Shown here piece after piece: positions 1 to 64,000 of a stretch of 64,000 nucleotides of DNA. The notes beneath the pieces are model-generated. The model was not told the origin of the DNA and did not search any database. It saw only the letters and a program-made list of their open reading frames with translations. Every line of letters begins with the position of its first letter. Positions within the stretch are counted from its first letter, which is position 1. The DNA is from a virus: IMG/VR virus record IMGVR_UViG_3300046758_000611, positions 32,001-96,000 of that record, one strand, 5' to 3'. The translations under genes were made by a program, and so were the position numbers.

Positions 1-681
1 TTTTGTAAACTTCTTCATTGCTTTAAGTTCAGCATCAATGTTTTGTTCGTCTTTATGAGACAACAAACTCCAATGTACTTTCTTTTTGCAAAATGGAAGT
101 TCAAACTCAAACAAATTAGAACCACGTTCGTAATTTTCAAAATCAAATTCCTTTGGTTCGATCTTTGATAAATCAATTACATCTTGTACATCTTCGTTTG
201 TGGATGGGTCTTTAAACTTAATGTTATAATCTTTTCCGTAAGCAAGAATTCTGGCTGCTATAAAAATCGCATTTTTATCACCAACCAATACATCATCAAG
301 ATTAACACCTGGTGTTGCAATCAATGCTTCAAGAAGTTTGTCAAGAACGACTCCCTTTTTGATTAAATTTTGACTCGTAAGAATATCTTCTTCACGTGCA
401 GTCATGTATTTAATATCAATTTTACCAGATGCAAGTGGTGAATTTGGTTCATAAAACCAACCACGACTTGGTAAATCTACAACTTCAGTAGGATATTCTA
501 CCTTTTGCACAACATCAGTTGACTTACTTGCACTAGAAGGAGCAGTATTTTGCGTACTTGTTGCTTCTGTGCGTGTGCTTTGTGTTGTTGCACTTGAATT
601 TGCAGTTGATGCGTTATTGTTGCGTTGCAATGCCTCTCTTACTTCCTGAGGAATGTCTACTTTATCATTTTCATTTGCCAT
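1..681 (-). CDS. T4 gp26-like baseplate hub assembly protein (partial, runs off window start; missing from ORF track)
   Basis: Manual translation from ATG at 681: MANENDKVDIP...YPTEVVDLPSRGWFY...GKIDIKYMTAREEDILTSQNLIKKGVVLDKLL...GDKNAIFIAARILAYGKDY; frame open to position 1; motifs typical of T4-like gp26 family. Confidence 0.8.
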   Translation of the reverse strand, partial: MANENDKVDIPQEVREALQRNNNASTANSSATTQSTRTEATSTQNTAPSSASKSTDVVQKVEYPTEVVDLPSRGWFYEPNSPLASGKIDIKYMTAREEDILTSQNLIKKGVVLDKLLEALIATPGVNLDDVLVGDKNAIFIAARILAYGKDYNIKFKDPSTNEDVQDVIDLSKIEPKEFDFENYERGSNLFEFELPFCKKKVHWSLLSHKDEQNIDAELKAMKKFTK

Positions 682-716
682 AATTTGTAACCTTTTAAAT
701 TGTATATTTTATATAT

Positions 717-745
717 ACTATAAATATACATATATACGATGGCAA
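717..745 (-). promoter_or_regulatory. sigma70-type promoter TTGCCA-N17-TATAGT overlapping an ATATTTAT motif (720-727), upstream of gp26-like gene
   Basis: Hexamers at 740-745 and 717-722 with a 17-nt spacer. Confidence 0.5.
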
Positions 746-760
746 GTTTTTTTTACAAGT

Positions 761-1099
761 TTATGATTTTAATGCAAACTTTAAAATATCACTGTGTTCA
801 CTATAATCAAAAAACTCTTTATCTTTTTTATTCTTCCAAGATTTATATACCAAAATACCAAGTTTAGCATCACTAATTACTATTCGTTTTCCACCCTTAG
901 TAATAAACTCCATTCTACCGGAAGAAGTATCAACATCGTAATTTCTTTGAAATGTTCCTTTTTTAACTTTTGCCAACAAAAATTTAAGAAGTGAATTCAT
1001 TGCAGAACTAAGTCCTTCGGTTACTTCTGCTTTTTCGTATTCATTTTTTATTTCGCAAAAAAGTTCATTTACTGTTTTATTAAAGTTTGTTGTATCCAT
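761..1099 (-). CDS. hypothetical protein
   Basis: ORF 761..1105; likely start ATG 1099 (MDTT) 4 nt after the ATATTTAT motif at 1104-1111. Confidence 0.6.
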   Translation of the reverse strand: MDTTNFNKTVNELFCEIKNEYEKAEVTEGLSSAMNSLLKFLLAKVKKGTFQRNYDVDTSSGRMEFITKGGKRIVISDAKLGILVYKSWKNKKDKEFFDYSEHSDILKFALKS

Positions 1100-1117
1100 A
1101 ATCATAAATATATATTT

Positions 1118-1152
1118 AAAAAAAAAAACTTCTCAAGAAGAGAAGTTTTTTT
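1118..1152 (-). terminator. rho-independent terminator after tail tube gene
   Basis: Inverted repeat AAAACTTCTC-AAGAA-GAGAAGTTTT flanked by A/T runs. Confidence 0.8.
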
Positions 1153-1177
1153 AAGTTTAAAAAACTGGAAAGTTTTT

Positions 1178-1669
1178 TTAGTATTGGAGAATTGCGTAAT
1201 CGTATGAAAGAGTAAGTTCAACGGTTGAGAATTCACCGGTTGACCAATCAAGTGTACCTGGGTTCATGTTATTCACGAACGCACCCTTTATCGTCCACTC
1301 TTCAACATAATCACCGACAGGACCGAGAACGTTGATTGTAAGATCCTTTTTGTAGAAGTCAGCATAACCATTTCTTCCAGTAACAGATTCGTGAGAAAGA
1401 CGAATCCACTCCATTGCAGCCTGTGCTCCACTTGGAACTACCGGATCGTAAAGTGTGATTGAGATGTCCTGCCATTCTGCTTTACCTGCTCTAAGTTTGC
1501 GTTTAATATTGATATGATCAATTGTTTGAACGTCAATAGCAAGATTCGGACGTGCCGTTGCTTTAATAAGATAAGATGGAAGACCATCGATGTACATGAT
1601 AAAACGATTTTGTGTCTTCGGTTCAAATGCCGTAAAGAACATTTCCTGTGTTTCAACTACTTGTGCCAT
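1178..1669 (-). CDS. gp19: tail tube protein (gp19-like)
   Basis: 163 aa; FEPK..NRF, W.DI.ITLYDP, EEW.IKGAF, LTLSYDYA; downstream of sheath; GGAG RBS. Confidence 0.9.
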   Translation of the reverse strand: MAQVVETQEMFFTAFEPKTQNRFIMYIDGLPSYLIKATARPNLAIDVQTIDHINIKRKLRAGKAEWQDISITLYDPVVPSGAQAAMEWIRLSHESVTGRNGYADFYKKDLTINVLGPVGDYVEEWTIKGAFVNNMNPGTLDWSTGEFSTVELTLSYDYAILQY

Positions 1670-1786
1670 AATTTTATTTCTCCAGTTTTTGTGTTTAAAT
1701 TATATTCTATAAATATGTGATTAATTTTTGAAAAGTTGTTTTTTCATCTAATAATAATTATTTACAATAAACGAAAATATACATAT

Positions 1787-2485
1787 TTATTTTTCTTTTC
1801 TTAACTTTTGTCCAACGAGTTTAGCAGACCCATATAATACTGCTCCTACAAATTGAATATGTTGAGGTCCTGGCCATGGAAAGGACAACCCAACAACACC
1901 AGTCGCAAACAATGTTAGCAACGCCATGCCCTCAGGTCCTGCGAATAGTGTAGACAATGTAAATCCACCACCAAGTGCCATAATCATATCCCCCATATCA
2001 AAGTCGTAATCTGCATTTCCTGTAAATGTCATATTCAACCAAATATAAATTAATATACCTGCAACTGCCAATCCTGCTATTCTTTTTGTTTTTGGATGCT
2101 TGGCAAGGAATGCATCTAAGTCTTTTAATTTATCTTCAGTCCATCGTCCTACCTTTGTACTTGCAATATATTCACCAATTGCTTTAATAACTTGTTTATA
2201 TGCTTTAAATCCTGCTTTAACAATTGAAAACAACTTTGTCATACTAAATTTGATCTTAGCAAAAAACTTAAAAACTATTTTATTTTTAAAAAGTTTTACT
2301 AAATCTAGTAACTTTACTTTCACCAAATCTTTTAGTTCTTTTACGAAAGACCATATTTTTTTCAAAGACGATGGAATTGCAATTTCATTCAAGTTTGTTT
2401 CGTTCGTAATATTAATTGAATCAACAAATTTACAAAATTCATTATATTGAATTTCAGATACAATCTCAGTTAATGTCATTGTCAT
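1787..2485 (-). CDS. predicted membrane protein, unknown function
   Basis: 232 aa; amphipathic Lys/Phe-rich N-half, hydrophobic segments IAGLAVAGILIYIWLNM and MALLTLFATGVVGLSF; own ATATTTAT motif at 2490-2497. Confidence 0.7.
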   Translation of the reverse strand: MTMTLTEIVSEIQYNEFCKFVDSINITNETNLNEIAIPSSLKKIWSFVKELKDLVKVKLLDLVKLFKNKIVFKFFAKIKFSMTKLFSIVKAGFKAYKQVIKAIGEYIASTKVGRWTEDKLKDLDAFLAKHPKTKRIAGLAVAGILIYIWLNMTFTGNADYDFDMGDMIMALGGGFTLSTLFAGPEGMALLTLFATGVVGLSFPWPGPQHIQFVGAVLYGSAKLVGQKLRKEK

Positions 2486-2507
2486 AGCTATAAATATATA
2501 TGATCAC

Positions 2508-2541
2508 AAAAAAAAGACCCTCTAAACAGAGGGTCTTTTTT
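2508..2541 (-). terminator. rho-independent terminator after tail sheath gene
   Basis: AAAAAGACCCTCT-AAAC-AGAGGGTCTTTTT perfect stem. Confidence 0.85.
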
Positions 2542-2564
2542 CTTTTTTTGTTTACAATTACAAA

Positions 2565-5231
2565 TTATGCACCAAATGATGCTCCAGTTGACTGAACGTT
2601 AAAGTCAAGTACGATGTACTCAACTGCACGTGCAGGTTGGATGAAAATTTGTCCATACATAATGTTTCTGTCAATCATATCCGCAGTATTATTACTTTCG
2701 TCCATAATTACACGGAAAGCATACAATCCAAGTCTTTGTTGTACATTTTCAAGATAAGGATTAACTATACCCAAGAAACGATTACGTGTTGCGGTTACAT
2801 TTTGCTCGAAAATTAAGAATCGTGCAGAACTTGCAATGAACTTCTTAAGGTTGATAAGAAGACGTCTTACATTAATTCTATCCAATGCACTTGCATTTCT
2901 TTGCAATGTTTTCTGACCGAAAGCAACAATACCTTGACCAGGAAATGCGGCGATTGGGTTAACTTTACCTTCATAAAGTGTATCTCTTTCAGCAAAGTTT
3001 AATCTATCCATAACAGATACTGCTGACTCAATTCCACCACGATTAAGTCCGGCAGGAGCAAACCACTCAGCAGAACGTTGGTCATTAGAAGCATATACTG
3101 CCATCATCAATGCACTCGGAGGATATGGAACAATACGGTTAGTTGCCGGATCAATGATCTTAACCCAAGGATAATATGTAGCCGCATAGTTTGAATCAAG
3201 TGTAGATGCTTGTGAAACTGCATCGTCTACACGACCTGGTTGATTATGAGCACTTACACAATCAAGGATATAGAAGCAATCTTCACGGGTTTCACAAAGA
3301 TCAACACCACGATTAATTACAGTTCTATGAAGATCAAGACTCAATCCAGGTGTTACGAGCAAGTTAATATCAAACTCGTCCTGATTGCTTAATGCCTGAA
3401 ATGCACGAATATAACCTTGTGTCCCGGATGAAAATCGTCCAGAACAATCAAGACCCTGTACATTAGAAGGAGAAATATTTTTCCCTGTATTAATAGGATG
3501 TCCAGGAGCATGGCCATCAAATCCTTGTTGGAAACCAACCAAGAATCTTCTAAGTTTGCTTGTTTCAATTTCTTCAGAAACCGAAGGACTTGTATCAATA
3601 GCACTAACGGCAAATTCTTCAACTACTCCATCGACTTCCTCTTTATATGATCCGGGTTTGTCCATGTAATATCCAAGACCTGCTTCTCCAGCATCATTAG
3701 GGATCGGAGCAAACAGTTCAAAAGTGTCTTTCTGAGAACGTGGCATATCTAAAATACCATCTGGTGTATCTTCTGTAAATACCGCACCATTAAAGTAACG
3801 ACCTGGATTTCTTTCATATTGAGAAACATGACTGAAAATAGGTTGTGGAACTTCAAGTCCACCTACTGGTGACATATATGAAGCATGACCATAAGGCATT
3901 GCATTTGCAGGAGCAACCATATCAGGATTCAATTCAATACGAATCCAACGACTTGAGTTTCCATAGTCACCGTGCTCAGTTACTTTACCACGTGAGTCAA
4001 TTGTTGTAAAACGGTCACCTATTACACGTGCGACAAAGTTAGGACTAAGTGGGTCAAGTGTAAGAGCATCGTAGTTTTCAATTACATTTTGGGTTTTGTC
4101 GTTATCAAGAAATCCACGAACAACCAAACTAAATGTACCATAATCCGAACCAGAAATGCTACCAGGAGTTCTGACATTATATATACCAATTTTGATTTCA
4201 CGATTTGCACTTGTTCCCATATTACGAGTATAAACTCTAAACAAGTCGTATCTACGTCCACTAATTTCTTGGGACTGAATATAAGGTGTTACTGCTGGAC
4301 GACACGCAAACTCACCACCTTCACCGAATGTTGACAAATCAACTTCTTCTTCACCTTCTGCATTAAGAGTAGTATTTTGAAACTGCATTGTTTCTCCTTC
4401 ACCAATCGCAGCCTCTACATCACAACTTAAACGATAAGTTACACCTGCAAATACATTTGCATATATTCTTTCTTGTTCGTTTTCAAAATAGCAATGGAAA
4501 TATGCAGGTTCTACATTTTTCTTAGCAGCCCTACCAAATACATTATGCAAACTATCAGGATCACGTGGATCAAGTGAGAACGCATAATCACTAGGAATTT
4601 CATTTCCGTTTTCGTCTTCTTTATCTCCAACATTTTGAACAACTCCGTCTTCATCGGTAGTTCTTAATTTAAGTGTTGAACGAAGATTTGAACTAACAAC
4701 GGTATTTCCATCAGCATCTTCAGTTTCAGAATAAAACATTACATCAGTTAATGAGTCGACCTCAGAACCACGGAAACCACTAAGGTCTACAATTGACTCT
4801 CCACCAGGAGAAACAATCAAAGCATTTGCTAAGACACCGATAACACTATCGTCACCGACTTCAACTGGACAACTGCCACTTTCCAATCCGTAGTATGCTT
4901 CGTATTTTTCGTCATCTACTGATTCTACCGTTGCTTTAATAATGAGTGCATCTTTCTGCTCATATCCACCGAGTGATCCGACTCGTACTATTGTTACCAC
5001 ACCTTGTTGTTGTAAATATTCACTTGCAGTAAATGGTTGATAATAATCACCATCTGCTGTGCCAAATAAATCTTCCAACTCTGCGGCTGAAGTTACGATG
5101 GTTGGTGCATATGCGGGACCTCTGTTAAAAGGACCAACAACTGCTCCACCTATATTTTGAACTCCTTGTGAAAGAAGTGATGAATCGATTTCATTCGTGA
5201 AAACTGCTGGACTAATTGTTCGTTCTGCCAT
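2565..5231 (-). CDS. gp18: tail sheath protein (gp18-like)
   Basis: 888 aa; N-term SPAVFTNEID, C-term WFAPAGLNRG, VNPIAAFPGQG, ALDRINVRRLL, IQPARAVEYI. Confidence 0.93.
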   Translation of the reverse strand: MAERTISPAVFTNEIDSSLLSQGVQNIGGAVVGPFNRGPAYAPTIVTSAAELEDLFGTADGDYYQPFTASEYLQQQGVVTIVRVGSLGGYEQKDALIIKATVESVDDEKYEAYYGLESGSCPVEVGDDSVIGVLANALIVSPGGESIVDLSGFRGSEVDSLTDVMFYSETEDADGNTVVSSNLRSTLKLRTTDEDGVVQNVGDKEDENGNEIPSDYAFSLDPRDPDSLHNVFGRAAKKNVEPAYFHCYFENEQERIYANVFAGVTYRLSCDVEAAIGEGETMQFQNTTLNAEGEEEVDLSTFGEGGEFACRPAVTPYIQSQEISGRRYDLFRVYTRNMGTSANREIKIGIYNVRTPGSISGSDYGTFSLVVRGFLDNDKTQNVIENYDALTLDPLSPNFVARVIGDRFTTIDSRGKVTEHGDYGNSSRWIRIELNPDMVAPANAMPYGHASYMSPVGGLEVPQPIFSHVSQYERNPGRYFNGAVFTEDTPDGILDMPRSQKDTFELFAPIPNDAGEAGLGYYMDKPGSYKEEVDGVVEEFAVSAIDTSPSVSEEIETSKLRRFLVGFQQGFDGHAPGHPINTGKNISPSNVQGLDCSGRFSSGTQGYIRAFQALSNQDEFDINLLVTPGLSLDLHRTVINRGVDLCETREDCFYILDCVSAHNQPGRVDDAVSQASTLDSNYAATYYPWVKIIDPATNRIVPYPPSALMMAVYASNDQRSAEWFAPAGLNRGGIESAVSVMDRLNFAERDTLYEGKVNPIAAFPGQGIVAFGQKTLQRNASALDRINVRRLLINLKKFIASSARFLIFEQNVTATRNRFLGIVNPYLENVQQRLGLYAFRVIMDESNNTADMIDRNIMYGQIFIQPARAVEYIVLDFNVQSTGASFGA

Positions 5232-5343
5232 TTCTGGATTCTCCTGTTTGGGTTGTTATGTATTGTATAATTAAAGTTTGACCTTTTTTAGAATAAATAT
5301 TCCTAAAAATTTTCAAAGTTTAATATTTATAGACAAATAGTAA

Positions 5344-5616
5344 TTATTTTTTAATATATACCCCAAATTGTACATCTATTTCACCGTCACCATATTTTTC
5401 AAACAAACGTTCCTTAAATAAAATTTCTCGTTTTGTTATGTCATTAAAATCGGTATGTGCTTCACTTGTTAAATTTTCAATATTTGACAATTTGTCTTTA
5501 AGTTGCTTTTTTTCAATTTCAAGTTCACCTAGTGATAATACGATTTGTTGGTAATCGGAGTTTAATCTCGTAATTTCAGATATTTCATCTTTACTTAATT
5601 CTATTTTATTTTCCAT
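5344..5616 (-). CDS. small coiled-coil phage protein
   Basis: About 90 aa coiled coil ending L.EKYGDGEID; preceded by sigma70-type promoter. Confidence 0.65.
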   Translation of the reverse strand: MENKIELSKDEISEITRLNSDYQQIVLSLGELEIEKKQLKDKLSNIENLTSEAHTDFNDITKREILFKERLFEKYGDGEIDVQFGVYIKK

Positions 5617-5623
5617 CAAATTA

Positions 5624-5652
5624 ATGATATGTAATAATTAACAAAAAATCAA
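5624..5652 (-). promoter_or_regulatory. sigma70-type promoter TTGATT-N17-TATCAT
   Basis: Hexamers at 5647-5652 and 5624-5629 with a 17-nt spacer. Confidence 0.5.
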
Positions 5653-5664
5653 GTATAAATAATT

Positions 5665-6900
5665 TTAAAGTTTTACTAAATTAATTTTCACTATTTGAAC
5701 AGATGATTCATGTACTTCTATATTCAATTTATATTCAGCATTTATAGTCTGTTCGTATATTTCACTTGGTTTTAACTGAATTTCATTTCCAAGATAATCC
5801 CACACAAATACTTCATCTTCATTTTCATTTATTTTAGTTGTTATGTAAAATTGTGACTCTTCTGTTTCTATCGTATAAAACTCCTCATCCATCTGAAGAC
5901 GAAGTTCATATTTGTTTTCGGTATTGTTAATAAATACATTTTGCGTTTTTCTATCTAATATAATATTTTTCAAACCAGTTGTGCTTGTATTATTTAAATG
6001 TTCATTTTTAAAACTTGAACTATTTTTATCATATTCTACACCCCAAACAATTTTTCTTGGTGTCAGAGAAAGTTTAGATGTAGTTTTATTATCAAATATC
6101 TCAGGTAATAAAAAGGCATTTACAGTTGCACTAAATGTGGTAGTCACATTTCTATCTTCCCCCTCGGCAGATTCAACCGAATTAGAGAAACTATCTATTT
6201 TAGTTTTAAATTTAAATCCAGATGGATCACCCCAGTAGTCATCACTTGCAAATGTTATTTTTTCTACAAGAGTATTCATCTGTTCAACGTATTCCGTTGA
6301 CATGGTAAAATCATAAGTTAAATCAACACGGTCTGGGAATGTAATATTATGAACTTGGTAAACTTTATTTACATCGTTTAACAAACTAAATCGGTCATAC
6401 ATATTTTTTGAATCAAACTTTTTAACAAACGGAACACTTAATTGATTATTGATTGGTGAAAAGTTATCATCTTTAGTTACACTCGTTCTTATAAAAATAA
6501 TCATTGGCCTTTGTGCCTGTCCCTTTGTATCACGAAAAAAACCATCATTTTGAATTGCACTCCATCGTTCAGGTGAAGCATGACGAACAGGAACTGTTAC
6601 AAGTGACCCACCCGTGTCAACTACTTCGGGTTTTATTACTTTTACAAAATAGTCATACAATATATTATCAATATCAAGTAAAGTTATAGAATAATCACTA
6701 AATGAAGTATTTTCCATTCTCATTTTCTCGGCACGGTTATCAGAATAATCCGAAGACTTAGATTGTTTGATATTTGATAATTGTTGATTATTATCTAAAT
6801 TTGGTGGTAATTTACCCAAAGAACTTGTAAATTCGTCTTTATTAGTCGACAAATTTCTTAATGTAATAAATGGATTATTAACTGAATTGAAATTTCCCAC
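5665..6900 (-). CDS. tail terminator / sheath stabiliser (gp15-like)
   Basis: 411 aa; VPV..ASPERW, P.RVDLTYDF, QMN.LVE, YWGDP; located between neck genes and sheath. Confidence 0.6.
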   Translation of the reverse strand: MGNFNSVNNPFITLRNLSTNKDEFTSSLGKLPPNLDNNQQLSNIKQSKSSDYSDNRAEKMRMENTSFSDYSITLLDIDNILYDYFVKVIKPEVVDTGGSLVTVPVRHASPERWSAIQNDGFFRDTKGQAQRPMIIFIRTSVTKDDNFSPINNQLSVPFVKKFDSKNMYDRFSLLNDVNKVYQVHNITFPDRVDLTYDFTMSTEYVEQMNTLVEKITFASDDYWGDPSGFKFKTKIDSFSNSVESAEGEDRNVTTTFSATVNAFLLPEIFDNKTTSKLSLTPRKIVWGVEYDKNSSSFKNEHLNNTSTTGLKNIILDRKTQNVFINNTENKYELRLQMDEEFYTIETEESQFYITTKINENEDEVFVWDYLGNEIQLKPSEIYEQTINAEYKLNIEVHESSVQIVKINLVKL

Positions 6901-7367
6901 TATAAATTCCTTTCCGATATATTAAGTTTGCTTAATCTCGTAAGATGACCATTACACAATAAACTAAAGTTTTTTTCTGGTTGACCACCTAAAAATTGAT
7001 TTTCAGTAATTGCACTTATTTCAAAATAAGAATTTTCCCAAAATATAATGTCACCATTTTCAGGATAAAATCCTTTAAGTTCACATAATTTTTGATGAAA
7101 ACGAAATATAACTCCTTTTTTTACATCAGGTCCAAATCCTTCATAACTCGTGGTTTCTGGATTCGTTTCAACTAAACAAGAAGTTTCAATACCAGGATAA
7201 TAAAATTTATTTATGCTTTCACCATATACATTTTCATGTGTGTGTGATGTATCTATTTTAAATAAAATAATTATTTGTTCTATTATATCAAGCATTAATT
7301 CACCGGAAAGACTATTCATTAAACGAACATCTCTTCTTGAAAAGTATCTTCCTCGTGATCTTGACAT
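6900..7367 (-). CDS. head closure / neck protein (gp14-like)
   Basis: 155 aa; ENVYGES..K, YPENGDIIFWENSYFEI; position in neck module. Confidence 0.6.
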   Translation of the reverse strand: MSRSRGRYFSRRDVRLMNSLSGELMLDIIEQIIILFKIDTSHTHENVYGESINKFYYPGIETSCLVETNPETTSYEGFGPDVKKGVIFRFHQKLCELKGFYPENGDIIFWENSYFEISAITENQFLGGQPEKNFSLLCNGHLTRLSKLNISERNL

Positions 7368-7370
7368 TTT

Positions 7371-8747
7371 TTATCCTATATACAAAAAGTTTGGTACTTT
7401 TCTTAAATTTTCTTGTAAGTTATCAGAGATTTGATTTAACGACTCACTTGTTGTACTGCGACTTGTGACTTCTAAATCTTCTCTTAACTCTGTTATTAAT
7501 TGTTCTTTTTCGGTGGCAGCCTCTGATCTTAGTGCATCTCCATCTAATGATGTTTCTCCACCTGGTATTGGTAAACTTTGATATTTTGATCGCACAGAAC
7601 CCAATAATTCTTTACACAATGCCAAGTAATATTTCATAATCCAACGTTTCCCAACATCATTGATTGTGGAAAAACTATGAAATTGATATGGTGCATTACT
7701 TACATCCGTAATTGCATCGGAAGACGAATATGATAAACCTGAGTCATATGATTTAGGTGTTCCATCATTTAAACCAGTTTGTGTATTATCAACAACCACT
7801 TGCTCGGTCGTTTCCTCGGTAACTTCCGTTTGAGTTTTCGGCATAACATTAAATTCATCAGCATCTACATAACCCTGAACTGCGGCTATATCTCGTTCTC
7901 TTTTAAATACATAATCAAAATATAAAGTATAATCTTTAGTTGGTATTGGAAAAATTGTAAGTTTATTGTTAATTAATTCAAAACTATAAGCACTTCTTCT
8001 TATCTGTTCATTAAATTCAATTGCCTGTAAACGAAGTAAATCTTCATTGATTGGTCTTAATAAAAACTGAGTACCTTTTGGTGACATACCACTCCAACCA
8101 AATTCACTTAGCATATTTGATGCAGACATACCAGAGTTGGACATTGGGTCATAGATTTTATTTATACTCGGAGGTGGTTCGTGAAATACTCTTTTTACTT
8201 CTATTTTTTCTAACTTTTTTTCACCGGTGTGTGGGTCTTCATAGTAATAATTAAACATTCCTTGTAAATCATATGTTTGAACACCCCGTTTGACTTCAAG
8301 GCCTGCCCGTCTCCAATCAACATTTCCACCTGCCCCCACTTCAGCACCATATGCCTCGGACAATTTTAAATAAAATGGTAATGGTTGAGTTTGTAAAACA
8401 GATGTAGTTAAATTTACACTTGTAGATGTACCACGTAAACTATACATATTTTGCTTAATTGAGAATTGATTTATTTGAGCACTATATTCAGTTACTGCTT
8501 CTTCATAACAAGCATAAAATTGAACATCTATCATTTCAACATCCACGATGGGAAAACCAAGACGAGTTGCAGCCCAAGCTGCGGCCTTTGGAGCAAAGGA
8601 CACAAATTCAACATCATTATCAAAAAACCCAAACGGAGTTTTTCCTATTGGTGATGATGTTTTACCGTCCCAACGAACTCTTTCAAGTTCATGCATTTTA
8701 TCATTGGGACTTTGGGTTTCTTCTTCATATTCTTCGTTGTTTTCCAT
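7371..8747 (-). CDS. neck / head-tail adaptor protein (gp13-like)
   Basis: 458 aa; RLGFPIVDVE, WIMKYYLALCKELLG.VRSKY..LPIPGGE..LDG. Confidence 0.75.
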   Translation of the reverse strand: MENNEEYEEETQSPNDKMHELERVRWDGKTSSPIGKTPFGFFDNDVEFVSFAPKAAAWAATRLGFPIVDVEMIDVQFYACYEEAVTEYSAQINQFSIKQNMYSLRGTSTSVNLTTSVLQTQPLPFYLKLSEAYGAEVGAGGNVDWRRAGLEVKRGVQTYDLQGMFNYYYEDPHTGEKKLEKIEVKRVFHEPPPSINKIYDPMSNSGMSASNMLSEFGWSGMSPKGTQFLLRPINEDLLRLQAIEFNEQIRRSAYSFELINNKLTIFPIPTKDYTLYFDYVFKRERDIAAVQGYVDADEFNVMPKTQTEVTEETTEQVVVDNTQTGLNDGTPKSYDSGLSYSSSDAITDVSNAPYQFHSFSTINDVGKRWIMKYYLALCKELLGSVRSKYQSLPIPGGETSLDGDALRSEAATEKEQLITELREDLEVTSRSTTSESLNQISDNLQENLRKVPNFLYIG

Positions 8748-8794
8748 GAATATAAATATGATAAAGAAATATATTAAGTATTTTAATTATGAAT

Positions 8795-8826
8795 AAAAAA
8801 AGAGAGGTCCCGAAGAACCTCTCTTT
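8795..8826 (-). terminator. rho-independent terminator after major capsid gene
   Basis: AAAGAGAGGT-CCCGAAGA-ACCTCTCTTT stem with A run (U tail on minus strand). Confidence 0.8.
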
Positions 8827-8851
8827 AAATTTTTGATCGTTTGCTCTAAGA

Positions 8852-10279
8852 TTAAATCTTATCTGCGTTATTAACAGAGATCTTACCATAGAATTCAGGA
8901 CGTACCATTTTCTTAGCATAACGAGTCATAACCCCACGACGTGGTGTGAAGTTCACTGGATCGTATACCAATGGTGTTTGAATTAATGGGATATATGGAG
9001 CATAAACCGCACCTGTTTCTAAGAAGTTTGCACCTCTGAAACCTACGAGAACGTCACCACTTGTCATGTATGGGTTCTTGTAAACTTGGAAACGATTGTT
9101 CAATGCACCTACCTTGGTAACACCCATTGCGAACTGAGACTGATTTCCGTCTGTATCAGCTGCATATCCTGGGATACTCTCAAGAACGGTAGCAACTTGT
9201 GGAGAACATACGAGGAAGTTTGCACCACCACGAAGAGTCAATTGATGAATTTTGTTACTCATTGATTGAATCTTTGTTCCGAGTTTCTGGAACAATGTTC
9301 CTTGAGTTTCACCACCTTGTAATCCAGCGGTTGCGTCAAATGCAGTTGCATCAACGGTACCAGCATTAACGATAAGCATATCAAGAATTTCCAAGTCAAT
9401 TTCCATTGAAACATACTCGGAAAGAAGTGATGTTAATTCTGCTTCTGCGTCAATACTATGATAAGCATTAAGGTCTTGTGCCAACTCAGGTGTCCACACT
9501 GCTTTTAACTTACGTGTTTTTGCAACGATTGGTTCACTTTTAAGTTCCAAGTTAACTTCAGGGATACCAGCATCTTGTGATCCTGTTACTGCACCTTCGG
9601 TAGCATCGTCAGCTGCTTCAAAGTCACCACGTGTGATGTCTGTTGTTGCGACATGATAATGAAGTGTTCCGTCAGCAGTTGCTTTGTTGTCTCCGTCAAG
9701 AGAAGTTTCTGCTCCACCTCCGTCTACAACTTTAAATGCACGAACACCGTCAAGGTCTGCGTCAGTTGCAACGTCAACTCCAACTTCTTGACCAGTTGTG
9801 ATAGCAACTGTTTGGTCGTTAAGAGAATAACCATGACGACCTGCTCCGTAAAGACCACCTTCTGCTTTGTCAGTTGATTTTGTTGCTCCAGAACCACCAA
9901 ACAAACTACCACTTGCTTGACGTGATTGTGCTGTTCCGTATTTGAAGTCTAAATAGAAAATCAATCCTGATGGAAGATTCATTGGTTGAACCGAAACGAA
10001 TTCCTTCGCAGCGATTTCTGCAAATACACGACGAACGAGAGGAAGTGCTACTCCACTCCATTCTTCTGATCCAGAAGATGTTCCTGTACGTGAACCTTCA
10101 TCAATTAATTGCTTTGCCTGATTTTCAAGAAGAATTGCCATTCCACTTTTTTCTGTATCTGTATCGATACCTTCTAATAAACCAGTCTTTTCCCACTTTG
10201 AAACTAACCCACGGGTTTCTGCCATAAGTTTTTGTTGTGGATTCTGACTGTTTTGTAATAATTTACTAATCTCACTCAT
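8852..10279 (-). CDS. gp23: major capsid protein (T4 gp23-like)
   Basis: 475 aa; KWEKTGLLEG, LPLVRRVF, VQPMNLPSGLIFYLDF, AKTRKLKAVWTPELAQDLNAYH, YAPYIPL, FTPRRGVMTRY. Confidence 0.96.
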   Translation of the reverse strand: MSEISKLLQNSQNPQQKLMAETRGLVSKWEKTGLLEGIDTDTEKSGMAILLENQAKQLIDEGSRTGTSSGSEEWSGVALPLVRRVFAEIAAKEFVSVQPMNLPSGLIFYLDFKYGTAQSRQASGSLFGGSGATKSTDKAEGGLYGAGRHGYSLNDQTVAITTGQEVGVDVATDADLDGVRAFKVVDGGGAETSLDGDNKATADGTLHYHVATTDITRGDFEAADDATEGAVTGSQDAGIPEVNLELKSEPIVAKTRKLKAVWTPELAQDLNAYHSIDAEAELTSLLSEYVSMEIDLEILDMLIVNAGTVDATAFDATAGLQGGETQGTLFQKLGTKIQSMSNKIHQLTLRGGANFLVCSPQVATVLESIPGYAADTDGNQSQFAMGVTKVGALNNRFQVYKNPYMTSGDVLVGFRGANFLETGAVYAPYIPLIQTPLVYDPVNFTPRRGVMTRYAKKMVRPEFYGKISVNNADKI

Positions 10280-10331
10280 TTTATTTTTTCCTTTTGAATT
10301 TTAGTTGTTGTTTTTTCTAACAGTTTTTAAA

Positions 10332-11672
10332 TTAAACTATCCCTGCAAGTTTTTTGAATCGGTTAGCAAGTTCATTGCCTTCTGATAAAATCTGCTTGGA
10401 TGGTTTAGTTGATTTTATTGCTTTTGATGCCATTCCTTCAGAAATTGACTTTTTTTCTATTGTTTTTGCTTTTGGTGCAGTTGCAACAGATTTTTGTACT
10501 TTTTCTTCAGATTGTTCGTTGATTGAACGGAATGATTCACCAAGAGTTGCGTAAACAAGTTTTGCTTCACGAACATTCTTCGTAAGATCAAAACTTTCTA
10601 CTACTTTTAATTTTTGTGATTCTGCAAGTGCGAACTCTTTAAACAATTTATTTGTATAAAGAAGTTTTGCATTTAACAAATTCACTTCATTCAACTTACC
10701 ACGCAAATATTTGTAGACCTTGCGGTATTCATCGTTTTCTTTTTGAAGTTTTTCGTTTTCTGTTTTCATTTCAGACAAATCGGTATTTCCAACTTCTTCT
10801 TCAATATTTGATTCTTCCTCAAGTTCTTTGAGAATTTCTTCAAGATTGATTTCTTCGTCTTCGTCTTCTTCTTCGTCTTCTTCTGAACATGAACTTTCTT
10901 CGATTGACTCTTCATCAGATTCTTCAGATTCTTCTTCATCGGATTCTTCAACAATCTCGATGTCAATTTCTTCATCAATATCTTCTGCTTCGTCTTCAGC
11001 CTCTTCTTCTGTTAATGAAGGGTCTCCTGATTCACAATCTGCACAATCTGCCACATCGACATGATTGTCTTTCGTTCCTATATCGGATGAGTCGGATTGC
11101 TCTTCTACTGACTCTTCATCTTCTTCAGATTCTTCTGCTTCAACTTCTTCTGCGTCTTCAACTTCATCTTCTTCACTAATTTCAAGTTCTGCTTCAAGTT
11201 CTTTAATGATATTTTCGAGATTGATTTCGTCGTCAGATTCTTCGTCTTCTGCTTCATCATCTAATTCAAGTTCTTCTTCAGCACCGGCGTCTGCTTCTTC
11301 AGATTCCTCGTCCGATTCCTCGTCCGATTCTTCTTCAGATTCTTCTTCAGATTCAAGTTCATCTTCGATTTCATCTTCAACTGATTCTTCGTCTTCTTCG
11401 GAATAACTTCCTTCTTCGACTTCTTCAGCAGATTCTTCTTCAGACTCTTCTGTTTCTTCTTCAGAAATTTCAGGTTCGATTTCTATGGAATCTTCTGCAT
11501 CTAAATCTTCAGATTCTTCTGCGTCTAATTCTTCGTCTTCTCTTAACTTTTTTGTAAGCATACTTTGCAAACGAGGTGCAAATGCTTCTTCTAAAGCAAG
11601 ACGGGCATTGGCTAATGCTGTTTCACGGACTGCTTTTGCGTCTGCGATTGCTTCTTGTAATAATTTACTCAT
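10332..11672 (-). CDS. prohead core / scaffold protein (gp22-like), highly acidic
   Basis: 446 aa; LLQEAIADAKAVRETALANA N-term, E/D-rich centre, LNEVNLLNAKLLYTNKLF, C-term RFKKLAGI; directly upstream of capsid gene. Confidence 0.8.
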   Translation of the reverse strand: MSKLLQEAIADAKAVRETALANARLALEEAFAPRLQSMLTKKLREDEELDAEESEDLDAEDSIEIEPEISEEETEESEEESAEEVEEGSYSEEDEESVEDEIEDELESEEESEEESDEESDEESEEADAGAEEELELDDEAEDEESDDEINLENIIKELEAELEISEEDEVEDAEEVEAEESEEDEESVEEQSDSSDIGTKDNHVDVADCADCESGDPSLTEEEAEDEAEDIDEEIDIEIVEESDEEESEESDEESIEESSCSEEDEEEDEDEEINLEEILKELEEESNIEEEVGNTDLSEMKTENEKLQKENDEYRKVYKYLRGKLNEVNLLNAKLLYTNKLFKEFALAESQKLKVVESFDLTKNVREAKLVYATLGESFRSINEQSEEKVQKSVATAPKAKTIEKKSISEGMASKAIKSTKPSKQILSEGNELANRFKKLAGIV

Positions 11673-11819
11673 GATTTTTGTTTTTTTCCTATGTTCTAAA
11701 GTTATTATAAAACTCTAATTGATGAAACTTTTTTGACGTGTTTCCAATATATGTGGAAGCATTTGTAAAATAAATATATACTTACGTATGAAAATATTTT
11801 AAAAATATATAAAAAATTT

Positions 11820-11849
11820 AAAAAAAAAGAGAAGAAACCTTCTCTTTTT
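11820..11849 (-). terminator. rho-independent terminator
   Basis: AAAAAGAGAAG-AAAC-CTTCTCTTTTT. Confidence 0.75.
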
Positions 11850-11867
11850 CATTTTTTAAACTAAAAT

Positions 11868-12452
11868 TTATATAACTTTTCGGTCTCCTAAAATGCGATT
11901 AAGTCGTTCCGAAAGAGTTAAAGTAGACCAATCTTTACTTGCCTTGTAAGTTTTTCCATCGATCTCGATTTTATTTTGATCATCGGAAGACTCTTTAACT
12001 TTGTATGTTTTTCCATCAACTTCAAATTCTTCTTCTCCGTCTTCTTTTGCTTGGGTAACAGCTGCACCGAAAGCATTGCCTTCCTCCACATCTTCCTCAT
12101 CCTCTTCGTGTGTATCACACGATGACTCTTCTAGTTCGTCTTCACCGACAAATTCTTCTGTGTCTTCTTGTTCGGTGATTTCCTTTTTTTCTTTTAATTT
12201 ATATTTTTTTCCACCAACTTCGAATTCTTCTTCCCCATTTTCACGGGCATTTTTTACTGCGGCTCCAAATGCGTTACCTTCTTCAATGTTTTCGTCATCG
12301 GAATTTTCATCTGATTCTTCTTGTTTTTTAAGAATTGCTTTCTTTAATGGTTCAGGAAGTTTTTCTTGTGCTTTGGTAAGACCCTCAAACAATTCAAGTT
12401 CGGATATTACTTCTTTAATAATTTTTTTAAGTTCAGTTCTTGTGATTTTCAT
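11868..12452 (-). CDS. putative head-internal protein with duplicated EGNAFGAAV...FEV.GK.Y module
   Basis: 194 aa; N-term MKITRTELKKIIKEVISE; two 32-aa repeats. Confidence 0.7.
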   Translation of the reverse strand: MKITRTELKKIIKEVISELELFEGLTKAQEKLPEPLKKAILKKQEESDENSDDENIEEGNAFGAAVKNARENGEEEFEVGGKKYKLKEKKEITEQEDTEEFVGEDELEESSCDTHEEDEEDVEEGNAFGAAVTQAKEDGEEEFEVDGKTYKVKESSDDQNKIEIDGKTYKASKDWSTLTLSERLNRILGDRKVI

Positions 12453-12473
12453 AATATTTTATATTTTAAGGTT

Positions 12474-13166
12474 TTAGAAATTTTTACTAACAAATAATTT
12501 ATTGTAGTTTTTTAATATTGATTCATCATCATACTCAAATTTATTGATATGTTTATTTGTACTTTCTTCGATATATTTTACTACCAAAGAACTAATCTGA
12601 GATATATCATTTTCATGTAATTCATTTAATGAATCACTTTTATTGCTCGCATCTTTAATGATGATGTTGGCAAACTTGCTAAATGTTGTTGGATCAAACA
12701 TTTCGTTTGCTCTTTTAACTGATATGTTTTCAATAATTGGTTGAATGGTAAATTCATTAATATCAGAGTTTTCAATAATAGTTTCTACCTGTTCCGTAAC
12801 AAATGATTCGTTCGTTTCACTGAGAATTACATTGTTTTTACCAGAAATTCTTTCAAACGATTTATACGCAGACATGGTCTGTTCCATTAAAGTTCCGTAA
12901 AATTTAGGATTTGGTATAAAATCATAAACATCAATTTCTCCTTTGTAATAACCACCAAAACGTGACTCTTCACAAGAATGAAAATTTAAATTGGTTTGCT
13001 TTGCATACTCATTTACATCAGAAACAGTACCTTCTAATACTTTTTCTATGACATATCCATTAAATCCAAGACTTTTTTTATTTAGTGTTCCCTCAATTTC
13101 ACCTTTAAATGAAATTGTTTCAAGTATTTGTTTTTGAACAAGATTTTTAATTTGTTGTTTATTCAT
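12474..13166 (-). CDS. hypothetical head-cluster protein
   Basis: ORF 12474..13190; likely start ATG 13166 (MNKQQIKNLVQKQILE) overlapping upstream stop. Confidence 0.65.
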   Translation of the reverse strand: MNKQQIKNLVQKQILETISFKGEIEGTLNKKSLGFNGYVIEKVLEGTVSDVNEYAKQTNLNFHSCEESRFGGYYKGEIDVYDFIPNPKFYGTLMEQTMSAYKSFERISGKNNVILSETNESFVTEQVETIIENSDINEFTIQPIIENISVKRANEMFDPTTFSKFANIIIKDASNKSDSLNELHENDISQISSLVVKYIEESTNKHINKFEYDDESILKNYNKLFVSKNF

Positions 13167-13608
13167 TGTTATGTTCCTGTGAAATTTCAAAGTATCTATT
13201 TAATATATTACCCATATCCTCGTATAGTCCTTGCATTCGTTGAGTGTATACCTGTCGTTCGGTTGCGGTCTTATGAAATTGTTTTGCAAGTGATTTTAAT
13301 TCTGATAGATTTCTTTTTACACTAACTGCATCAAACCAGTCATCTGTTTCACTTAACATATATTTTGAAGCAGATGAAATGATATTGCACACATCCTCTG
13401 CAATATCTAAATCCTTTATTTCTGTATTGATATGCTTTTGGTAATTTCCAAATTTATTTATTTTCTCACTGGAAATTTGCTTTTCTTCACTTGACATTTT
13501 TTCATCATGAAATAATGACTCAGTTAATATATCTTCAGAAACTTCATATTTTTTAATTTCTTCAGATATAACATCCTCGATAAGTTTTTTCAATTCCGAT
13601 TTTTTCAT
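13159..13608 (-). CDS. conserved head-cluster protein
   Basis: 149 aa; MKKSELKKLIE N-term, DWFDAVSVKRN, YEDMGNILNRYFEI. Confidence 0.75.
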   Translation of the reverse strand: MKKSELKKLIEDVISEEIKKYEVSEDILTESLFHDEKMSSEEKQISSEKINKFGNYQKHINTEIKDLDIAEDVCNIISSASKYMLSETDDWFDAVSVKRNLSELKSLAKQFHKTATERQVYTQRMQGLYEDMGNILNRYFEISQEHNNE

Positions 13609-14237
13609 TTTACAGAGTCTCCCAGTTCTCCTAGTATTTCATGTATAATAGACTCTACATTACAGAACTTAGTACAAACACGACCGGCGGTAATAGTTTT
13701 GTCCACATTCACAGATTCGTTCATCGCAACTGGCTCCAAGAAAGCACCCCGTGTTGAAGGGTTGCTAACGAAATCAAATGCGACCAATTCAAAATCATCG
13801 TTAACCATTGTTTTACCCTCACTCTCACGAGTTGTTCCCATTCCACGTGAACTAATACCAAGAGTGATTCCTGATTTAAATAACTCACGGAGAATATTAC
13901 CAGCAGGTGTGCTTAAAACTTCAACCGTACCAAGCAAGTTGTCGTTTTCCCACCACATCTTTGTTACATTGTGACTTACATTTTGAAGATTTACTACACT
14001 GCTCTCTGGATGATCAAGTTCTCCAAGTGCTCTCTTATCGTCTATAAGTTCTTGATATTTAGTTGCTTCTCGTTCAAGAAGATCACGACTATATATACGA
14101 CCATTTTGATTTTGTTCTTTTGCTTTTTGCAAAATACCCTGTACAACTAGATTACCGTTGTTTTTATCTATACTTTCATTTATTTGAGTTCTGTTGAACT
14201 CAAATGGCATTGTTGATACTAAAACTTGCTTTGTCAT
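13605..14237 (-). CDS. gp21: prohead protease (gp21-like)
   Basis: 210 aa; NQNGRIY, ALGELDHP, VSH, LGISSRGMG, FDFVSNPST. Confidence 0.93.
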   Translation of the reverse strand: MTKQVLVSTMPFEFNRTQINESIDKNNGNLVVQGILQKAKEQNQNGRIYSRDLLEREATKYQELIDDKRALGELDHPESSVVNLQNVSHNVTKMWWENDNLLGTVEVLSTPAGNILRELFKSGITLGISSRGMGTTRESEGKTMVNDDFELVAFDFVSNPSTRGAFLEPVAMNESVNVDKTITAGRVCTKFCNVESIIHEILGELGDSVK

Positions 14238-14299
14238 ATTATATAAGTATATATCTAAAAATAAATATTTATATCTATTTTGACAAAGTCCGTATAAAT

Positions 14300-14773
14300 T
14301 TAACTAGCAGTATCTTCTCTCGATATAGTATCTGTTGTAACATACTCCTCCACACCTTGGTTAGTATGGGTGGATTTAGAGTTTAATAAATTGATTTCGT
14401 GTGTACACGCCAACCCAACATTTTTTAGTGACTTGATTATATTGTCTATACTATTTCTTGCCGATAAAAGAGTTTTTGTTAAGTCGACTGAACTGAAACC
14501 TTTTCCACTTACAGATGTGTTGCAACTAATTGAATATCCATATAAATTGGTTCTGTCGTCTTTGTTGATTAAAATTTTTGTTTTTGCTTCATCAGTTCCG
14601 AGTGTAAGATGTAGACCATTTGAACTTTCTTTCCAATTATCAGATAAAGCACCTTTTAATTCATGTTTCCACACATCTGACTTAGTAACTCGTGTCTTGC
14701 TCAATTTCTTAGTCAAGTTTTTTCTCTCAAAATTACTTGCATTAATTATATCCATTCGTGTACAATCTTCCAT
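14300..14773 (-). CDS. hypothetical protein
   Basis: 157 aa ORF co-oriented and tightly packed. Confidence 0.55.
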   Translation of the reverse strand: MEDCTRMDIINASNFERKNLTKKLSKTRVTKSDVWKHELKGALSDNWKESSNGLHLTLGTDEAKTKILINKDDRTNLYGYSISCNTSVSGKGFSSVDLTKTLLSARNSIDNIIKSLKNVGLACTHEINLLNSKSTHTNQGVEEYVTTDTISREDTAS

Positions 14774-14778
14774 AATAT

Positions 14779-15243
14779 TTACCTCATGTTTCTAAGTTTA
14801 TCAGAAATTCTTGATATTCTTTCATCTATTTTTGATATAAACTTATTTGTTGTTTTCCAATACAATTTACTGTCTGTCCTTGTTTCGTTTTTAAATTTTT
14901 CCGCAACACTAATTAATTTTTCAATTTCTGTTAAATTTTTATTAATCTCACGGATAGTAATTCCAATTTTTTGTACAGGTGTATAATCCGGATGATCACG
15001 GAATAAATGGAATAAACTTTTTCCTTCGTGTATTGTATTCTTGTGCTTTTCTTTTGAAATTTTAAAATCAAATACTTCAGCTGATTTCTTTATTGAATCT
15101 TTGTGTTCTTCTTCACTGTCTTCTTTATCAAATGCAAATGGTGTAGAGTATCCATCTATATTTGATGTAGAGTTTAATTCACTTAATTGTTTTTTAATAT
15201 AAAGACGAACCAATTCTCTAAATTTTTTTTCAGTTAGATTCAT
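14779..15243 (-). CDS. conserved head-cluster protein
   Basis: 154 aa; LSE|LNSTSNIDGYSTPFAF, YWKTT; overlaps upstream gene. Confidence 0.7.
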   Translation of the reverse strand: MNLTEKKFRELVRLYIKKQLSELNSTSNIDGYSTPFAFDKEDSEEEHKDSIKKSAEVFDFKISKEKHKNTIHEGKSLFHLFRDHPDYTPVQKIGITIREINKNLTEIEKLISVAEKFKNETRTDSKLYWKTTNKFISKIDERISRISDKLRNMR

Positions 15244-16099
15244 GCTTTTTGATCTCTTTGATTAACTCATATGACATAAGCAATGTAGTTACTTGTGAAT
15301 CTCTCACTACACGACCATCACAGATTTTATCAAGTTGAGTAACAACCTCATCTAATTTAATTGCGACAACTGCATCGTCAATTATACTTTCTTTCAAATC
15401 TATAAGTTCTTTTTTAACGTTTGGTATTTCTTTATTTACATATTCACGCAAACTATTTGTATTTGAAATATTGTTTATATAGTTTTTAAGAAGAGTTTGT
15501 TGCCTTTCATCTAAACTACTATATTTTTTATTAAAATTATTTACAAGCAATCTATAACTAATAAGTCTTAAATCTTCATTTTGCTTTTCATAGGTTTCAA
15601 CTATTTCATCATTTTTTAAATAATTTGATTTTGTATTAAGAATGTTTTGCACTATTGTACTCTTTGACTCGAATAATTCTTTTGGATCACAGAATACATT
15701 TGGCGTCTTGCTTTCAAATAATTTATAAATACTTGCGTATGTTTTATAGTTTCGGATTTTAGAACGAAGAAAATCATCGATTGGGTAGTTGTCTTTCATC
15801 TCACGAACCAAATTATATCTTGCTTTACTCAAATTTAACGAATCTAATTTTGAGTGAGATTGCACCACAACCTCCAAAAACTTTTCAGCAGAAGACTCAT
15901 CGGTAAAAGTTTCTTCCATAAGCAATTGATATAATCTTTGCTCCTGACCCAACACACTTTCTTCCGAAAAGTATTTTCTCATAAGTTTATTTGCGTAAGA
16001 CTGTTTATTATCATTGAGAATATCTGCTGTAATTTGGCGTACCAATAACTCGAATAATATTCCGGTATTTTTAAATTTGCTATGTTTTAATTTTTTCAC
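15230..16099 (-). CDS. conserved phage protein downstream of portal
   Basis: 289 aa, GTG start; KHSKFKNTGILFELLVRQIT, FNKKYSSL..Q..LLK.YI. Confidence 0.8.
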   Translation of the reverse strand: MKKLKHSKFKNTGILFELLVRQITADILNDNKQSYANKLMRKYFSEESVLGQEQRLYQLLMEETFTDESSAEKFLEVVVQSHSKLDSLNLSKARYNLVREMKDNYPIDDFLRSKIRNYKTYASIYKLFESKTPNVFCDPKELFESKSTIVQNILNTKSNYLKNDEIVETYEKQNEDLRLISYRLLVNNFNKKYSSLDERQQTLLKNYINNISNTNSLREYVNKEIPNVKKELIDLKESIIDDAVVAIKLDEVVTQLDKICDGRVVRDSQVTTLLMSYELIKEIKKHESN

Positions 16100-16177
16100 G
16101 TGAAGTTGCGATGGTAATGTATATAAATATAAATATAGTTAATATTTGTTAAATTTAATTATCATGTAAATTTTATT

Positions 16178-17998
16178 TTAATCTAATTTTACCTGTTTCT
16201 CTAGATTTTCAACAAAATTTTTTGCATCTTGCTCAGTTTCAACTATTAAATGTTGTGGGTTTGAATCTTCTGTATTCTGCTTTCTTGTTAAAAACTGATC
16301 AAGTTTTTCTAAGTCAGATTCTAACTTAAGTGGACTTTCACTTGTCCGTCCAGATACTTTTCGTTCATCTGCACCAAGTGGGTCACGACCCATTGGTTTG
16401 TCATCCGGGTGGTCATACTTGTTGTGTCTATTTTTTCGTTTTTCTTCTTCTCGTTTTCTTTTATGAACATTATCATCATCAGACTCTTCAAAATTAAAAG
16501 AACCTCCACCTTCATCATCACCACCGTCTTCTGTTGAATCATTAGAACTTTGGTCAGCCGGATCTATTCCTTCATTTTGAATGCTTTCCAATCGAAAAAA
16601 TTCTTTAGCATCATCTACAAAATCATTACGAATTCCTTCTACTTCATCTTCTGCAAGACCAAATATTTTATCATATATCCAATCTTTAGAAAACATTTTT
16701 GCATCAACCATATCACGTGCAGTATTTAATTTTTCGGATAGAATTCTAACACGTTCCTCTTCAAAAATAGTAGACGGGTTTGTAAGTGATAAATTAAAAT
16801 CAACAAGTTTACTATCTTTGTATCCCTGTGAATAAAGATGAACTACTGCTATTTTCGTAAGTTCACTTAGTAAAATTCGTTGAACCCGTTCTATTGTTCT
16901 TGCAAATCTTATATCTTCAGCCGCAAGTGTTGCTTTTCCTGTTATTCCTTCTTCATACCCTAGAAATGCTTTTGGTATTTTAAGTGCGGACATCATTTTG
17001 TTTTTTACATACTCAATATCTTCAGTTCCATCATACGTCATTCCTCCTAAACTTTCTATACGAGTACCACTATCACCGCCACGCACAGGTAAGAAAAAGT
17101 CTTCTGTCATATTTTGTAGATTAAACTTTAAATTATAATCACCAGTTTGTTGGTCTACATAAGGAACTTTTTTCATCTTATTAATAACTTTTTGCATAAA
17201 GTTATCAACTTCGTTCGGTGGGATATTACCAATATCAATGTAAAACATTCTTTTTTCAGGTGCTCTCATAATTCTATGAATAAGCATTGCGTCTTCCATT
17301 AGTTGAAGTTGCTTCCACGAACGTCTAGCAGATTCAATCATGCTTTTTCCGTATGGTAAAAAGTTTGTATCACCGAGCAATCTAAAGTGAGCAATTTCAT
17401 AATTTTCGTATGATGCTTTTGCAGAACCTTCCTGTTTAAAGCAAACATATGATGGATTTTCAGGATCCATATCCTCAAGTCGTGTCATTTCATACGTTGA
17501 AATTGGTTTTACGTTTAAAACTCCATACTCAGGTTCAATCTCTAAATGTAAATAAAAATCACCATACTTACACATATTTCGTGTCCATCCCCATAAATTA
17601 AATTCAATATTTAATATCTCGTAAAAAAGATTTTCTAAGATACCCTTTACATTGGAATCTTGACTGGAAATTTTTAAAACTTCACCAAATTCACTTTTAG
17701 TTGTGCATTCATCCGAATATATGTCCAACGCACTTGATAAAATTGGGTCATTATCCATGACATCATAATCATTGAATAACTCTAATCTAGCAGTTTGAAA
17801 TCCTATACTATTGTGCATACTTACATAATCACTATACATTGTATGCATTCTATTGTACTTATCACGAACACTACTCGAATGCTGAATATCATCTGTGTCT
17901 ACAACTTTAAGTTTTTTTCCACCTACATTTCTAACTACTACATCCGAAGAAAATAATCTTTTTAGACCTGCGAATAATTTATTTTTTGGTTTTGCCAT
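16178..17998 (-). CDS. gp20: portal protein (T4 gp20-like)
   Basis: 606 aa; MEDAMLIHRIMRAPEKRMFYIDIGN, EDFFLPVRGG, ALKIPKAFLG, EDIRFARTIER. Confidence 0.95.
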   Translation of the reverse strand: MAKPKNKLFAGLKRLFSSDVVVRNVGGKKLKVVDTDDIQHSSSVRDKYNRMHTMYSDYVSMHNSIGFQTARLELFNDYDVMDNDPILSSALDIYSDECTTKSEFGEVLKISSQDSNVKGILENLFYEILNIEFNLWGWTRNMCKYGDFYLHLEIEPEYGVLNVKPISTYEMTRLEDMDPENPSYVCFKQEGSAKASYENYEIAHFRLLGDTNFLPYGKSMIESARRSWKQLQLMEDAMLIHRIMRAPEKRMFYIDIGNIPPNEVDNFMQKVINKMKKVPYVDQQTGDYNLKFNLQNMTEDFFLPVRGGDSGTRIESLGGMTYDGTEDIEYVKNKMMSALKIPKAFLGYEEGITGKATLAAEDIRFARTIERVQRILLSELTKIAVVHLYSQGYKDSKLVDFNLSLTNPSTIFEEERVRILSEKLNTARDMVDAKMFSKDWIYDKIFGLAEDEVEGIRNDFVDDAKEFFRLESIQNEGIDPADQSSNDSTEDGGDDEGGGSFNFEESDDDNVHKRKREEEKRKNRHNKYDHPDDKPMGRDPLGADERKVSGRTSESPLKLESDLEKLDQFLTRKQNTEDSNPQHLIVETEQDAKNFVENLEKQVKLD

Positions 17999-18019
17999 TT
18001 TTTTACTTATAAGTTTAAA

Positions 18020-18048
18020 ATTTTAGTATACTAATGATAAAACGTCAA
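18020..18048 (-). promoter_or_regulatory. sigma70-type promoter TTGACG-N17-TAAAAT upstream of portal
   Basis: Hexamers at 18043-18048 and 18020-18025 with a 17-nt spacer. Confidence 0.55.
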
Positions 18049-18050
18049 GT

Positions 18051-18659
18051 TTATAGATCCAGGTCACTGGCTGCCCCTATAATGTCACCTCCATCAAATC
18101 CTTGAAAAGGACCCAATGGATTTTTTTCTTTTTTAAGTGTATCAATGTTTTTTTCTCCGGAGTACAAAACATATTCGACTTTTTCATCTACAATTAAAAT
18201 TAAAACACTTATTTTCCATCCAGTTGTGTGTACATTTTTTCTAAAATTAAGAACATCGAGTATAACACTTCCTTCTCTTTGATTTTTTAATTTTTCTAAA
18301 TTAATTTCATATGCAAGTCCATCTTCTCTGGCAGCCAGAGTTTTAAGAACTCCTGAAGGTAATTCAATTTTATTAAATAAAGTATATCTAGAAGGACTAT
18401 CAAGTTTAAATTTTTCCATTATATCAAGATATGTTAATTTTTTAACATTTGGAATATTTTCAAGATCAAGTCCAATTTTTACTAAATCAATATATGTTGT
18501 TTTCCCGACTTCAATTTTATTAACTAAATCTTCTACTTCAGCATATGACTTATAGGTTGTTTCTGTGTAAATTTGTTGTGTTGGTAGTAGTGACTGACAT
18601 CCTGTGTTGAATAAAACAGAAAAAAGTATCAGTAATAAAGATGTTTTATTTGCTTTCAT
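18051..18659 (-). CDS. putative lipoprotein
   Basis: Start ATG 18659 with AAAGGA RBS; MKANKTSLLLILFSVLFNTG-C has a basic N-region, hydrophobic core and lipobox-like Cys. Confidence 0.75.
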   Translation of the reverse strand: MKANKTSLLLILFSVLFNTGCQSLLPTQQIYTETTYKSYAEVEDLVNKIEVGKTTYIDLVKIGLDLENIPNVKKLTYLDIMEKFKLDSPSRYTLFNKIELPSGVLKTLAAREDGLAYEINLEKLKNQREGSVILDVLNFRKNVHTTGWKISVLILIVDEKVEYVLYSGEKNIDTLKKEKNPLGPFQGFDGGDIIGAASDLDL

Positions 18660-18673
18660 TTTTGATTTCCTTT

Positions 18674-20263
18674 TTAAAATAACCAATTGATATTTTCTTT
18701 TTGACCATTTACCGTATTCATTTCATATGGATTGTTTGTTAATCCAGATTTACCAAACGGAGTTGAATCTAATTGATTTGAACTTCCCATGTAATCGAAC
18801 AAACTTTTTTGAGTTTGTACATTTTCACTTCTAAATCTCAATGCAGTATCTCTTACCCACAATGACATACACAAACTTAATGTTAAATCATCATTATATC
18901 CTTGCATTGCTTCTGCTCGTTGACCATTCCATACAAATGTAAATAATTCTTCAATCGTTCGTTCTGATTGTATTTCGACCTCTTTTTCACGAACATAACT
19001 TTCCATTTTGGAAATTATTAATGGTCTCGTTTTTATAGAGGTTGTAAATCCAGGAACTTGCTTCTTTTCCATACGATTTATTTTATTAGTATGTTGTGTA
19101 AGTTCATCTATATATTGAAAATCTCGTTGTGTATAATATAAATTACTATAACCTTTATCTATAATTTGTTGTAATACTGCCCACCCTATATTCGCATTTT
19201 CCACTACAAGTAAAGCATTATTAAACTCACTTGCTACTGCCACAAGAAGATTTCCGTAATCTTTTGTTTCTATATCTCCTTTAAATTCTGCGACTTGTTT
19301 TACATTATCTACATCAAATACATGAAATGCACTTTTATCACGACCGTCTCCTCTTGCAACATCGGCAGAAACTACATAGTGTTTATTGTGGTTCGCATAT
19401 TCCCATAACCAATATTCTTTATTAGCACCTCGTTTTTCTATTGGTTCTTTTACTAAATTGTTTTTATACCAATCAAGAATAGAAGCATCTACTACCGAAC
19501 GACCACTGCTTATAAAATCACAATCACACTCTTGGGCTGCGTCCTTTTCTCCAAGAACCTTTGTCTGTAAATCTCTCCACTTTTGATCACGTTCAGGGTG
19601 TAATGACCAGTGCAAATTAATTGGATTGAAATCATTTGATCCGTCCATAGTACCAACCCACGTTTTGTGGAAGAAATTACCAATTCCGTTTGGAGTAGAA
19701 AGTAAAATAGAACGACCACCTGTTGTAATTGTAGATTGCGATGCAGTCCATATTTCTTCCATATTCGTAATGAACGCACACTCGTCCACGATAAGTAAAC
19801 TCAGAGAGGATGAACGGGAAGCATCTACACTACTTGAAGCCGCACGAATATTACTTCCGTTTTTAAAACGCATACTTAATTTATTTTTTTCAGTACACTC
19901 ACTTCGCAACCAACTCGGTAAATGCTCAGACATATGCGTTACTTTTGTAACAATATTCTTTGCAGTTTCTTGGTTAATAGCAATACAAAGAATACTTTTA
20001 TCTGTAAAAAAGGTCATCAACCACAAAGCATAACCCGATACTAAAGTTGATATACCCATTTGCCTTGCTTTTAATACAATATTAAATTGCTCGTCACGAA
20101 AACTCTCTAAAGTTTTTTCTTGAAAATCATACAAATGAAATGGTATTGTACCCATAGTTGGGTGCTGAATTTTACAATACTTTTTCATAAAATATGCAGG
20201 TGACTTTAAACACTCAGCATATTCTTGTTTTATTATTTCTCGTAACGGAATTTTATTACCCAT
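18674..20263 (-). CDS. terL: terminase large subunit (gp17-like)
   Basis: 529 aa; LKARQMGIST Walker A, LLIVDECAF Walker B, LSTPNG, SADVARGDG nuclease motif, NDDL; no intein. Confidence 0.95.
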   Translation of the reverse strand: MGNKIPLREIIKQEYAECLKSPAYFMKKYCKIQHPTMGTIPFHLYDFQEKTLESFRDEQFNIVLKARQMGISTLVSGYALWLMTFFTDKSILCIAINQETAKNIVTKVTHMSEHLPSWLRSECTEKNKLSMRFKNGSNIRAASSSVDASRSSSLSLLIVDECAFITNMEEIWTASQSTITTGGRSILLSTPNGIGNFFHKTWVGTMDGSNDFNPINLHWSLHPERDQKWRDLQTKVLGEKDAAQECDCDFISSGRSVVDASILDWYKNNLVKEPIEKRGANKEYWLWEYANHNKHYVVSADVARGDGRDKSAFHVFDVDNVKQVAEFKGDIETKDYGNLLVAVASEFNNALLVVENANIGWAVLQQIIDKGYSNLYYTQRDFQYIDELTQHTNKINRMEKKQVPGFTTSIKTRPLIISKMESYVREKEVEIQSERTIEELFTFVWNGQRAEAMQGYNDDLTLSLCMSLWVRDTALRFRSENVQTQKSLFDYMGSSNQLDSTPFGKSGLTNNPYEMNTVNGQKENINWLF

Positions 20264-20329
20264 TACAGATAAATATGTATATATTTAATTTTCTTATAAT
20301 ATAAAAGTTTCGACGATACCTTGAAACTT

Positions 20330-20956
20330 TTATAAATCTATATCAGCATACTCTTGAAGGTTATTTTCTACTTCTTTTAAACGAGTTTCTAATTCTTCCA
20401 AGTCGTTTTCAAGTTCTTTCATAATTTCATCTTTGTTTGGAAGATTCCATTGTTCAAGTGAACCATCCTCGTTTAAAAACTTTGGATCATTTGTAATGTG
20501 TTCTTTTGATTCTACTAATTTTGTTTTAGTATCTAATAAAAAACTAAGTTCATTTTCGAGCATAGTCTTTTTTTCATATACTTCGTATTTTCCTTCATCT
20601 TTAAGTTTTTGTTCATATTCTTGAACACAATCAAAGCACATTCCTTTCATCGCAAGCATTCTTTTATCTAAGTATTTTGTGTGATCAACTGTACACATTT
20701 TCTTTGGACAATTGGGTGCTTCTCGTAAACTTTTTCGCACAGTATCCATTAGAGTTTCTGTTCTTACCTTGGAGTTAGTTCCAACTTGCTTCCACTCTTT
20801 TCCATCTTTGTCGGTCCAAATTTCACCTGGCTGTCTTATTACAAGTTCTTCAACTTCTCCTTCGTAACCATGAACTTTAGGAAGTTCTTCTCCTTGAAAC
20901 AACTTACGTGATCGTTTAATCACATACTTAATATCATCTTTATCCATTTTTGCCAT
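20330..20956 (-). CDS. conserved Cys-containing (putative zinc-binding) protein upstream of terminase
   Basis: Likely start ATG 20956 (MAKMDK); GEIWTDKDGKEW, CPKKMC...GMCFDC, C-terminal coiled coil. Confidence 0.7.
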   Translation of the reverse strand: MAKMDKDDIKYVIKRSRKLFQGEELPKVHGYEGEVEELVIRQPGEIWTDKDGKEWKQVGTNSKVRTETLMDTVRKSLREAPNCPKKMCTVDHTKYLDKRMLAMKGMCFDCVQEYEQKLKDEGKYEVYEKKTMLENELSFLLDTKTKLVESKEHITNDPKFLNEDGSLEQWNLPNKDEIMKELENDLEELETRLKEVENNLQEYADIDL

Positions 20957-20963
20957 ATCCAAT

Positions 20964-20992
20964 ATTATCACACTTTTTTTCTAGTTTGTCAA
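20964..20992 (-). promoter_or_regulatory. sigma70-type promoter TTGACA-N17-GATAAT
   Basis: Hexamers at 20987-20992 and 20964-20969 with a 17-nt spacer. Confidence 0.6.
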
Positions 20993-20995
20993 ATA

Positions 20996-21397
20996 TTAAG
21001 ATAATTTTTCAAATGATTTTACGCATTCATCTAAAAAAACGTTTATTAAAAAGTTTAAATACAAATTTCTATATTTATCTCGTTGAGAATCACTTAAATC
21101 ATATTGCATAAATCTTAATTCTTCGGAACAATGTTCTTCTTTTCTCATTCTATCCTGTATACACAGAATGACTTTTTTTACAGAGCAGTGTTCTTCTCCG
21201 TATCCATATAAATATCCACAATGTAATGATAGTTTTAGTCCTTCATCTTGAATAGAAACTACAAACTCTCTATCAAGATACTTAACTGGTTTAGGTAAGA
21301 CTGCACGTTGTGATGTTCTGAATTTGGTACATACCGATGATATTTCTTTTTCAACTTCAATTGATTTTAAATAAATGTTACCATTTAACTTAATCAT
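20996..21397 (-). CDS. hypothetical protein
   Basis: Likely start ATG 21397 (MIKLNG) overlapping upstream stop. Confidence 0.55.
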   Translation of the reverse strand: MIKLNGNIYLKSIEVEKEISSVCTKFRTSQRAVLPKPVKYLDREFVVSIQDEGLKLSLHCGYLYGYGEEHCSVKKVILCIQDRMRKEEHCSEELRFMQYDLSDSQRDKYRNLYLNFLINVFLDECVKSFEKLS

Positions 21398-22448
21398 ACT
21401 TTCCTTTTTTAAAGTCTTTTCTATCATATGACTTTTTACTTTTCATTGGTCTACTTTTAGGCATTGTTTGTTTTCTTACCTTATTATAGGCATCAAGTTT
21501 TGTTAATAGTTTTTTTTGTTTTGCTTCCGACAATTTTTTTATTTTATGCACTAGCATTTTAATATATTCTTTTTTGCTACCACGACCTTTGAAATAAGGA
21601 CTTTTGTCACTCAGCATTTTTGCAACATCAAGTATTGCTTTTAAATCTTTTAAATTTTCTTGCTCTTCCTTTCCTTCGTTGGTAGGAACTTTATTTGGTA
21701 AATCATCATGATCAGTTTTTGCCATTTTTTTTGCATCCTTTTTTGTCATGCCATTTGCTATTTTTTTTATTTTTGTATATAAATCAGTATCCACATCAGT
21801 CTTCTTTAAATCTCCTTTGTTGTAAGCATGAACCATTCCAAATAATCTTTGTTGTGATTTCGATACTGATTTTTCTGTTATAGGTCCATCTAATTTCGTA
21901 AACTCAACATAATATATATTTGTTTTGGGAGATTGAAAGATTTTTCCACCTACGTTCTTTTTGTGCTGAATTGCTTCTTTTTTGCTTTTGAAAGAAAAAG
22001 GTTTTAGTTTTCCATTAATATATTGTGCAGATACTTCTAATTTAGAACCATTTACACCGAGTGTAAAAACTCCGTGCTTATTTTCATTTACTGCATTTTT
22101 ATTATTAATTTTACTTCTTACTTTTTTAATTCTTTCTTTTTCTTTTTGTTTTACTTTAGGCAATAACTTTCTTGAAATTTTGTTAATCACAGCTGTTTTT
22201 GTTGCAAGTTTTTTATCTATAAATTCTTTTTGACTAAGAGATAATTCTTGATACTTTTTTCCTCCTGCCAATTTTTTTACTAATATATTTTTTGCGGCCT
22301 TATCTGCTACCTTTTTTAGTTTCGCAGGGGACTTCATTCTTTTTGCAAGTAGTTTTCTTTTAATTGCACGTTTTTTTGCAGTTCTTTTTGCTGATCTTGC
22401 AAGTTTAATTCGTGCAGCCCTTGATAATTTTTTTTCGTTTGTTTTCAC
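21390..22448 (-). CDS. highly basic modular protein, probable head-internal DNA-binding polyprotein (DUF3008-like module)
   Basis: 352 aa, GTG start; K/R-rich N-term; internal KSVSKSQQRLFGMVHA...KKIA..MTKKDAKKMAKT.H..LP.KV module; modules separated by x-x-E junctions. Confidence 0.7.
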   Translation of the reverse strand: MKTNEKKLSRAARIKLARSAKRTAKKRAIKRKLLAKRMKSPAKLKKVADKAAKNILVKKLAGGKKYQELSLSQKEFIDKKLATKTAVINKISRKLLPKVKQKEKERIKKVRSKINNKNAVNENKHGVFTLGVNGSKLEVSAQYINGKLKPFSFKSKKEAIQHKKNVGGKIFQSPKTNIYYVEFTKLDGPITEKSVSKSQQRLFGMVHAYNKGDLKKTDVDTDLYTKIKKIANGMTKKDAKKMAKTDHDDLPNKVPTNEGKEEQENLKDLKAILDVAKMLSDKSPYFKGRGSKKEYIKMLVHKIKKLSEAKQKKLLTKLDAYNKVRKQTMPKSRPMKSKKSYDRKDFKKGKYD

Positions 22449-22449
22449 T

Positions 22450-24978
22450 TTAAAATCTCATTATACCCATAATTTGATTTATAGGAGCAAATGTTCCGGT
22501 TAGTTTATATGTTCCACCTTTATATTGAAATACAACACCTTCTGTTGGTGCGATTGCGTTGCTTCCACCAATAGAATTAAGACGATTGAGATTTTTATTT
22601 AACTTCTCCATGTCTTTCTTAAACTTATCAGGTGATTCAACAGAACCAATCTTTTTTGATTCTAATGTTTTAACATGAACATCAAGTGCCTTTGCTATAT
22701 CATCACTTCCTCCGGCCGCAACGAATCCTTTTACATTCTTTAATACTTCCGCACCCAATTTCAAAAAGATGAATTGAAATGGCCACATATTTTCTTCAAA
22801 TTGTTTTGTAACATCTTCTTTTTCAAACTTAGTAACCCACGCAAGTAACTTTGGATGATCAGATAATTCTTTTTTAATTGTAGTAATTTTATTGGACTTA
22901 TCGTTATATGCCCAACGACCGATGAGTGCCTCGTATACTTTTGATGGAAATATCTCTTTAGTTTTTGTTTGTTGCTTATTTAATAAATCTCTCCACCAAG
23001 AATCATGATACTTCATTACTTTGTCGTTGTCTTTTAATCTAAATTTATTTTTAAGTTTATCTATTTTAGCAGAATACTTTGTATAAGAATCTCCGAATGT
23101 TTTGCTTTTAGGAAGTTCCACAACAATTGGTGCGTTCAGTGAATAACGACTTTGAACATCTGCGTTTATTTGTTTAAGCATACCTTTAAGCATTCTTGCA
23201 GAGTCTTTAAGTTCACTTGTTATATCGTTTCCCTCGGAATCTACACTAACTGCTTTTCCTGCGGAATCATATGCTTGTGTTCCGTGAAATACCAACATAT
23301 CTACATTTTGAGGAATAACATTTTGTGTTGCGGGTGTCATTACCTCTATATTCATAAAACGTTCACCTTCACGAAATACTTTATTCTTTTGTGCATCAGT
23401 AAGACCCGATATAGCAGTTTCCAAATCTTCAACTGCACTTACAAACGCATCACGAATATTATCAGGACGATCAGCAAATATACTAGAAAATTCTTTTACA
23501 TTAGGTGCGGCTGCTCCTGCATTTTTTAAATGTCCTTGATTTCTTGCAGCCACCAATTCACCATCTTTCCAAGAAAACATTAAATTTTGACCATCAAGTT
23601 TTTCAGTAACTTCTTTTTCAACATTTAGTTCACCTGCCAACGACCTACGAATCATTTCTTTTAAATCGGCAAATGTTAAATCACGATCATCGAAAGGATG
23701 ACTCATATGACCAGCCGCACCTCCTTCTGTGATTATTTTGCTTTCCTTTATAGCATGACCTTCAACTCCTTTATCAATTTCTTCACTACCACTTGCTTCT
23801 TTGCTAGATGAATCAATTGTATTTTTATCAACAAGGTCTTCATCTCCTTGTTCGTTGTTCTTACGAATGGATTTTTCAGAACCAACAAAGTCTACAAGTT
23901 TGTATCCTACAGTTTCGGCAACATTTTCAATGAAGTTAACCCATTGATCGTGGGCATTTGAAGTTTCTTCTGTATTAATTTGATTTGTAGGTGATCCTAC
24001 ATCAAAATCACCAGAAGGATAAAAAGATACCGCAGGAACTGGACCAGAGTATTTTCCCCACTCACGATAATCTGCGTTACGACCTAATCCGTTTTTTCCA
24101 ACCACAAAGTCAAGCACATCATAACCAAGTTGCTTTGCACGGTTTGATGTGTAACTTTCATAAGACTCACCTGGATAATAAACAGAAGGTCCATCATCAA
24201 CCATTGATTTTCCCATTGAAGATATTGAACTTATTTCGTTTATTATACTTGGAAATTTTTCAATAAGTTTTTCAAACTTTGGATATTCATTTAAAAAGTT
24301 TTCAAAAATTTCTTCGTTTTCAAATAATGTTCCGAACTTCTTAGTAAGATACTTAAATATTTTTTCATCATACCAACCGAAGAGCTCTTCAAATGCTTGA
24401 ATCTTTGTCATTTCATCGTGTTCAGGACTACCCAATAAATCACGAATCCGAGTACCACTTACTTCTTTTCCCAAGACCTTGATACTTACATGAGGAGCAA
24501 CAATAAAATAACCATGTTCACCGTATGGTTTTAGATCATTTTTATTTTTCTCATATGATTGATAGTATGCAGGTGATCCATCTGCTTTAGTTGTTTTGAG
24601 ACGACCTGCATCTTTTTCTCCAAAAATATAAACCACCGCAGTTGTATTCGGATTATACTTTTTTAAAATCTCTTCGCATACATACGGATTTTTTACTTTA
24701 ACTACATTCTTAACTCCATGCTTCGTCCATACCAGTTTCTTTTCTTTAAAATTCAAAGGACTTTTTGTGGCATCGGTTTTATTACTCGTAGCAACATATG
24801 CTTTATCAAACTTACCATCTAACCACTTGTATGTTTTGTAATGATGCACACCTGCCGGTTGAAATCTACCAGGATAAATTCCAATTACCTTTTTTATTTT
24901 AGGTGATTCATTCAACAACTCTTCAACCATAAAGTCGGTTAAGTCATTTGCAAGTGAGTTAGTGTTTTTGTAATTCAT
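22450..24978 (-). CDS. fusion: cytidylyltransferase-like (HIGH-class) domain plus ATP-dependent ligase-like nucleotidyltransferase domain
   Basis: 842 aa; IGIYPGRFQPAGVHH, GEKDAGRL, VSGTRIR; then GGAAGHMSHPFDD, EKLDGQN (KxDG), AARN, NIEVM, LVFHG, EGVVF, YKLTG. Confidence 0.75.
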   Translation of the reverse strand: MNYKNTNSLANDLTDFMVEELLNESPKIKKVIGIYPGRFQPAGVHHYKTYKWLDGKFDKAYVATSNKTDATKSPLNFKEKKLVWTKHGVKNVVKVKNPYVCEEILKKYNPNTTAVVYIFGEKDAGRLKTTKADGSPAYYQSYEKNKNDLKPYGEHGYFIVAPHVSIKVLGKEVSGTRIRDLLGSPEHDEMTKIQAFEELFGWYDEKIFKYLTKKFGTLFENEEIFENFLNEYPKFEKLIEKFPSIINEISSISSMGKSMVDDGPSVYYPGESYESYTSNRAKQLGYDVLDFVVGKNGLGRNADYREWGKYSGPVPAVSFYPSGDFDVGSPTNQINTEETSNAHDQWVNFIENVAETVGYKLVDFVGSEKSIRKNNEQGDEDLVDKNTIDSSSKEASGSEEIDKGVEGHAIKESKIITEGGAAGHMSHPFDDRDLTFADLKEMIRRSLAGELNVEKEVTEKLDGQNLMFSWKDGELVAARNQGHLKNAGAAAPNVKEFSSIFADRPDNIRDAFVSAVEDLETAISGLTDAQKNKVFREGERFMNIEVMTPATQNVIPQNVDMLVFHGTQAYDSAGKAVSVDSEGNDITSELKDSARMLKGMLKQINADVQSRYSLNAPIVVELPKSKTFGDSYTKYSAKIDKLKNKFRLKDNDKVMKYHDSWWRDLLNKQQTKTKEIFPSKVYEALIGRWAYNDKSNKITTIKKELSDHPKLLAWVTKFEKEDVTKQFEENMWPFQFIFLKLGAEVLKNVKGFVAAGGSDDIAKALDVHVKTLESKKIGSVESPDKFKKDMEKLNKNLNRLNSIGGSNAIAPTEGVVFQYKGGTYKLTGTFAPINQIMGIMRF

Positions 24979-25508
24979 TTAGTTTCAAGAATTTCTGCTA
25001 AGATAGTTCTTATTTGGTTTCTAAGTTTTTGCTCGTATACTTTTCGTGAAATGAAACGATTAAATTCACCCTTTGACATTCCAGTAAGTTCATCTGCCAT
25101 TTCATCAAATCCCTTTCTTTGTAAAAACGCAACAACTTTATCTTTTGCTTTTAAAATACTTGTATGTAATCCTGACATAAAATCAATTGCCTTTTTGTAC
25201 TCAGGACTTGTTAATTTAATTTCATTTGTTTTTTTCATTTTATTTGATTCCTCGTATTGTGACATATAAAAGTCTTCATCAGATGCAGCTGCCTGAAAAT
25301 CTCTCCAAGCTTGTTCTGCTTCTTTTCCCACCATTATTACTTTTCCTTTTGGATAATAAAGTATTTCATCTCCTTTTTTAAATTTAATGCCACCCTTGCG
25401 AAGTCTTCGTTGTACAGGTAGTCTTTGTTCACCAGATACTCCATCATATTTTGATTTCATCCAAAATGGATCGTCTTTATATCTTTTATATTCTGATATG
25501 TTTTTCAT
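24975..25508 (-). CDS. hypothetical protein
   Basis: 177 aa; YKDDPFWM...KKGDEILYYPKGK; C-term EQKLRNQIRTILAEILE. Confidence 0.65.
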   Translation of the reverse strand: MKNISEYKRYKDDPFWMKSKYDGVSGEQRLPVQRRLRKGGIKFKKGDEILYYPKGKVIMVGKEAEQAWRDFQAAASDEDFYMSQYEESNKMKKTNEIKLTSPEYKKAIDFMSGLHTSILKAKDKVVAFLQRKGFDEMADELTGMSKGEFNRFISRKVYEQKLRNQIRTILAEILETK

Positions 25509-25511
25509 AAG

Positions 25512-25838
25512 TTATCCTTCTATATAATCTATGGGTTTGTTTGTTTTAATGTTTTTCTTACAGGCCTCTTTTTTTTCAAAATACATATATGGAGAATTTT
25601 TGATATACCACTCTGTACAATGATAGACGGTTCCACTTAAGATAGGTCCTTCCGTACTCATTGATTCTGTAAACGAACCTATAAATTCATATTTGTGTTT
25701 TTCTTTTAAAAAACGGTTTGCCATATTTTTTGACCAAGATTCATTTCCTTCTTTTTTTGTTTCAAAACTATATTTCTCACCCGACTTTGCGAGTTCAAGT
25801 TTATATGATTCACCTAAACTTTCGGATACTAAATTCAT
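25512..25838 (-). CDS. hypothetical protein
   Basis: 108 aa, translationally coupled to upstream kinase. Confidence 0.55.
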   Translation of the reverse strand: MNLVSESLGESYKLELAKSGEKYSFETKKEGNESWSKNMANRFLKEKHKYEFIGSFTESMSTEGPILSGTVYHCTEWYIKNSPYMYFEKKEACKKNIKTNKPIDYIEG

Positions 25839-26869
25839 TAATCAAACTTCTCCGATTTAATTTTCATGTAAAATCTAGTAAATTCGTCACTATCTAGTTC
25901 TAAACTTTCAACTAATCTTGATAATACTGCCAAATTCCGTTGAGGTGATAGATTAAACTTTTCTATTATATAAATTGTACGACTCAAATATCGTTCAAGG
26001 TCTGCTGGTAAAATTGCTTTATCAATTTCATTTAATAGTTGTTCAGTAACACGATTTCTTTTATCACCACTTTTGCTCATTTTATCGTATGCCATCATCA
26101 TTTTGATCCATTTCTTTCCAATTGGATTTTTAATTGGTTTTGAAATAAATTTTGCTACCTCTTTCATAAGTCGTGGAACTAAATCTAATCTACCAGGTTT
26201 TGTTTTACTACGAGTATCTTCTGAATTGTCTACTATAACAAAGTTTGCTTTGAACAAACCTTGAAACTTACCAAGATTTTTTTGGACATCTGTCCAAATA
26301 TCCTTTACTATTTTTCGTGGAAGTTTTCTTTTACGCATTGCGTTTCTTTGTTGTGCGACATCAAGTGTTGTGTTTACAAACACCATATAACAATCGTATC
26401 CTAGTTTTTCAAGTTCTTTTTTTTGCTTTGATATTTTGTTATAGTTGTCACCTGTCCCATCAACAATAATACCCAAACGACCATCTTTAAATAACTCAAA
26501 TTGTTTAAGCATTATTTTCTTCGCACGGGAACGAATACTATTTGGATCATCACTTGTTACTTTGGCAAATGTTTCATCATCCATTTTAGATAAATTCAGA
26601 TCATATCCTGCCTTTTTAAGTAATATTTCAAATGCAGGATCACTGTTTACAATCTTTAAACCACTTGGTGATAAATTTTTTGCATCCGGTGGAAAATTGA
26701 ATAATGTATCAACAGTAGCAGATTTACCAGAACCAGGTCCTCCTGCTAAAAATACTGCTTTTAAAATACCAGGATCATATACACCCTCTACAAGTGTAAA
26801 GTATCCTTTACGCAATCCTGCTTTAATCAGGGTTTCTTGGACTTTTTGATTTTCTTCGGATTTTTCCAT
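25838..26869 (-). CDS. P-loop kinase (AAA_33 / zeta-toxin / PNK-like)
   Basis: 343 aa; AVFLAGGPGSGKS Walker A, VNSD, IIVDGTG, MVFVNTTLDVAQQRN..R.R lid, VIVDN. Confidence 0.85.
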   Translation of the reverse strand: MEKSEENQKVQETLIKAGLRKGYFTLVEGVYDPGILKAVFLAGGPGSGKSATVDTLFNFPPDAKNLSPSGLKIVNSDPAFEILLKKAGYDLNLSKMDDETFAKVTSDDPNSIRSRAKKIMLKQFELFKDGRLGIIVDGTGDNYNKISKQKKELEKLGYDCYMVFVNTTLDVAQQRNAMRKRKLPRKIVKDIWTDVQKNLGKFQGLFKANFVIVDNSEDTRSKTKPGRLDLVPRLMKEVAKFISKPIKNPIGKKWIKMMMAYDKMSKSGDKRNRVTEQLLNEIDKAILPADLERYLSRTIYIIEKFNLSPQRNLAVLSRLVESLELDSDEFTRFYMKIKSEKFD

Positions 26870-26912
26870 AAATACAATTCAGGTACATAATAAATATATA
26901 TCTAAATATGTT

Positions 26913-29513
26913 TTATGCTCCGTATTTTATCTTACTAAATGAACCTTCTTTTTGAATTTCTACAATTTCATCCACCATATCTCGCATAACATCCAAATGG
27001 CTAATGACTACGATGAACTCAAATTGCCCCTTTAAATAGGTAAATAGATTAAATACACTACTGATGTTATCTCCGTCTAATGTACCCCACCCTTCATCAA
27101 TAACAAGGAAATTAGAACGAGGAAGACTGCTTACATTGATAAGTGCCACACGCATAGCAATACTGCTTATGAATCGTTCCATGCCACTACACATCTCTAA
27201 AGGCCAATGACGATCTTCATAAGTAATCTTTGAGTAAATGTGTTTTCCGTCCATTTCAAGATTCATGCCGAAATCAACGATTTGAGAAAGAATATTATTA
27301 ACCTCACTTTCAATACTAGGAATAGTTTTAGAAATAAGTTCATATGAAATACCATCTCGTTTTACTGCATCAAGATATAGTTCATATCCTCGTTTTTTTC
27401 TTTCATAACTTTTTGCCTCTTCGATAGATGAAAGAACATCTTCGTGTTCTTTTTCAACAATCTTAACTTCACCAAAAAGAGTTTGAAGTTTTTCTGTTTC
27501 TTCATTTGCTATTAAATTCACTTTTGTAAGTTTATTTTGTATATCAGCAACTTCAACTTGTAAAGATTTATTAAATTCAATAATATCTTTACATTCATAA
27601 TATTCGTTGATACTTTTTTCATTTAATAGAATATCCTTTTCAAGTGATTCTATCATACTTGACAATGCAAGAATCTTGGCATCTGTTTGATTTATTTCAT
27701 AAGAAAGTTGTGTATTTTCTGATTTTAAATTATTATACAATTCATAATCACTATCAACATTTTTATATATTTCAAGTTGTTGTTCAAATTCATTTTTTCT
27801 CTTAACAAGTTCATCTGCATCTGCTTTATCTTTATCAAGTTCTTTTTTAGTAATTTCCGCACTTTCTATCAAATTTTTTGAATTAGTAACACAATGCTTA
27901 CAATTAGGATCGTATTCATGACTATCATAATGTTTCAATTTATCAAGTTTAGCATTAACTGATGTTCTTAATACTGCCAAATCTTTATCGACTAAATTTA
28001 TATTTTCACGAATTTTTAAGACATCTACATATTTTTCTTCTATACCGTCAAGTTCAGATATTTTTTTGAATTTTAGTGATTTATCGTTTGATAACTTCTT
28101 CTTTTTATCAGACTCAAGTGAACGATTATCTTTTGCCACATCAAGTCTTTCTTTTAAGTTTGTTTTATTAAATTCTAATTTATCTATATCTACGGATGCT
28201 TCCTCAAATGAGCAATTTTTAAATTGTGCATTTTTGTCTGCCAATTCTTTATTTAGTTTTTTCTGTTTTAATAAAGCAATATTAGTTCTACTATCCTGTT
28301 CATTGTATTGATGTTTAACATCTTCTAATTTTTCTTGAACATTGTTTAATGTTTCATCAAAATCTTCACGATTAAATCTTTTTAAAAGTGCGTTTATTTC
28401 TTTTATATCTTCCGATGCAGTTGTATGTAACTGATCGAACATATCTATTCCCATAAACTGAGCAAGTAAATCTTTTCTCTCACTTTGACTTTTATCTATA
28501 AAAATTGCATTATTATTTTGCAAACTAAGTGTAGTCAAAACAAAATCATCATATGACCCGACATGATCACGTATTACTGCATTGGTTCCTGCTCTTTGTT
28601 CTCCGTTTAGTGAAATTGTTTGACCTTCTTCATCATGTTTCCAGAAATCAACAACAACCGTTACATCTCCGTTCTTTTTAGTAGTTGCAGTTCTTTCTAT
28701 AAAATAATTTACTCCACTTATTTCAAAATTAAGTTTACAGTAAAAATTATCAGTTTGTGTATTCAATACGTGTGCGGCCTTGAATGCACGATCACATTTA
28801 TCAAATAAACAAAAACTCAAAGCACTCATCACACTACTTTTACCACTTGCATTTGAGGCAAATAATCCCATAACACTTTTCATGTTTGAAAAGTCTATTA
28901 TGTTTCCATCTCCGTAACTAAACATATTACCGAATTCAAACTTCTTTGGTTTCCAAATACAATTTCTTAAAACTTCTTTTACTACCAACTTTTCATTTAT
29001 TTCTTTGTTGATATCAAGAGCAGTTTTTACTTGCTCATCATCAACAACAAAATTCCTGCGAAGATAATCTTCTATTAAATCATTTTGAACTTGTATTGTA
29101 GTAATGTCACCGAAATCAAATTTATTATCACGATCATATTTTTTTGCCTCGGAAATTGCATCACAACGAGTTACATTCAAATCACTTATATTTGTTTTCT
29201 TTCGTATATCTGCTATAATTTCTTTAGTTTCAGTTGCAGTAGTATTATATACCTTTACACGAAGTCTTGCTTTTCTTGGTAATAAACTAAGATCACTAAT
29301 ACACTTTCCATCACGAACTACAATTGTATAATATCCATAATCATTGTGAACTTCGTGGTGCGTATGTGTTTGATTATTTAAGTCCCACAAAACATATCCA
29401 TGACCATTTGGTTTTTCACCGTGATTTTGTTGAATCATACTACCAGAATAAACAACAATTGGTTTATTCTTATTGTGTCTTTTTACTTTTATATATGTTT
29501 CTTTATCTTCCAT
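26913..29513 (-). CDS. sbcC: SbcC/Rad50 (gp46-like) ATPase carrying at its N-terminus the C-terminal part of the SbcD/Mre11 nuclease
   Basis: Likely start ATG 29513 (MEDKET); PIVVYSGSMIQQNHGE...GYVLWD (Mre11 C-part); NASGKSS Walker A, LSLQNN Q-loop, CKHC zinc hook, CSGMERF signature, LVIDEG Walker B, ISH. Confidence 0.9.
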   Translation of the reverse strand: MEDKETYIKVKRHNKNKPIVVYSGSMIQQNHGEKPNGHGYVLWDLNNQTHTHHEVHNDYGYYTIVVRDGKCISDLSLLPRKARLRVKVYNTTATETKEIIADIRKKTNISDLNVTRCDAISEAKKYDRDNKFDFGDITTIQVQNDLIEDYLRRNFVVDDEQVKTALDINKEINEKLVVKEVLRNCIWKPKKFEFGNMFSYGDGNIIDFSNMKSVMGLFASNASGKSSVMSALSFCLFDKCDRAFKAAHVLNTQTDNFYCKLNFEISGVNYFIERTATTKKNGDVTVVVDFWKHDEEGQTISLNGEQRAGTNAVIRDHVGSYDDFVLTTLSLQNNNAIFIDKSQSERKDLLAQFMGIDMFDQLHTTASEDIKEINALLKRFNREDFDETLNNVQEKLEDVKHQYNEQDSRTNIALLKQKKLNKELADKNAQFKNCSFEEASVDIDKLEFNKTNLKERLDVAKDNRSLESDKKKKLSNDKSLKFKKISELDGIEEKYVDVLKIRENINLVDKDLAVLRTSVNAKLDKLKHYDSHEYDPNCKHCVTNSKNLIESAEITKKELDKDKADADELVKRKNEFEQQLEIYKNVDSDYELYNNLKSENTQLSYEINQTDAKILALSSMIESLEKDILLNEKSINEYYECKDIIEFNKSLQVEVADIQNKLTKVNLIANEETEKLQTLFGEVKIVEKEHEDVLSSIEEAKSYERKKRGYELYLDAVKRDGISYELISKTIPSIESEVNNILSQIVDFGMNLEMDGKHIYSKITYEDRHWPLEMCSGMERFISSIAMRVALINVSSLPRSNFLVIDEGWGTLDGDNISSVFNLFTYLKGQFEFIVVISHLDVMRDMVDEIVEIQKEGSFSKIKYGA

Positions 29514-30429
29514 GTGTAACAATTTTCAAAATATTTTCACCAACATCTGTGTCACTTAAGAACGGACTGAGGTGCATATGACCTTGGTTCGGAAAGTACA
29601 TATTTGGTCCTAGAAATGGAACTCTATTTTCAAGGTTGTTTAAATCTCCTCCGTTTTGTTGCCAAACAACTCCTTTTGGCCCGAACATCTGGTGAATATA
29701 GTCGGTTGTGATAACAGTTCTGGTGCCCAGAGCAGATGCCATATTTGTAAGACACCCCTCAGAACCAATTACAAAATCACAATTTTTTATTAAACTTGCA
29801 GTAAAAGAAAACTTACTTGTAGAATTAATAGTTGGATATCGTTTAGAAATTGTGTCTTCGAGACCAAGTGCAAATAGAATTACCCTCGGATGATGTTCCA
29901 TGCAATTAATTATATCAAATGTGTTTCTTGTTTTTTGTCCATATCCAGAACCAGTTTCTCCACCGTCTGCGTTATTGTATTCTTCTTCAGTAAATAAGAA
30001 ACTTTTTTTATGCCAATCCATTTGGTATCCGACTTTTATTATATCAGACTTCCAGTCACCTATGTTTTCTAGTTCCTGCATACTTTTTTCAATTGCATAG
30101 TCAAGAATAGTATTTGTAAAAATTTCAAAGGTATCGTCAAAATTTTTTATTTCACATATTTTTTGAAATTGTGAAGTAATTGATTCGTATGGATTTAATG
30201 TGGAGTTGCCAGAAATTAAATTATATACTTTATCGTATACACCCTCGTTTTCCATAAAAAAAACTTTATCTATATACGGATTGCAATTTAATAACTCAAG
30301 TGGTTGTAAATAATTTATATCAAAGTGAATTTCACATAACTTGTTTTGCTTTATTTTTTTAGCAACACTACTTGCAAGTAGAATATCACCAATGTGAATA
30401 TTTCTACATTTTATCAGTATCTTACTCAT
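29503..30429 (-). CDS. GT9 (ADP-heptose:LPS heptosyltransferase)-like glycosyltransferase
   Basis: 308 aa; IGDILLASSV, NPYIDKVF, TASLIKNCDFVIGSEGCLTNMASALGTRTV match the GT9 GT-B pattern. Confidence 0.7.
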   Translation of the reverse strand: MSKILIKCRNIHIGDILLASSVAKKIKQNKLCEIHFDINYLQPLELLNCNPYIDKVFFMENEGVYDKVYNLISGNSTLNPYESITSQFQKICEIKNFDDTFEIFTNTILDYAIEKSMQELENIGDWKSDIIKVGYQMDWHKKSFLFTEEEYNNADGGETGSGYGQKTRNTFDIINCMEHHPRVILFALGLEDTISKRYPTINSTSKFSFTASLIKNCDFVIGSEGCLTNMASALGTRTVITTDYIHQMFGPKGVVWQQNGGDLNNLENRVPFLGPNMYFPNQGHMHLSPFLSDTDVGENILKIVTHGR

Positions 30430-31126
30430 CTGCTATATTCCAACCATCAAGTTTATATTTATCTTGATTGCTTTCTGCTATAAATTTATGTTCAGTTTGA
30501 TATTCCTGTAAAACTTGGTATTTGTGTATATCACCTAACATTACTATGTCATATCCGTCAAACATACCCAAATCAATATCACCACCCATGACCACATACC
30601 CCACGTCTGTGCGACTTCTTTTTACTGCTCCGTGATAAACTGCTATCTTAGTTTTAATTGATTCATCTTTTATGTCAAATCCACGAACATAATTACTCGG
30701 ATCGTCTAATATACTAAAAACACTAACTGCAACATCTCCTATTTTATATAACCCACTATTCTTTAAATAAAAAAGATTTTCATCATCCATCATATCCATT
30801 ATTGGAGATAAAACATCAAGACGGTCAGGATTATTTAAATTACAATCATGGTTTCCTGCAATTACGAGAGTTGGGTGTAGTTTTGAACATTCACGTAAAA
30901 AAGATGATATTTGGTGAATAAGTTCAGGACTCATTTCTGTTTTAGCATGAGCAATATCTCCACCAATAAAAATAATAGCATTATCGTAGTTATCTTCTTT
31001 AACTTGATTATAGAAGTTTTCAAAAACCTGAGAATATTCTGTATGCCTCTTTACATTTCGAATGTGTATATCTGCAAGATGGTATACTTTTTCAATATTT
31101 TTTAAATCTGTTTTTAACTCAAGCAT
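30422..31126 (-). CDS. sbcD: SbcD/Mre11 (gp47-like) metallophosphoesterase, N-terminal fragment
   Basis: 234 aa; HLADIH, GGDIAH, IAGNHD, YHG, LGDIHK; lacks the following YSGS motif, which begins the 26913 ORF. Confidence 0.88.
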   Translation of the reverse strand: MLELKTDLKNIEKVYHLADIHIRNVKRHTEYSQVFENFYNQVKEDNYDNAIIFIGGDIAHAKTEMSPELIHQISSFLRECSKLHPTLVIAGNHDCNLNNPDRLDVLSPIMDMMDDENLFYLKNSGLYKIGDVAVSVFSILDDPSNYVRGFDIKDESIKTKIAVYHGAVKRSRTDVGYVVMGGDIDLGMFDGYDIVMLGDIHKYQVLQEYQTEHKFIAESNQDKYKLDGWNIADE

Positions 31127-32040
31127 AATTTCTGTTTCATCAACTCACCAAAATCAAGTAGTTTGGTATTTTTTATTTTAGTAATCACCCGAAGAAATCC
31201 TACATCAGATGCATCCTCATCTTCCATTTTAACTAATCTAACTTTTATATTTTCCTTCATAAGAGATTCAGACATACTAATTGCATTTTTGTATGCATCA
31301 CTATCCAACACAATCGTAATTTCTTTTACATCGTGTTCTACTAATTTTAATCTTAACTTATTTGGAATGTTTTTACCAAGCAGGGGAATGGCATTTCTTC
31401 TTATCGCCATTGCATCAAAAACTCCTTCGCAAAAAATAATGGGTTCTTCGTAGTTTATTTGATTTTCAAAAACAACTACATCTTTACTAACAGGTGGGTT
31501 TTTGTATTTAAGATATGCAGATCCTGTATAGTCCCTTGCTAGAAAGTAATTTAGTTTGTTGTTGCAATCAAATGACGGAACTATAATACGACCACCGTAA
31601 TCCCCACCCGAACAATATCCTATTTCATATCGTTCCATGTCATATGATTGTATATTTCTTTTTTTCAAATAATTTAATGCCTTAGAGTAATCTAATTCAT
31701 TTCTATAATCACTTAGTTTTTTATATTCATATGGCAATGAAATAAATTGTTGTTCTGCATTTTCAAGTTTGGTATTCTTGGGTAACTTTACTATTTTTGA
31801 CAACTCAGCAAAATAATTATTTGGAACTTGTAATCTTTTAAACAATGAAAATATACTACGACCTTTTGCGTTGGTATCAATCCAACTTTGCCACCTCTGA
31901 GTAACGAGATTTACTGCCAACTTAGGTTTTCTATGATGAGAAAATGGGCATATAAACATAACCTCGTCTTTAGAGACGATTTTACCTGCTCCTAATACTT
32001 TTTGCAAAAGATTAAGAAGTTTTTGTTCGGAAATACCCAC
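31114..32040 (-). CDS. dnaG: DNA primase (DnaG/Toprim)
   Basis: Likely GTG start at 32040; CPFSHHRKPKL, YLKKRNI, RIIVPS, KYKNP, CEGVFDA, VLDSDA, DASD. Confidence 0.88.
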   Translation of the reverse strand: MGISEQKLLNLLQKVLGAGKIVSKDEVMFICPFSHHRKPKLAVNLVTQRWQSWIDTNAKGRSIFSLFKRLQVPNNYFAELSKIVKLPKNTKLENAEQQFISLPYEYKKLSDYRNELDYSKALNYLKKRNIQSYDMERYEIGYCSGGDYGGRIIVPSFDCNNKLNYFLARDYTGSAYLKYKNPPVSKDVVVFENQINYEEPIIFCEGVFDAMAIRRNAIPLLGKNIPNKLRLKLVEHDVKEITIVLDSDAYKNAISMSESLMKENIKVRLVKMEDEDASDVGFLRVITKIKNTKLLDFGELMKQKLCLS

Positions 32041-32567
32041 TATTTTAAAGAATACCAATGATAAAGAGATGCTACTACCGCATCAAGCATATCGTAGTTT
32101 TTTTTATCATAATTATTCTTATTATTATAGTGAACAAACTCGGACAAATCAAGCATTTTTTCAATATTATTTTTTACAAAAGTTTTACTATCCAATCCCT
32201 TTTCTCTACTTTTACCGAATACACTTTTCCGCAAGGTTGAAACATTGACGTGTTCTATTGGTATATTATACAATGCTTCTATTACATAACTTATTACCGC
32301 ATTGCATTTTGCGAGTTTTACAATTGTTTGTTGACTTGTTCTGCCACCACCAAATCCACTTAGTGAATCTTCTACTATTATTATATCAGGTGAATAATCA
32401 ACTTTATCTATACACTCAGCCACATAATGTGCTTTCGATGTTACATCAGTTTGCTTTTTGATATCAACAAAACCAGCAGATACTATTTTAGTTTTAGAAC
32501 TTGAAAAGCAATATCCTACTACTGTAGAACTTATATCAAGTCCCAAACATATATTTGTTTTTTGCAT
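32040..32567 (-). CDS. ruvC: RuvC-like Holliday junction resolvase
   Basis: LGLDISSTVVG, IIVED, KLAKCN, RKSVFG, YDMLDAVV; likely start ATG 32567. Confidence 0.8.
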   Translation of the reverse strand: MQKTNICLGLDISSTVVGYCFSSSKTKIVSAGFVDIKKQTDVTSKAHYVAECIDKVDYSPDIIIVEDSLSGFGGGRTSQQTIVKLAKCNAVISYVIEALYNIPIEHVNVSTLRKSVFGKSREKGLDSKTFVKNNIEKMLDLSEFVHYNNKNNYDKKNYDMLDAVVASLYHWYSLK

Positions 32568-32572
32568 ATGCA

Positions 32573-32601
32573 ATTATATGCAAATAAATCTAAAAAATCA
32601 A
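32573..32601 (-). promoter_or_regulatory. sigma70-type promoter TTGATT-N17-TATAAT heading the ruvC-primase-sbcD-GT-sbcC operon
   Basis: Hexamers at 32596-32601 and 32573-32578 with a 17-nt spacer. Confidence 0.6.
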
Positions 32602-32609
32602 GTAATTAA

Positions 32610-33206
32610 TTAATATACGTTTTGACCACTTTTTGCACGAAAATCACCAGTTTGTCCGTTTCGGTTACCACGTGAGTTATCTGTACCACGAGAATCACTA
32701 AATGCAATAGTTTCTCCGTATCTACGTGTATCCATGTTTAACCGATAAAAACTTGCATCGGCCGCACTTGCTGGATTACCAGAACCGTAATCAGAGTTGT
32801 CTATTCCATAACTCATTATTTTACCACACATAAAACCACGATTGTTTGGTTTCCCGGTTACACCCTCTAAACTTGCATCGGCAGCTGCAGCCGAACGTGC
32901 TTGCTTTGTGAAAGCATTTCTGCCATTTCCAGAACCACGACCATATCCACCCAATGCTGAATCTTGTCCAAAGAAACTTACACCAGGACGATTATATTCT
33001 TTTAATTTATCTTCTGGTATACCAGGAGATCCTGCTAAGTTACCATATGTAGGTGCGGCCTGACGATATAGTGTACTTGCTGTGTTAAGACGTCCAAGAA
33101 GTCCTCCTGTTCCAACCCCCCCAAACTCAGAACCCATCGAGGGACGAGTTTTTCCGTTTTTAAATTCTACTGCCGGTGTTGCTTTATATTGTAGTACTGT
33201 TGCCAT
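32610..33206 (-). CDS. Gly/Asn/Arg-rich low-complexity hypothetical protein
   Basis: 198 aa; AAGGA RBS; ATATTTAT motif at 33237-33244; repeated SAA(A)DAS. Confidence 0.7.
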   Translation of the reverse strand: MATVLQYKATPAVEFKNGKTRPSMGSEFGGVGTGGLLGRLNTASTLYRQAAPTYGNLAGSPGIPEDKLKEYNRPGVSFFGQDSALGGYGRGSGNGRNAFTKQARSAAAADASLEGVTGKPNNRGFMCGKIMSYGIDNSDYGSGNPASAADASFYRLNMDTRRYGETIAFSDSRGTDNSRGNRNGQTGDFRAKSGQNVY

Positions 33207-33256
33207 AGTATGTTTCCTTAAAGTTTAATGTTTAATATAAATATTACATAAAATTC

Positions 33257-36200
33257 CTAAGAATCGTATTTTATTAAAAAATTAATTGGATAGTTTGGTA
33301 TTATCTTGACAGGCCTTCCTAATTTTGCCACCATTGCAAGTTCCGCACCGTGATATAATCCAATTGTAGTTGCATATGGTGCTAAATAACTTCCTTTTCT
33401 ATCTTTTGCAGTATTTTCACGAAAATCAAGAAAATCTTGTTTAATTTTTCTTCCATAATTCTTTCCTGTTTTTTCATCAAGATATTTTATTATTTCAAAA
33501 GAAGTAGAACGTTTCGCATTCGAACTTTCATCAATTAAGTTTTTTGTTAAGTCGTTTCCACGTCGTCCGACAAAATATCTTGCCAATAAATGTGCGTCAA
33601 TTGAACTTACCACACCATCACCGTCAATATCCAACCCATCTGATCCTAGTTCTTTTAAACGATCAAGATTATTAATTATTTTTTGATATTCACTTTCTTT
33701 TATATCAAACTTAGAAGTAGAAGAAAATAATGAATTAATTAACAACACATCTTCAGATTCTGTCATAATTATATCATCGTTTGGATTATTAGTATTCTGC
33801 CCCTCTTGAAGTTTTATTGCACCCGGGACATCACCTCCGGATGGAATTTTTAAAACCTGACCCACATATAAACTAAGATCACTTCTTAAATTATTTTCTT
33901 TTCTTAGAACATCTGTTGTAACCCCTGTCACGAGTGCAATGTGAACCATAGATTCAACTCGTTTTACAATGTGTCTTATTTTATTTTTAATGAGAACAAG
34001 CATTCCTATTTTAAATGTTCTGTCGGTTATTACATTTCCATACGAATCTTTAATGTCAGATACATCTACCTCATACTGTCTTGCTATTGTTTGTAAAGTT
34101 TCTCGTCCTACTATATACTCATCTTCACTTGAATCCCGTTGAGTTGGATCAACAAGTGATCCCATTATATATTTGTAAATATTTGCGACATCTCGTATAT
34201 CGAATAAAGCATCTTCGTTTATATCAAATGCTATCTTTTCATAAGTTAGTGCAGTTGGATTTGTGCTAACGTTAAATTCATAAGGTTCTACTCTACACAA
34301 GATTTCGTTTTCATAAATTGTATGAGAACCTTCAAACTCTAGTTCAAATCCACGTTCACCTGTACCGGAGAATAATTCGTCAAATTGTTCAAATACATTA
34401 GATATAACGGCAATTCCATTCTTATAAAATACATTTCCCACATAAGTCTTTTTGTTATCACGAATTGCAGTTGATTCATATGCAATAACCTTTCCACCAA
34501 TATTATAGTTTAAATAGTCAAGTTGGTTTATGGAAAAGTTACCAAAACTTGTGGCAACCGTTCCAACATCACTGAATAAGTAAATTTGATCTTCTTGCAT
34601 GGTATAAAGTCCAGAGACTGGAAATTTTCCTTCTACTGGACATCCAGAAAACATGAAATCTGAACTTAGTGCAACAGAAGTACCTGCTTGCTTTCTTATA
34701 CTATAACTCTGCTTATAACTTCTAATGGAGTTTCTTACCACAGGTTTATCTTCGTCAATTGAATAATAATAAACAGACCCCTCTACTGAATTTCTCTTTC
34801 CATAATAAACAAAATCAATTTCACTTATATCACTTGTAGAGTCTACAAGTGAACTTATATTATTTTGATCGATGCTTACAAAAAAATCTATAAAAACCAA
34901 ATCGTTTTCATATACCAACTGTGTTTGATCTCTGTAAATTCCACTATTTATAAATCCAAACTCACTATTATATCCACTTACCGAGGTGTCTATAAAATTA
35001 GCATATACTTCAAAATCTTTTAAATAGTCCAACTCTGGTTTCAAATTTGTAATGTTAATTCTAAGTTTACAATCAATAGGAGTTCCACCGAGTAATTCAT
35101 ATGTAAAATTTGTTTTAAGTATATTGTTAGAAATATAAAAATCTGTTTCTGATCCGTCAGAACCCTGTGTGTAATCAGATATACTTACGTTTTGCAAATC
35201 ACTATTTATTTCAATGCTACTCGTTTCATTACACGGAGAACCAACAATAAAGTTATTTCCGAGTATAGACACAGAATTTCCAAATCTAGTGGAAAATACA
35301 AGTTCATCAGTTTCCTCTCCATATATCTTATCTACAAAAATTAGACGTCCACTTTCTACCTTAAATACATACGCAGATCCTGCGGTCAGTGATGTTGAGT
35401 CGTTTCTTTGATTAAACTGACGGTCTGTTGGATCTCCTATAATACAGAAAGACTCATTTGCATCCATACATGACATAAAAGAACTATCTATATTAAAATT
35501 ATATTCGTATATTGTTTTAACCAGTGTATCCCTTGTTTGTACACCGTATGGGGAAACTCCTGTTGATATAGATATAACCGATTCGTTTCCATATAATAAA
35601 CCAAATTTTTCAAGACCAAAGTAAATTTTATTTACACCAGGTTCTAAATCAGAAAAGGGTATTTGAATACTATAAAATTTTCCACCAAAAACTTCAACAG
35701 AGTCTACGAATGTTCCACCGTGGGTAATCACCCGTTCAATATTTTTATTTAATGGTTGATTAACTCTATATATAAATCCATCTGATATATCAGAGTCATC
35801 TAAGACTAAATTATTAAGAGTAACCGAGACAATTTCATTTTCATAATCCACATCAAATGTAGTATCAAAATAAGAAGAAACTTCGGTTGGTTCTAAGTTA
35901 TACTCAAACATACCCAAATTGCTTATTGTTTGTTCATGTGTGTATGTAAATTCGTTATTTTCATTCATGGACCAAGTAAATACCGCACACATTTTATGTT
36001 CCCGTGAACCTATAAAAATATTTGTTTGTGTAAGTTTTACCACTTCACCAAATCTTTTAAATGATTTTAACTCATCATTTTTTATTGCTATTACACCGAC
36101 TAAATCATACGTTGGATCACCAATTGCAAAATCAGGTGTTCGTTCATATTCACCTTTTGTTGATATATATTTATCATCAAAAGTTACAACATCTATTGTT

Positions 36201-37675
36201 GAGTTCTCGACATAAGAAATTGGTGTATCTCTTTCCGAAATTACATTTTCTATTTTCCACCTAGTTACATTCTTATTTATTCTATTTACTTCATCTATAT
36301 CAGTTGGATAAGTTCCAGTGTGGGTTTCACTTTCCGTATCATAGTTATACTCATCGTAAACACTTGATACTCTAATCCAAGGGTGATTTTCGGTTCTAGA
36401 TGTCTTTTTAAAAACATAAACAACACCATTATCATTATCATGTGCAGGTGAACCTACAATCAAATAATCTTGATGCAAAGAGCACGAATATCCAAATTCA
36501 GAACCAGGTTCTCCTTCTAATATATTTATAAGACCCCAGTTGTCTATTCCACCTTTATTTTTATTGTAAATAAAGACATGACCATGTGCGTGTGTTTCAT
36601 TTGTTCCTCGTATGTGTGATTGAGGTGAACCCACAACGCATTCAGTTCGTGTTATGTCAACAGACTCACCAAACATATCATTTGTTGTATAGTTATCCTG
36701 AATGAGAAGATTGCCGAGTTGATCGGTCAATATATCATTTCCGTCACTGCTTATTTCCTGCGAAATTCCATTTTGAGTAAATGGACAATACAATTCCTTT
36801 AATAAATTAAACCCACCATCGTTCAGTCCTGATGTACTGTGTAGTAGTATTTCTGCTTTTCCAGTTTTAATATCAGTTGGGGCATCTTCAGACACAGGAC
36901 AACCCACTATTAAATATTTTTGATAAGCAGACACATTCTTACCAAAACTTAAATTATTAAAATCGAACTCATTTCCATCACCCACTTCTCTTGATATTTC
37001 ACGTGAATTTGAAGATATACCAACGGAATCACTTGAACTTAATGAAGAATCACTTATTATTAAATTAGTTGCACCATCATCTATTATCTTAACTGACCCA
37101 AGTTCTGAACTTTTATCTTTTATTGTAAACGAACTAGGAGAAACTTTATCTCCCATTTTATTTTTTGAAAAATCAAGAACCCACGCAGAGTCTCCGAGTT
37201 TTCTAATCTCTTGGTTTAGGTTTTCTCGTGAATTAATTGCATCAAGGTAATTCTCCTCCGTTCCATAAACACCGGTTTCTGATCCAAATACCATCAGTGG
37301 GTTTATTGTACCAAACTCTTCTTCTTGAGTTCCATAGTTGTTGTAAAACAGATGTCGTATTGAACTATAAATAGTTCTACAATATGTACCATCCTTGTTT
37401 ACAGGTTCTGTGTTTTCATCGTAATGGGAATGCCCCCTTGGATAAAATGTCCCATCGGTTTTTTTAGCAAATCTAATTGTTACCGCACTGTCCGATTCAG
37501 ATTGCTCAAGTGATAATTTATTGTTGATATCCGAAAATAAAGGTATTTTTGTTCCACCGTCTACTTCTTGTTCAAGAATTAGTTCGTTTGTGGATTCCAA
37601 CGAAGAATACTTCCACTTTCGGTTCGCACGAAATTTTCTTACATTCTTATCAGAAAGTTTTATATTCTTTATCAT
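33257..37675 (-). CDS. virion structural protein with FG-GAP beta-propeller, two LysM domains and dockerin/EF-hand-like motifs
   Basis: 1472 aa; about 7 FG.sv......vG.P repeats; LysM-like YIVGRETLQTIARQY and HIVKRVES...LYVGQVLKIP; DINED...D and DIDGDG...D; C-term PYATTIGLY...AKLGRP. Confidence 0.75.
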   Translation of the reverse strand: MIKNIKLSDKNVRKFRANRKWKYSSLESTNELILEQEVDGGTKIPLFSDINNKLSLEQSESDSAVTIRFAKKTDGTFYPRGHSHYDENTEPVNKDGTYCRTIYSSIRHLFYNNYGTQEEEFGTINPLMVFGSETGVYGTEENYLDAINSRENLNQEIRKLGDSAWVLDFSKNKMGDKVSPSSFTIKDKSSELGSVKIIDDGATNLIISDSSLSSSDSVGISSNSREISREVGDGNEFDFNNLSFGKNVSAYQKYLIVGCPVSEDAPTDIKTGKAEILLHSTSGLNDGGFNLLKELYCPFTQNGISQEISSDGNDILTDQLGNLLIQDNYTTNDMFGESVDITRTECVVGSPQSHIRGTNETHAHGHVFIYNKNKGGIDNWGLINILEGEPGSEFGYSCSLHQDYLIVGSPAHDNDNGVVYVFKKTSRTENHPWIRVSSVYDEYNYDTESETHTGTYPTDIDEVNRINKNVTRWKIENVISERDTPISYVENSTIDVVTFDDKYISTKGEYERTPDFAIGDPTYDLVGVIAIKNDELKSFKRFGEVVKLTQTNIFIGSREHKMCAVFTWSMNENNEFTYTHEQTISNLGMFEYNLEPTEVSSYFDTTFDVDYENEIVSVTLNNLVLDDSDISDGFIYRVNQPLNKNIERVITHGGTFVDSVEVFGGKFYSIQIPFSDLEPGVNKIYFGLEKFGLLYGNESVISISTGVSPYGVQTRDTLVKTIYEYNFNIDSSFMSCMDANESFCIIGDPTDRQFNQRNDSTSLTAGSAYVFKVESGRLIFVDKIYGEETDELVFSTRFGNSVSILGNNFIVGSPCNETSSIEINSDLQNVSISDYTQGSDGSETDFYISNNILKTNFTYELLGGTPIDCKLRINITNLKPELDYLKDFEVYANFIDTSVSGYNSEFGFINSGIYRDQTQLVYENDLVFIDFFVSIDQNNISSLVDSTSDISEIDFVYYGKRNSVEGSVYYYSIDEDKPVVRNSIRSYKQSYSIRKQAGTSVALSSDFMFSGCPVEGKFPVSGLYTMQEDQIYLFSDVGTVATSFGNFSINQLDYLNYNIGGKVIAYESTAIRDNKKTYVGNVFYKNGIAVISNVFEQFDELFSGTGERGFELEFEGSHTIYENEILCRVEPYEFNVSTNPTALTYEKIAFDINEDALFDIRDVANIYKYIMGSLVDPTQRDSSEDEYIVGRETLQTIARQYEVDVSDIKDSYGNVITDRTFKIGMLVLIKNKIRHIVKRVESMVHIALVTGVTTDVLRKENNLRSDLSLYVGQVLKIPSGGDVPGAIKLQEGQNTNNPNDDIIMTESEDVLLINSLFSSTSKFDIKESEYQKIINNLDRLKELGSDGLDIDGDGVVSSIDAHLLARYFVGRRGNDLTKNLIDESSNAKRSTSFEIIKYLDEKTGKNYGRKIKQDFLDFRENTAKDRKGSYLAPYATTIGLYHGAELAMVAKLGRPVKIIPNYPINFLIKYDS

Positions 37676-37705
37676 AAATATAAGTATATATTTACAACAA
37701 ATTAT

Positions 37706-39136
37706 TTAAAAATCTAACTTTACCTTTATAAGAGTTTCAGAGTCAAAACTTTTCAGTACAGGTGTACTTAATTTTGCAATAGCAACCAATTCATTGTTTT
37801 CCGTATACAATCCTATTGTTGTAATATACGTACGGGGATCAGATATAAAATCTTCATGTCGCACTCTTCCATACCAATAGTCCTTTGAAATTCCAGTTTC
37901 TATATTTTTTTGTTTTGCCTCGTCATTTTGATAAACATATGTCGGATTGTTGCTATAATTAAAGTCGGTATTTTTTACACGAATAAAATAATGCTTAGAC
38001 GGAATATTTTCTGTACTTCTACACTTTAGGTTTTCTCCATCTCGCAACGCATAAAATAATTTTAGAAAATTTTGATGGTTTCGTTCTGTTCCATATCTAA
38101 AATTACTATCAGAACCTTCTACATTTTCAATTCCACCGCACCAAGCAAAAAATGTACCAGCATTTTTATCATTATCTTGTGTTGAATATTCAGGTATTGC
38201 ATTTAGTTGTGATCTGAAAAAGTTTCCAGAATCGGATGCTATTGCGTATGGATTAAGTATTACGATTCCTAAGTCAGGATAAAATAATCCAAAACCCTCT
38301 CCGTCTCCAGTTAACCCACCTCCATCGGAATAATAGTCTTCGGTTTGTGGTGCTATGTCTGTGAGAGATCCTTTTATTATATTAAAAACCTTTCCTATTC
38401 GTGATCTACCTGCTTCAATTTGTGTATCAGATTGGTATCTACTATCGTCTCTAAATGTCTGCTCATACACAAACTCTTTTAGTTCATTTGTAGATGGATC
38501 AACATATTGATGTTTTAATTTTAAAGTAAACTCAAGATTTCCTTCATCCAATTTTTCTTTAATTCTACTTGAAGCAAAATTTATAATATAAATCGACTCT
38601 CGGTCCGCAACTTCGTCTCCTATTTTGGGAAATGTAAAAAAGGAATCACCAGGTCCCAAAAGTATATTTTTGTACTGATTATATATTGCCTTTGTAACAG
38701 ATGCTGATTTTTCTCCAACCCTTGAACCATAACCATTTTTATCACCATAAGAAACTGTAAATTGAACTTCCGAATTTGCTTCTGTTGTTGGTAAATTATA
38801 CACATTCGCATAATAGTCTCCACCTTTAACACTTGTCCAGTTATCTGTATGATATAAAGCAGTTTCTGACACATTAATGTTTTCAGAATAATTTTCTGTG
38901 TATGTTGGTGCGGTATTTGATGCAATGTAACTTGGTTTTTCAATATCTAGTTGTCCATCACCGTCATTATCTGCATTTGTTACCACATATGATAGTGGTG
39001 TGTCTAATTCCCCTCCGTCCGAATTGTCTATAAACATATCAGTCAATTGAAATTCATCATTAGAGAAAGCACCGGATGAAATCTTGAGAGTTCTTCCAGT
39101 AACTTTATCACTATCTTCTAGTTGTTTGTAAATCAT
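37706..39136 (-). CDS. virion structural protein (paralogous C-terminus to the 1472-aa protein)
   Basis: 476 aa; GLFYPDLGIVILN, YFIRVKNTDFNYSNNPTY, TYITTIGLY..NNELVAIAKLSTP. Confidence 0.75.
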   Translation of the reverse strand: MIYKQLEDSDKVTGRTLKISSGAFSNDEFQLTDMFIDNSDGGELDTPLSYVVTNADNDGDGQLDIEKPSYIASNTAPTYTENYSENINVSETALYHTDNWTSVKGGDYYANVYNLPTTEANSEVQFTVSYGDKNGYGSRVGEKSASVTKAIYNQYKNILLGPGDSFFTFPKIGDEVADRESIYIINFASSRIKEKLDEGNLEFTLKLKHQYVDPSTNELKEFVYEQTFRDDSRYQSDTQIEAGRSRIGKVFNIIKGSLTDIAPQTEDYYSDGGGLTGDGEGFGLFYPDLGIVILNPYAIASDSGNFFRSQLNAIPEYSTQDNDKNAGTFFAWCGGIENVEGSDSNFRYGTERNHQNFLKLFYALRDGENLKCRSTENIPSKHYFIRVKNTDFNYSNNPTYVYQNDEAKQKNIETGISKDYWYGRVRHEDFISDPRTYITTIGLYTENNELVAIAKLSTPVLKSFDSETLIKVKLDF

Positions 39137-39137
39137 A

Positions 39138-39803
39138 TTAGTAATTTATTGCGTTTATTAGTTCACTCTCTGATTGGGATTCTGTGAATACTCGTACAGG
39201 GATTGTAATTGATCCACCGGTTTCATTTCCAATTATAGTTAGTGTTGTTACTACACTTTTTGTTAAAGAAGCATTTGGACGAAATGTAAATTGCAACCCA
39301 ACAGATGTAGTTGATTGTTCACTTGAGGTGTCACCTATAAACAATGAAGTTGTTTGTGATACAGAAGCATCTACACCAGACCCCTCCAGTGTACCAGCAT
39401 CACTATTTGACAACACGGCCGTATAACCAAGTGTTGTGTTGTATACAGGATCGGTTGTTGGAGTAATTGAAACAAATCCTTGGTAATCGGTATCCAATGT
39501 GATACTTTGTTGACCCAATTTTATTTTTGGGACCATTTGTGTTCCAGCTGGAAGTGTTACTAATTTATATTTCAATGCTTGTGTTTCATCAGTAAGTGGT
39601 TCAAAAACAGGCATTGTCCGTAAAGCTGCGTCATAATATTGCGAACCTTCTGGATGATTCGTATCGTAAAGTGTATAATCTATTTCGTCATCCGCAAGAG
39701 CAAAACTTGTAATGTTAAGTCCGTTTTCCGATGCTAATAGTTCTCTTCCTCGTTTTGTGAGGACTGCTTCAACCGTAATTGTTTCGTTATTTAAGTATCC
39801 CAT
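39138..39803 (-). CDS. conserved virion structural protein (baseplate region)
   Basis: Likely start ATG 39803: MGYLNNETITVEAVLTKRGRELLA, FALADDEIDYTLY, LKYKLVTLP, IGNETGGS. Confidence 0.75.
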   Translation of the reverse strand: MGYLNNETITVEAVLTKRGRELLASENGLNITSFALADDEIDYTLYDTNHPEGSQYYDAALRTMPVFEPLTDETQALKYKLVTLPAGTQMVPKIKLGQQSITLDTDYQGFVSITPTTDPVYNTTLGYTAVLSNSDAGTLEGSGVDASVSQTTSLFIGDTSSEQSTTSVGLQFTFRPNASLTKSVVTTLTIIGNETGGSITIPVRVFTESQSESELINAINY

Positions 39804-39849
39804 GTCTAATATATATATTTTATAGTATAAATATTTATATACAATATTT

Positions 39850-40803
39850 TTATGTTGCAATAATTCTTCCTTTTATTTTTCTAAATTTTCCGTTGGCAAC
39901 TTTCCTAATTCCATCGTTACTTCCACCAGTTACCACAAATTTCTGTTCTTCTATTTTTTCAGAATTAAGCAATGCCATTGCTTGTTTTTCCGTAAAACCC
40001 ATATTCATTTTATCAATTATATTGTTTGCATAGTTATCAAATGCTTCAACATATTTGTCTGATTGCATATAATAATAATCAAGTCCTCCGTTTATTTTTA
40101 GAAAATCTTGTTTTGTGATTGGTTGTCTTTCTGATTCATCTATATATGAAGTTTGTTGTGTTGTTCTTCCTTCGTGAAAAAAATAAGAAACTTCGGATGT
40201 TGTGTGTTCATTCAGTGAAACATTTCCATAATCAAGTATATCGGAATAAAACATAACATTATCTATCATACCACAAAATCTACCAATTTCAATATTATTA
40301 AAAGTAACAAATGGTCGTGTGAATCCAGTATCATGTGATCCTACATACACATTATCCACAAACAGCCTGGTAATTCCCGAAGGATAAAAATTTACTACAA
40401 CACAATGCCATGTCTCTTTTGTGAGTTTAAAAAAGAAACTTGAATCTTCACCGGATGCAGGTGTATTCCAATTTATACCAAGTTCAAGTTCTTCTTCGTT
40501 TGCGTTTACTACAACTCCTGTTCTATTATCAGTTTCAGGTGACCTATTTAACATAATACCCGAAGATGGAGCACTTTCTTGATCAAGATAAACCCAAAAC
40601 GCCATACAGGCAGAATTTGTATACACACTACTTTGTTGAACTACTTTGATATATTCGTGTGTATTTGTTTCATCTTCACTTACGTTATTTTTTAATTTAA
40701 CTATATTTCTATACTCACGATCAGGACCACCCGTAAGTAAGTCACCTCCATATAATACCCCATAGTTTGAGGTGTTGACTGAGTTTATTATTTTAACTGC
40801 CAT
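39850..40803 (-). CDS. LamG/concanavalin-like domain protein
   Basis: 317 aa; [36 protein letters not shown]. Confidence 0.65.
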
Positions 40804-43800
40804 TTTGAGTAACCTTTCTTAGTATATTAGATCCTATTGTGGTTTCAAGTTCTCCTTCGTAACAATCTCCATTACTTCGTATAAATCTAATTTTTAGAGG
40901 ATTTACAAAATTTCTTGATACTTCGATGGTCATACCACCTTGACTAAAATCACTAACATTAAACGGACATACATAGGAACGGGGAATCGTTGGTTCGGTT
41001 GAAGTATCATCAAAGCATATTGTTCCATCTTCTGATGATGAAACTTTAATACCCAAGTTGCCAAAATCACCAACCAAGTTTTCTATTTCTAATATAACAC
41101 CCAACTGACCACAACAATCAATTGGAGTTTGTGTTGGAGTTGGAGTTTGTGTTGGAGTTGGAGTTGGGGAAGGTGTGATAGTTTGTGTGGGTGTGGGTGT
41201 GGGGGTGAGTGTTGGGGTCTGCGTGAGTGTTGGGGTCTGCGTGGGTGTTAGGGTCTGCGTAGGGGATGGTGTGGGTGTTGGGGTTCGTTCCAATCGTGTA
41301 AATGGATAATTAACATTAAATTCGGGAGACACAGGTAAAATAGTTTCATAACAGACATTATCGTTTGTCACAAATCGTATCAATGTTTCGTTTACTAATT
41401 TTGAAGGTAAAGAAAGTGTCAACCCACCATTACTAAAATCTTCTTCAACAAATGGACAACTATAAATTATTGTAGTTGGGTTGTTCGTACTTCGTTCTAA
41501 ATTGTTGTAACATAGTGTACCTGCAATAGATGTAGTTACAACTATTGATTCAGATTCAATTGTATTTTGGCCCTCATTTAAGTTTTTTGTTTTTAATAAA
41601 CCTTGACAACACTCATATGGTGTGGGTGTCTGTGTTGGGGTTTGGGTTGGTGTGGGTGTCTGCGTTGGTGTCTGCGTTTGAGTAGGAGTTGGTGTTGGTG
41701 TTGGTGTTGATGTTTGCGTTGGTGTCTGAGTAGGAGTTGGTGTTGGAGTTTCTGCCAAAGATGTGGGTGTTTCTAAAACAAATGGTGTGGATGTGTAGGT
41801 TGGTGTTTCTGTGGGAGTTGGTGTTGGTGTTAAGTCAACATTGTCAGTTTCTTCAAACTTAAAATAAAATTCAGGTTGTTTATCAAGAGATAACATCGAT
41901 GGATATTGATCTTGTCTAAGGGTATTTGTGGTAACAACATTTTCAGTTGGTTTGTCTTCGATAAACCAAAATGAATCGTGCGATGCGTTTGTACTTATAG
42001 ACTTTGTTCTAACGACACATGGAGTGTAATTCAAATTTCCGTTAGAATCAACGGTAGTAGTTGAATTGTTAGTTGTTGACTTACTGAATATATATCTTTT
42101 CTTCCTGCTTCTAATTTTAGGTACACCACTTTCTATGAAATCACCACGATTTCCAATATCCACAAGGTTGTATCCTGAAAATTCAGTTGTTATATCGTGT
42201 AATATATTATTTCGTATAATGTGTTGATTTAGATCATAATCCAAATCAAAATTAGAAATAGAAAAATTTATATCAGTTGGTAAATTATATCTTTTAGAAT
42301 TTGTATAATTTTGAAATCGTCTTATATTAAAATTAAATTTAACATTATACTCTATTTCTTTTATATAATCTGGAACATGAACTCTTGAATTATTTGTTGA
42401 AATGACATCAGATGCTTCCCATGACTTCTGTGTATAGTTTATGTTTCTCCAATTGGCACTTTTGCTTTTATTATTAATTGTATTATTTACTGATATTGTA
42501 AGTGGTGGAACAAAAAAGTCACTTCTGTTAAAATTATCATTAAAATTAAATTCATATTTTAAAAAATCACCCAGTTCCGACGAGAATATATGTGGTGATG
42601 ATTTCATACTAATTGGACAAATGTTTGTTTTTATATTTTCATATGAATTTTTTGTGTAACCAAAATAAAAAATAGAAGTTTTGTGGATCGTGTTTGACCC
42701 GGAGTCTTTAAATTGTGGTAATAGAAAATCTTCTCCCAAAAATAAATTTTCATCAAATGACCAAAATATATCAACAGATTTTAAGTCAACATTTCTAATT
42801 AAATTTTTGATTTGAATTTCATTTTCCTCGTTTGTTTGTAAGTTTGTTAAAATTGTTTCCGTAAAATATTCACTCGTTTGATTTACAAGTGGGTGGGGTC
42901 TAAAGCTATCAAGTTCATATCCCCTCGGTTCTCCGTATATATTTTTTTTGATTTTATATGTGTAAATAGCAATCGGTAAAAGTGGTCGTTTATATGAAGT
43001 GTATGGCAATTTTTGTGTATTTGTTGTTTGTACTGTGTAAATTGGTTGTCTTTCTCCGACACACCCATCACATACATTATCAACGATATATCCAAATTTT
43101 AATTCATCGTCTTCAAATTTACGCAAACTTGCGTTTTTCCAAGCAAATGCGTTTTCTTCGTTTTCATCAAAGTTATTAATCTCTGAATTTGTATTTGAAT
43201 ACCCGACTCGTAAGTTAAGTAGTCTTTTCTCACAATTGGTAGCAGAATTTTCAAACATAACATAATAAGAACCCTCGTCCCTCGGATCATCGTTTACCAA
43301 TTTCCATGAAAGATTTAAATTATCATAAAAAATATACCAACCATTTACATTTTTATACAATGGATATTCATTTAGGAAATCACTGGTTTTCATGTAAAAT
43401 CCATCAACACCATCATACCTACCTCGTATATTTCTATTTGAAATAGTTATATATGGTAATATTTTATCTTCATTCAATTTACGATTAGTTAATATGCAAA
43501 ATGTTTTTGTTTTATCATCATGATATTCTCCATATGCAGGTAAAATTAAATTCAAAGAACGTACAGATACTGTCCATGCCAAGTTTTTGTTACTTATCGT
43601 TTGAAATGTTTTGAATAATCTTTTATTGGGAATCAAAACAAAAGAATCACCAGTTGCCACAAAATTTGTTTTTGATTCAATATTAATATCTTCGTCTGAT
43701 TTATATAAATCCTCAACGGCAATAACATCTGACTCATAAACCGACTCGTGGATTGGTGCATGAACTATTGTACCAACTTGAAAGTCAAAATTATTGTTGC

Positions 43801-46800
43801 TTTCATTTAAAGATGAATCAAACGTTGTAGTAACATTGCTCGAATTATTACGTATCCAACTTTTGTTTCTAGTCTTGTCGGCATTACTTATTACCCATTG
43901 CCACCCCTCTTTATATATAATCCACTCTCCGATGGGTTTTTGTCTATAATAAATACCAGACTGAGAACTTATTTTTTCATATTTTCCATTTACCCCTTCT
44001 CTGCTTTCTCGGAAACCAGATACCAAAACATCACCCTCCGAGTTAAAAACATTCGTATTTTTTGGAAAATAAAAATCACCCCCACCACCGTTTAGTGTGC
44101 TAAATTTAATAGGCCTACTTGATGCCTTTTCTTCATCAAATATGTAAACTAAATTTTCGTTTTTAAAATATTCTGATTCAGACTGGCCACTTCCGAGTGG
44201 GTCTATATTAGATAAAATCCACCGATCAAACAACACACTATAAAAAACATACCACCAAGTATTTTTATTATTTGTGAAAACTTCTTTTCCATTGAATGTT
44301 TCATACCCACGTATATATGTTCCATTTGCAGAATACATTACTCCGTGAAATGATGAAATTTTAAAACCAGAATATTCTCTTTCATTTAGTATCAAGAAAA
44401 AATTCTCAATTCCTCTCTGTGTGTATGTGTAACTGTCGTTGGAGAGTTCGTTTATTTCTATTTTATAGTTAGTGTACTCATCATTCATGTTCAACATAAG
44501 TTTACTGTCTAATACATCTTCTGAATATATAACTATTTTTTCACTTATCTGACTTTCGTTTTTACTAAACTCTCGTATGATACCCTGATCAAAAAACAAA
44601 GAATGCTTTGCTCTAAGAGCAAAATATACAAATGAATCATTTTTAGTTGCGGTTGATTTTAATATCTCGTTAAAATCACTATAGTCTGTTGGTTCGAAAA
44701 CTATTTTGTCAGACTCCGACTCTATGAGAGATTGTTCCCATTTACTATCACAGTTTGAAAGAAAATTTTCACTCTTTCCATCAATAGTTTCTGTTTTAAA
44801 TTCATCAAGATAGCAAACAAAATAAAATTTATTATCATACGAAACTCCCGCATCTGTGTATGTGTTTATTGTAAACTCAAAGTAACAAGTTCTAAGTCCA
44901 TCTTCGTTTAATAAGACATTGCTTTTTGCTTCCTCAAGTGCCGTTTCATTTAAAACAAGATTTTCATTTTCAGAAACCTCATTAGTTAAGTTATCTAGCA
45001 AATCTTGCTCACCTCCTCCGTATGAAATTGGTAAATTTGTTGGTAGTTTATAGTCTCCAATTGAATTTTTAGAGTTAGGAACAAACCCACTTCCATACTC
45101 TACCTTCTCAGGTGAATCACTTTTTAAAAAGGGTGTTGTAAATTTATATATACGATTTTCAGATAATGCATTTAAAAATTTATTACTATATTTTATGTTG
45201 TGTCCAGTTAGTGTTCCTTTTTTATTTAAAATAAGAGTTATATCGAGTAAATCAACATCTGGTATTTGTGTGCTAATTTCTTCAATTTGACCAATCTTCC
45301 AAATAAAAGAAACTTCATTTTTGATTTGAATTTGTTTATACTCGTTTAGTAATTGTTGTGAACAAGCTAGTAACTTTAAACTTCTAATATTATTTGTTTT
45401 AAGTTTGATTGTAGTCGCAATGTCATAATCTAACATAAAAGGTTTTTTAATGACATCGTTTACCATCACATCATACGAAGATGCATATAACCCAGAAGAA
45501 GTTCGTATTCCATTTTCATAAAAAATACTATAATCAGATTTTCGTATCCTAGCATCTATTTGTAGTTTTTCAGTTAGTTGCACGGTGTGTTTATTCTCAC
45601 TTGGAAGTGGAATAAAATCGTAATAAGAAAAATTTTTAAATCTACCGGTTGAGTTTGCATTGCTCTGTATTACTGGTACTAAATTAGAAGCACGAAATCC
45701 TAAGTTAAAATCAACTATATCATTTATACTTAACTCACCACTCGAATTTACCCCATCCGATGCTATATACGGAGAATTACAATCATAATAAGAAAATTCA
45801 TTAAAAACTTTACCAAGAACAACTAAATTAGATACATATCCGGTAAATAATCTTCCTATAAATTTACCAGACTGAACATTAATATTTTCAAACGAACCGT
45901 CAAATATTTTTTTATTATTTTCTGTATACTCGTAGAATTTACCATTATCATTTAAATCGATGTACCTACCATAAAACTCTCCATATATTCTGCAATTCAA
46001 TATCCCTCTAATATAACCCCCACCAACACGATTAATTTCAGAAGAGTGAGTATTTATTTGAAAAATTCTGTCATTTTTTATGTTTGTTGCTACGGTTGCT
46101 CCTCCATCCGAGTTTACATAGAATGTACTTATTGACGATGATACCTCCATTGATTGTAGTGGTGTTTTTACACAACCACCATCAAACTCACTACACATAT
46201 TAGAAAATAATACAGGTAAATTATCTACATTATTATTTGCAGTATCATTCTTTTTTTCTTTAATCCAATAATCCGCATCATCAAATATAGAAGGTTCTTG
46301 CAAGAACTCAGGATTTTTATTTATCAACATCCAACAATTATATGATTTACTAAAAAATATAAACCAAGTATTTGATTTGTTTTTGAATAATGGTTTGTTA
46401 TTTATATTTTTTTCAGAAGTGTATTCACCATTTGCTGAATAAAAACCAATGTACTGATCCCCTATTTTGGTATTTTTTATAAAACCTGAAATTGTTAATA
46501 CAATTGAATTATATACAAATGAATTTGTTCCTTTATTTTTATTTGAATTAAATAAATGCAAATTTTTGTTTATTTTTTCTACTTTATATTCATTTCCATC
46601 CGATGAATATATACCATTGTTTATAAATGTTCCAAAAACTCGTTCATCAAAGTCATTGTCAGGTATTATATTTCCTGTATAATTGTCGTTGTATGCATTT
46701 CCTTTGATTCTATCAATTGACATACTACTATCGATACTTAAAATATTTTTATCTCCTGGTTTAAATTTTACTTTAGAATCTTCGTTTGCGAAATTTGCAA

Positions 46801-49800
46801 TATTTTTTCTATCGTAACTTCTTGATCTTAAATTAATTTGTTTTAATTTCTCTATACTTTTGTTCGTTTTTGTTCCGTCTATAATAGTAGTTTCAATTAC
46901 ATTTTCAACTTTGGGTGATTTTATTTTATGTCGTTCTAGAATACTTGGTTCTATCAAAAGACCAGAAATTAGTCTTGTTCTTGCTGGCACCAACTTTTCT
47001 ATATTCTCAAAAAACGAAGCATCTACATAGGTTTTTAATATATTTAGAAATGCTTGCCAATCTATCTTACCAAACCCTTCTTTATAGAACACTTTTCTAA
47101 ATTGTTCAAATTTTTTGTATTCTTTATTGTATAAATCAAGTGGGTCTCCGATATATTCACCTATATCGTAGTTTCCAAAAAACCTTATTATTTCTCTGTT
47201 TAATATATCAGTTGGACTTATAGTGCATAAAACCGTATTGTTATCAATGGTTACTCTGTCAAGTTGCTTTCTTGTTACACTTTTTCTTGGATTTAAGACT
47301 CCTGTTCTTTTTTGTTTTTCATGCCTGATTTTTGCATTACTGAATGCCTGCGATCCGAAACTTGGAAGTCTTGCATACTGAACCGCTGCACTTCCTTTAA
47401 AGTCAAACGGATATTCTGTGCTTGTAAAGTTATATGCTTTTATATACTCCACCGAACTCGCAACCGCAGAGTTTTCTAGTTTTCCGTATCCACCGTCCGT
47501 GGATTGGGTGCTTATATCATGTGGTAAATCAAAGTTTAACTTTACAAACAAATTATCAACAACCAATTTAGGGTCATCCAAACTATATCCTTGGTCGTAA
47601 AATATATGGTCATTAAAATTATCAGAAGTAATTTCTTTTTTATATAATCTTAATTTATCAAGTTCTCCACAAAACAAAGAAGAAGAATAATTACCAACAT
47701 ATAAATTATTATCATCAGTTTCGTGTAAATCACTACAAAAGTTCTGATATTCATAGTCTGTTATTTTTATACTAGAAATTTCGTTCAAAGTAACTTTTCC
47801 GTCAATTTGCTTTCTAATGTATGTTTCTATAAAATATGATGATAGTTTGGTATCATCTTTTACTATTTGCAAAAGAACATGAATGTATTCATCTGTGAAA
47901 AGATATACAGGATTTTTTTGTTCGGTTGGTGTATATATTTTATCATTTAATACAAACGAAGAACCTATATTTTTATATTGAAAATAGAATCTTCCGTATT
48001 CATAATTTTTATTTGAATCAAATTCAATGCAAAATTTCCATGTATTTGTTTCTAATAGTATTATGTCACTTACACTACCAGAATTTAGTTTTTCTGCTTC
48101 TATGATGTTTTTTACTTGTAATTCATTTAATTTAAAGCACAACTCGATGGATTTTATTTGATGTGAGTTCCATTCTATCTCTAGATATTTTGACGAGTCT
48201 AGTCCACCAATGTCATTATTAAACACTAAAGAAAAACTATAAGAATCAAATTCAAACCAATTATCACCACTTGATGTTTCGGTTGAAAGTCCACCATATT
48301 CTTTTATACTTAAGAAGTGATTAGGAAGTCCATAGCACTTCATTAATGCACCGATTGACTTTTCAGTACCTATGTGTTTTATTATATAAGGTAGGTTATT
48401 TAGTATACGTCTCCATATTGTCGATCTTCTTGTAGAAATCAACGATGACGTACTATTAACCTCTGCACTTGCATCATCACCAGAGTCATCTTCACCCGTA
48501 AACGATAATCCTAATGATGACAACATATATTGTACTAATTTGTTTGGAATTCCTCTATCTGGATGGTTAGATGCGTTTCTAACTTTTCCCATGTTGTCTA
48601 TATAAGACACAAGTGTGTCAAACTGCACTCCAACTGAATTTAGAAAAAGTAAAAAGTCATTGTTGTCTTCATTTCGTGTGAGGAATTCAGGTATGCTATT
48701 TACAAGGGAAGCATCATTTTTATCATCGTAAGTTTTTGCATCTTTTGCTTGAAATAAATACCACTGATAAGTCCCTGTTGATACAAAATCCTCGATTTTC
48801 TCAGGAAGAATCTCTGGTAGTCTTTTCAAAACACCTTCGTGATTTTGAATGCTTTCGTATCTAACCGAAACAACTTCATCTTTAAATGAGTTACTACAAT
48901 TAGAACTTAGTTTAATTTCGTTACTTATATAACTCAGTGTTGAAATTTTAAACCAATCTGCGTTAGCAGTTGTTCTTTCTTTATTCGAAACTACCCAACG
49001 TTTGTGTGTTTCGTTAGTTTCTTCCTCAAATACTACTTCGTAGAAAATGTAAAAGTTGGAAATTCTATGCTTGAATTCACGTTGATTGTTAAAAAACCCA
49101 ATTTGTTCATATGTACCGTTTGCCCAACCAAGAGAACCAAATGTATCTTGGTTTTTGGCTATACCACTTACCTCTAAATTATTTGTCCGTGGCCAGGTCG
49201 TTGATACTTCTGATATATATGTGGTATATGCAATTGATGTTTGCTCTTTATTTTCATCCTCGTATGTCCATAGCAGATTTGAAATAATTGGAGTGCTACT
49301 ATCTGTAAATGCTTCATCATTTATTGAAGATAAACGCACAACTATTTTATTTGCTGTGGAAAATGAAAAGTAAGGATTTGGTGTTTCACTTTTAACAGAA
49401 CTTGACTTGTCATGTTTTTTTCGAAACCACCTTCCTATTTGATTGCTTATTTCAGATGCAAGTGCATGGGGTTGCATTCCTTCGTATATACTAATATCTC
49501 CGTAGTTTGGTGTCTTTTTGGATGTAAACTTTATTGTAATAAAGTCATTATCAGGTAGATTTATTTCAAATCCATATATCTGCGGAATAGACTGATTTCT
49601 ATTAATCGTTGTCTGTTCACTTGGTTGGTTTGTTATACTATCTAAATTATTAAATTCTATGATCGCAGTTGCATCATCACTTTTATTTTCAAAAAACAAA
49701 TATCTTTCGTATCCGTCTAGTTTTGCTAAAATTTCACTTTTTGTTTTATTTTCTTTTGAAATTTCAAGTGTTCTAAGAAGACGTATCGAGTTTTCAGAAA

Positions 49801-51328
49801 TTTTTGCTTCAATGTTACCTATACTTGTTTCGTATTGTAAATTGTATATTTCTTTTTCTATATTTTTTATCTTGTGAACTATAACTGAGAAGTTTGTCAT
49901 TTTGAACAAAAACGAGTCAATTCTAGATTTTGCAGAAGAGTATTTAACAAAATTATTAAAATCTGAATAATCTACATTCAAATTTAAGTCAGATGATGAT
50001 GATGTATTGAAGTATTTTGCTACATCATCGGTTACATTTTCAATTAAATCTTCTTGGTTATACTCTTTCGTTCCACGTGATGTACTTACTAAAGTTAAAT
50101 CTGGTTGTCTCAGTTTTTTTGTTGGGACAATTGATGTTTTATTCAGTATTGTTGTAAAATACAGATCATCTGAATAATATAATCCACTTATATACATTCT
50201 TGTATTTATTTCAATGTCTTGGTCAAGTGGTTTGGCAAGTTTAATTACAATTGGAGTATATGCAGAATCCGATACGACCTCGGTTGACTTTGCGTATTTT
50301 ACAATAGGAATTCCATTACCAAATCCAAGATTAATTATGTTATTTAAAAATCTATCAAATCTTCTTGCGTAAACTTCATTTACATAACCCACATCATAAG
50401 AATACATTATCAAATCACGATAAAACAAAACGGAAGTATCGGATGCTGGCAATAAACTTAGTGCCGGGTGTTTTGAGATTATATAGTTTACTGCAAGTGA
50501 ATATTCTTCGTAGAAATCTGACTCAGCAAACACATTGTTGTATTTTGTTAAGATTAAGTTGCGATATAGTTTTTTACACTTATCATAAAACTTATTTATA
50601 TCAATTAGTAAATCATTTTTACTTAAGTTTAATGATTTTGTAAGTTCGTTAAATTTTGTTTCAAAGTCCGCTATCTGCAACTCAAGTTCATTAAATATAT
50701 CTGAAGACGAGTAGTTTATTGTTTTTATAAACTTTTCGGTTTCATAAAAAATATGAGACACTACAATTCTTCTGTTCGCAAAGTTTTCAAATTCAAACCC
50801 CAGTGCAACATCCTCTGACTTATTTGATGCACGGGATGCTTCTGGTATTATCTTAATCTCGTTTCTACTTGGAGATATTTCTTTAATTATTAGAAAAGAA
50901 CTTGACTCAGACGAACCAACTATATCATTACGCATAGATATACCAACTTTATATGCACTTGGAGCAGTTGCTCCAAGTTTTTTCAGTTGGTCAGTAAATG
51001 ACAATATTAATTTTCCATCTTTTACGAAATATCGTGAACCAATTACATCTATACTCCCTTGTACATTATCATCGTTATAATCAAAAAAATTAAAGTTTAC
51101 TTTTTTAAAGTCATCATCACCAGGAATAGTTGACCAATACAATAAATCATTAGAAGTAGAGTATACCGAAAACTCAACTATATCCTTCGAGGATTTTCCA
51201 AAAATAAGTTTTGTTGGTTTTTCGTCTAATACAATATCAAGTAAACTTTCGTCTACTACATACCCACGTTGAAACGGTTCGTTTTCTTTAATATTGGGTT
51301 CTTTAATATGTTGTATTAACGAATTCAT
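40793..51328 (-). CDS. giant virion structural protein (baseplate wedge/fibre-like) with LamG-like region, internal repeats and P/T linkers
   Basis: 3511 aa uninterrupted ORF; [62 protein letters not shown]. Confidence 0.8.
41120..41285 (-). repeat. Pro/Thr (PT/PTQT) coding repeat, tract 2 of giant protein
   Basis: [17 protein letters not shown]...; GGTGT/GGAGTT-rich DNA on plus strand. Confidence 0.9.
41618..41830 (-). repeat. Pro/Thr coding repeat, tract 1 of giant protein
   Basis: [11 protein letters not shown]...TPTQTPTP. Confidence 0.9.
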
Positions 51329-51342
51329 GAATTATTTATATT

Positions 51343-51930
51343 TTAATTTCCCAAAAAAGGAAATTGATCTACATCTAGGTTCATACCTTCTTCAACTTGG
51401 TCTTGCGTAAGTGGTAGAAATGGAAACTTTGAACTAAAGTCATCCTTGGATTTGCCTTCTCCGTTTTGAATTCTTTGGCTTATTATTAAATCTTTAGTCG
51501 CCGTGTACATTTCAGATGCCTCTTCTTTAAATTTTACATTTCGTTCCATTTCTTTATCAAGAATAGAACTTAATTCATCAATCTGTGCCTGTAATAGTTG
51601 TTCCTCTTCTATTCTGTTTTCTTGCTCTTCTTCAATCTCCGAATATAAATCAGAAATGTCTTCTTCGGTATCCACCCCCTCAACAGAAGTAAATTCTTCA
51701 AAGTCCACGGAGAAGAATGTTTCAACTTGATCTTGTTTTTGAACTGTTTTTTCAACAGGAACACCGACTAAGTAATCTCCAATTTTGCTTTCTTCTGTAA
51801 TGTCATCAAACGAGATATTATAGTTTCCAGTGGAATCAACATTGTTTACAATGCTTCCGGTTTTCAAAAGATTATCCAATTCTTCTTTATTGAAATTTTC
51901 TTCTGAAATATATTTTGGTAAATTGTACAT
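51343..51930 (-). CDS. acidic hypothetical protein, baseplate cluster
   Basis: 195 aa; coiled coil, LIISQRIQNGEG...FPFLP. Confidence 0.65.
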   Translation of the reverse strand: MYNLPKYISEENFNKEELDNLLKTGSIVNNVDSTGNYNISFDDITEESKIGDYLVGVPVEKTVQKQDQVETFFSVDFEEFTSVEGVDTEEDISDLYSEIEEEQENRIEEEQLLQAQIDELSSILDKEMERNVKFKEEASEMYTATKDLIISQRIQNGEGKSKDDFSSKFPFLPLTQDQVEEGMNLDVDQFPFLGN

Positions 51931-51931
51931 A

Positions 51932-53380
51932 TTATGATATAATTCTAAAGTTTCGTTTATCTATGTGAATTTCTACATCTTCGTCAATTTCTGTTTTTAT
52001 GTGAAATGTATAAAACCTCCCCACAGCAAGACACCCAAAGTCAAAATTAAAATAGTGGCCGTTTGAATCACACGATATTTTTGTATATTCACCGAACCCA
52101 ATAACAACCTCAGATGTCTCTGAGTCTCTAACTGAATAAAACATATTGTTGGTTACAAAATTATCAAGAGAGTAGTCTGACTTTGAAGAAAATGTTTTTA
52201 TTGGTCGTTTGCTTCTAATCCCAACTCTTATTTTTTTTCTTTCAGATTGTTTATATTCTTTTTTAATTGTTTTTATTATTGGAATAAACTCGTCAGAAAC
52301 GATCTGATTTATATTAGATTTTTTTACTAAAATTTTTTCTGTTGGTTTTCCGAAGGTACCAGTTGTGTTGTTTTCGTCTGAACATTGTTTATTCGTGAAT
52401 ATATCCGTATCTGTTATTGATGCGGATTCAAGACTCGTGGATTCAAGTGAACTAGATTCAATGGAACCCGACTCAATGGAACCAGATTCAATGGAACCCG
52501 ACTCAATGGAACCAGATTCAATAGATGATGATTCTATACTTCCTGAATTAAGTACACCAGATTCTAATGAACCAGAATCAAGTGTATCAACATTAATTGA
52601 CATATCAGTTTTTGTACCAAGTGAATCTGTATTATGACAATGTTCTGTCGTACACGATATGCTTTTTATATATACTTGTTCACATGGTTCAAACTTGTAA
52701 TCATCGTATAATATTTCTAAATAAGGGTAGTAAATCGTATTTGTATCCTTCGAGAAAAATTGTATAGATGAATGTGCGTCTATTGTTTCTTCTATAAATT
52801 TTATTAAAAATCCGTTGTTCTCGATATCACCAACCAACCATGATTTTACAATACTTGTTACATCAACCTTTACATCAGAGAATGCACCTTTAAACTTAAA
52901 TATCAGATCGGTGTCATCGGTGTTAGTTCTTTGTGGTATTTCGTTGTGTTCGTAGAACTCACCACCCCCCAAATAGTTGGTTGTGTTTGCATCTTGATTC
53001 CAAAAATTTTTACCAAAATCTGCGTATCTCCAACTTGCACCTTTGTATGAAAAAGATGATGATTTTGTGTCTTGGTATCGTCCAGTTCCTTCGTCCCAAT
53101 ACTTTTTAACAGGGTATACACCAAGAGAGTCACCCATCGATAACTCAGACGAATTTGCTACTTTTAAGTTTAAATAAAACTCCGAATTTATAAGTTTGTT
53201 TTTATTCGCCGTGAACAATTCATTATCGAACTCAATTAAAATTCTACTTAAAACAAGTCCATCGGTGTCTGTGTTAATTTTTTTAAGTTCAAGAATCTCA
53301 TCGTATCCAGAGTTGAGTTCAAGTAACCGTCTGTGTTTATACAAAGTGGTATCTTTGGTTGGATATATAAAATAAATCAT
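51932..53380 (-). CDS. virion protein (DNRLRE-like beta-sandwich) with SGSIE pentapeptide repeats
   Basis: 482 aa; YPTKDTTLY, SRILIEFD, WDEGTG, DVTSIVKSW...NNGFLIK, FFSKDTNTIY.P.LE. Confidence 0.65.
   Translation of the reverse strand: MIYFIYPTKDTTLYKHRRLLELNSGYDEILELKKINTDTDGLVLSRILIEFDNELFTANKNKLINSEFYLNLKVANSSELSMGDSLGVYPVKKYWDEGTGRYQDTKSSSFSYKGASWRYADFGKNFWNQDANTTNYLGGGEFYEHNEIPQRTNTDDTDLIFKFKGAFSDVKVDVTSIVKSWLVGDIENNGFLIKFIEETIDAHSSIQFFSKDTNTIYYPYLEILYDDYKFEPCEQVYIKSISCTTEHCHNTDSLGTKTDMSINVDTLDSGSLESGVLNSGSIESSSIESGSIESGSIESGSIESGSIESSSLESTSLESASITDTDIFTNKQCSDENNTTGTFGKPTEKILVKKSNINQIVSDEFIPIIKTIKKEYKQSERKKIRVGIRSKRPIKTFSSKSDYSLDNFVTNNMFYSVRDSETSEVVIGFGEYTKISCDSNGHYFNFDFGCLAVGRFYTFHIKTEIDEDVEIHIDKRNFRIIS
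52430..52580 (-). repeat. 15-bp tandem repeat encoding (S/D)-S-G-S-(I/L)-E units
   Basis: Perfect 30-bp duplication at 52461-52490 and 52491-52520 within degenerate flanking units. Confidence 0.85.
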
Positions 53381-55341
53381 AAAACTCGTCCTGTTATGTC
53401 CCTGGTTGGGTATTTTAATTCAAAAATAGATGGGTCTTTCGATGGATAGATTGTTTTGTTCATAGTTGCAGAATTTATATCATATTCATTTTCAGAGTAA
53501 TTGCCATCGTTTATATTAAGATTTTTAATTATAAGTTTTGTAACATTTTTTACACCAGAAACCTTTGACATCTCAACTTCTAGTGTACCGGTGTCAATTG
53601 GTTGTGATATTTGCCATTTATCTATATCAAAAAAATCTGCTATTATTTCATTTAATGAAAAAAGTATTTCTTTTTTATTAAAGTTCATATAAGAGGTTAC
53701 TTCGTATTCTACTCCTATGTTAATAATAAAAGCATTTGTCATGTTTATTCCATCGGTTAGCATTCTATAGTTGGAAAGATACTTACTTAAATTTTGATAA
53801 ACAAGATCATTTGGGGTTATTAGTTTCTTGTTTTCGTCAAAACTCAATACATACAAATTTACTGCAAACGGATTGTTTATCTCTCCATACACACGATTTA
53901 GTTCTTGTGGTTGAACCTCCTGATTAATTGAATAAGAATTTTTGACTATATCCGTTTGTGAGAATGAGTCAAGAGAACCATCTTTACTTACAAATGCTTT
54001 TGCTATACTTCCAAGTCTCGGTGGCATACTATATGCTCTTATTACATAATCTTCACGGGTGACTGCTCTATTTTGCGAAGAAAAACTAGAAAGACCTTTG
54101 ATTCGTATTTCGTCAATTGACTCCTCACCACGACCACCCAACGCAGGATCTGGATTATTCACCCCAACTGTATTTTTGATTGTCTCCAATACTCCCTCTT
54201 CACCCTCTGATAAAAATGCGTTTGTTTCATTATACTTAATTTGGGTAATAGTTGTAAGTGTATTTGATTTCAAGTTAGACTCGACACCACCACCAGAATA
54301 ATACTCGATTGTAAGTGTTGTGTTTGCAGGTGCTTCTCCATATGTATCAGACTTCAAGAAATTTGCGGGATCGTAAGACGATTCAAATTTTTTTGTTGAT
54401 TTTAATGATGATCCAACAGTGTTGAGGGATGGAATTACAATCTCTTCGTCAATTTTGTCCTTTCCTGCACCAAATTCTAAGGTTGTGGTGTTATCACTAT
54501 TTACAAATGTTGAAAATCGTTTCGATGTTTTAATATATCGCAATAAATACGGTACACTTAATGATAAATTGCTTGTGTTTGGACTCGTTTTATCATTGTT
54601 TGGTTCTTCGATCAAAATTGTATCTTGTGATAGATAATCAACTTCATAGTATTTGTTTCCAGTCGAATCTATTACTGAAATTATTTCGAGTACATCCGTA
54701 TCAGGAAGTTCAACTTGAAAAAACTCACTTGCTTCTCCAACTGTTATTGTGTATGTTTTTCTGGTGCCGGCCGATGCCATTACCTTTTTGTTGAATAAGT
54801 AAAATTGAGGTTGACCAAGTTGGTCTCGTTGAAATACACTTATTTCGGTTGGTGAACTTGCTTCGTCAAGACCAAAGTTTACAGGTTCTGTTGTTCTAAA
54901 AATAGTTGCCGAACCTCCAGTTGAAATAACCTCCATACCCTCATCAATGTTTAAAGCAAATTTCATGTCGGGTTCAACTGTGCCGTCTTCTGAAATTTTC
55001 GATGGTATTAGTTGAAATATATCCAACATGGTTGTGGCTGCCACACTTGCCTTTGGTTTATATCCCAAGTAATTTGCAAGAGTAATTACATTTTTTCTTT
55101 CACTTGCATATTGTAAAAACCCTTCTTTAAATTGATAGTCTACATAGTAAGATAAAACATCACCCACATAACTTACCAAATCTACAAACATCATTCCAGT
55201 TGAGTTCTCACTGAAGTCTTTGTATGTTTTGGAATAATATGTCTTAATATAGTCGATTAAGTTAGACTTAAAACTATCAAAGTCTTTGCTTAAATAGTTT
55301 ATTTCTTTTTTTCCGTCTTGGATGGTGTTTAAATTATCCAT
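53377..55341 (-). CDS. gp6: baseplate wedge protein (gp6-like)
   Basis: 654 aa; INYLSKDFDSFK, SYVGDVLSYY, LGYKP, GGRGEESIDEIR, QNRAVTREDY. Confidence 0.88.
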   Translation of the reverse strand: MDNLNTIQDGKKEINYLSKDFDSFKSNLIDYIKTYYSKTYKDFSENSTGMMFVDLVSYVGDVLSYYVDYQFKEGFLQYASERKNVITLANYLGYKPKASVAATTMLDIFQLIPSKISEDGTVEPDMKFALNIDEGMEVISTGGSATIFRTTEPVNFGLDEASSPTEISVFQRDQLGQPQFYLFNKKVMASAGTRKTYTITVGEASEFFQVELPDTDVLEIISVIDSTGNKYYEVDYLSQDTILIEEPNNDKTSPNTSNLSLSVPYLLRYIKTSKRFSTFVNSDNTTTLEFGAGKDKIDEEIVIPSLNTVGSSLKSTKKFESSYDPANFLKSDTYGEAPANTTLTIEYYSGGGVESNLKSNTLTTITQIKYNETNAFLSEGEEGVLETIKNTVGVNNPDPALGGRGEESIDEIRIKGLSSFSSQNRAVTREDYVIRAYSMPPRLGSIAKAFVSKDGSLDSFSQTDIVKNSYSINQEVQPQELNRVYGEINNPFAVNLYVLSFDENKKLITPNDLVYQNLSKYLSNYRMLTDGINMTNAFIINIGVEYEVTSYMNFNKKEILFSLNEIIADFFDIDKWQISQPIDTGTLEVEMSKVSGVKNVTKLIIKNLNINDGNYSENEYDINSATMNKTIYPSKDPSIFELKYPTRDITGRVL

Positions 55342-55345
55342 TTAA

Positions 55346-55750
55346 TTATCCTGCATCTAATGATAAACTTAGTGTGCTTTCTGTGTCTGGGACACTTGCT
55401 ATCATATATTTAATATTTAATTCTACTTTATGTGGGTCTTTATCAAAATCAGAACTTACATCCACGGAAATAACTTCTACATCCGGCATCCAATTTGCGG
55501 TGGTATCTTTTATTTCATCTAAAAATATTTTATCTACGTGTTCTGTAATATTTGGATCGAAAAGCAGTCTACGTAAATTACTTCCATATTCTGGCATCAT
55601 AGGCCGTTCACCTTTTGCTGTCATTAAGAGCATCATTAAATTATATTTTGACCTCTCAATTACAGAGTAAGTTTGAGCAAAAAATCCATCTTTTTCACCC
55701 CGTGTATATGGAATAGAAATTCCAACTGGCACTTTAAGGTTTTCGTACAC
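55346..55750 (-). CDS. gp25: baseplate wedge subunit (gp25-like)
   Basis: 134 aa, GTG start; NLMMLLMTAKGERPMMPEYGSNL..LLFDP, WMPDV. Confidence 0.88.
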   Translation of the reverse strand: MYENLKVPVGISIPYTRGEKDGFFAQTYSVIERSKYNLMMLLMTAKGERPMMPEYGSNLRRLLFDPNITEHVDKIFLDEIKDTTANWMPDVEVISVDVSSDFDKDPHKVELNIKYMIASVPDTESTLSLSLDAG

Positions 55751-55753
55751 CTA

Positions 55754-56146
55754 CTATTTTCCTTTCTTTTTACTCTCAATTGCGTTTATCAACTCAGAGT
55801 AATCACGGGTTAGTGCGTTTGATACACTTTCCGGTAAGTCTTTTATATTCAATTCGTTTCCGTTAAAGTCTGTTTGCTTGTTTGTTTCCATAGTCGATGA
55901 AACCAACTGACCTTCTTGGGGGACTCCACCAACAGTAGCACGAAGTGCTTCGTTTATTTTTTCATTGCGAGAATAAACTTTATCTGAATTCGTTGATTTG
56001 GTTTTTATTTTTGCCTCGGTTTTTTCTATTTTAACATTTGACTTTTTATTTTGTGTTTTATATTCAGACAATATTTCAGGAAGAGTCGTTTTTAACTCTT
56101 CTCTAACTGCTAATTTTATTATCGTTATTAGTTCACTTTTTTTCAT
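55754..56146 (-). CDS. conserved phage protein
   Basis: 130 aa; MKKSELITIIKLAVREE N-term, NALTRDYSELI C-term. Confidence 0.7.
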   Translation of the reverse strand: MKKSELITIIKLAVREELKTTLPEILSEYKTQNKKSNVKIEKTEAKIKTKSTNSDKVYSRNEKINEALRATVGGVPQEGQLVSSTMETNKQTDFNGNELNIKDLPESVSNALTRDYSELINAIESKKKGK

Positions 56147-56187
56147 AATATCGGTTTCTTATAATATATATTTATTTATTTACTTAT

Positions 56188-59100
56188 TTATCCATCTATA
56201 AATACTCTCGTACTTAATAATGTTGGCAATCTTGAACGTAAAGATGCCAAACTTCCTTGTTGAGCAGGTCTTGATGTGGTTATATAAGGGTCGTGGTGTA
56301 CATGACTAGATAGCCAGCCACACAAAGAACTTAACCAGTCAATCGTATTATTTCCTTTCAAAACTGGATGTCTTCGTGTTATATATGCTCCGAGGTGTAT
56401 TGTAGGAGAAATAACAGATGTGTGTGTTTTTGTTTCTGTGACAAATCTGTCTATGCAATTCATAGTTATTTCATCATCAGTTGCTACGAAAAATTTCTTT
56501 TTCGCATAAATTCCTGTTTCTTGTGTTTTTGAAGAAATTAAAATTCGTTCTGAGTTTATTATAATTTGATTTCCTGTTAAAGCCGGCAATTGTTTTCCGA
56601 ATATGACTTTTGCCTCAGATGCTTCTTTTAAAACTTGCTTTTCCAGTTTACTAAGGTTTGAGTTTAATTTTTTCTTTTTTGCTTGCTTTGCTGTATTAAT
56701 TGATTCATTTACCTTATCAGTATCTTTTAATGTTTCTAAGTCTTCAGGATGTAATAACGAAACGGCATTCATATCAGCATTTTGAATTGGTGTTCCTTTT
56801 AATGAATCACGTGTAATTGTTTCTCCTGTGTGAAATGATTTTACTTCATCAGGATCTTGTGGGGCTGCTTTTACATTATTAGGTTTTGTTGTTTGTGTTT
56901 TTTTGGACTTTACGCCTTCACTTACACCATCGTCCTGTTTTTCGTTAGACTTCGGTGTATCAGAACTTTTGTTGTCTGATCGAGTCTCTTCTTTTTTGTT
57001 TTCTGTTGATGTGTCGTTGGATTCGTATTTTACACCATCAGTATCCGTTTCATACGATACTCCACTTTTTTGATTTTCTTTTTTTGAATTTACAACTTCG
57101 GTTTTTTCGGACACTGTTACACTTGATGATTCTTTTAAAATTTCTTGATTTCCACTAGGACTTTCTATTTTGGTTCCGGGTGTTGCATTTATTTTAGTTC
57201 CGGCGGGAACATTCATAGAGGCAGGATTATTGTTGTTTTCAATATTTTGGTTAGTCTCTATACTTGAACCAGCTGCGAGTGTTATATTTGAACCGGCTGC
57301 TATTTGATTAGTTTGACCAGAATTTGTTTTTGTGAGTGTAGTTCCTTGAGATGCGGTAAAGTTTGTTCCTGCTTGTAGTCCAACACTTGACATACTGCTA
57401 TTTTGTGTTCTGGTTGGTTGTGGTCTCGTCCCACCCCCACTTAGTGTTCCACCAAAACTTGCACCAAGTTGACCTACCCCCTGATTATACTGAATACCTG
57501 ATGATGATTCTGCTTGGTAACTTATACCAGAAGATCCAACATTTCCAGTGGATTGTTGCATAGACATTGTAGACGATGTGCCACCAGTACCTTCTTTATT
57601 TCTATATAACCCAGTCATGGGGTCAAATGTCATAGTTGCCACTTCTTCATTTCCCTTTTGCAAAGATGCAAATCCTGACACACCACCACCACCACCTTTG
57701 AGTGAAGTACCGAGGTCACCAAAGTCATCTCCGAGAGCAGAAAATTGTTGATCAAAGTCTGGATGGTTTTTTGCATAAGGTCCGAATGTTCCATCTGCTT
57801 TCATTTGATTACCCATTTGTTGGGTAAGCATTTTGTTTAATTCTGTATCAAGTGTATCGGTCAACGAGTTTCCCCACTCTATTTGATTTACAAAATCACA
57901 CAAATCAAATAAAAAATCTTTTAATGAGAATCCAATCAAGAAACCTAAAGCAAATTTAAGATTTCTTAGTTTGTCAAAAATTGACATTAAAATTCCAAGC
58001 AATGCAATGTTTATGCCAAATGATAATAACCACCCAAGTGATTCTTCTGTTTTTGATCCATGTGTTCCTTTCTTTTTTCCCAAAAGTCCACAAATTGCCA
58101 TAATTCCCATTGATGCCAATTTAAAAATCTTAAACATCAAACTATCTTCTTTGTTTATTCCGATATCACCAAGACCAGGTATATCAATTCCAAGTGAATT
58201 TGCGGCCGATAGTGCAGGACCGGCTGGTGTTCCTGCAAGTGCATTTTGTCCAACCTTGTTTGAAGATGCAATTGAACCTACAATACCGGTTTCAAATGTT
58301 TGATTCAATTTAAAGTTACCAGAACCAATATCACCTAAAAAGTTTGCACGTTTAATCGCACCGGATGAAACCGACCCTCCTCCAGTTTTGCTTAACCCAC
58401 CACTTATTGCTATACCAGCCCCAACGGCTCCAATTTTTCCTAAAGTTCCAACTCCTCCACTTGATCCTTCTGTTGATGCGACTTTTGTTTCGACATTTAT
58501 TCCAGATGAGGCAGACCCCGAGACTATGCTAGTTCCGTTGCTTGAGTTTGGTGTTTCTATAAACTTGCTTGCAGTTTCGGTGTCCATTTTACCTATTCTG
58601 TCACCAATTACTTCTCCATCTTCTTCTCCAACTGCTTCTTTGAATCCTTCTTTCATTGCCGATCCGTGGTCACCTTTTGATGCTTTCTCGGCCATTTTTC
58701 TCTGAGTTTCGTGACTTTCGTCTGGAGTTACAATGTCACTTTGTCCATTTACTTCTTTAACATCTTCGGTTTTTTTATTACTAGGAGAACTTTTTGGTTT
58801 TATTTTTTTAGTACCAACTGAAGAGTTCGATAAACTTCCAAGAGATGCAGATATACCTGGATTCTTAACTCGTTTTGGTTGTACTAAAGCCCTACCGAGT
58901 GTGTGGGTAAACTTTGATAGTGTTTTTCCAGAGGTTATTTGAATTGAAGAACCATCACGATTTACATCCTCAAGTATGGTGTGACCATATTGTAATTCAG
59001 AACCAACAAGGGGACGTTGTCGGTTGCGAATTAGAATCATCGGATTTCCCAAGTTTCCTGCATAAGACTCTCCGTGACCAGACGAAGTACCGATATCAAA

Positions 59101-59796
59101 GTTGGGAGAGTCAACAAAGTTTCCAAATCTAATGCTACTACCAAATCTACTTTCTATTATAGTGTCACCTTCATAGTGCATAAGTGGACGAATCATGTTA
59201 TTTGCTTTAAAATATTTTCCCAAATTACTTCCTATCTGATTGCTAACCTGAGATACGTTCGATTTGTTTCTTGTTAACGAAAGATTTGCACTTTTATCTT
59301 TCGTAATGGGAGTTCCTCCACCAGTTCTTAATTCATGACGATAATCTGCGTTATTGTTTATAAAATTTTTATCATTTAATCTACGAGAGTAATATACAGT
59401 AGTCATGTATCTGGAAGCAATAACTACTTCATTGATTAATGGAAATTCTTTTACTCCTGCTTCAAGTGGTATTGCCCAACTCAATTGTTCTATTGGTAAA
59501 TTAGTTTGACTAAATAGCATTCTTATTTTTACACGACCTATCCAAGAAGCATAATCTAAAACCTGCGTATCATTGAAACCCTCGGGCCACTCTTCTTCTG
59601 TAACAAATGGTTGAGTTGATTTATTTTTAAATATCGGGTGGTTTTCATCACGTATTACATCAATAACAACGGCTGGCTCTAATTCGTAGAACATCAACGA
59701 ATCATTTGATTTATTCGCAACAGACCTACCACTTGCTAAACTCTTTTGTGAAGCCTCAGCAGTTATGGAGTTTTTTAAATAATTAGTGTATGCCAT
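56188..59796 (-). CDS. baseplate central spike / gp5-like protein with long low-complexity insertion
   Basis: 1202 aa; N-term AVVIDVI, PLINEVV, EGDTIIESRFGSSIRFG, ILIRN; C-term GNQIIINSERILISSK and HVHH; upstream of gp25/gp6. Confidence 0.6.
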   Translation of the reverse strand: MAYTNYLKNSITAEASQKSLASGRSVANKSNDSLMFYELEPAVVIDVIRDENHPIFKNKSTQPFVTEEEWPEGFNDTQVLDYASWIGRVKIRMLFSQTNLPIEQLSWAIPLEAGVKEFPLINEVVIASRYMTTVYYSRRLNDKNFINNNADYRHELRTGGGTPITKDKSANLSLTRNKSNVSQVSNQIGSNLGKYFKANNMIRPLMHYEGDTIIESRFGSSIRFGNFVDSPNFDIGTSSGHGESYAGNLGNPMILIRNRQRPLVGSELQYGHTILEDVNRDGSSIQITSGKTLSKFTHTLGRALVQPKRVKNPGISASLGSLSNSSVGTKKIKPKSSPSNKKTEDVKEVNGQSDIVTPDESHETQRKMAEKASKGDHGSAMKEGFKEAVGEEDGEVIGDRIGKMDTETASKFIETPNSSNGTSIVSGSASSGINVETKVASTEGSSGGVGTLGKIGAVGAGIAISGGLSKTGGGSVSSGAIKRANFLGDIGSGNFKLNQTFETGIVGSIASSNKVGQNALAGTPAGPALSAANSLGIDIPGLGDIGINKEDSLMFKIFKLASMGIMAICGLLGKKKGTHGSKTEESLGWLLSFGINIALLGILMSIFDKLRNLKFALGFLIGFSLKDFLFDLCDFVNQIEWGNSLTDTLDTELNKMLTQQMGNQMKADGTFGPYAKNHPDFDQQFSALGDDFGDLGTSLKGGGGGVSGFASLQKGNEEVATMTFDPMTGLYRNKEGTGGTSSTMSMQQSTGNVGSSGISYQAESSSGIQYNQGVGQLGASFGGTLSGGGTRPQPTRTQNSSMSSVGLQAGTNFTASQGTTLTKTNSGQTNQIAAGSNITLAAGSSIETNQNIENNNNPASMNVPAGTKINATPGTKIESPSGNQEILKESSSVTVSEKTEVVNSKKENQKSGVSYETDTDGVKYESNDTSTENKKEETRSDNKSSDTPKSNEKQDDGVSEGVKSKKTQTTKPNNVKAAPQDPDEVKSFHTGETITRDSLKGTPIQNADMNAVSLLHPEDLETLKDTDKVNESINTAKQAKKKKLNSNLSKLEKQVLKEASEAKVIFGKQLPALTGNQIIINSERILISSKTQETGIYAKKKFFVATDDEITMNCIDRFVTETKTHTSVISPTIHLGAYITRRHPVLKGNNTIDWLSSLCGWLSSHVHHDPYITTSRPAQQGSLASLRSRLPTLLSTRVFIDG

Positions 59797-60214
59797 CCTC
59801 AGTTTCCTCTTCTATCGTTTCGTCTAGGTCTTCCGAGGAAATTTTTGGTATGCTTATAGCTTTTTTGCTAATTTCTTTTAATTCTTTTTCGGCAGACTGT
59901 AGTAATTGTTGCTTTTCTTCATCGGTTAGTGAGTAATCCCCGCCACCGTCAGAATCCCCACCACTACCTCCGTTTATTATTCTCTGTAACACGGCCGAAA
60001 GTTTTACTAATTGATCGTCATTTTTAACACCCACATCTATATAGTCACGGATCATTGGGGCAATAACAGTGGCACTACCTGCATCTTTTACCATTGTACG
60101 CAAGTCTTTTATTAATTGGTTAATTTGTTCTTTTTTATGACTTGAATTGAAGTATATATCTTTTACCAAAGAAGAAAAGGTCTTTCCCTCGAAAATTTCA
60201 ATGTCTTTATCCAT
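59783..60214 (-). CDS. conserved phage protein (function unknown)
   Basis: 143 aa; IFEGKTFSSLVKDIY, APMIRDYIDVGVKNDDQLVKL; ATATTTAT motif 5 nt before ATG. Confidence 0.7.
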   Translation of the reverse strand: MDKDIEIFEGKTFSSLVKDIYFNSSHKKEQINQLIKDLRTMVKDAGSATVIAPMIRDYIDVGVKNDDQLVKLSAVLQRIINGGSGGDSDGGGDYSLTDEEKQQLLQSAEKELKEISKKAISIPKISSEDLDETIEEETEDGIH

Positions 60215-60244
60215 TATATATAAATATAAATGTATATATTTTTT

Positions 60245-60955
60245 TTAATATTCGCCTGAAGATAATGTTCCCTTTTCTAGATACCTAGCATATAAATTTG
60301 ACTGAATATCTTTCATTTTATTTACTACCTTTGTGATATGCTGAGTTTTACAATTAGTCATTTCACGAATAAATAAATAAAGTGCTTTTTTATTAAAGTT
60401 TTCTATAACGTCTGATTTTCTGAATATTTCAAGAACTGCATATGCTATTCGTTTTTCTTGGTCTTTTTTGTATATAGTATCGATGTTATCTTCAAGGTGA
60501 TCTACCATTAGTTTTATAAACTCAGAAAGTTCCTTTTTTTTAGTCTCTGCTCTTGGGTTAAATGTAAGTTCTTTTTGCTCGTATATAATTTCATCGTCAT
60601 CAACACTTGTGTGTCTTTTAAATTTTTTGTAGTTTCCGTTATTGTATAGAATTAAAAAATTTTTTGCTATAATACTAAAATATGAAAATGCCTTTCCGTT
60701 ATTTGCTTTGTATTTGTGCATATTGCTTACAAGGTTACTAACCACTTCTCGTTGAACATCTTCATGACTGCACTGGAAATACGAAAACTTAAATGTGTTT
60801 AGAATGTTTTCTGCCAATTTCTCAAATGGATACTTTATATGTTCTTCGTATATTTTATTTCGTTCCACCATGTCATCTGAGTTATTATATAAAACTATAT
60901 TGTCCTCAGTTTCTTGTGTGAAATACATTTTCTTTTTCGATTTTGGTCTTGCCAT
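60245..60955 (-). CDS. phage sigma-factor-like protein (candidate late sigma)
   Basis: 236 aa; YFTQETED.I..YN, PFEKLAENI, KY...NGKAFSYFSIIAKN (region-2-like), C-terminal HTH-like YLFIREMT.CKTQHITKVV. Confidence 0.6.
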   Translation of the reverse strand: MARPKSKKKMYFTQETEDNIVLYNNSDDMVERNKIYEEHIKYPFEKLAENILNTFKFSYFQCSHEDVQREVVSNLVSNMHKYKANNGKAFSYFSIIAKNFLILYNNGNYKKFKRHTSVDDDEIIYEQKELTFNPRAETKKKELSEFIKLMVDHLEDNIDTIYKKDQEKRIAYAVLEIFRKSDVIENFNKKALYLFIREMTNCKTQHITKVVNKMKDIQSNLYARYLEKGTLSSGEY

Positions 60956-61207
60956 TTAGTTTAGTTCCCTTTGTTTGAAGTCTTCTATTATTTGCTTAAT
61001 TTCATCAAATGCAACACCGACTTCATCGTCTTTTTCAAAAATTTCTCGTTGATCAACATTTTTAATATTTTTATACAAATCTTCAAATTTATTTCTTATG
61101 TCAATCGTCCAATTTTCATATATTATATTTTTTCTATATAAATTGAAAGATGTATAAAGTGTTATAAGTAACAACATTGACAGAAATATAAGTAGATATA
61201 TATACAT
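60956..61207 (-). CDS. small membrane-anchored protein
   Basis: Likely start ATG 61207; N-terminal TM YIYLLIFLSMLLLITLY then coiled coil, FEKDDEVG. Confidence 0.65.
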   Translation of the reverse strand: MYIYLLIFLSMLLLITLYTSFNLYRKNIIYENWTIDIRNKFEDLYKNIKNVDQREIFEKDDEVGVAFDEIKQIIEDFKQRELN

Positions 61208-61249
61208 TCCTATATAATAGTCTAACATATATTGATATGTCAATAAAAT

Positions 61250-62020
61250 TTATTTATTATCATCTTTTTTTTCTTTAAATGGAACATTTCCGAGGGTACT
61301 TCCTGGAATATACCTTTTTTTGTATACAATTTTCCCTTCGTATTTTTTATATGCATCCATGCTTGTTTTTTTCCAAGGAACATAATAAGGTCCTCGTGTG
61401 GGTGGTTCTGGTTCAACTTCCTGGGTGTCGTACATTGGGGTTGATGTTGAATTTACATCTTCTTTTATTTTATTTTTTATTATATAACTTTCAGTTTTAC
61501 TTGAAAACATAGTTGGACTTGGAGTAGGACTTGGAGTTGGAGTAGGAGTTGGTGTAGGGGTGGGACTTGGAGTTGGAGTGGGAGTTGGACTTGGGGTAGG
61601 AGTTGGAGTGGGAGTTGGTGTAGGAGTTGGTGTAGGGGTGGGACTTGGAGTTGGAGTGGGAGTTGGAGTGGGAGTTGGTGTAGGGGTGGGACTTGGAGTT
61701 GGAGTGGGAGTGGGAGTTGGTGTAGGAGTTGGACTTGGGGTAGGAGTTGGACTTGGGGTAGGAGTTGGAGTTGGAGTTGGACTTGGTGTAGGAGTTGGTG
61801 TTGGGGTGGGGGTAGGGCTTGGAGTTGGAGTGGGGGTTGGGGTAGGGCTTGGAGTTGGAGTGGGGGTTGGGGTAGGGCTTGGAGTTGGAGTGGGAGTTGG
61901 ACTTGGTGTAGGAGTTGGAGTGGGAGTTGGACTTGGGGTGGGAGTTACTTCAATTACATCTTCTATAAAATCACCTTCTTCTTGGAATTTATCAGCAAAG
62001 GGTAGATTATCTATCCAATT
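61250..62020 (-). CDS. Pro/Thr-rich frame, probable -1 frameshift extension of the 62011..63105 gene (includes ORF 61250..61510)
   Basis: Frame reads [25 protein letters not shown](TP/SP)n into MFSSKTES...; no stop between 62020 and 61252; no ATG before 61510. Confidence 0.7.
61511..61945 (-). repeat. about 145-codon Pro/Thr/Ser repeat
   Basis: GGAGTT/GGACTT/GGGGTA hexamer array on plus strand; near-perfect 30-bp units at 61811-61894. Confidence 0.92.
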
Positions 62021-63105
62021 TTTTTTTTCGGCAACTCTTCTCCTAGAGTCATTTTCCCACCTACCATAATATTATATGCCAATACAAGTGCAACTGCAAC
62101 AGGGTCAAAAACTAAAACAATTACAATAATAAACCACTTTACAACTTGGTCTACTGGCATTCCAAATGATTCTGCTATAAAACGAAAACTACCAATATCA
62201 GTTGCACGAATTCCTTCTTTTTCTTTTAATATCTCTGCTTGGTTTTCTTTTATTTTGTCGTATTTATCTTCAATAGTGGTTACATTATCCAGGTCGTTTG
62301 TTGTATCACGAAGACCATTTACTTTTTCTACAAATTTATCATATTCACTTGAAATTTGATCATCAATTTTGGCAAGAGCATCATTGTATGATTTTGTTGC
62401 AGAAGTTTCTTCGTCTGTTATTGCTGATAATGATTTTGCGATAGAATCTCGCTCAGGTTGTTGTGTTATCCTTAGTTCTTCTATTTTCTTTTTGTTATTA
62501 CTAAATAACCCACCTGGTTTTGATTCTAATTCACTTTTTGCTTTATCCAATACCGCAAGACGATCCATAAATTGTTGTCTACGAAATCCTCTTGCTTCGG
62601 TGTCTGTTTTGTTTCTATTAGCAAGTGCTTCCTGTCGTTTTCTTCCGTCTGCCACATAATCGTCATAGATTTTTTGAAAACCTACTATTGTTTCAGTTTT
62701 TTTATCTTCTACTGTTACATCCGTATTTTTAAGTGTTTCAATTTCAGTTTCAATTACTACTATTTCTTTATTTAGGGTTTCTATGTTATTTTCATGCATT
62801 TCCACCCTTGATCGTGTGTCATCGTAAGCATCACTTAGAAATCCGTAAATGCCCAACGAGGTTATTCCAATCAGAACCACAACTGCAATTGTACAATACC
62901 ATTTTAATATCCTTGGTATTCTTTCCCAATAACGGTATAAAAATGAAGTCATTGCTAATTTTCCTGCTTCAAGAACTCCCGCCATTACCATGGCTGCGAT
63001 AGCCGCACCTGCAAATAATAACCCAATACCTCGCACAGAAAAGAAAGCAGCCGTTCCTGCTACTGCCAGTGCCAACCCACCTATAATCGCAGTAAATACT
63101 TTCAT
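62011..63105 (-). CDS. membrane protein: 3 N-terminal TM helices, long coiled coil, C-terminal TM
   Basis: 364 aa; AFFSV.G...[42 protein letters not shown]; ends at A10 run PKKKIG*. Confidence 0.85.
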
Positions 63106-63172
63106 ATTAATACATATCTCCCAATTCTATTTTATTAAACCTTATCAATGTATATAAATATAATATAGTTAT

Positions 63173-63205
63173 AAAAAAAGAGGGTAAAATTAAATTTACC
63201 CTCTT
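63173..63205 (-). terminator. rho-independent terminator after hsp20
   Basis: AAGAGGGTAAA-ATTAAA-TTTACCCTCTT with A run. Confidence 0.8.
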
Positions 63206-63227
63206 ATAGTAAAATTAAATGTTATTT

Positions 63228-63725
63228 TTAAAGTATTTTAACTTTTTTGGTTTTCGTTTCTACGATTTTTCTTTTTGGAATACTGATGTTCAAGATTCCG
63301 TTATCAAACTTAGCAGAAATTTTGTCAACTTGAAGTGTTGCTTCATCTACCTTAAACGAACGACGAAACGATGATCTTTTAAGTTCCCTGTATACATACT
63401 TTACGTCTGGATCTTCTAACTCAGTTTTTTTATCACCGGATATAGTAAGCAAACTATCTTCGTATTCAACAGATACATCACTTTTGGTGAGGCCTGCAAT
63501 TTCTGCTTCTATTCTAACTTCGTTCTTATGGTCGGCAACATTTACTCTCGGGTATGAACTATTTCCGAAAAAATTTACACCAAACTCCTGCCCAAAGTTG
63601 GGGAATGCTTGATTTACCATTTTGTCAAATATTGAGTCAAACGGAGTTAAGAACTCATCTCGCATAGTTGGAACATATTTATTAAGTCCTGTTCCAGAGG
63701 ACTTATTTAATCCTAAGTTTTTCAT
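63228..63725 (-). CDS. hsp20: small heat shock protein (Hsp20/alpha-crystallin)
   Basis: 165 aa; YPRVNV, EAEIAGL.K.DV.V, LTISG, RSSFRRSF, ISAKFDNGILNISIPK. Confidence 0.93.
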   Translation of the reverse strand: MKNLGLNKSSGTGLNKYVPTMRDEFLTPFDSIFDKMVNQAFPNFGQEFGVNFFGNSSYPRVNVADHKNEVRIEAEIAGLTKSDVSVEYEDSLLTISGDKKTELEDPDVKYVYRELKRSSFRRSFKVDEATLQVDKISAKFDNGILNISIPKRKIVETKTKKVKIL

Positions 63726-63749
63726 TTTAGTTTTCCTTTTTTTTTAGTT

Positions 63750-63799
63750 ACAAACCCCGTTTTGGGCATTTGTCGAACAACCTCAAACGAGCATTGTTC
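63750..63799 (-). promoter_or_regulatory. structured 5' leader of hsp20: two tandem hairpins
   Basis: GAACAAUG-CUC-GUUU-GAG-GUUGUUC and ACAAAUG-CCC-AAAAC-GGG-GUUUGU. Confidence 0.6.
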
Positions 63800-63830
63800 T
63801 ACTTATAAATATTAATTACATAAAAAATTA

Positions 63831-64000
63831 TTAAAATTTAAAATTGTGGTCTGTGAGTGACTTTTCGACAACACATGACATATGATCTGCCCAGTGTATT
63901 ACCCGTGGAAGTTCGGTTTTAAGTCCGTTTCCAGGATTATGGGTCTTGAGGTATTGTATATTTGCTTCATCATACATACCGTCTGATAGTTTTATCGCCA
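63831..64000 (-). CDS. HD-domain phosphohydrolase, C-terminal fragment (gene starts beyond window)
   Basis: Manual translation AIKLSDGMYDEANIQYLK...LKTELPRVIHWADHMSCVVEK...F*; H.AD motif typical of HD C-terminus; stop at 63831-63833. Confidence 0.6.
   Translation of the reverse strand, partial: AIKLSDGMYDEANIQYLKTHNPGNGLKTELPRVIHWADHMSCVVEKSLTDHNFKF

Follow-up and report, generated by a model that had tools for sequence, protein, structure and literature searches.

A kinase, nucleotidyltransferase and RNA-ligase-like gene cassette of a marine T4-like phage whose products are probably shipped inside the capsid

The window analyzed here, a 64,000-nucleotide stretch of viral DNA (positions 32,001 to 96,000 of IMG/VR record IMGVR_UViG_3300046758_000611), contains five minus-strand open reading frames (ORFs) within 21390-26869 that abut or share 1-4 bases. 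The first to be read encodes the precursor of a P-loop kinase (25838..26869, 343 aa) and is followed by a 108-aa ORF (25512..25838) and a 177-aa ORF (24975..25508). The 108-aa ORF, without a match in family searches (Pfam, phrog), is co-linear in 8 close loci and fused to the kinase in one relative (P0311); the 177-aa ORF, for which the same searches gave nothing above threshold, is co-linear in the 8 closest loci. The fourth gene (22450..24978) encodes an 842-aa protein composed of a leader, an NMNAT-like nucleotidyltransferase (NTase), a middle module, a linker and a ligase-fold domain, and the last one (21390..22448) a lysine-rich mosaic protein of 352 aa with a DUF3008 module (DUF3008, E 6e-5; phrog_30268, E 8.9e-10).

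The cassette is followed on the same strand by three ORFs and then by the gene of the terminase large subunit (TerL; 18674..20263; Terminase_6N, E 5.8e-11; phrog_2, E 1.3e-45). A further ORF (18051-18686) lies between TerL and the T4-type portal gene (16178..17998, minus strand; Portal_T4, E 6e-70). TerL was found downstream on the same strand in 77 of 80 related viral loci, and the remaining 3 loci stop too early. The 213-aa ORF directly upstream of TerL (20330..20971, minus strand) has no match in Pfam or phrog searches; a homologue of it is present in most of the 80 loci, after the ligase-domain gene and before TerL, and its position makes it a candidate small terminase subunit. Genes of SbcC, SbcD, a primase and RuvC also adjoin the cassette. 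A promoter-like 8-mer, ATATTTAT on the gene strand (26890..26897, minus strand), is located 21 nt ahead of the kinase ATG. It occurs 29 times in the window, against 12.5 copies expected, a number reached in 0 of 100 shuffles. The gene strand carries 19 of these, 17 of them intergenic and mostly just upstream of minus-strand genes, including those of the tube, sheath, protease and TerL. Both the motif heading the cassette and the location of the block just upstream of the terminase and portal genes, as claimed in an earlier note made from the letters alone, are thus borne out. We propose that the cassette forms one late-type transcription unit that fronts the packaging and head gene block.

The kinase starts with a leader of 28 residues (26786..26869) that ends in LVE|G, in the string TLVE(28)|GVYDPG..GGPGSGKS, with the P-loop at residues 43-50. 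All kinase homologues among the matches listed carry a hydrophobic-x-Glu-Gly ahead of the conserved GVYDPG..GGPGSGKS, also behind leaders as short as 8-9 residues (MKLKDIINE|G, and MIPFILKE|G in HTVC008M). The catalytic domain spans residues 29-257 (26099..26785). The protein matches Zeta_toxin (E 2.4e-11; 43.9 bits, Pfam cut-off 22.3), AAA_33 (E 9.7e-6), phrog_12810 (E 8.5e-40) and phrog_505, 'polynucleotide kinase' (E 8.5e-5). Profile matches to polynucleotide and tRNA kinases are weak (PSTK, E 0.02; Clostridium thermocellum Pnk kinase, E 0.1). Across 20 aligned sequences, Walker A (G43-K49), D77, R113, D137-G-T-G and R175/N176/R179/R181 do not vary. From these sequence features the protein is assigned as a P-loop kinase, PNK/PSTK-like. 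Its C-terminal module (residues 274-338; 25856..26050) has 32% identity (E 2e-10) to an 82-aa protein of locus L062, whose gene directly follows the prohead protease gene; matching genes are placed likewise in L064, L074 and L082.

The leader of the 842-aa protein (residues 1-24; 24907..24978, minus strand) ends in LNE|S and contains a helix at residues 6-22 in the whole-protein model, in which residues 21-24 have a pLDDT below 50. The string LLNE(24)|SPKIKK..PGRFQP leads into a HIGH-superfamily NTase domain (residues 25-230; 24289..24906), whose PGRFQP lies at residues 36-41 and which contains the motifs GRFQP..HH and SGTRIR. Its Pfam score is below the gathering cut-off (17.7 versus 21 bits). 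Profile matches among PDB sequences include NadD (2h29, E 1.8e-5), PPAT (3l92, E 3.7e-5) and NMNAT (1f9a, E 5.4e-5), and Foldseek returned NadM (2r5w, E 3.5e-4) and NadD (6kh2, E 4.1e-4). The domain most resembles the NMN/NaMN adenylyltransferases. The middle 'DDGP' module (residues 245-375; 23854..24246) is kept in relatives, lies downstream of a kinase in P0316, is modelled badly (pLDDT below 50 over 238-277 and 293-343) and gave no result in an Atlas search. An acidic low-complexity linker (residues 376-418; 23725..23853), within a region of pLDDT below 50 (365-424), ends in IKE..ITE|G, with two hydrophobic-x-Glu triplets 6 residues apart.

Behind the linker, the string IITE(418)|GGAAGH..EKLDG opens a ligase-fold covalent nucleotidyltransferase domain (residues 419-842; 22453..23724, minus strand). 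Its AlphaFold model (pLDDT 89.7, pTM 0.87) was compared unseeded with 48,161 chains by VIA-align, and ligases filled all of the top 14 rows, with NgrRnl (5cot) superimposing over 182 aligned residues (Z 8.3, rmsd 4.0); in a Foldseek-seeded VIA search, ligases and capping enzymes make up 50 of the 50 matches listed. RNA ligases rank highest by fold (NgrRnl, Rnl2, Trl1, REL1, Rnl1), and DNA ligases of ASFV, T4 and Chlorella virus are also found (Z 5-7.3). Motifs K-x-D-G, E, EG and K are all invariant. The predicted AMP-accepting lysine of EKLDG (residues 459-463) is Lys460 (codon at 23599..23601), and the motif is invariant in two alignments, as K46/D48/G49 in 32 sequences and as K460/D462/G463 in 26. 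Motifs IIIa and IV are separated by an inserted helical module of about 180 residues, and because the chain ends only some 17 residues beyond motif V the domain lacks an OB domain. Pfam and other family searches assigned it to no Pfam family and gave no sequence-level match to an RNA ligase family; the KLDG region alone, around motif I, matches PF01653 (E 8.7e-4; 15.4 bits, under the cut-off of 27). Motifs and model together identify the domain as a novel RNA-ligase-like lysine nucleotidyltransferase. The kinase, HIGH-class NTase and ligase-like assignments of the earlier note are therefore supported by family matches together with Walker A, Asp and Arg-lid residues that are conserved, by profile and fold matches, and by the modelled fold with its invariant motifs, respectively.

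The earlier note had also placed each catalytic domain directly after an (L/I)-x-E triplet, and all the strings are present, that of the kinase with its triplet kept in homologues. A single triplet is by itself meaningless, since [LI]xE is common: 278 copies occur in the 19,964 residues of 46 window ORFs (1.39 per 100 aa versus 1.21 expected from composition). The cassette proteins are not enriched (4 in 343, 9 in 842 and 2 in 352 residues), and head-core ORFs are (21 in the 446 residues of 10332-11672). We analyzed its offset from internal domain copies in representatives no more than 50% identical to each other. The triplet [LIVM]xE ends exactly at the start of the ligase domain in 101 of 137 representatives; other offsets have counts of 0-12, except five residues upstream, where the count peaks again at 36. 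For the NTase, it ends 10-14 residues ahead of G[RK]FQP in 24 of 30 representatives (5-16 residues ahead in 110 of all 129 occurrences). It precedes the CCA-adding module by 6-8 residues in 6/6 representatives and the kinase P-loop by 14 in 3/3. A CCA module that stands at the N-terminus of a protein begins at the point marked by the triplet's end in internal copies. In the 352-aa protein, the DUF3008 module (residues 193-254; 21687..21872, minus strand) directly follows ITE(192) and aligns with residues 3-56 of a 198-aa protein of L062 (48% identity, E 1e-14), encoded between the portal and protease genes; this free-standing protein thus begins where the triplet ends. The position of the triplet at module borders, kept in distant relatives before four unrelated folds, exceeds chance. 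Both sites of the 842-aa protein lie in segments with a pLDDT below 50. Among 145 representatives, P1 of the ligase junction is Glu in 110, Cys in 17 and Met in 13, and P3 remains Leu/Ile in 138; hence, the motif at this junction may be partly structural.

The proposed cutter of these sites, a prohead protease of the T4 gp21 family, is encoded in the window (13605..14237, minus strand; Peptidase_S77, E 9.4e-28, 97.5 bits, cut-off 27; phrog_207, E 1.4e-54), as the earlier reading of the sites presupposed, and an S77 protease gene is present in 4/4 cultured phages with cassette homologues. Cultured carriers include Mel-JY01 for the NTase-ligase protein and HTVC008M and Melnitz for the kinase. 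The gp23-type major capsid protein (8852..10279, minus strand; Gp23, E 3.7e-85) has an N-terminal LLE(36)|G that, by analogy with T4 gp23, is presumably its maturation site.

Relatives of cassette proteins, some of them distant, have been reported in virions. Gp53 of the Agrobacterium phage Atu_ph07 (AUZ94865, 87 kDa; the mapping was checked against four molecular masses) is 40% identical to the kinase. It was detected with 31 unique peptides and 45.5% coverage, a count equalled, among the entries of Table S5 of that study that were compared, by the tail sheath gp132 alone (capsid protein, 10). Its peak is in band 9, shared with proteins of 17.8-24.3 kDa and two of 29.0 and 44.8 kDa; cleavage at VTE|G and LTE|L would give a kinase fragment with a computed mass of 23.0 kDa. 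In this relative, the kinase homologue is thus abundant among the virion-associated proteins and migrates at a much smaller size than the full-length chain would. The cytidylyltransferase T4-GC190 is reported in S-SM1 virions (main text and a row of Table S8) and given as undetected in those of S-PM2, and CsCl-purified S-CREM2 virions yielded a cytidylyltransferase (ORF154) with 3 peptides; the S-CREM2 paper lists NMNAT-like proteins in S-CBWM1, S-SZBM1 and S-SCSM1 virions. The cyanophage NTase is a distant relative of the one described here (hhalign probability 70%, E 3.9e-5).

Other relatives carry the modules in a single chain. Kinase, NTase and ligase form one polypeptide in P0117/P0118, and among 35 long relatives a PolyA_pol (CCA-adding) head domain occurs in 5, HD in 4, a Zeta/AAA_33 kinase in 5 and CTP_transf_like in 23, with all four together in P0240. 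That the ligase domain is naturally fused to a kinase, to a CCA-adding enzyme and to an HD phosphoesterase favours a putative role in RNA (tRNA) end repair.

Because the cassette lies just ahead of the packaging genes and each part follows a head-protease-type motif, its products are probably shipped inside the capsid of this marine T4-like phage, by analogy with relatives, the only phages in which virion association was measured. Our tentative proposal, held with a little less than even confidence, is that the precursors are loaded into the capsid, cut by the gp21-type protease and ejected for RNA end repair. Kinase, NTase and ligase would be made as precursors in which a leader or flexible linker ends in (L/I/V)-x-E before each module. 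They would enter the prohead core like the T4 internal proteins and Alt, via a capsid-targeting sequence, be trimmed or separated after Glu by the phage protease, and leave the head together with the DNA on infection. Most likely they would heal and seal the ends of broken RNA, chiefly tRNA; the kinase would supply the 5'-phosphate, sealing by the ligase would proceed via a Lys460-AMP intermediate, and the NMNAT-like domain may renew the cofactor NAD+ or offset a loss of NAD+. In other phages, two cassette modules occur as separate genes next to that of the prohead protease, and the sharing of ATATTTAT between the cassette and structural genes likewise counts for capsid cargo. The RNA-repair function suggested in the earlier note stands in part: the ligase fusions support it, whereas the kinase may act on a small molecule together with the NMNAT-like domain, as in NadR, and neither a 2',3'-cyclic phosphodiesterase nor a 3'-phosphatase, the healing phosphoesterases, was recognisable in the window. 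No CCA-adding enzyme was found in the 84%-complete genome.

It is less probable, and in our view rather unlikely, that the proteins are unpackaged late enzymes of the cytoplasm, the triplet being a structural N-cap or linker habit and virion detection in relatives a carry-over. At the ligase junction, 30 of 145 representatives have Met or Cys in place of Glu and Leu/Ile is kept at P3, which would fit such a habit, as would the lack of triplet enrichment in the cassette proteins compared with the head-core ORFs. Replication and recombination genes adjoin the cassette here, and replication genes surround the cyanophage NTase in S-PM2 and the kinase homologue in HTVC008M. The Atu_ph07 particles were reportedly purified with PEG only, with RecA-like, SSB, RNR and terminase proteins on the list, and the S-CREM2 authors themselves raise possible carry-over. 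However, a fold-specific structural role cannot explain a triplet at fixed offset before four unrelated folds and DUF3008. Moreover, gp53 equals the tail sheath in unique peptides and runs at about one quarter of its full-length size; by contrast, the evident contaminants, the replication proteins among them, have 1-4 peptides each. Two modules are also common to genes flanking the prohead protease.

Two further readings concern function. NAD+ supply, compatible with packaging, would have the kinase phosphorylate nicotinamide riboside, as NadR does, and the HIGH domain make NAD+ from NMN, either for use by the ligase-fold domain or to restore NAD+ drained by host NADase defences. NMN/NaMN adenylyltransferases are nearest to the NTase, fusions keep the order kinase then NTase, and the sub-threshold KLDG match is to the adenylation family of NAD+-dependent ligases (PF01653). 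Phage pairs of HIGH-NTase and P-loop kinase are described as NAD+ salvage (PMC7824862), and the cyanophage papers interpret virion NMNAT-like proteins in the same way. We nonetheless consider it unlikely: the kinase matches listed are Zeta_toxin/AAA_33, PSTK and Pnk, with no ribosylnicotinamide kinase among them, the CCA-adding and HD fusions indicate tRNA ends, and the PF01653 match is confined to the motif I region. Very improbable is a phage DNA ligase with a DNA 5'-kinase, acting in replication, recombination or nick sealing of packaged or incoming DNA. It could draw on the DNA ligases among the fold matches, on the adjoining SbcCD, primase and RuvC genes, and on the 84%-complete genome, where PF01068, the ATP-dependent DNA ligase family, is unmatched and the ligase-fold domain is the sole PF01653 match; another ligase may be encoded in the missing part of the genome. 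The missing OB domain, needed by DNA ligases and capping enzymes, the RNA ligases as best fold matches and the tRNA enzymes fused to the domain in relatives argue against it.

An enzyme as capsid cargo has a precedent in T4 Alt, which like the internal proteins IPI-III has a capsid-targeting sequence, gp21 processing and ejection (PMC9026906). The head module here is also T4-type with an S77 protease, and the short leaders, of 8-28 residues, have a hydrophobic-x-Glu end. Unlike with IPI-III and Alt, the predicted cargo comprises nucleic-acid or nucleotide enzymes rather than an ADP-ribosyltransferase or small basic proteins, and the motif also joins modules inside polyproteins. The P-loop kinase and lysine-AMP ligase fold recall T4 PNK-phosphatase with Rnl1/Rnl2, which repair tRNA attacked by anticodon nuclease, bacterial Pnkp/Hen1, and fungal and plant Trl1 (Z 7.2-7.8 for Rnl1, 7.6 for Rnl2, 7.5 for Trl1), and relatives of the cassette add CCA-adding and HD healing modules. 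In contrast to the repair ligases, the insert lies between motifs IIIa and IV instead of forming a C- or N-terminal accessory domain, and, compared with these systems, phosphatase and cyclic phosphodiesterase domains are missing from the window and an NMNAT-like domain is added. T4 polynucleotide kinase-phosphatase and RNA ligases are not known to be virion proteins.

With NadM/NadR the NTase shares the HIGH fold and the GRFQP..H and SGTxIR motifs (best structural matches: Francisella tularensis NadM, Synechocystis NadM and E. coli NadD), and with NadR a P-loop kinase partner (PMC7824862); its other partner is a ligase-fold domain, not a Nudix domain, and the kinase is of the Zeta/AAA_33 type. 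The T4-GC190/NMNAT-like proteins are HIGH NTases of marine T4-like phages reported in purified cyanophage virions. In S-PM2 p141/p142 the NTase is preceded by KWDG and EGFVAIVDGKAVKIV motifs, an order of domains reversed with respect to ours, and the S-PM2 gene lies in a replication module. The BFVD model of the S-PM2 591-aa protein matches our ligase-domain model (E 1.4e-3), and hhalign found nothing significant between the cyanophage ligase part and our domain. The accessible parts of the cyanophage virion papers describe neither a ligase domain nor a cut motif. Polyvalent proteins, head-packaged effectors described by Iyer, Aravind and colleagues, are variable multi-domain enzyme chains that are encoded beside terminase and portal genes, as here, and are argued to be packaged and injected (PMC9503650). 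Pfam scans of the window proteins and relatives revealed no MuF or portal fusion. Unlike in polyvalent proteins, a protease motif occupies the joints, which implies separation into single enzymes.

The window forms part of a 170-kb record, 84% complete and with a G+C content of about 31%, of an uncultured T4-like myophage, and nearly all of its genes lie on the minus strand. According to PHROG and Pfam scans, the genes run in the direction of transcription from the baseplate genes through an ORF of 3,511 aa (40793-51328), placed between baseplate and replication genes, to RuvC, primase, SbcD and SbcC (26913-29522), and then into the cassette. The cassette encodes, at 21390-26869, a 343-aa kinase, a 108-aa ORF, a 177-aa ORF, an 842-aa protein and a 352-aa lysine-rich protein; a 143-aa ORF also belongs to it. 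It is followed by a 213-aa ORF and, on the minus strand, by genes for TerL (18674-20263), a T4-type portal (16178-17998), a prohead protease (13605-14237; Peptidase_S77, E 9.4e-28) and a gp23-type capsid protein (8852-10279), and then by those for sheath and tube. The cassette ORFs lie end to end or overlap by 1-4 bases, and the upstream motif ATATTTAT occurs ahead of them in one copy only (26890-26897); the cassette is read as a single transcription unit.

At 2490-2497, 8752-8759, 20269-20276, 37674-37681 and 60220-60227, ATATTTAT ends just 0-6 nt ahead of a start codon, too close to leave space for a normal 5' leader or a Shine-Dalgarno site. These positions may reflect leaderless mRNAs, a translation signal instead of a promoter, or miscalled starts. 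The 213-aa ORF (20330-20971) has no family match and is a candidate for the small terminase subunit; in most of 80 related loci, a homologue separates the ligase-domain gene from TerL.

An earlier note had assigned a kinase, a nucleotidyltransferase and a ligase-like domain to the cassette. All the strings it quoted are found in the translations of the cassette ORFs, and the three assignments hold by family, profile and fold matches. The kinase matches Zeta_toxin above the cut-off (E 2.4e-11) and also AAA_33. Among 20 sequences, its invariant residues comprise the Walker A motif GGPGSGKS, D77, the DGTG motif and an RNxxRxR lid (R175, N176, R179 and R181). Its similarity to polynucleotide and tRNA kinases is weak (phrog_505, E 8.5e-5; PSTK, E 0.02; CthPnk, E 0.1), the match to TIGR03574 (E 5.5e-4) is far below the cut-off, and a search of the PDB sequences with the single kinase sequence returned nothing below E 0.1.

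The N-terminal domain of the 842-aa protein is a HIGH nucleotidyltransferase with GRFQPAGVHH and VSGTRIR motifs, in which G37, F39, P41, H46 and R179 are near-invariant. Its Pfam score is below the cut-off in this protein and above it in relatives; the family profile matches NadD, PPAT and NMNAT at E values from 1.8e-5 (NadD) to 5.4e-5. Foldseek ranks NadM and NadD as best for the model (E about 4e-4), with a probability of 1.00 to NadM, NadD and PPAT. The rank of NadM and NadD ahead of PPAT is the one point that speaks for a putative NMN/NaMN adenylyltransferase. The module that follows (aa 245-375) is conserved among relatives, but an Atlas search yielded no usable match for it and the whole-protein model has a pLDDT below 50 there.

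The AlphaFold model of the C-terminal domain has a pLDDT of 89.7 and a pTM of 0.87, and it matches ligases and capping enzymes, in agreement with the ligase-like fold proposed in the earlier note. Motif I is present as EKLDG (aa 459-463), whose K, D and G do not vary in either of two alignments, one of 32 and one of 26 sequences. Further invariant residues are E131 (FMNIEV), H151 (LVFHG) and G400, with E399 (EGVVF) and K411 (YKLTG) near-invariant; all lie on predicted strands. The 32-sequence alignment contains KxDG, the motif III Glu, FHG, EG and the motif V Lys, the names III, IIIa, IV and V being given by order and position.

The best Foldseek matches of this model are Trl1 and T4 Rnl1. In a VIA search seeded by Foldseek, each of the 50 rows listed is a ligase or a capping enzyme, and the top 14 of an unseeded search of 48,161 chains are ligases, with Z values of 8.3 for NgrRnl, 7.6 for Rnl2, 7.5 for Trl1, 7.3 for REL1 and 7.2 for Rnl1. 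Over both searches, NgrRnl aligns with Z 8.3-8.4 and a root mean square deviation of 4.0-4.1 across 178-182 residues, and the resemblance to Rnl1 and Trl1 reaches Z 7.2-7.8. The Z values are moderate because the core is split by an insert of about 180 helical residues between motifs IIIa and IV. In DNA ligases and mRNA capping enzymes an OB-fold domain follows motif V, whereas in the 842-aa protein no such domain was found after motif V and the chain ends about 17 residues later with a single helix. In Rnl1 and Trl1, for their part, motif V is followed by a helical C-terminal domain that binds tRNA, in contrast to the helical module between IIIa and IV observed here.

No RNA-ligase match to the domain was found in Pfam, PHROG or NCBIfam, nor any match in the PDB sequences, against which the 842-aa protein and the ligase-domain profile gave chance-level rows only. 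Given the helical insert and the lack of an OB fold, the domain is therefore assigned to the superfamily of covalent nucleotidyltransferases. In shape it is nearer to RNA ligases, but it is a member of no described RNA-ligase family and constitutes a new family; it is a candidate new RNA ligase. Part of the insert (model residues 239-318, window about 22783-23022) partially resembles small helical modules that bind nucleic acids, such as a RecQ HRDC domain (Z 4.8), in matches too weak to build on.

The ligase domain is found in 1,783 representative clusters (E up to 0.001) and on more than 560 viral contigs. In most of 150 relatives listed, with chains of 414 to 1,930 residues, it is C-terminal; the exceptions among them are P0227, P0247, P0253, P0260 and P0262. 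Partner domains were recognised in most of 35 long representatives: a HIGH nucleotidyltransferase in 23, DUF5661 in eight, a Zeta/AAA_33 kinase in five, a PolyA_pol (CCA-adding) head domain in five, HD in four and an intein in one, with nothing recognisable in six. A single chain, P0240, joins nucleotidyltransferase, DUF5661, kinase, HD, CCA-adding and ligase domains, and in P0117 and P0118 homologues of the window's kinase (51% identity) and of its nucleotidyltransferase-ligase protein (40% identity) are fused. Other arrangements include a kinase fused to the 108-aa ORF (P0311), a kinase followed by the 'DDGP' middle module and then by LTE↓G (arrow, candidate cut) and a second kinase start (P0316), and an intein within a chain of the ligase-domain family (P0197).

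Together, kinase, HD phosphoesterase, CCA-adding enzyme and ligase form the toolkit of tRNA end repair, which, judging from the fused domains, is most likely the function of the cassette family. The window itself contributes only the kinase and ligase of this list, plus the NMNAT-like domain, and neither a CCA-adding enzyme nor an ATP-dependent DNA ligase was matched in the 84%-complete genome, which also returned no paralogues of the cassette modules. The main functional rival is a supply of NAD+. In its favour, the KLDG region (window 23479-23673) is the genome's sole match to the adenylation family of NAD+-dependent DNA ligases, although a weak one below the cut-off (E 8.7e-4). We place RNA end repair as the chemistry of the cassette at about an even chance.

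The earlier note had also drawn attention to an (L/I)-x-E triplet, after which T4 gp21 cleaves head proteins, ahead of each catalytic module. The triplet is real and conserved at these places, and its position statistics across relatives exceed chance. A lone triplet is unremarkable: the window has 278 in 19,964 residues (1.39 per 100), with no enrichment in the cassette proteins. It is the conservation of position that exceeds chance. Offsets were counted for internal domain copies only, in representatives no more than 50% identical to each other. At the ligase junction, [LIVM]xE ends exactly at the domain start in 101 of 137 copies, and other offsets account for 0-12 copies, except that 36 form a second peak at five residues upstream. 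Only 11 of the 36 internal copies that lack the triplet carry another one within 15 residues. Cys or Met replaces the Glu in 30 of 145 representatives, while the P3 Leu or Ile is retained in 138 of 145.

The other modules display the same arrangement. In 24 of 30 nucleotidyltransferases, the distance from the end of [LIVM]xE to G[RK]FQP is 10-14 residues; the triplet ends 6-8 residues ahead of the CCA-adding module in six of six, and 14 residues ahead of the kinase P-loop in three of three. Where the CCA-adding module is at the protein N-terminus, it starts where the triplet ends in internal copies. In the 352-aa protein, the DUF3008 module comes directly after ITE(192), and a free-standing homologue in another phage locus (L062) starts at the same point. 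Among the kinase homologues listed from a set of 120, a hydrophobic-x-E-G sequence precedes GVYDPG even in those with leaders of 8-9 residues. The short N-terminal propeptides ending in (L/I)-x-E, aa 1-28 of the kinase and aa 1-24 of the 842-aa protein, are kept in relatives and may represent targeting signals. Both sites of the 842-aa protein fall in segments with pLDDT below 50: the first follows a helix predicted in the leader (aa 6-22), and the second lies within a disordered linker of 60 residues.

The ORFs that separate the portal gene from the capsid gene, namely 10332-11672 (21 in 446 residues), 11868-13608 and 14779-16099, have three to four times the window-average density of (L/I)-x-E, which fits scaffold or prohead-core proteins chopped by the protease. 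An LLE↓G sequence occurs close to the N-terminus of the capsid protein. A gp21-family S77 protease is encoded in the phage's own genome and in all four cultured phages with homologues. Of 80 related viral loci, 77 have TerL downstream of the ligase gene on the same strand (the other three end too early), and portal and protease are also downstream in those of the 77 that are long enough. The kinase C-terminal module and the DUF3008 module occur as free-standing small genes beside the prohead protease in other phages. The related genes of S-PM2 and HTVC008M come after UvsX and gp41, away from the terminase. A scan of 185,579 species genomes for cassette homologues returned 13 loci, all on MAG contigs, with TerL downstream in seven and the portal too in five of these seven; an S77 protease was present in two of five bins searched, and no homologue was found outside S77-protease phages.

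Published virion proteomes contain homologues of two of the enzymes. The protein of the cultured phage Atu_ph07 that is 40% identical to the kinase corresponds to gp53 of Attai et al. 2018, as four computed masses confirm. Table S5 of that work credits gp53 with 31 unique peptides that cover 45.5% of its sequence; it was detected across bands 2-13, with a maximum in band 9 (PMC6102473). Of the other Atu_ph07 proteins that peak in band 9, most are of 17.8-24.3 kDa and two of 29.0 and 44.8 kDa, and most other proteins of 76-94 kDa peak in bands 1-3; low-peaking exceptions are gp44 (86 kDa, band 10) and gp108 (98 kDa, band 13) (PMC6102473). Cuts at the predicted sites VTE↓G and LTE↓L would release a kinase fragment of 23.0 kDa from gp53. 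The particles are described as purified by PEG only (PMC6102473). In the paper on a second cultured phage, RsoM2USA, proteins are identified for ten bands only; these include ORF257 but not its neighbour, the kinase homologue ORF254. Further cultured carriers are the Pelagibacter phage HTVC008M (predicted site MIPFILKE↓G) and the Methylophilales phage Melnitz for the kinase, and the Microcystis phage Mel-JY01 (predicted site IIAE↓GG) for the nucleotidyltransferase-ligase protein; a literature search found no paper on Mel-JY01.

Sullivan et al. 2010 list the cyanophage 'cytidylyltransferase' T4-GC190 as detected in purified S-SM1 virions, and it is absent from the S-PM2 virion detections given there (PMC3037559). 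CsCl-purified S-CREM2 virions gave three peptides of a cytidylyltransferase, for which the authors mention carry-over, and the same paper refers to NMNAT-like proteins in three further cyanophage virions (PMC10665884). The cyanophage enzyme is a distant relative of the window's nucleotidyltransferase. In S-PM2, KWDG and EGFVAIVDGKAVKIV motifs stand before the nucleotidyltransferase, in the T4-GC190 gene and the neighbouring gene upstream of it, and the BFVD model of a 591-aa S-PM2 protein shows a weak structural match to the ligase model (E 1.4e-3). This protein is probably the same ligase and nucleotidyltransferase pair in reversed order. A comparison with S-PM2 p141 gave no significant match (E 0.55), and the profiles of both alignments found no ligase domain in HTVC008M, Atu_ph07, RsoM2USA or S-PM2. 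RefSeq annotates two genes in this region of S-PM2 (L109:7026-8805), with KWDG in p141 and EG..K.K in the first half of p142, followed by the nucleotidyltransferase, which, set against the single BFVD protein, suggests a split or miscalled gene.

Taken on its own, the proposal that the kinase and the nucleotidyltransferase-ligase protein are virion-associated and trimmed is somewhat favoured. Speaking for it are the protease genes, the LLE↓G of the capsid protein, the low-pLDDT sites, the loci with TerL downstream, the modules shared with genes beside the protease, and the proteomes of relatives. Counting against it are the Cys or Met in place of Glu at the ligase junction, the PEG-only purification of Atu_ph07, the three-peptide S-CREM2 signal with its possible carry-over, the absence of T4-GC190 from the S-PM2 detections, the distance of the cyanophage enzyme, and the gene positions in S-PM2 and HTVC008M. 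The combined statement, that they are virion-associated, trimmed and RNA-end-repair enzymes, falls just short of an even chance.

The underlying ideas are already known from accounts of T4 capsid-targeting sequences (PMC9026906), packaged polyvalent effectors (PMC9503650) and phage RNA repair (PMC7824862). Literature searches found no paper describing the cassette, an absence that is not proof. A wider and rather unlikely reading is that marine T4-like phages have enlarged T4-type capsid targeting into a modular system, in which shuffled enzyme polyproteins jointed by prohead-protease sites are loaded, cut and injected. The modules would be the kinase, the NMNAT-like adenylyltransferase and the new RNA-ligase family, to which relatives would add the CCA-adding enzyme and the HD phosphoesterase. 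The polyproteins would enter the prohead, be cut into single enzymes and be injected with the DNA, so that a tRNA-repair and NAD+-regenerating kit would be complete before any phage gene is expressed. Bolder still is the idea that the ligase might consume NAD+ made in cis by the fused NMNAT domain.

If this were true, capsid cargo would no longer be confined to a few proteins of T4 but would include a widespread, modular delivery of enzymes in some of the ocean's most abundant phages, and pre-loaded RNA repair would join the phage counter-defences against abortive-infection systems that cut tRNA or deplete NAD+. Existing virion proteomes are worth re-reading, since Atu_ph07 gp53 and the cyanophage 'cytidylyltransferases' were recorded and left unexplained. 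Regardless of packaging, the ligase-fold family, with its helical insert and no Pfam model, was previously undescribed. The source labels the record 'provirus', yet the phage appears lytic and T4-like. Outside the window, its genome carries eight tRNA genes (Ala, two Ser, Glu, Asn, Pro, Thr and Cys) clustered on one strand at C1:125284-126049.

Follow-up and report, generated by a model that had tools for sequence, protein, structure and literature searches.

The window analysed here is a stretch of 64,000 nucleotides of record IMGVR_UViG_3300046758_000611, the DNA of a 170-kb marine T4-like phage. On its minus strand lie three tightly overlapping genes, which encode, in reading order, the N-terminal piece (N piece) of a split Mre11-Rad50 protein, a GT9-like protein (gap gene), and the remaining C-terminal piece (C piece) (Table 1). 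All three open reading frames were present as the original prediction had claimed, and so was their arrangement as overlapping cistrons, with 8 nt (ATGAGTAA) common to the N-piece stop and the gap-gene start and 11 nt common to the gap-gene stop and the C-piece ATG. A TTG at 29522 offers an alternative C-piece start that would give 869 aa; homologs are 866 aa long and begin at the ATG. The stop of the primase gene, which adjoins the N piece in all relatives, overlaps the N-piece start by 13 nt, and the downstream kinase-like neighbor is kept in L004-L006, L008, and L026. Given these overlaps, and with no terminator-like sites seen, the three genes are probably transcribed as one unit.

Table 1. 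Features of the split Mre11-Rad50 locus and its context genes (window positions)
Feature	Position	Strand	Basis or remark
DNA primase gene (context)	31114..32058	-	phrog_47, 4.3e-34; weak Toprim/DNAG_N matches
N piece of split Mre11-Rad50, 234 aa	30422..31126	-	Mre11/SbcD phosphoesterase motifs I-V
N-piece motifs I, II, III, IV, V	31061-31072, 30947-30964, 30845-30856, 30629-30640, 30524-30535	-	motif location
N-piece C-terminal tail, residues 208-234	30425..30505	-	acidic half of putative clasp (strand, helix, strand), ends at hairpin turn
Gap gene, 308 aa, GT9-like glycosyltransferase-family protein	29503..30429	-	GT-B fold; overlaps both neighbors
C piece, 866 aa from ATG at 29513	26913..29513	-	rest of Mre11 plus complete Rad50/SbcC
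C-piece N-terminal head, residues 1-17	29463..29513	-	basic half of putative clasp
Last two beta-strands of Mre11 phosphoesterase core, C-piece residues 18-44	29382..29462	-	aligned to unsplit relatives
Mre11 capping domain and linker, C-piece residues about 45-190	28944..29381	-	alignment with fused relatives
Rad50/SbcC ATPase	26916..28943	-	motifs located; phrog_77
Rad50 Walker A	28833-28853	-
Rad50 zinc hook CxxC	27891-27902	-
Rad50 signature	27174-27188	-
Rad50 Walker B	27090-27107	-
Rad50 H-loop	26991-27005	-
Zeta-toxin/AAA_33-type P-loop kinase-like gene (context, downstream)	25838..26869	-	PF06414, 2.4e-11; phrog_12810, 8.5e-40

The N piece, the sole Metallophos gene in the genome record, matches Pfam Metallophos over profile positions 2-190 of 191 (33.2 bits, cut-off 21.5), as well as phrog_100 SbcD (2.4e-16), TIGR00619 (5.6e-8), and the PDB Mre11 entry 1ii7 (2.9e-4). 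The last two strands of the Mre11 core and the entire capping domain are missing from it, and both are found on the Rad50-bearing chain: the C piece starts with the strand found after motif V in unsplit relatives. When one fused relative, P0239, was modeled over residues 1-430, the result matched solved Mre11/SbcD structures comprising nuclease and capping domains (3qg5, 3.9e-13). The Rad50 portion is complete, as had been proposed, with Walker A, CxxC, signature, Walker B, and H-loop all in place. The C piece matches phrog_77 SbcC (9e-43, covering residues 89-867) and TIGR00618 (2.8e-19); SMC_N and SbcC_Walker_B profile matches score under their cut-offs.

The nearest relatives outside the clade are single fusions of 1060-1070 aa, with Metallophos and AAA_23/SMC_N domains and 50-54% identity in the C-piece search, and fused proteins make up about 147 of about 165 representative relatives. 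In a search over 1.84 billion cluster representatives, most of the best 150 matches were fusions of 1040-1100 aa with a loop of 10-21 aa at the break point, and the cultured Microcystis phage Mel-JY01 also has an unsplit gene. Because the nearest out-of-clade relatives are single chains and most representatives are fused, fusion is the family norm and the ancestral state, in line with the SbcD-SbcC ancestor first suggested. Mimivirus R555 and its aquatic viral homologs likewise have an Mre11-like domain N-terminal to a Rad50-like one, and marine metagenomes abound in Mre11/Rad50 fusion homologs adjoining phage primase genes (Yoshida et al. 2011, PMC3175470). Those fusions are single chains, and the word "split" is absent from that text, whereas the chain in the window is broken inside the Mre11 domain.

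The order primase, N piece, gap gene, C piece, kinase-like gene recurs in six independent IMG/VR contigs and in the metagenome contig L026, and C pieces of about 866 aa form 58 clusters from many samples, which rules out misassembly. A whole clade of uncultured marine phages retains the split together with its glycosyltransferase gene. Strong purifying selection acts on all three genes, with dN/dS values of 0.047 for the N piece (versus L009), 0.065 for the glycosyltransferase gene, and 0.072 for the C piece. Across the clade, both halves have values of 0.05-0.15, with dS reaching about 1 or more.

The AF2 model of the gap-gene protein has a pLDDT of 91.2, and its best Foldseek matches in the PDB are GT9 proteins (3tov at 2.5e-8, WaaF, WaaC, and TibC). 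It shares the two-Rossmann GT-B architecture of the GT9 heptosyltransferases (WaaC, WaaF, TibC; PDB 2h1f, 1psw, 4rap, 3tov), although identity to them is just 10-12% and the TM-score is about 0.5. By sequence it fails GT9 membership: it matches no Pfam family, and hence not Pfam GT9, and TIGR02201 matches weakly and only at the N terminus (19 bits versus a cut-off of 170). Homologs fall into 113 clusters, those at 35-42% identity are located in phage glycan-synthesis clusters, and 38 homologs share a conserved Gly-Asp motif in the N-terminal part and a conserved Gly-Ser-Glu-Gly segment in the C-terminal part. The protein carries no endonuclease domain, and no endonuclease remnant was seen in the window's gap. 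These observations support an intact, selected, GT9-like cargo gene, of the non-selfish kind proposed at the outset.

The end of the N piece had been described as a short foreign tail, a description that does not hold. The tail is conserved not only within the clade but also in eight further split lineages, it looks functional, and together with the first 13-17 residues of the C piece it makes up a recurrent mini-domain of roughly 35-40 aa. The head is conserved across the split clade and in other split lineages. The tail has a net charge of -3 and the head of +3, and across split lineages the tails are mostly acidic and the heads basic. In other lineages, the mini-domain is either intact in fused proteins, being contiguous in P0239, P0294, P0309, P0337, and P0342, or broken at the identical hairpin turn. 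The AF2 model of P0239 places a strand at 215-222, a helix at 223-231, a strand at 235-240, a turn, and a strand at 246-253; the break falls at the turn.

The model of the N and C pieces in complex gave an ipSAE of 0.89, versus 0.00 for the best control, and passed a mark that 58 of 80 solved complexes attained, as did 2 of 110 mismatched pairs, a pass that may only mirror likeness to Mre11 structures because the pieces are halves of a domain with solved relatives. The model runs share at least 84% of contacts, with a partner pLDDT of at least 71. In this model, head residues 5-17 contact tail residues 227-234, C-piece residues 18-22 pair with N-piece residues 193-197, and C-piece residues 40-43 pair with N-piece residues 13-16. 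Most likely, then, the two pieces reassemble noncovalently and without splicing, as anticipated; from the modeled contacts we infer that tail and head would serve as a clasp.

What fills the gap differs among lineages broken at the same turn. The clade of the window keeps the glycosyltransferase gene, and elsewhere the gap is either empty or occupied by endonuclease genes of the Vsr-like/PD-(D/E)xK type that carry zinc ribbons and NUMOD3 motifs. The endonuclease genes of L016 and L024 are homologous (43% identity, 2e-42), matching phrog_559 (1e-22) and PvuRts1I_N/DUF559 plus NUMOD3, and L001 has a zinc-ribbon plus TnsA_N-like gene. Four of the nine split lineages other than the window's have no gene in the gap: the halves overlap in L018 and L023, L022 has a 17-nt gap, and L020 has a 174-nt spacer. 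These four have the same tail and head and are placed among fused relatives; such insert-less split forms are empty fractures rather than a normal subunit boundary. The N piece of L024 also bears a true LAGLIDADG intein at another site.

A fracture of this kind has been described before. In the Lake Gatun GOS metagenome, Dassa, London, Stoddard, and Pietrokovski (2009, Nucleic Acids Res 37:2560; PMC2677866) found a fractured SbcD-like gene that has no split intein. Its first ORF has 25 extra residues at the C-terminal end and its second has 9 at the N-terminal end, none of them present in unsplit relatives, and between the two lies a Vsr-like homing endonuclease gene whose end overlaps the downstream ORF. 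The window is similar in its tail of about 21-27 aa, its head of 13-17 aa, and its 11-nt overlap, and differs in that its gap gene is GT9-like and lacks a nuclease domain. Judging by what is described there, and by the Vsr-like L024 locus, the break looks identical to ours. The paper covers one locus, called SbcD-like; the words "Rad50" and "SbcC" do not appear in its text, nor do empty or re-joined forms. In the nrdA-a/mobE/nrdA-b genes of Aeromonas phage Aeh1, a free-standing endonuclease gene interrupts the gene for an essential enzyme in a T4-like phage. The separately translated halves rejoin without splicing, and the oppositely charged tails at the fracture are essential for activity (Crona et al. 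2010, PMC3045599, and earlier work cited there). Aeh1 involves a different enzyme and a different endonuclease family, its endonuclease gene is still in the gap, and its upstream tail is basic, the reverse of the polarity in the window. Tail function is also proven in Aeh1, whereas in the window it is modeled.

Considering all of this, we regard as probable a reading in which a fractured fusion reassembles unspliced around an endonuclease-derived or endonuclease-spread slot where a GT9-like cargo gene is kept. The phage belongs to a very large family of phages in which Mre11 and Rad50 form one polypeptide; in its clade the gene is broken within the Mre11 phosphoesterase domain, after motif V and before the core strand that follows. 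The N and C products are made as separate chains, probably from a single compact transcript in which stops and starts overlap. Reassembly would then proceed by beta-strand complementation, the C piece supplying the two final core strands that the N piece lacks, while the acidic strand-helix-strand tail and the basic head strand form a hairpin clasp. Fracture and clasp most likely came from, or spread via, a free-standing homing-endonuclease cassette; in other relatives the mini-domain would have been re-joined or the gene never split. Because relatives carry endonuclease genes or nothing at this position, a slot made or used by homing endonucleases most likely received the cargo gene, probably once, before the clade diversified. 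With no such remnant in the window's own gap, we infer the replacement, and with it the order of events, from other lineages.

The reverse order of events is a less probable but substantial alternative. The mini-domain may have been a surface insertion in fused proteins in which a stop and restart later arose at the turn, followed by endonuclease genes or the glycosyltransferase gene; the endonuclease would then not be the maker of the fracture, and overlapping halves like those of L018 would be an intermediate state. Consistent with this, several lineages have fused proteins with a contiguous insert, L018 differs from its tree sister, the fused P0294 (98% support), by little beyond the stop and start in the turn, and the gene-free gaps noted above fit as well. 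The tails also appear old, being as diverged as the domain: between lineages, tail identity averages 38% versus 45% for the nuclease domain, so nothing points to a recent horizontal spread of the clasp. However, the tree of the nuclease domain, built on only about 205 columns, has the insert-bearing rows scattered over it, and the AU test rejects a single clade (delta lnL 352, p 1e-59); repeated loss or within-gene recombination could also scatter the trait. Endonuclease genes sit exactly at the break in three lineages, and two of these genes are homologous although their lineages lie far apart on the tree. The endonuclease-bearing P0250 groups as sister with the short-loop fused P0262 (100% support), a relationship that fits an invasion bringing the insert better than evolution in place. 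There is also published precedent for tails arriving with an endonuclease (PMC3045599).

The interruption of an essential catalytic domain with no splicing element might instead suggest a decaying, nonfunctional Mre11-Rad50 gene broken by an unrelated gene. This is very improbable, as the halves are intact with the low dN/dS given above, the catalytic and ATPase motifs are all kept, tail and head are conserved, and the record has no other Mre11-type gene.

Covalent rejoining, whether by an intron that escaped detection, by a split intein, or by translational bypassing, is more improbable still, even though split inteins are common in fractured phage genes (PMC2677866) and L024 has an intein. 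The Rfam scan of the locus was empty at E up to 1, and overlapping coding sequence fills the gap with zero noncoding room, so there is no intron, as originally claimed. We know of no precedent for a 927-nt bypass. Nor are tail and head an intein: they contain no intein blocks and no Pfam intein match, at 27 and 17 aa at most they are too short, and the same residues remain in the mature chain of fused relatives. Just as implausible is an ordinary two-subunit gp47/gp46 (SbcD/SbcC) pair with a gene between the subunits, for while T4-like phages normally have gp47 and gp46 as separate genes, the domain boundary refutes it, with the last core strands and capping domain on the Rad50-bearing chain and single chains in the nearest relatives.

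Taken together, the kind of fracture seen here has been known since 2009, and what is new is a slot occupied by a conserved cargo gene. The glycosyltransferase gene would persist there in working form, expressed together with these phages' replication and recombination module.

The locus comprises three minus-strand ORFs with no noncoding space between them, as established by ORF calling over 26913-31126. The original prediction of a split SbcD-SbcC gene with a glycosyltransferase gene between its parts was confirmed, and its coordinates and junction strings proved correct when ORFs and junctions were re-read; its interpretation, an ancestral fusion now made as two chains that reassemble noncovalently, is supported with corrections. 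The stop codon of the front Mre11/SbcD ORF (the N piece) lies at 30422-30424, and a 927-nt gene (the gap gene) separates it from the ORF encoding the rest of Mre11 together with Rad50 (the C piece). The gap gene runs over both neighbours, sharing 8 nt with the end of the N piece at its stop and 11 nt with the start of the C piece at its ATG, and the primase gene upstream of the N piece overlaps it by 13 nt. In a promoter/terminator scan, there was no terminator-like site inside the three-gene unit, and promoter-like sites were not enriched (41 observed versus 43.8 expected), a result of little weight. Also nearby on the minus strand is a 198-aa ORF rich in Gly, Ser, Asn, and Ala (32610-33206), which sits in a local GC peak (0.38-0.42 versus ~0.31 around it).

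The three-gene unit of the window, and the content of the same break in loci on relatives' contigs (L numbers)
Feature	Coordinates	Strand	Description
N piece	30422..31126	-	234 aa; matches Pfam Metallophos, phrog_100, TIGR00619, and a solved Mre11
Gap gene	29503..30429	-	308 aa, 927 nt
C piece	26913..29513	-	866 aa from ATG; homologues have 866 aa and the same start
L018, L023			No gap gene; stop and start overlap
L022			Gap of 17 nt
L020			174-nt AT-rich spacer
L024/L025			284-aa NUMOD3 + PvuRts1I_N/DUF559 gene (Vsr-like, PD-(D/E)xK)
L016/L017			Homologue of the L024 gene (43% identity, 2e-42), partly cut off by the contig end
L001			Zinc-ribbon + TnsA_N-like endonuclease gene, its front part weakly related to that of L024

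By its sequence matches, the N piece is identified as the front part of an Mre11/SbcD nuclease. It matched Pfam Metallophos with 33.2 bits (cut-off 21.5) over profile positions 2-190 of 191, phrog_100 ("SbcD-like") at 2.4e-16, TIGR00619 at 5.6e-8, and the solved P. furiosus Mre11 at 2.9e-4, and it carries all five calcineurin-type phosphoesterase motifs (D-x-H; G-D; G-N-H-D/E; H; G-x-x-H). The C piece opens with 17 extra residues, followed by the strand that comes after motif V in unsplit relatives and by a stretch that aligns with the capping domain of Mre11; a complete phosphoesterase beta-sandwich with its capping domain is present only when both chains are taken together. A full Rad50/SbcC follows from about residue 190, with its Walker A, CxxC zinc hook, signature, Walker B, and H-loop motifs all located. 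The C piece matched phrog_77 at 9e-43 and TIGR00618 at 2.8e-19, and stayed below the Pfam cut-offs for SMC_N (24 bits; cut-off 40) and SbcC_Walker_B (16.6; cut-off 27). This corrects the annotation of such phages, in which the "SbcD" ORF is part of the nuclease only and the remainder is on the "SbcC" ORF.

Judged from the sequences of relatives, the norm in this family is a single Mre11-Rad50 chain. The C-piece matches ranking next after the split clade, at 50-54% identity, are single chains 1060-1070 aa long that combine Metallophos with AAA_23/SMC_N domains. Among 1.84 billion cluster representatives searched with the N piece, 3188 matched at an E-value of ≤0.001, and the best 150 of these are mostly fusions of 1040-1100 aa. 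Between motif V and the next strand, the great majority of ~165 sequences (those best 150, a few earlier ones, and the loci) have a loop of 10-21 residues, and the gene is unsplit in the cultured Microcystis phage Mel-JY01 and in the 735-kb phage LR756501. Mre11-Rad50 fusions are abundant in marine viral metagenomes, where they lie beside phage primases (Yoshida et al. 2011, PMC3175470). In the window, the two domains are not on one polypeptide, and because its relatives are single chains, it is a derived, split member of the fusion lineage.

The split locus is not an artefact. The same five-gene order was found in six independent IMG/VR contigs, whose N pieces are 76-94% identical to that of the window, their gap genes 52-89%, and their C pieces 80-90%. 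In the most divergent clade member found (protein P0058 on locus L026), the C piece is 70% identical and the gap gene is present at 57%, and a protein search returned C pieces of ~866 aa in 58 clusters from many samples. Comparison with the closest relative gave dN/dS values of 0.047 (N piece), 0.065 (gap gene), and 0.072 (C piece), and values stay below 0.25 for more distant pairs. The genome record (170,221 bp, estimated 84% complete) contains no second Metallophos gene. Readings of the locus as a pseudogene, as a case of bypassing, or as a normal subunit boundary were considered and rejected. In this clade, the Rad50-bearing piece is always followed by a Zeta-toxin/AAA_33-type P-loop kinase-like gene (25838-26869, minus strand; phrog_12810 at 8.5e-40).

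No group I or II intron was detected by cmscan against Rfam over 26500-31500 at E-values up to 1, the ORFs overlap on both sides, and the intron reading was dropped on the empty scan. Likewise, neither piece has an intein match and split-intein halves were not found; the extensions at the break (27 and 17 aa at most) are too short for intein halves and are kept in the mature chain of fused relatives. With the Rfam scan empty, no intein match, and no noncoding room, the predicted absence of both element types is borne out.

The window instead has separately translated halves with novel peptides at the break. Compared with fused proteins that have no insert between motif V and the next core strand (short-loop fusions), the N piece carries ~21-27 additional C-terminal residues (the tail) and the C piece 13-17 additional N-terminal ones (the head), both conserved within the clade. 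Recognizably the same tail and head occur in eight other split lineages (LR756508/L001, L016, L018, L020, L022, L023, L024, and P0314), in which the upstream ORF stops a few residues past a conserved Gly-Trp and the downstream ORF restarts with a short basic strand. Acidic tails predominate (net charge -2 to -8, with one exception), and heads are basic (+2 to +6). No relatives of the LR756508 N piece were found in IMG/VR.

The whole insert, ~35-50 aa, is uninterrupted in at least five fused proteins (P0239, P0294, P0309, P0337, and P0342); P0248 and P0359 also have long loops, with a less clear likeness to it. An AlphaFold model of P0239 residues 1-430 (mean pLDDT 84; 73-89 in the insert) matches solved Mre11/SbcD, 3qg5 at 3.9e-13. 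In this model, the insert runs through a strand (215-222), a helix (223-231), a strand (235-240), a turn, and a further strand (246-253) that leads into the core strand, and the turn is where every split form is broken. An alignment with Mel-JY01 had raised the possibility that the tail is a decayed copy of the core strand that follows; the fused relatives carrying the complete insert led to rejection of this reading.

The N piece and C-piece residues 1-200 were modeled as a complex, with a separate alignment for each and three controls. The pair gave an ipSAE of 0.89, against 0.00 for the best control, and so passed a mark that 58 of 80 solved complexes attained, as did 2 of 110 mismatched pairs. 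Contacts agreed by at least 84% between runs, with a partner pLDDT of at least 71. C-piece strands 18-22 and 40-43 are predicted to pair with N-piece strands 193-197 and 13-16, and head residues 5-17 to contact tail residues 227-234. The model supports, rather than shows, reassembly of the two pieces through strand complementation and a clasp formed by tail and head. Structures have been solved for relatives of the domain that the two pieces make up, so the high score may stem from resemblance and not from binding.

On a tree of the nuclease domain, built without the insert columns, the insert-bearing rows (11 split and 7 fused) are scattered among short-loop fusions. The split P0250, which has an endonuclease gene, is sister to the short-loop P0262 with 100% support, and the split P0261, with an empty gap, is sister to the insert-bearing fused P0294 with 98% support. 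Forcing all 18 insert-bearing rows together was 352 log-likelihood units worse (AU p = 1e-59; 67-row IQ-TREE). The insert has therefore been gained, lost, or transferred several times, and these events are old, since the tails resemble one another no more than the domains do (38% versus 45%) and so lack a mark of recent transfer. The scatter does not tell homing transfer, repeated loss, and intragenic recombination apart.

Among the split lineages seen, only the window's clade has a nonnuclease gene in the gap. A free-standing homing-endonuclease gene occupies the gap in L001, L016, and L024; in the window, the gap gene gave no match to a nuclease, NUMOD, or zinc ribbon. The L024/L025 gene matched phrog_559 at 1e-22 and also the "homing endonuclease" phrogs 3339 and 9084. 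The L001 gene (L001:4248-5165; LR756508.1, a 484-kb phage) encodes three to four CxxC...CxxC zinc ribbons and a TnsA_N-like PD-(D/E)xK domain (PF08722, 5.8e-6), an endonuclease architecture that differs from the Vsr-like L024 type at the same break. Additionally, in both L024 and L025 the N piece (551 aa; L024:5001-6656) holds a LAGLIDADG intein in its nuclease domain (Intein_splicing + LAGLIDADG_3), and the primase has a SegE-type GIY-YIG gene (L024:3632-4042) immediately upstream of it. With the Vsr-like gene in the fracture, the L024 replication module thus carries three different selfish elements. The empty AT-rich spacer of L020 (L020:1139-1311) has a near-perfect palindrome around AATTGTATATTTATATACAATT, perhaps a remnant of regulatory hairpins such as those reported by Dassa et al. 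ahead of the endonuclease genes in fractures.

Pfam and PHROG scans gave no usable family for the gap protein, and its identification therefore needed its fold. It had no match to Pfam Glyco_transf_9 at E-values up to 10, a weak match to DUF354, and 19.4 bits to TIGR02201 (heptosyltransferase III; cut-off 170.2) over the N-terminal 60 residues only. An AlphaFold (AF2) model from a 38-sequence alignment (pLDDT 91.2, pTM 0.89) had its best PDB matches in GT9 proteins, namely, 3tov (2.5e-8), WaaF, WaaC, and TibC (3tov, 1psw, 2h1f, and 4rap; E-values of 2.5e-8 to 1e-5), at TM-scores of ~0.5, with further GT-B proteins ranking after them. The alignment shows conservation of an N-terminal Gly-Asp and of a C-terminal Gly-Ser-Glu-Gly segment. 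Homologues of the gap gene fall into 113 clusters, of which those with 51-95% identity appear to be in-gap copies. All three of the 31-42% relatives looked up (P0223, P0228, and P0211) come from phage-like glycan clusters, alongside GT2, GT7, epimerase, and methyltransferase genes (and an aminotransferase in one), and none is inside Mre11-Rad50. By predicted fold and by context, not by sequence membership, the gap gene is a GT9-like GT-B transferase, and it was probably relocated from a glycan cluster. Homologues of glycan genes also occur in the phage's own genome ~8-20 kb beyond the end of the window (C1:104411-108202 and C1:115012-115764); these stretches match three genes (GT1/4-like, 439-aa unknown, and GT2-like) found beside the GT9-like gene in the L010 glycan cluster, and include an epimerase-like stretch. 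The phage seems to keep a glycan cluster without the GT9-like gene.

A split locus with glycosyltransferase cargo is not a new principle. Dassa et al. 2009 (PMC2677866) describe "fractured genes" with split inteins plus one intein-less case, from Lake Gatun, in which a Vsr-like endonuclease ORF separates two ORFs that match the halves of an SbcD-like nuclease. As described there, the halves have 25 extra C-terminal and 9 extra N-terminal residues, and the end of the endonuclease ORF overlaps the downstream ORF. Because this account, compared by its published description, matches the L024-type locus, the fracture was already known. In Aeh1, the nrdA/mobE tails are essential for activity, and such tails were proposed to arrive together with the endonuclease (Crona et al. 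2010, PMC3045599). What is new in the window is a clade-wide, selected cargo gene that replaces the endonuclease. Also new are the insight that the downstream half is joined to Rad50, the series of filled, empty, and re-joined states of one break, and the reading of the tails, from structural models, as what may be one hairpin-closed mini-domain.

It is conceivable, though we consider it quite improbable, that a selfish-endonuclease fracture became a stable, reusable expression slot in an essential recombination gene, in which the clasp makes the break harmless so that the slot takes an endonuclease gene, nothing, or domesticated cargo, with the glycosyltransferase retained in it because this locks its translation to that of the Mre11-Rad50 halves. 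A possible reason for its presence is modification of phage DNA, or of a partner of the repair complex, during replication.

The locus probably represents a later stage of a homing-endonuclease-fractured gene, with the selfish gene gone, the break persisting and apparently neutralized by the clasp, and the vacant slot occupied by an ordinary metabolic gene under selection across the clade. This should be of relevance to researchers on mobile elements and phage genome evolution, and the natural split point with its clasp could be used to engineer a two-piece Mre11-Rad50. Together with its endonuclease-filled, empty, and re-joined relatives, the window offers a natural series on how an essential enzyme tolerates fission, how tail peptides become assembly devices, and how phage genomes recruit sites for gene insertion.

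Follow-up and report, generated by a model that had tools for sequence, protein, structure and literature searches.

Why would a phage carry its Mre11-Rad50 gene in two pieces, with extra residues on both sides of the break? In the window (64,000 nucleotides of the IMG/VR virus record IMGVR_UViG_3300046758_000611), analysis of the open reading frames (ORFs) on the minus strand found that this gene is two translated genes and that the break lies inside the nuclease domain. The features of the locus, with positions in the window, are:

30425..31126, minus strand: Mre11/SbcD N-fragment, 234 amino acids; the stop codon is at 30422-30424, and the ORF including the stop is 30422-31126
30425..30505, minus strand: N tail, residues 208-234 of the N-fragment (EYQTEHKFIAESNQDKYKLDGWNIADE), net charge -4, missing from unsplit short-linker homologs
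30476..30499, minus strand: predicted strand b1, QTEHKFIA, from AlphaFold2 (AF2) models; putative placement, mapped by alignment from P0006 residues 215-222
30449..30475, minus strand: predicted helix ESNQDKYKL and then the conserved G-W, from AF2 models, mapped by alignment
30425..30439, minus strand: predicted strand b2, NIADE, from AF2 models, truncated at the b2-b3 hairpin turn, where the stop codon falls
29503..30429, minus strand: gap gene, 308 amino acids, glycosyltransferase-like, not an endonuclease
26913..29513, minus strand: C-fragment, 866 amino acids, with its ATG at 29513
29463..29513, minus strand: C head, residues 1-17 of the C-fragment (MEDKETYIKVKRHNKNK), net charge +3
29472..29495, minus strand: predicted strand b3, YIKVKRHN, aligned from P0006 residues 243-250 and P0061 residues 239-246

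We examined both fragments for the metal-binding motifs of Mre11/SbcD (D-x-H, G-D, G-N-H-D/E, H, G-x-H, and G-x-H-x). All six are present and in order: motifs I-V are on the N-fragment (DIH, GDIAH, GNHD, YHG, and GDIH), and motif VI (QQNHGE) is on the C-fragment. The N-fragment matches Pfam PF00149 (E=8.8e-8) and phrog_100, and its tail, EYQTEHKFIAESNQDKYKLDGWNIADE, comes directly after ...GDIHKYQVLQ. In the C-fragment, the head MEDKETYIKVKRHNKNK precedes PIVVYSGS...QQNHGE. The order of this chain is the last core strand with motif VI (PIVVYSGSMIQQNHGE), the capping domain, and the Rad50/SbcC ATPase with its coiled coil (phrog_77, E=9e-43, as well as matches to SMC_N and to the SbcC Walker B). 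By alignment, the C-fragment is colinear with the unsplit protein of Microcystis phage Mel-JY01.

The original prediction claimed that peptides foreign to Mre11 had been added at both fracture ends, and alignment with unsplit homologs bears this out. The N-fragment has 3188 homologs, which are mostly fused Mre11-Rad50 proteins of about 1050 amino acids. In unsplit Mre11-Rad50 (we aligned the proteins from Mel-JY01, LR756501, and Thermus phage phiLo), only 13-20 residues separate motif V (GDIH) from the Y-x-G-S strand, so about 25 residues of the 27-residue tail and the 17 residues of the head are extra in the window. The peptides had been placed correctly, with two limits that need correction (30505 instead of 30506 and 29463 instead of 29465). 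A scan of IMG/VR with the N-fragment alignment gained no further split loci among 80 related loci; 79 of the 80 are unsplit, with linkers of 13-20 residues.

A tail of this kind is present in seven closely related loci, six from IMG/VR and the seventh L024. Its pattern, Q.LQEY.EE..EIDE.EL..YL..GWEI, recurs in 94 distinct N-fragments of split genes, so the tail is not a product of chance. In an alignment of 48 sequences, Y224, G228, and W229 of the tail are invariant or nearly so. The original prediction proposed that conservation of the tails among homologous split loci would be a test of it. The tails are conserved across those 94 fragments, so this test does not refute the prediction.

The extra residues also exist in one piece. 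The same insert of about 40 residues is contiguous in unsplit homologs (P0006, P0061, P0015, P0077, P0105, and P0110), and it is carried by an unsplit protein in 7 of the best 150 family representatives. AF2 models of two of these unsplit proteins (P0061, pLDDT 92.8, and P0006, pLDDT 91.9) show the insert as strand-helix-strand-strand, with local pLDDT of 87-97, placed on the tip of the hairpin that joins phosphoesterase motifs V and VI. The model of P0061 residues 1-415, which represents an unsplit homolog and not the window's two chains, has the Mre11 fold (Foldseek E=2e-13 and below, probability 1.00, to Mre11 of P. furiosus, M. jannaschii, and T. maritima and to SbcD of E. coli and S. aureus). 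In the window, as in L015, L018, L019, and L105, the split point is at the b2-b3 turn. These models support the view that the N tail (b1, helix, G-W, and b2) and the C head (b3) are two halves of one mini-domain of about 40 residues. The original prediction had also read the two ends in this way, and its suggestion that YIKVKR(HN) is the missing strand agrees with a break that maps to the b2-b3 turn. A complex prediction with N residues 198-234 and C residues 1-32 alone, using separate alignments, scored 0.20, as compared to a mark of 0.32, a score that speaks neither for nor against binding.

The two peptides have opposite charges, which, judging from the sequences, would fit a clasp. The mean net charge is -5.7 for 94 N tails (98% are negative) and +3.9 for the C heads (13/13 are positive); the window's tail and head have -4 and +3. 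Fused mini-domains are near neutral. Strong acidic/basic polarity is seen in split forms only, and in unsplit forms the G-W as well as the charges are partly lost. Within the window's clade, the length of the N-fragment is fixed at 234 amino acids, and every pair for which the dN/dS of the tail is defined gives a value below 1, although these values are rough because of the saturation of dS and the shortness of the tail (27 codons). The mean identity is 0.46 for the tail versus 0.49 for the catalytic core, and the backbones that bear the conserved tail are only about 45% identical.

The distribution of the insert is also informative. Among the best 150 family representatives, 8 of the 15 with the insert are split. 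The 79 short-linker loci from IMG/VR, which served for contrast, include no split gene; every break that we found at this site of Mre11 is in a gene that bears the insert. The insert/split trait is scattered across the backbone tree, where the well-supported branches require 12 changes or more, as would be the case for a mobile cassette. (The tree is unrooted, so gain by homing and repeated loss cannot be told apart from it.) An AU test rejects a single clade for the trait (p = 3.4e-6), for a group that was chosen after viewing a first tree. Tails are no more alike than backbones are, which leaves a recent horizontal spread of the tails unproven. The distances between tails are weakly correlated with those between backbones (rho of 0.25, for 25 low-complexity columns; the median for core blocks is 0.45), which is suggestive of horizontal spread at best.

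What lies between the halves varies as well. No free-standing homing endonuclease is found there in the window: the gap gene is glycosyltransferase-like. It has no match to a Pfam family above threshold, and all of its 113 homologs are unnamed. Its distant homologs sit in glycosyltransferase or sugar clusters, and its close homologs occupy the same gap in Mre11, on contigs of up to 308 kb. At the same site, some relatives do have endonuclease genes, which are TnsA-like (L001, L106, and L109) or Vsr/DUF559-like (L108 and L013). In five others (L011, L015, L018, L019, and L105), the gap is empty and the split is kept, which implies that two chains suffice for function. The window's gap gene overlaps the stop of the N-fragment by 8 nt and the start of the C-fragment by 11 nt, and this tight overlap of stops and starts suggests coupled translation.

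We think it probable that the tail and head are a clasp that came from a homing-endonuclease cassette and that holds the split Mre11-Rad50 together; the pairing, the need for it in assembly, and the origin in a cassette are what we infer. Mre11-Rad50, which in this phage family is normally one polypeptide of about 1050 amino acids, is cut here between motifs V and VI, at the tip of a beta hairpin and far from the metal site. The acidic N tail would provide b1-helix-b2 and the basic C head would provide b3. Most likely, b3 would pair with the strands of the N tail, helped by charge attraction. This pairing would lengthen the core hairpin and clamp both chains, which would then re-form the phosphoesterase sandwich with motif VI coming from the second chain. 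The tails most likely arrived with an endonuclease cassette that targeted this site. In the window's lineage, the endonuclease gene would since have been lost, with the glycosyltransferase-like gene now in its gap.

Such a clasp would act like the tails of NrdA-a and NrdA-b from Aeromonas phage Aeh1 and like the "assembly bracket" of gp39 and gp60 from phage T4. In Aeh1, the essential enzyme NrdA was broken by a free-standing homing endonuclease (the order is NrdA-a, mobE, NrdA-b), and the new C- and N-terminal tails are oppositely charged and are missing from unsplit homologs (Crona et al. 2010, PMC3045599). The tails of the window's proteins are likewise at new termini and of opposite charge, and only a minority of unsplit homologs have the fused form. 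The polarity is reversed (the NrdA-a tail is basic and the NrdA-b tail acidic, while the window's N tail is acidic and its head basic), the enzyme and the tail sequences are different, and the assembly role of the window's pair is a predicted one. Also, no contiguous unsplit form has been described for the NrdA tails, whereas the Mre11 mini-domain has one. In biochemical tests, the NrdA tails act at the dimer-of-heterodimers step and are not needed to form the heterodimer (PMC3045599). Because they serve this later step of assembly, "clasp" may be too simple a term for the Mre11 peptides. In T4 topoisomerase II, an insertion of about 70 amino acids in the TOPRIM domain is shared by the C terminus of gp39 and the N terminus of gp60; it is missing from unsplit homologs, and its structure has been solved (Nat Commun 2024, PMC11461880). 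That paper states, citing Bonocora et al. 2011, that the mobA endonuclease travels together with its flanks, as a single cassette. The arrangement at the new termini is similar to that in the window, but T4 has another enzyme, a larger insertion, and a 50-nt translational bypass, and our structural evidence for the Mre11 mini-domain is a prediction for unsplit homologs only.

The mini-domain could instead have a role that is unrelated to splitting, since it is also found in unsplit proteins. It might be a surface insertion that varies between lineages and has a task of its own (for example, contact with DNA, with Rad50, or with some other phage protein), and whose last loop tolerates gene fission; the interface of the phosphoesterase core would hold the halves together, and the tails would add little. 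The 7 representatives with the insert in an unsplit protein and the compact appendage in the AF2 models are consistent with this, as is the heterodimerisation of Aeh1 NrdA fragments without their tails. Yet breaks are confined to insert-bearing genes (8/15 versus 0/79), the strong charge polarity is limited to split forms, the G-W and charges are partly lost in unsplit forms, and the scatter of the trait is that of a mobile element rather than an old domain, so we consider this explanation unlikely. Very much less probable is that the tails are neutral leftovers, with the N tail a read-through into inserted DNA as far as the first stop, and with the C head simply the stretch from a usable start to the conserved strand. 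Junk extensions would be expected just after a gene-breaking insertion, and the start of the head is variable and acidic in the window and its close relatives (MEDKE, MDEVKE, or MDEPK). But leftovers should not have a fixed length and a conserved pattern across such diverged backbones, a dN/dS below 1, a contiguous form with a confidently predicted fold, or a systematic charge bias.

Inteins do occur in this family: P0010 and P0082 have one at GNHD|C, and in L105 the Rad50 P-loop holds a split intein. Crona et al. (2010, PMC3045599) raised such an origin for the NrdA tails. Nevertheless, it is hardly credible that the Mre11 tails are remnants of a split intein, or flanks of a self-splicing intron, with the protein or the RNA being rejoined. 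We rejected a split intein because the size and the residues are wrong: 27 and 17 residues are far below the HINT fold (about 130 amino acids or more), the tail starts with Glu and not with Cys or Ser, and the head is followed by Pro-Ile-Val, without a conserved His-Asn and nucleophile at its end. There is no match to an intein in Pfam either, and the insert is retained in mature unsplit relatives. On these points, the original prediction was right that the tails are not an intein. We rejected a group I or group II intron because the locus has no Rfam match at E up to 1 (except for a chance match to an sRNA) and because a ribozyme core could not fit between the three ORFs, which are in three different frames and have overlaps of 8 and 11 nt. 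In naturally split inteins of fractured phage genes, a free-standing endonuclease gene lies between the halves (Dassa et al. 2009, PMC2677866), which are proposed to associate by opposite charges on paired antiparallel strands (PMC2677866, PMC3045599). Unlike these, the Mre11 tails lack the HINT fold, splicing residues, and peptide ligation, and the chains would stay joined non-covalently.

Returning to the clasp, a broader claim is that the tail and head are a self-sufficient and portable heterodimerisation module of about 40 residues, which would be the cassette's own antidote at the protein level. We regard this as possible but doubtful. If it is true, then a cassette that lands in the Mre11-Rad50 gene both splits the protein and supplies the clasp, and the pair would join other split proteins, as a compact non-covalent alternative to split inteins. 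Either way, the pair is short enough to merit a trial as a split-protein tag. The original prediction also likened the tail to a motif that is repeated in regions associated with homing endonucleases. Such repeats did not hold up for this genome: using an HMM of the tail and a regular expression, we found no second copy in the six frames of the 170-kb genome contig (the HMM matches this ORF only), and the motif is therefore not repeated as a module within this phage.

A split SbcD was already reported in 2009 (PMC2677866), and the idea of assembly tails is not new either (Crona 2010, Dassa 2009). Crona et al. proposed that the mobile element brings the tails with it as an "antidote", and they predicted such tails at other fractured genes, where they would be hard to find by sequence (PMC3045599). 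The Mre11 case leaves the understanding of this class of mechanism unchanged. It does offer comparative and structure-prediction support, from about a hundred lineages, that endonuclease cassettes can offset the damage of gene splitting with paired assembly peptides. The case is unusually clear, in that the peptides appear to be halves of one small fold whose fused form is natural, the charge is polarised only when the gene is split, and the gap has been reused for other genes.

The split SbcD of 2009 is an "SbcD-like" gene from the GOS data of Lake Gatun, fractured but without an intein, at one locus with a Vsr-like endonuclease (Dassa et al. 2009, PMC2677866). The upstream ORF has 25 extra residues and the downstream ORF has 9, which are missing from other SbcD-like proteins; the end of the gap gene overlaps the downstream ORF; and no function or fold was proposed for the extra residues (PMC2677866). 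Comparing by description, the window similarly has SbcD/Mre11 divided over two ORFs that carry additional residues where the gene is fractured. Its glycosyltransferase-like gap gene is different, but the relatives with a Vsr/DUF559-like gap gene (L108 and L013) match the Lake Gatun description. Beyond that description, the window's extra residues appear to be halves of a conserved, charge-polarised mini-domain that also exists unsplit.

The Mre11-Rad50 gene in the window is broken into two pieces, with another gene between them:

31114-32058, minus strand: primase-like gene
30425-31126, minus strand: N-fragment (234-aa ORF), carrying Mre11/SbcD motifs I-V (calcineurin-type phosphoesterase)
29503-30429, minus strand: gap gene (308-aa ORF)
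29513 (ATG) to 26913 (end), minus strand: C-fragment (866-aa ORF), with motif VI, the capping domain, and the Rad50/SbcC ATPase

The C-fragment is a single ORF that starts with the last core strand of Mre11 and motif VI (PIVVYSGSMIQQNHGE), spans the capping domain, and then passes directly into the Rad50/SbcC ATPase. The N-fragment, the gap gene, and the C-fragment are in three different frames and overlap by 8 nt and 11 nt. An Rfam search found no intron at this locus.

We compared the fracture ends to unsplit relatives. The N-fragment has 27 residues beyond GDIHKYQVLQ (the N tail, 30425-30505), and the C-fragment has 17 residues ahead of PIVVY (the C head, 29463-29513). In Microcystis phage Mel-JY01 (1066 aa), LR756501, and phiLo, Mre11-Rad50 is a single polypeptide with a short hairpin between motif V and the Y-x-G-S strand, and the gene is likewise unsplit in 79 of 80 related IMG/VR loci, where the linker has 13-20 residues. 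Because the unsplit relatives have such short connections, the N tail and the C head are truly extra. They lie at the coordinates of the original prediction, to within one or two bases. (The same prediction held that the motif recurs elsewhere in this genome, in regions associated with other endonucleases; this was not borne out.) As a side note, the norm for this very large phage family, to which 26913-31126 belongs, is a single-chain Mre11-Rad50 fusion of about 1050 aa (3188 representative matches) that lacks the usual C-terminal Rad50-binding helices of Mre11. A literature search found no papers describing single-chain Mre11-Rad50 fusions.

A fused form of the two peptides also exists. Using phmmer against 1.84 billion representative proteins, we found 3188 relatives, mostly of about 1050 aa. 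Among the best 150 of these, seven unsplit proteins, such as P0006 and P0061, are 30-45 residues longer, and contain a contiguous sequence that is colinear with the N tail plus the C head. (In P0006, which lies near the window's clade, G-W is followed by about twenty residues and then KPIVVYPGS.) AlphaFold2 models of the Mre11 parts of P0061 and P0006 have mean pLDDT of 92.8 and 91.9, and Foldseek confirmed the Mre11/SbcD fold of the whole model. In both models, the insert lies between the strands that carry motifs V and VI and folds as b1, a two-turn helix, G-W, b2, a tight turn, and b3 (local pLDDT of 87-97). These models are of unsplit homologs rather than of the window's own two chains; by alignment, the elements map to the window as follows:

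QTEHKFIA, N tail: b1
ESNQDKYKL, N tail: helix, followed by G-W
NIADE, N tail: b2, truncated
YIKVKRHN, C head: b3

In all of the split genes that we examined, the break falls no more than a few residues from the turn between b2 and b3. Our reading of the predicted topology is that b3 would lie between or beside the strands of the N tail.

The tail is conserved. Seven close relatives (six IMG/VR loci and L024) retain both the 234-aa length and the tail, and when the search was restricted by length, dozens more split N-fragments came up, 221-253 aa long and 45-57% identical. The consensus of their tails is Q.LQEY.EE..EIDE.EL..YL..GWEI, followed by a stop, and Y224, G228, and W229 are fully or almost fully conserved across 48 sequences. 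Mean pairwise identity is at the same level in the 25-residue tail (0.46) as in the catalytic core (0.49). Within the window's clade, dN/dS is 0.01-0.66 for the tail versus 0.03-0.14 for the core, which are rough values, since the tail is short and dS has reached saturation. Charge polarity provides the strongest indirect argument that mutual attraction between the N tail and the C head is under selection. Across 94 distinct N tails, the mean net charge is -5.7 and 98% are negative, while all 13 of the C heads examined are positive (mean of +3.9); in the window, the charges are -4 and +3. The polarity is restricted to split forms: in fused inserts, the corresponding halves are close to neutral, and in some of them the G-W has been lost.

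The idea that the tails clasp the two chains together was part of the original prediction, and belongs to a known class of mechanism. In phage Aeh1, NrdA-a and NrdA-b have oppositely charged tails that arose from the insertion of mobE and were shown to be essential, and similar overlooked tails were predicted elsewhere (Crona et al. 2010, PMC3045599). In T4 topoisomerase, the gp39/gp60 insertion was termed an assembly bracket (2024 cryo-EM study, PMC11461880). The splitting of this gene was also reported before: in sequence from Lake Gatun, Dassa et al. 2009 (PMC2677866) found one fractured "SbcD-like" locus whose gap held a Vsr-like gene, and they noted, but did not interpret, 25 and 9 additional residues where the gene is fractured. 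What we add is that both peptides belong to one fold, that the insert has a natural fused form, how far the conservation and the charge polarity extend, and that the gap is reused for other genes.

In an IQ-TREE phylogeny of the backbone (residue 1 to motif V; 92 rows), the genes with the insert are scattered: 31 changes are required, which equals the shuffled mean, and branches with SH-aLRT of at least 95 force at least 12 of them. Split genes and short-linker genes, which are unsplit and lack the insert, are strongly supported sisters in P0017/P0029, P0340/L057, and P0337/P0013 (support of 100) and in P0370/P0022 (96). An earlier FastTree agreed. An AU test rejected a single clade (lnL difference of 1194, p = 3.4e-6), for a group that was named after the first tree was seen. 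Tail distances correspond only weakly to backbone distances. A presence/absence polymorphism that recombination keeps in motion has this pattern, as in the homing-endonuclease cycle (gain and loss are not distinguished). Split and fused forms are sometimes close kin: P0028 and P0061 group together (support of 97-98), so conversion between the forms takes only small changes.

The gap has varied contents. It holds a gene for a zinc ribbon and a TnsA-like endonuclease in three relatives' loci (L001, L106, and L109) and for a zinc ribbon and a Vsr/DUF559-like endonuclease in two others (L108 and L013). In L015, L018, L019, and L105, the gap is empty, and the stop and start overlap or nearly abut. 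In L011, the gap (1139-1311) is a 170-nt AT-rich non-coding spacer with no gene, which may have been left behind when a gap gene was lost. (A good ribosome-binding site precedes the C-fragment there.) Since the split is kept without any selfish gene, the two-chain Mre11-Rad50 must be functional. In the window's clade, the 308-aa gene fills the gap, on contigs of up to 308 kb. It matches no Pfam family, and its distant relatives are found among glycosyltransferase and sugar-modification genes, so this glycosyltransferase-like gene is cargo and not an endonuclease. Dozens of relatives at 52-95% identity always lie between the Mre11 halves, while members at about 37% identity are in sugar-biosynthesis clusters of other contigs; thus, the gene was captured once into the Mre11 gap and has been retained since.

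We propose that a homing cassette invaded the gene at the tip of the hairpin joining motif V to motif VI, and that its coding flanks came with it or were acquired soon after. The acidic b1-helix-b2 tail would pair with the basic b3 head, extending the core hairpin and aiding the docking of the second chain, which carries Rad50; the nuclease sandwich would then re-form, along with the metal site built from the six motifs. We infer both the physical pairing and the need for the tails. The endonuclease gene would have been lost later, with the cargo gene taking its place in the window, and overlapping stops and starts would keep the translation of the three products coupled.

Other elements are found in this family. 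In L020 (3528-4535), a TnsA-like and zinc-ribbon gene that shares its family with those in the gaps of L001, L106, and L109 is found not in the gap but directly upstream of the N-fragment, which suggests that this endonuclease family has more than one slot around the Mre11-Rad50 gene. N-fragments P0010 and P0082 (L020:4501-6138), of 551 and 545 aa, have a full intein with a LAGLIDADG-like block inserted in motif III (GNHD|C), besides the acidic clasp tail at the end; therefore, two different mobile elements occur in one nuclease domain. In L105 (5226-9512; JGI 3300075147, a 301-kb contig), Mre11-Rad50 is encoded in three pieces: in addition to the clasp split, whose gap contains no gene, there is a break in the Rad50 P-loop, at GKC. 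The P-loop break looks like a split intein, because the next piece begins with an Intein_splicing/HINT match, and a 395-aa endonuclease-like ORF lies between the halves. This is a classic "fractured gene" whose host protein is absent from the list of Dassa et al. Finally, in P0377 (292 aa), the N part of Mre11 gives way soon past motif V to peptide-deformylase sequence (Pfam PF01327, precomputed); either the assembly is chimeric, or a different gene landed at the same hairpin.

Follow-up and report, generated by a model that had tools for sequence, protein, structure and literature searches.

The window analyzed here, a stretch of 64,000 nucleotides to which all positions refer unless stated otherwise, belongs to a 170-kb IMG/VR virus record with 33% GC that stems from an uncultured marine T4-like phage. 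The nearest relatives of its baseplate gene are found in Microcystis phage Mel-JY01 and Flavobacterium phage immuto (35-41% identity). On the minus strand, which carries all real genes in this region, a 364-aa membrane protein is encoded between hsp20 and a baseplate module, with a small transmembrane (TM) protein also encoded in the neighborhood. The 3' end of the gene reads CCG AAA AAA AAA ATT GGA TAG and contains a run of ten A residues, A10 (Table 1). When the -1 frame is entered at 62020, 256 open codons follow up to a TAA stop at 61250-61252, such that a product slipped at the run would comprise 362 + 256 = 618 aa; the next gene starts 6 nt past the end of this long frame. A first-pass annotation of the sequence had described the gene end with its A10 run, and the 256 open codons with about 145 Pro, Thr and Ser residues followed by an 86-aa tail, all of which was confirmed in the sequence; the predicted isoform sizes of 364 and about 618 aa are also correct. 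By length alone, the run is within chance expectation (11 A/T runs of at least 9 nt in the genome versus about 13 expected). It is, at the same time, the sole run of this kind that lies deep in coding sequence and the sole one that links two long open frames, while the other ten are intergenic or sit at the very 5' start of an open frame.

Table 1. Features of the locus in window coordinates, in the direction of transcription
Feature	Position	Strand	Remarks
Zero-frame gene, short isoform, 364 aa	62011..63105	-	TAG stop at 62011-62013
Three N-terminal TM helices, residues ~3-90	62836..63099	-	AF2 helices 2-31, 35-62, 65 onward
Antiparallel coiled-coil hairpin, residues ~91-300	62206..62835	-	AF2
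Fourth TM helix, residues ~318-349, invariant VFDP motif	62059..62154	-	AF2 and conservation
Recoding block CCG-A10-TTGGATAGATAA	62007..62031	-	Zero-frame stop two codons past run
Proposed slip site A10	62019-62028	-	Appears as T10 on + strand
First 25 residues of -1 extension, conserved acidic/aromatic segment	61946..62020	-	Present in all relatives
Pro/Thr(/Ser) repeat tether, ~145 residues, -1 frame	61511..61946	-	TRF periods 18/30/48
C-terminal module of predicted long isoform, 86 aa	61250..61510	-	Conserved motifs including GSTLGNVP

Directly after hsp20, a strong intrinsic terminator is present on the minus strand (63178-63205; an 11-bp stem followed by T7), and sigma-70-like hexamers (63129-63188) follow upstream of the membrane-protein gene. 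Because the gene is preceded by these elements in this order, it probably has its own transcript start. On the other side of the locus, a 95-aa open reading frame with a TTG start (60956-61243, minus strand) overlaps a near-consensus promoter match (TTGACA-18-TATTAT, 11/12); translation may in fact begin at an internal ATG and give rise to a shorter protein with a single TM helix.

The 364-aa protein belongs to an unnamed and almost entirely viral family with more than 1400 homologues in databases. Neither the protein itself nor its distant homologues matched a family in Pfam, NCBIfam or PHROG, and the ESM Atlas returned unnamed viral clusters only. In the AF2 model, the third TM helix runs on into a helix of about 130 residues that extends up to the tip of the hairpin, after which return helices, an amphipathic helix and the fourth TM helix follow (helix 65-195, turn 196-203, return helices; mean pLDDT 79). 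The residues of the G198-G199-x-F201 tip are invariant. A Foldseek comparison with the PDB yielded generic coiled coils only, such as the arms of SMC proteins. Across 30 homologues, the loop between TM2 and TM3 is conserved as basic (mean of 4.6 K+R), the segment after TM4 is also basic (3.0 K+R), and the segments flanking the hairpin are acidic. Going by the positive-inside rule alone, we infer that the hairpin would be periplasmic and that the C-terminus, including the slipped tail, would reside in the cytoplasm. The first-pass annotation had envisaged a mucin-like stalk on a 4-TM membrane protein: the Pro/Thr-rich tail and the four TM helices are indeed there, but the exposed location implied by a stalk is at odds with the cytoplasmic placement suggested by the positive-inside rule. 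A Cys-rich insert in the tail of two relatives (see below) would better suit an extracytoplasmic location.

The genetic environment of the homologues differs from phage to phage and points to no single function. In Mosig and immuto, they are encoded near lysis genes, in XacN1 and Xoo-sp13 among replication genes and in Mel-JY01 among hypothetical genes; the XacN1 paper makes no mention of the homologue, ORF242. A role in lysis, suggested by the situation in Mosig and immuto, is not borne out in the other three phages. An assignment as an Rz-like spanin was also rejected, as the only indication was a weak match to PHROG 739 (E = 0.0057), the protein has four TM helices and its placement near lysis genes is inconstant. 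With the tail assembly chaperones G/GT of phage lambda, the locus would share a -1 frame change that is conserved across many phages and two proteins with a common N-terminus. However, it lies next to hsp20, the small TM protein and the baseplate genes instead of between tail tube and tape-measure genes, and neither homology nor any match to chaperones was detected, such that this candidate was dismissed as well and the earlier placement of the site outside the classical tail-chaperone context holds.

Within IMG/VR, 38 loci are related to the 364-aa protein (64-97% identity) and 14 are related to the tail. All junction-bearing loci among these read CCG-A10-TTGG(A/G)TAG, with the zero-frame stop two codons on and the -1 frame open. 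The recoding block (Table 1) is near-invariant across 26 unique junctions, with variation restricted to GGA/GGG and GAT/GAC, and the synonymous sites flanking it vary freely. In a third subclade (61-75% identity), A10 is preceded by CCG or CCC and followed by CTGG, a change from AAT to AAC that is synonymous in the -1 frame. Thus, as the first-pass annotation had proposed to check, homologues at 61-97% identity also end at the same poly-A site with a -1 frame that is open into the conserved C-terminal module, and not a single one is in-frame. More distant relatives (at most 49% identity) continue in frame beyond TM4 with tails that differ in sequence and are in some cases rich in Thr, and the homologues from Mosig and immuto lack the A run; the proposed recoding is therefore specific to one clade of the family. 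Outside this clade, the 335-aa database protein P0077 ends with ..KKKVTG right after TM4 and its relatives with 80% identity (IMG/VR loci L097-L099) are in-frame forms of 424-457 aa; P0077 could represent either another slip site or a disrupted gene.

The length of the run was assessed with a search pattern that allowed A9 to A12 and matched 36 IMG/VR and 33 metagenome contigs, among them TARA contigs and AACY020451454.1, which we take to be a Sanger-sequenced GOS contig. Exactly ten A residues were counted in 36/36 IMG/VR contigs and 32/32 homologous metagenome contigs, the remaining metagenome match being an unrelated chance match. A9, A11 or A12 did not occur among the approximately 70 matching contigs, all homologous ones being A10, and the DNA consensus at the run is uniform across all assemblies. 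At the level of assemblies, this settles whether the run is A10 or A11 in favor of A10 and, together with the homologues that share the site and the open -1 frame, it supports the earlier suggestion of a programmed frameshift or slippage.

Several lines of evidence indicate that the -1 frame is translated and that translation passes through the run. Over the 18 codons after the run, the entropy in 27 unique junction sequences amounts to 4.9, 2.6 and 14.6 at positions 1, 2 and 3 of the -1-frame codons, and the third-position wobble of this frame begins directly after the run. In the window, the -1 frame is open for just 17 codons 5' of the run and contains no ATG, GTG or TTG there; the same holds for 29 of 35 unique relatives, in which the stretch from the preceding stop to the run is devoid of these codons. 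The first possible start 3' of the run is usually located more than 100 codons into the frame, beyond the repeat, as is the ATG at 61510 in the window, and the view that recoding is the only plausible way to translate the repeat is thereby supported. In addition, the -1-frame codon after the Trp is always ATA, or GTA where Val is encoded, a choice that keeps the zero-frame TAG in place. If the -1 frame were not translated, this compact genome would contain about 760 nt of non-coding sequence here. A fused form was not found in a protein search of 5.8 billion clusters with candidates of up to 637 aa; all matches with at least 63% identity are 363-379 aa long. A profile of the C-terminal module run against 1.84 billion representatives retrieved 19 short ORF fragments and no long in-frame protein. 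As judged from these comparisons, the site is conserved, the -1 frame is translated, it has no other entry and fused forms are absent from the libraries searched. In the output of gene callers, the locus falls apart into the 364-aa gene and a small orphan ORF with a gap of about 500 nt between them, and about 250 residues of real protein are thus overlooked in every relative.

These findings bear on several explanations that do not involve recoding. Homopolymers are error-prone on some sequencing platforms, and the true gene might be a single 618-aa ORF with A11. Assemblies do break at this locus: many contigs end inside the Pro/Thr repeat, about a dozen contigs end 40-330 nt past the run, and the -1 extension, which is 181 to 357 aa long among relatives, is in frame in all but one of them, L059, whose frame breaks inside the repeat while an otherwise identical gene on L060 is intact. 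The break in L059 is likely a misassembly, and it is the repeat and not the A run that breaks assemblies. Dozens of independent assemblies, made in different projects, agree on A10 without exception, and the choice of ATA or GTA preserves the zero-frame stop that directly follows the run. With the census and the lack of fused forms, neither an error in the homopolymer nor a simple gene fusion is tenable at the assembly level, and we regard an error as the source of the two frames as practically negligible. Replication slippage between A10 and A11 in the phage population, by which each genome would encode either the short or the long form, deserves somewhat more thought, given that long homopolymers are mutable in replication and that minority variants are hidden in consensus assemblies. 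If the locus were switching, A11 would be expected in some of the assemblies, but neither such contigs nor a fused protein in the databases turned up, which renders this form of phase variation improbable. It is less probable still that the downstream frame is separate, be it as a decaying frameshift remnant or as a small gene from which only the last 55-86 residues are made. Gene callers do start small ORFs at the Met of STPMYD or, in the window, at the ATG at 61510, but this Met is Leu in several relatives, most relatives lack a start before the repeat, and purifying selection in the -1 frame sets in at the run itself. Moreover, the repeat changes in length and the frame is nevertheless kept, save for the one contig that is likely misassembled, and the non-coding stretch mentioned above would remain. 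Finally, a consensus scan scores the hairpin and T10 on the plus strand (62000-62026) as terminator-like, so that the run might serve to terminate antisense transcription and the open -1 frame might be incidental. The stem is weak, its bases vary among relatives, the real genes nearby are all on the minus strand with none on the plus strand, and selection on the -1 frame would be left unexplained; there is hardly any reason to favor this interpretation, and the match is probably incidental.

This leaves the machine that slips. We propose that A10 is a programmed recoding site by which two proteins are made from one gene, with slippage of the host RNA polymerase adding one A as the main route, and assign to this reading a probability of roughly 0.6. 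It is favored because the whole run is invariant, CCA never precedes it, no conserved RNA structure accompanies it and the genome has no other A/T run of at least 9 nt deep in coding sequence. Invariance extends over the full length of the run, including two A residues outside the heptamer A_AAA_AAA. The three Lys codons at the site are always AAA and never AAG, whereas the genes overall use 68% AAA and 32% AAG, and the Pro codon before the run is always the rare CCG or CCC and never CCA, which would create A11 (CCA 67%, CCT 19%, CCC 7%, CCG 6% in these genes). AAA usage and the phase of the run are conserved partly by descent. The locus displays several features expected for transcriptional slippage, namely a sense-strand A/T run of about nine or more within a coding region, conservation of this run beyond the needs of the protein, and purifying selection on the frame reached by one added base, apparent from the entropy values and the conserved C-terminal module. 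In the window, slipped runs of A11 or A8 would lead to the long form and those of A9 or A12 to short forms ending with ..LDR.

The weightiest competitor, which we consider possible but clearly less probable, is a purely ribosomal -1 frameshift or sliding event, in which the mRNA would stay A10, tRNA-Lys would re-pair one base back and decoding would resume at AAT. A canonical X_XXY_YYZ heptamer, A_AAA_AAA within CCG AAA AAA AAA ATT, is in zero-frame phase in all relatives, and the protein made would be the same as from an A11 mRNA, such that this route fits the sequence equally well. The heptamer, on the other hand, requires neither the invariant first two A residues nor the avoidance of CCA, and we detected neither a conserved structure 5-9 nt downstream, be it a stem-loop or a pseudoknot, nor a conserved Shine-Dalgarno-like stimulator upstream. 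The weak downstream hairpin reported in the first-pass annotation does exist in the window, but it is neither stable nor conserved (RNAalifold -3.5 kcal/mol without covariation near the site; single-sequence z-score 0.3). A small hairpin upstream of the run and an upstream GGAG are confined to the closest clade and missing from the clades with 61-66% identity, and a nascent-RNA hairpin acting from there was rejected as neither conserved nor stable. Stimulators are not obligatory for frameshifting in bacteria, and their absence thus weakens ribosomal frameshifting without excluding it. In E. coli, A_AAA_AAA is a much weaker shift site than A_AAA_AAG (PMC5009743). In favor of the ribosomal route, E. 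coli ribosomes are reported to slide when they meet iterated AAA codons (PMC4363877). The E. coli RNA polymerase, in turn, is reported to slip on poly(T) more easily than on poly(A), where it needs long runs (PMC6260861), which counts against polymerase slippage; the polymerase of the host may not be E. coli-like.

If slippage of the host polymerase is indeed the main route, the following picture emerges. Unslipped expression would terminate two codons past the run and deliver the 364-aa protein with three TM helices, a coiled-coil hairpin probably located in the periplasm and a fourth TM helix. Part of the time, the RNA polymerase of the host, on which T4-like phages rely, would reiterate on the T10 template and produce an A11 mRNA, thereby placing the ribosome in the -1 frame; the in-phase A_AAA_AAA may add to this through -1 slippage or sliding of ribosomes. 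The resulting 618-aa form would combine the same membrane anchor with the acidic segment, the flexible Pro/Thr tether and the C-terminal module. A fixed ratio of the two isoforms, as put forward in the first-pass annotation, is an inference.

In its features, the site works like known poly-A recoding sites. The nearest analogue is tssM1 from Citrobacter rodentium (A11), along with tssM3 from Yersinia pseudotuberculosis, where a poly-A run shortly ahead of the stop codon in a gene for an inner-membrane protein leads by slippage to a short and a long variant with a common membrane anchor, the latter of which gains a C-terminal partner-binding part (PMC4256274). Slippage frequencies of about 15-25% have been measured for these genes, with about 20% for tssM1 (PMC4256274). 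Unlike the phage gene, they belong to bacterial type VI secretion systems, are unrelated in sequence and have had their slip demonstrated by mRNA mass spectrometry and reporters, whereas the phage gene has an A10 run and would add a disordered Pro/Thr tether with short motifs. Transcriptional slippage is also established for dnaX from Thermus thermophilus (A9) and for Shigella spa13, which together with mxiE resemble the phage site in that a homopolymer of about nine or more sets a product ratio and no RNA stimulator is needed (PMC5009743). In dnaX, a stop is reached after a few codons in either of the non-productive frames (PMC5009743), as in the window. Slippage in dnaX yields a shorter product and that in the phage gene would yield a longer one; in a further difference, some relatives of the phage site lack the nearby +1-frame stop. 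Among phages, C-terminal extension by ribosomal frameshifting is known for gene 10A/10B of T7 and for Listeria phage PSA. The major head protein of Lactobacillus phage A2 likewise occurs as a major short and a minor C-terminally extended form (cited in PMC10885494). In contrast to the protein studied here, which has four TM helices and is encoded with a 10-nt homopolymer and no conserved structure, those of A2, T7 and PSA are virion proteins with short slippery sites that are often aided by RNA structure.

While poly-A recoding as such is known, its occurrence in an undescribed phage gene family is new, and our literature search retrieved no description of recoding in this family. The census of run lengths, the third site variant, the arguments from codon choice, the lack of fused forms in large libraries, the proposed fold and topology and the Cys/Trp-rich insert in two relatives are likewise new. 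The locus adds a well-supported case of phage recoding outside tail-chaperone and capsid genes, in a lineage that recurs in marine metagenomes from several projects including TARA. As the site combines strict A10 with CCA avoidance and no RNA stimulator, it offers a clean natural system for separating the shares of polymerase and ribosome in a frame shift. It also draws attention to a large unnamed family of phage membrane proteins in which the variable C-terminal tails probably hold the functional diversity.

An alignment of the C-terminal module contains 14 invariant columns and three conserved motifs, and according to AF2 it is mostly disordered with one helix (pLDDT 61). Most likely, the module docks a partner, and its predicted disorder fits a docking peptide. 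A more daring proposal, which we put forward as no better than a long shot, is that the slip site sets the stoichiometry of a membrane-anchored platform, in which most copies would form a coiled-coil scaffold in the envelope and a minority would carry tethers of up to roughly 40 nm that capture, through their terminal motifs, a partner in phage assembly or in the envelope. The tether would possibly be glycosylated by the phage's own glycosyltransferases. If true, this function would have no described counterpart in large marine myoviruses. Were the topology reversed, the long form could bridge the periplasm like a one-piece spanin.

Some further observations concern the tail and its repeat. 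Two relatives with 64-66% identity (L032:4092-4967 and L034:4092-5162) contain an extra domain of about 115 residues that is rich in Cys and Trp and sits between the acidic segment and the Pro/Thr tract. This insert had no match in Pfam, no copy in the genome studied here and no informative match in the Atlas. A second Pro/Thr-coding repeat is present at 41134-41749 of the window (G000 73134-73749), within a 3511-aa ORF (40793-51328), and shares 71-72% DNA identity with the repeat at the A10 locus. About 29 kb past the end of the window, the genome carries a cluster of eight tRNA genes (G000:C1:125284-126049) for Ala, Ser (two), Glu, Asn, Pro(UGG), Thr(UGU) and Cys, with none for Lys. Since the long PT(E/S) tracts of this phage and its relatives are made up of Pro, Thr, Ser and Glu, these tRNAs may serve the demand that arises from them.
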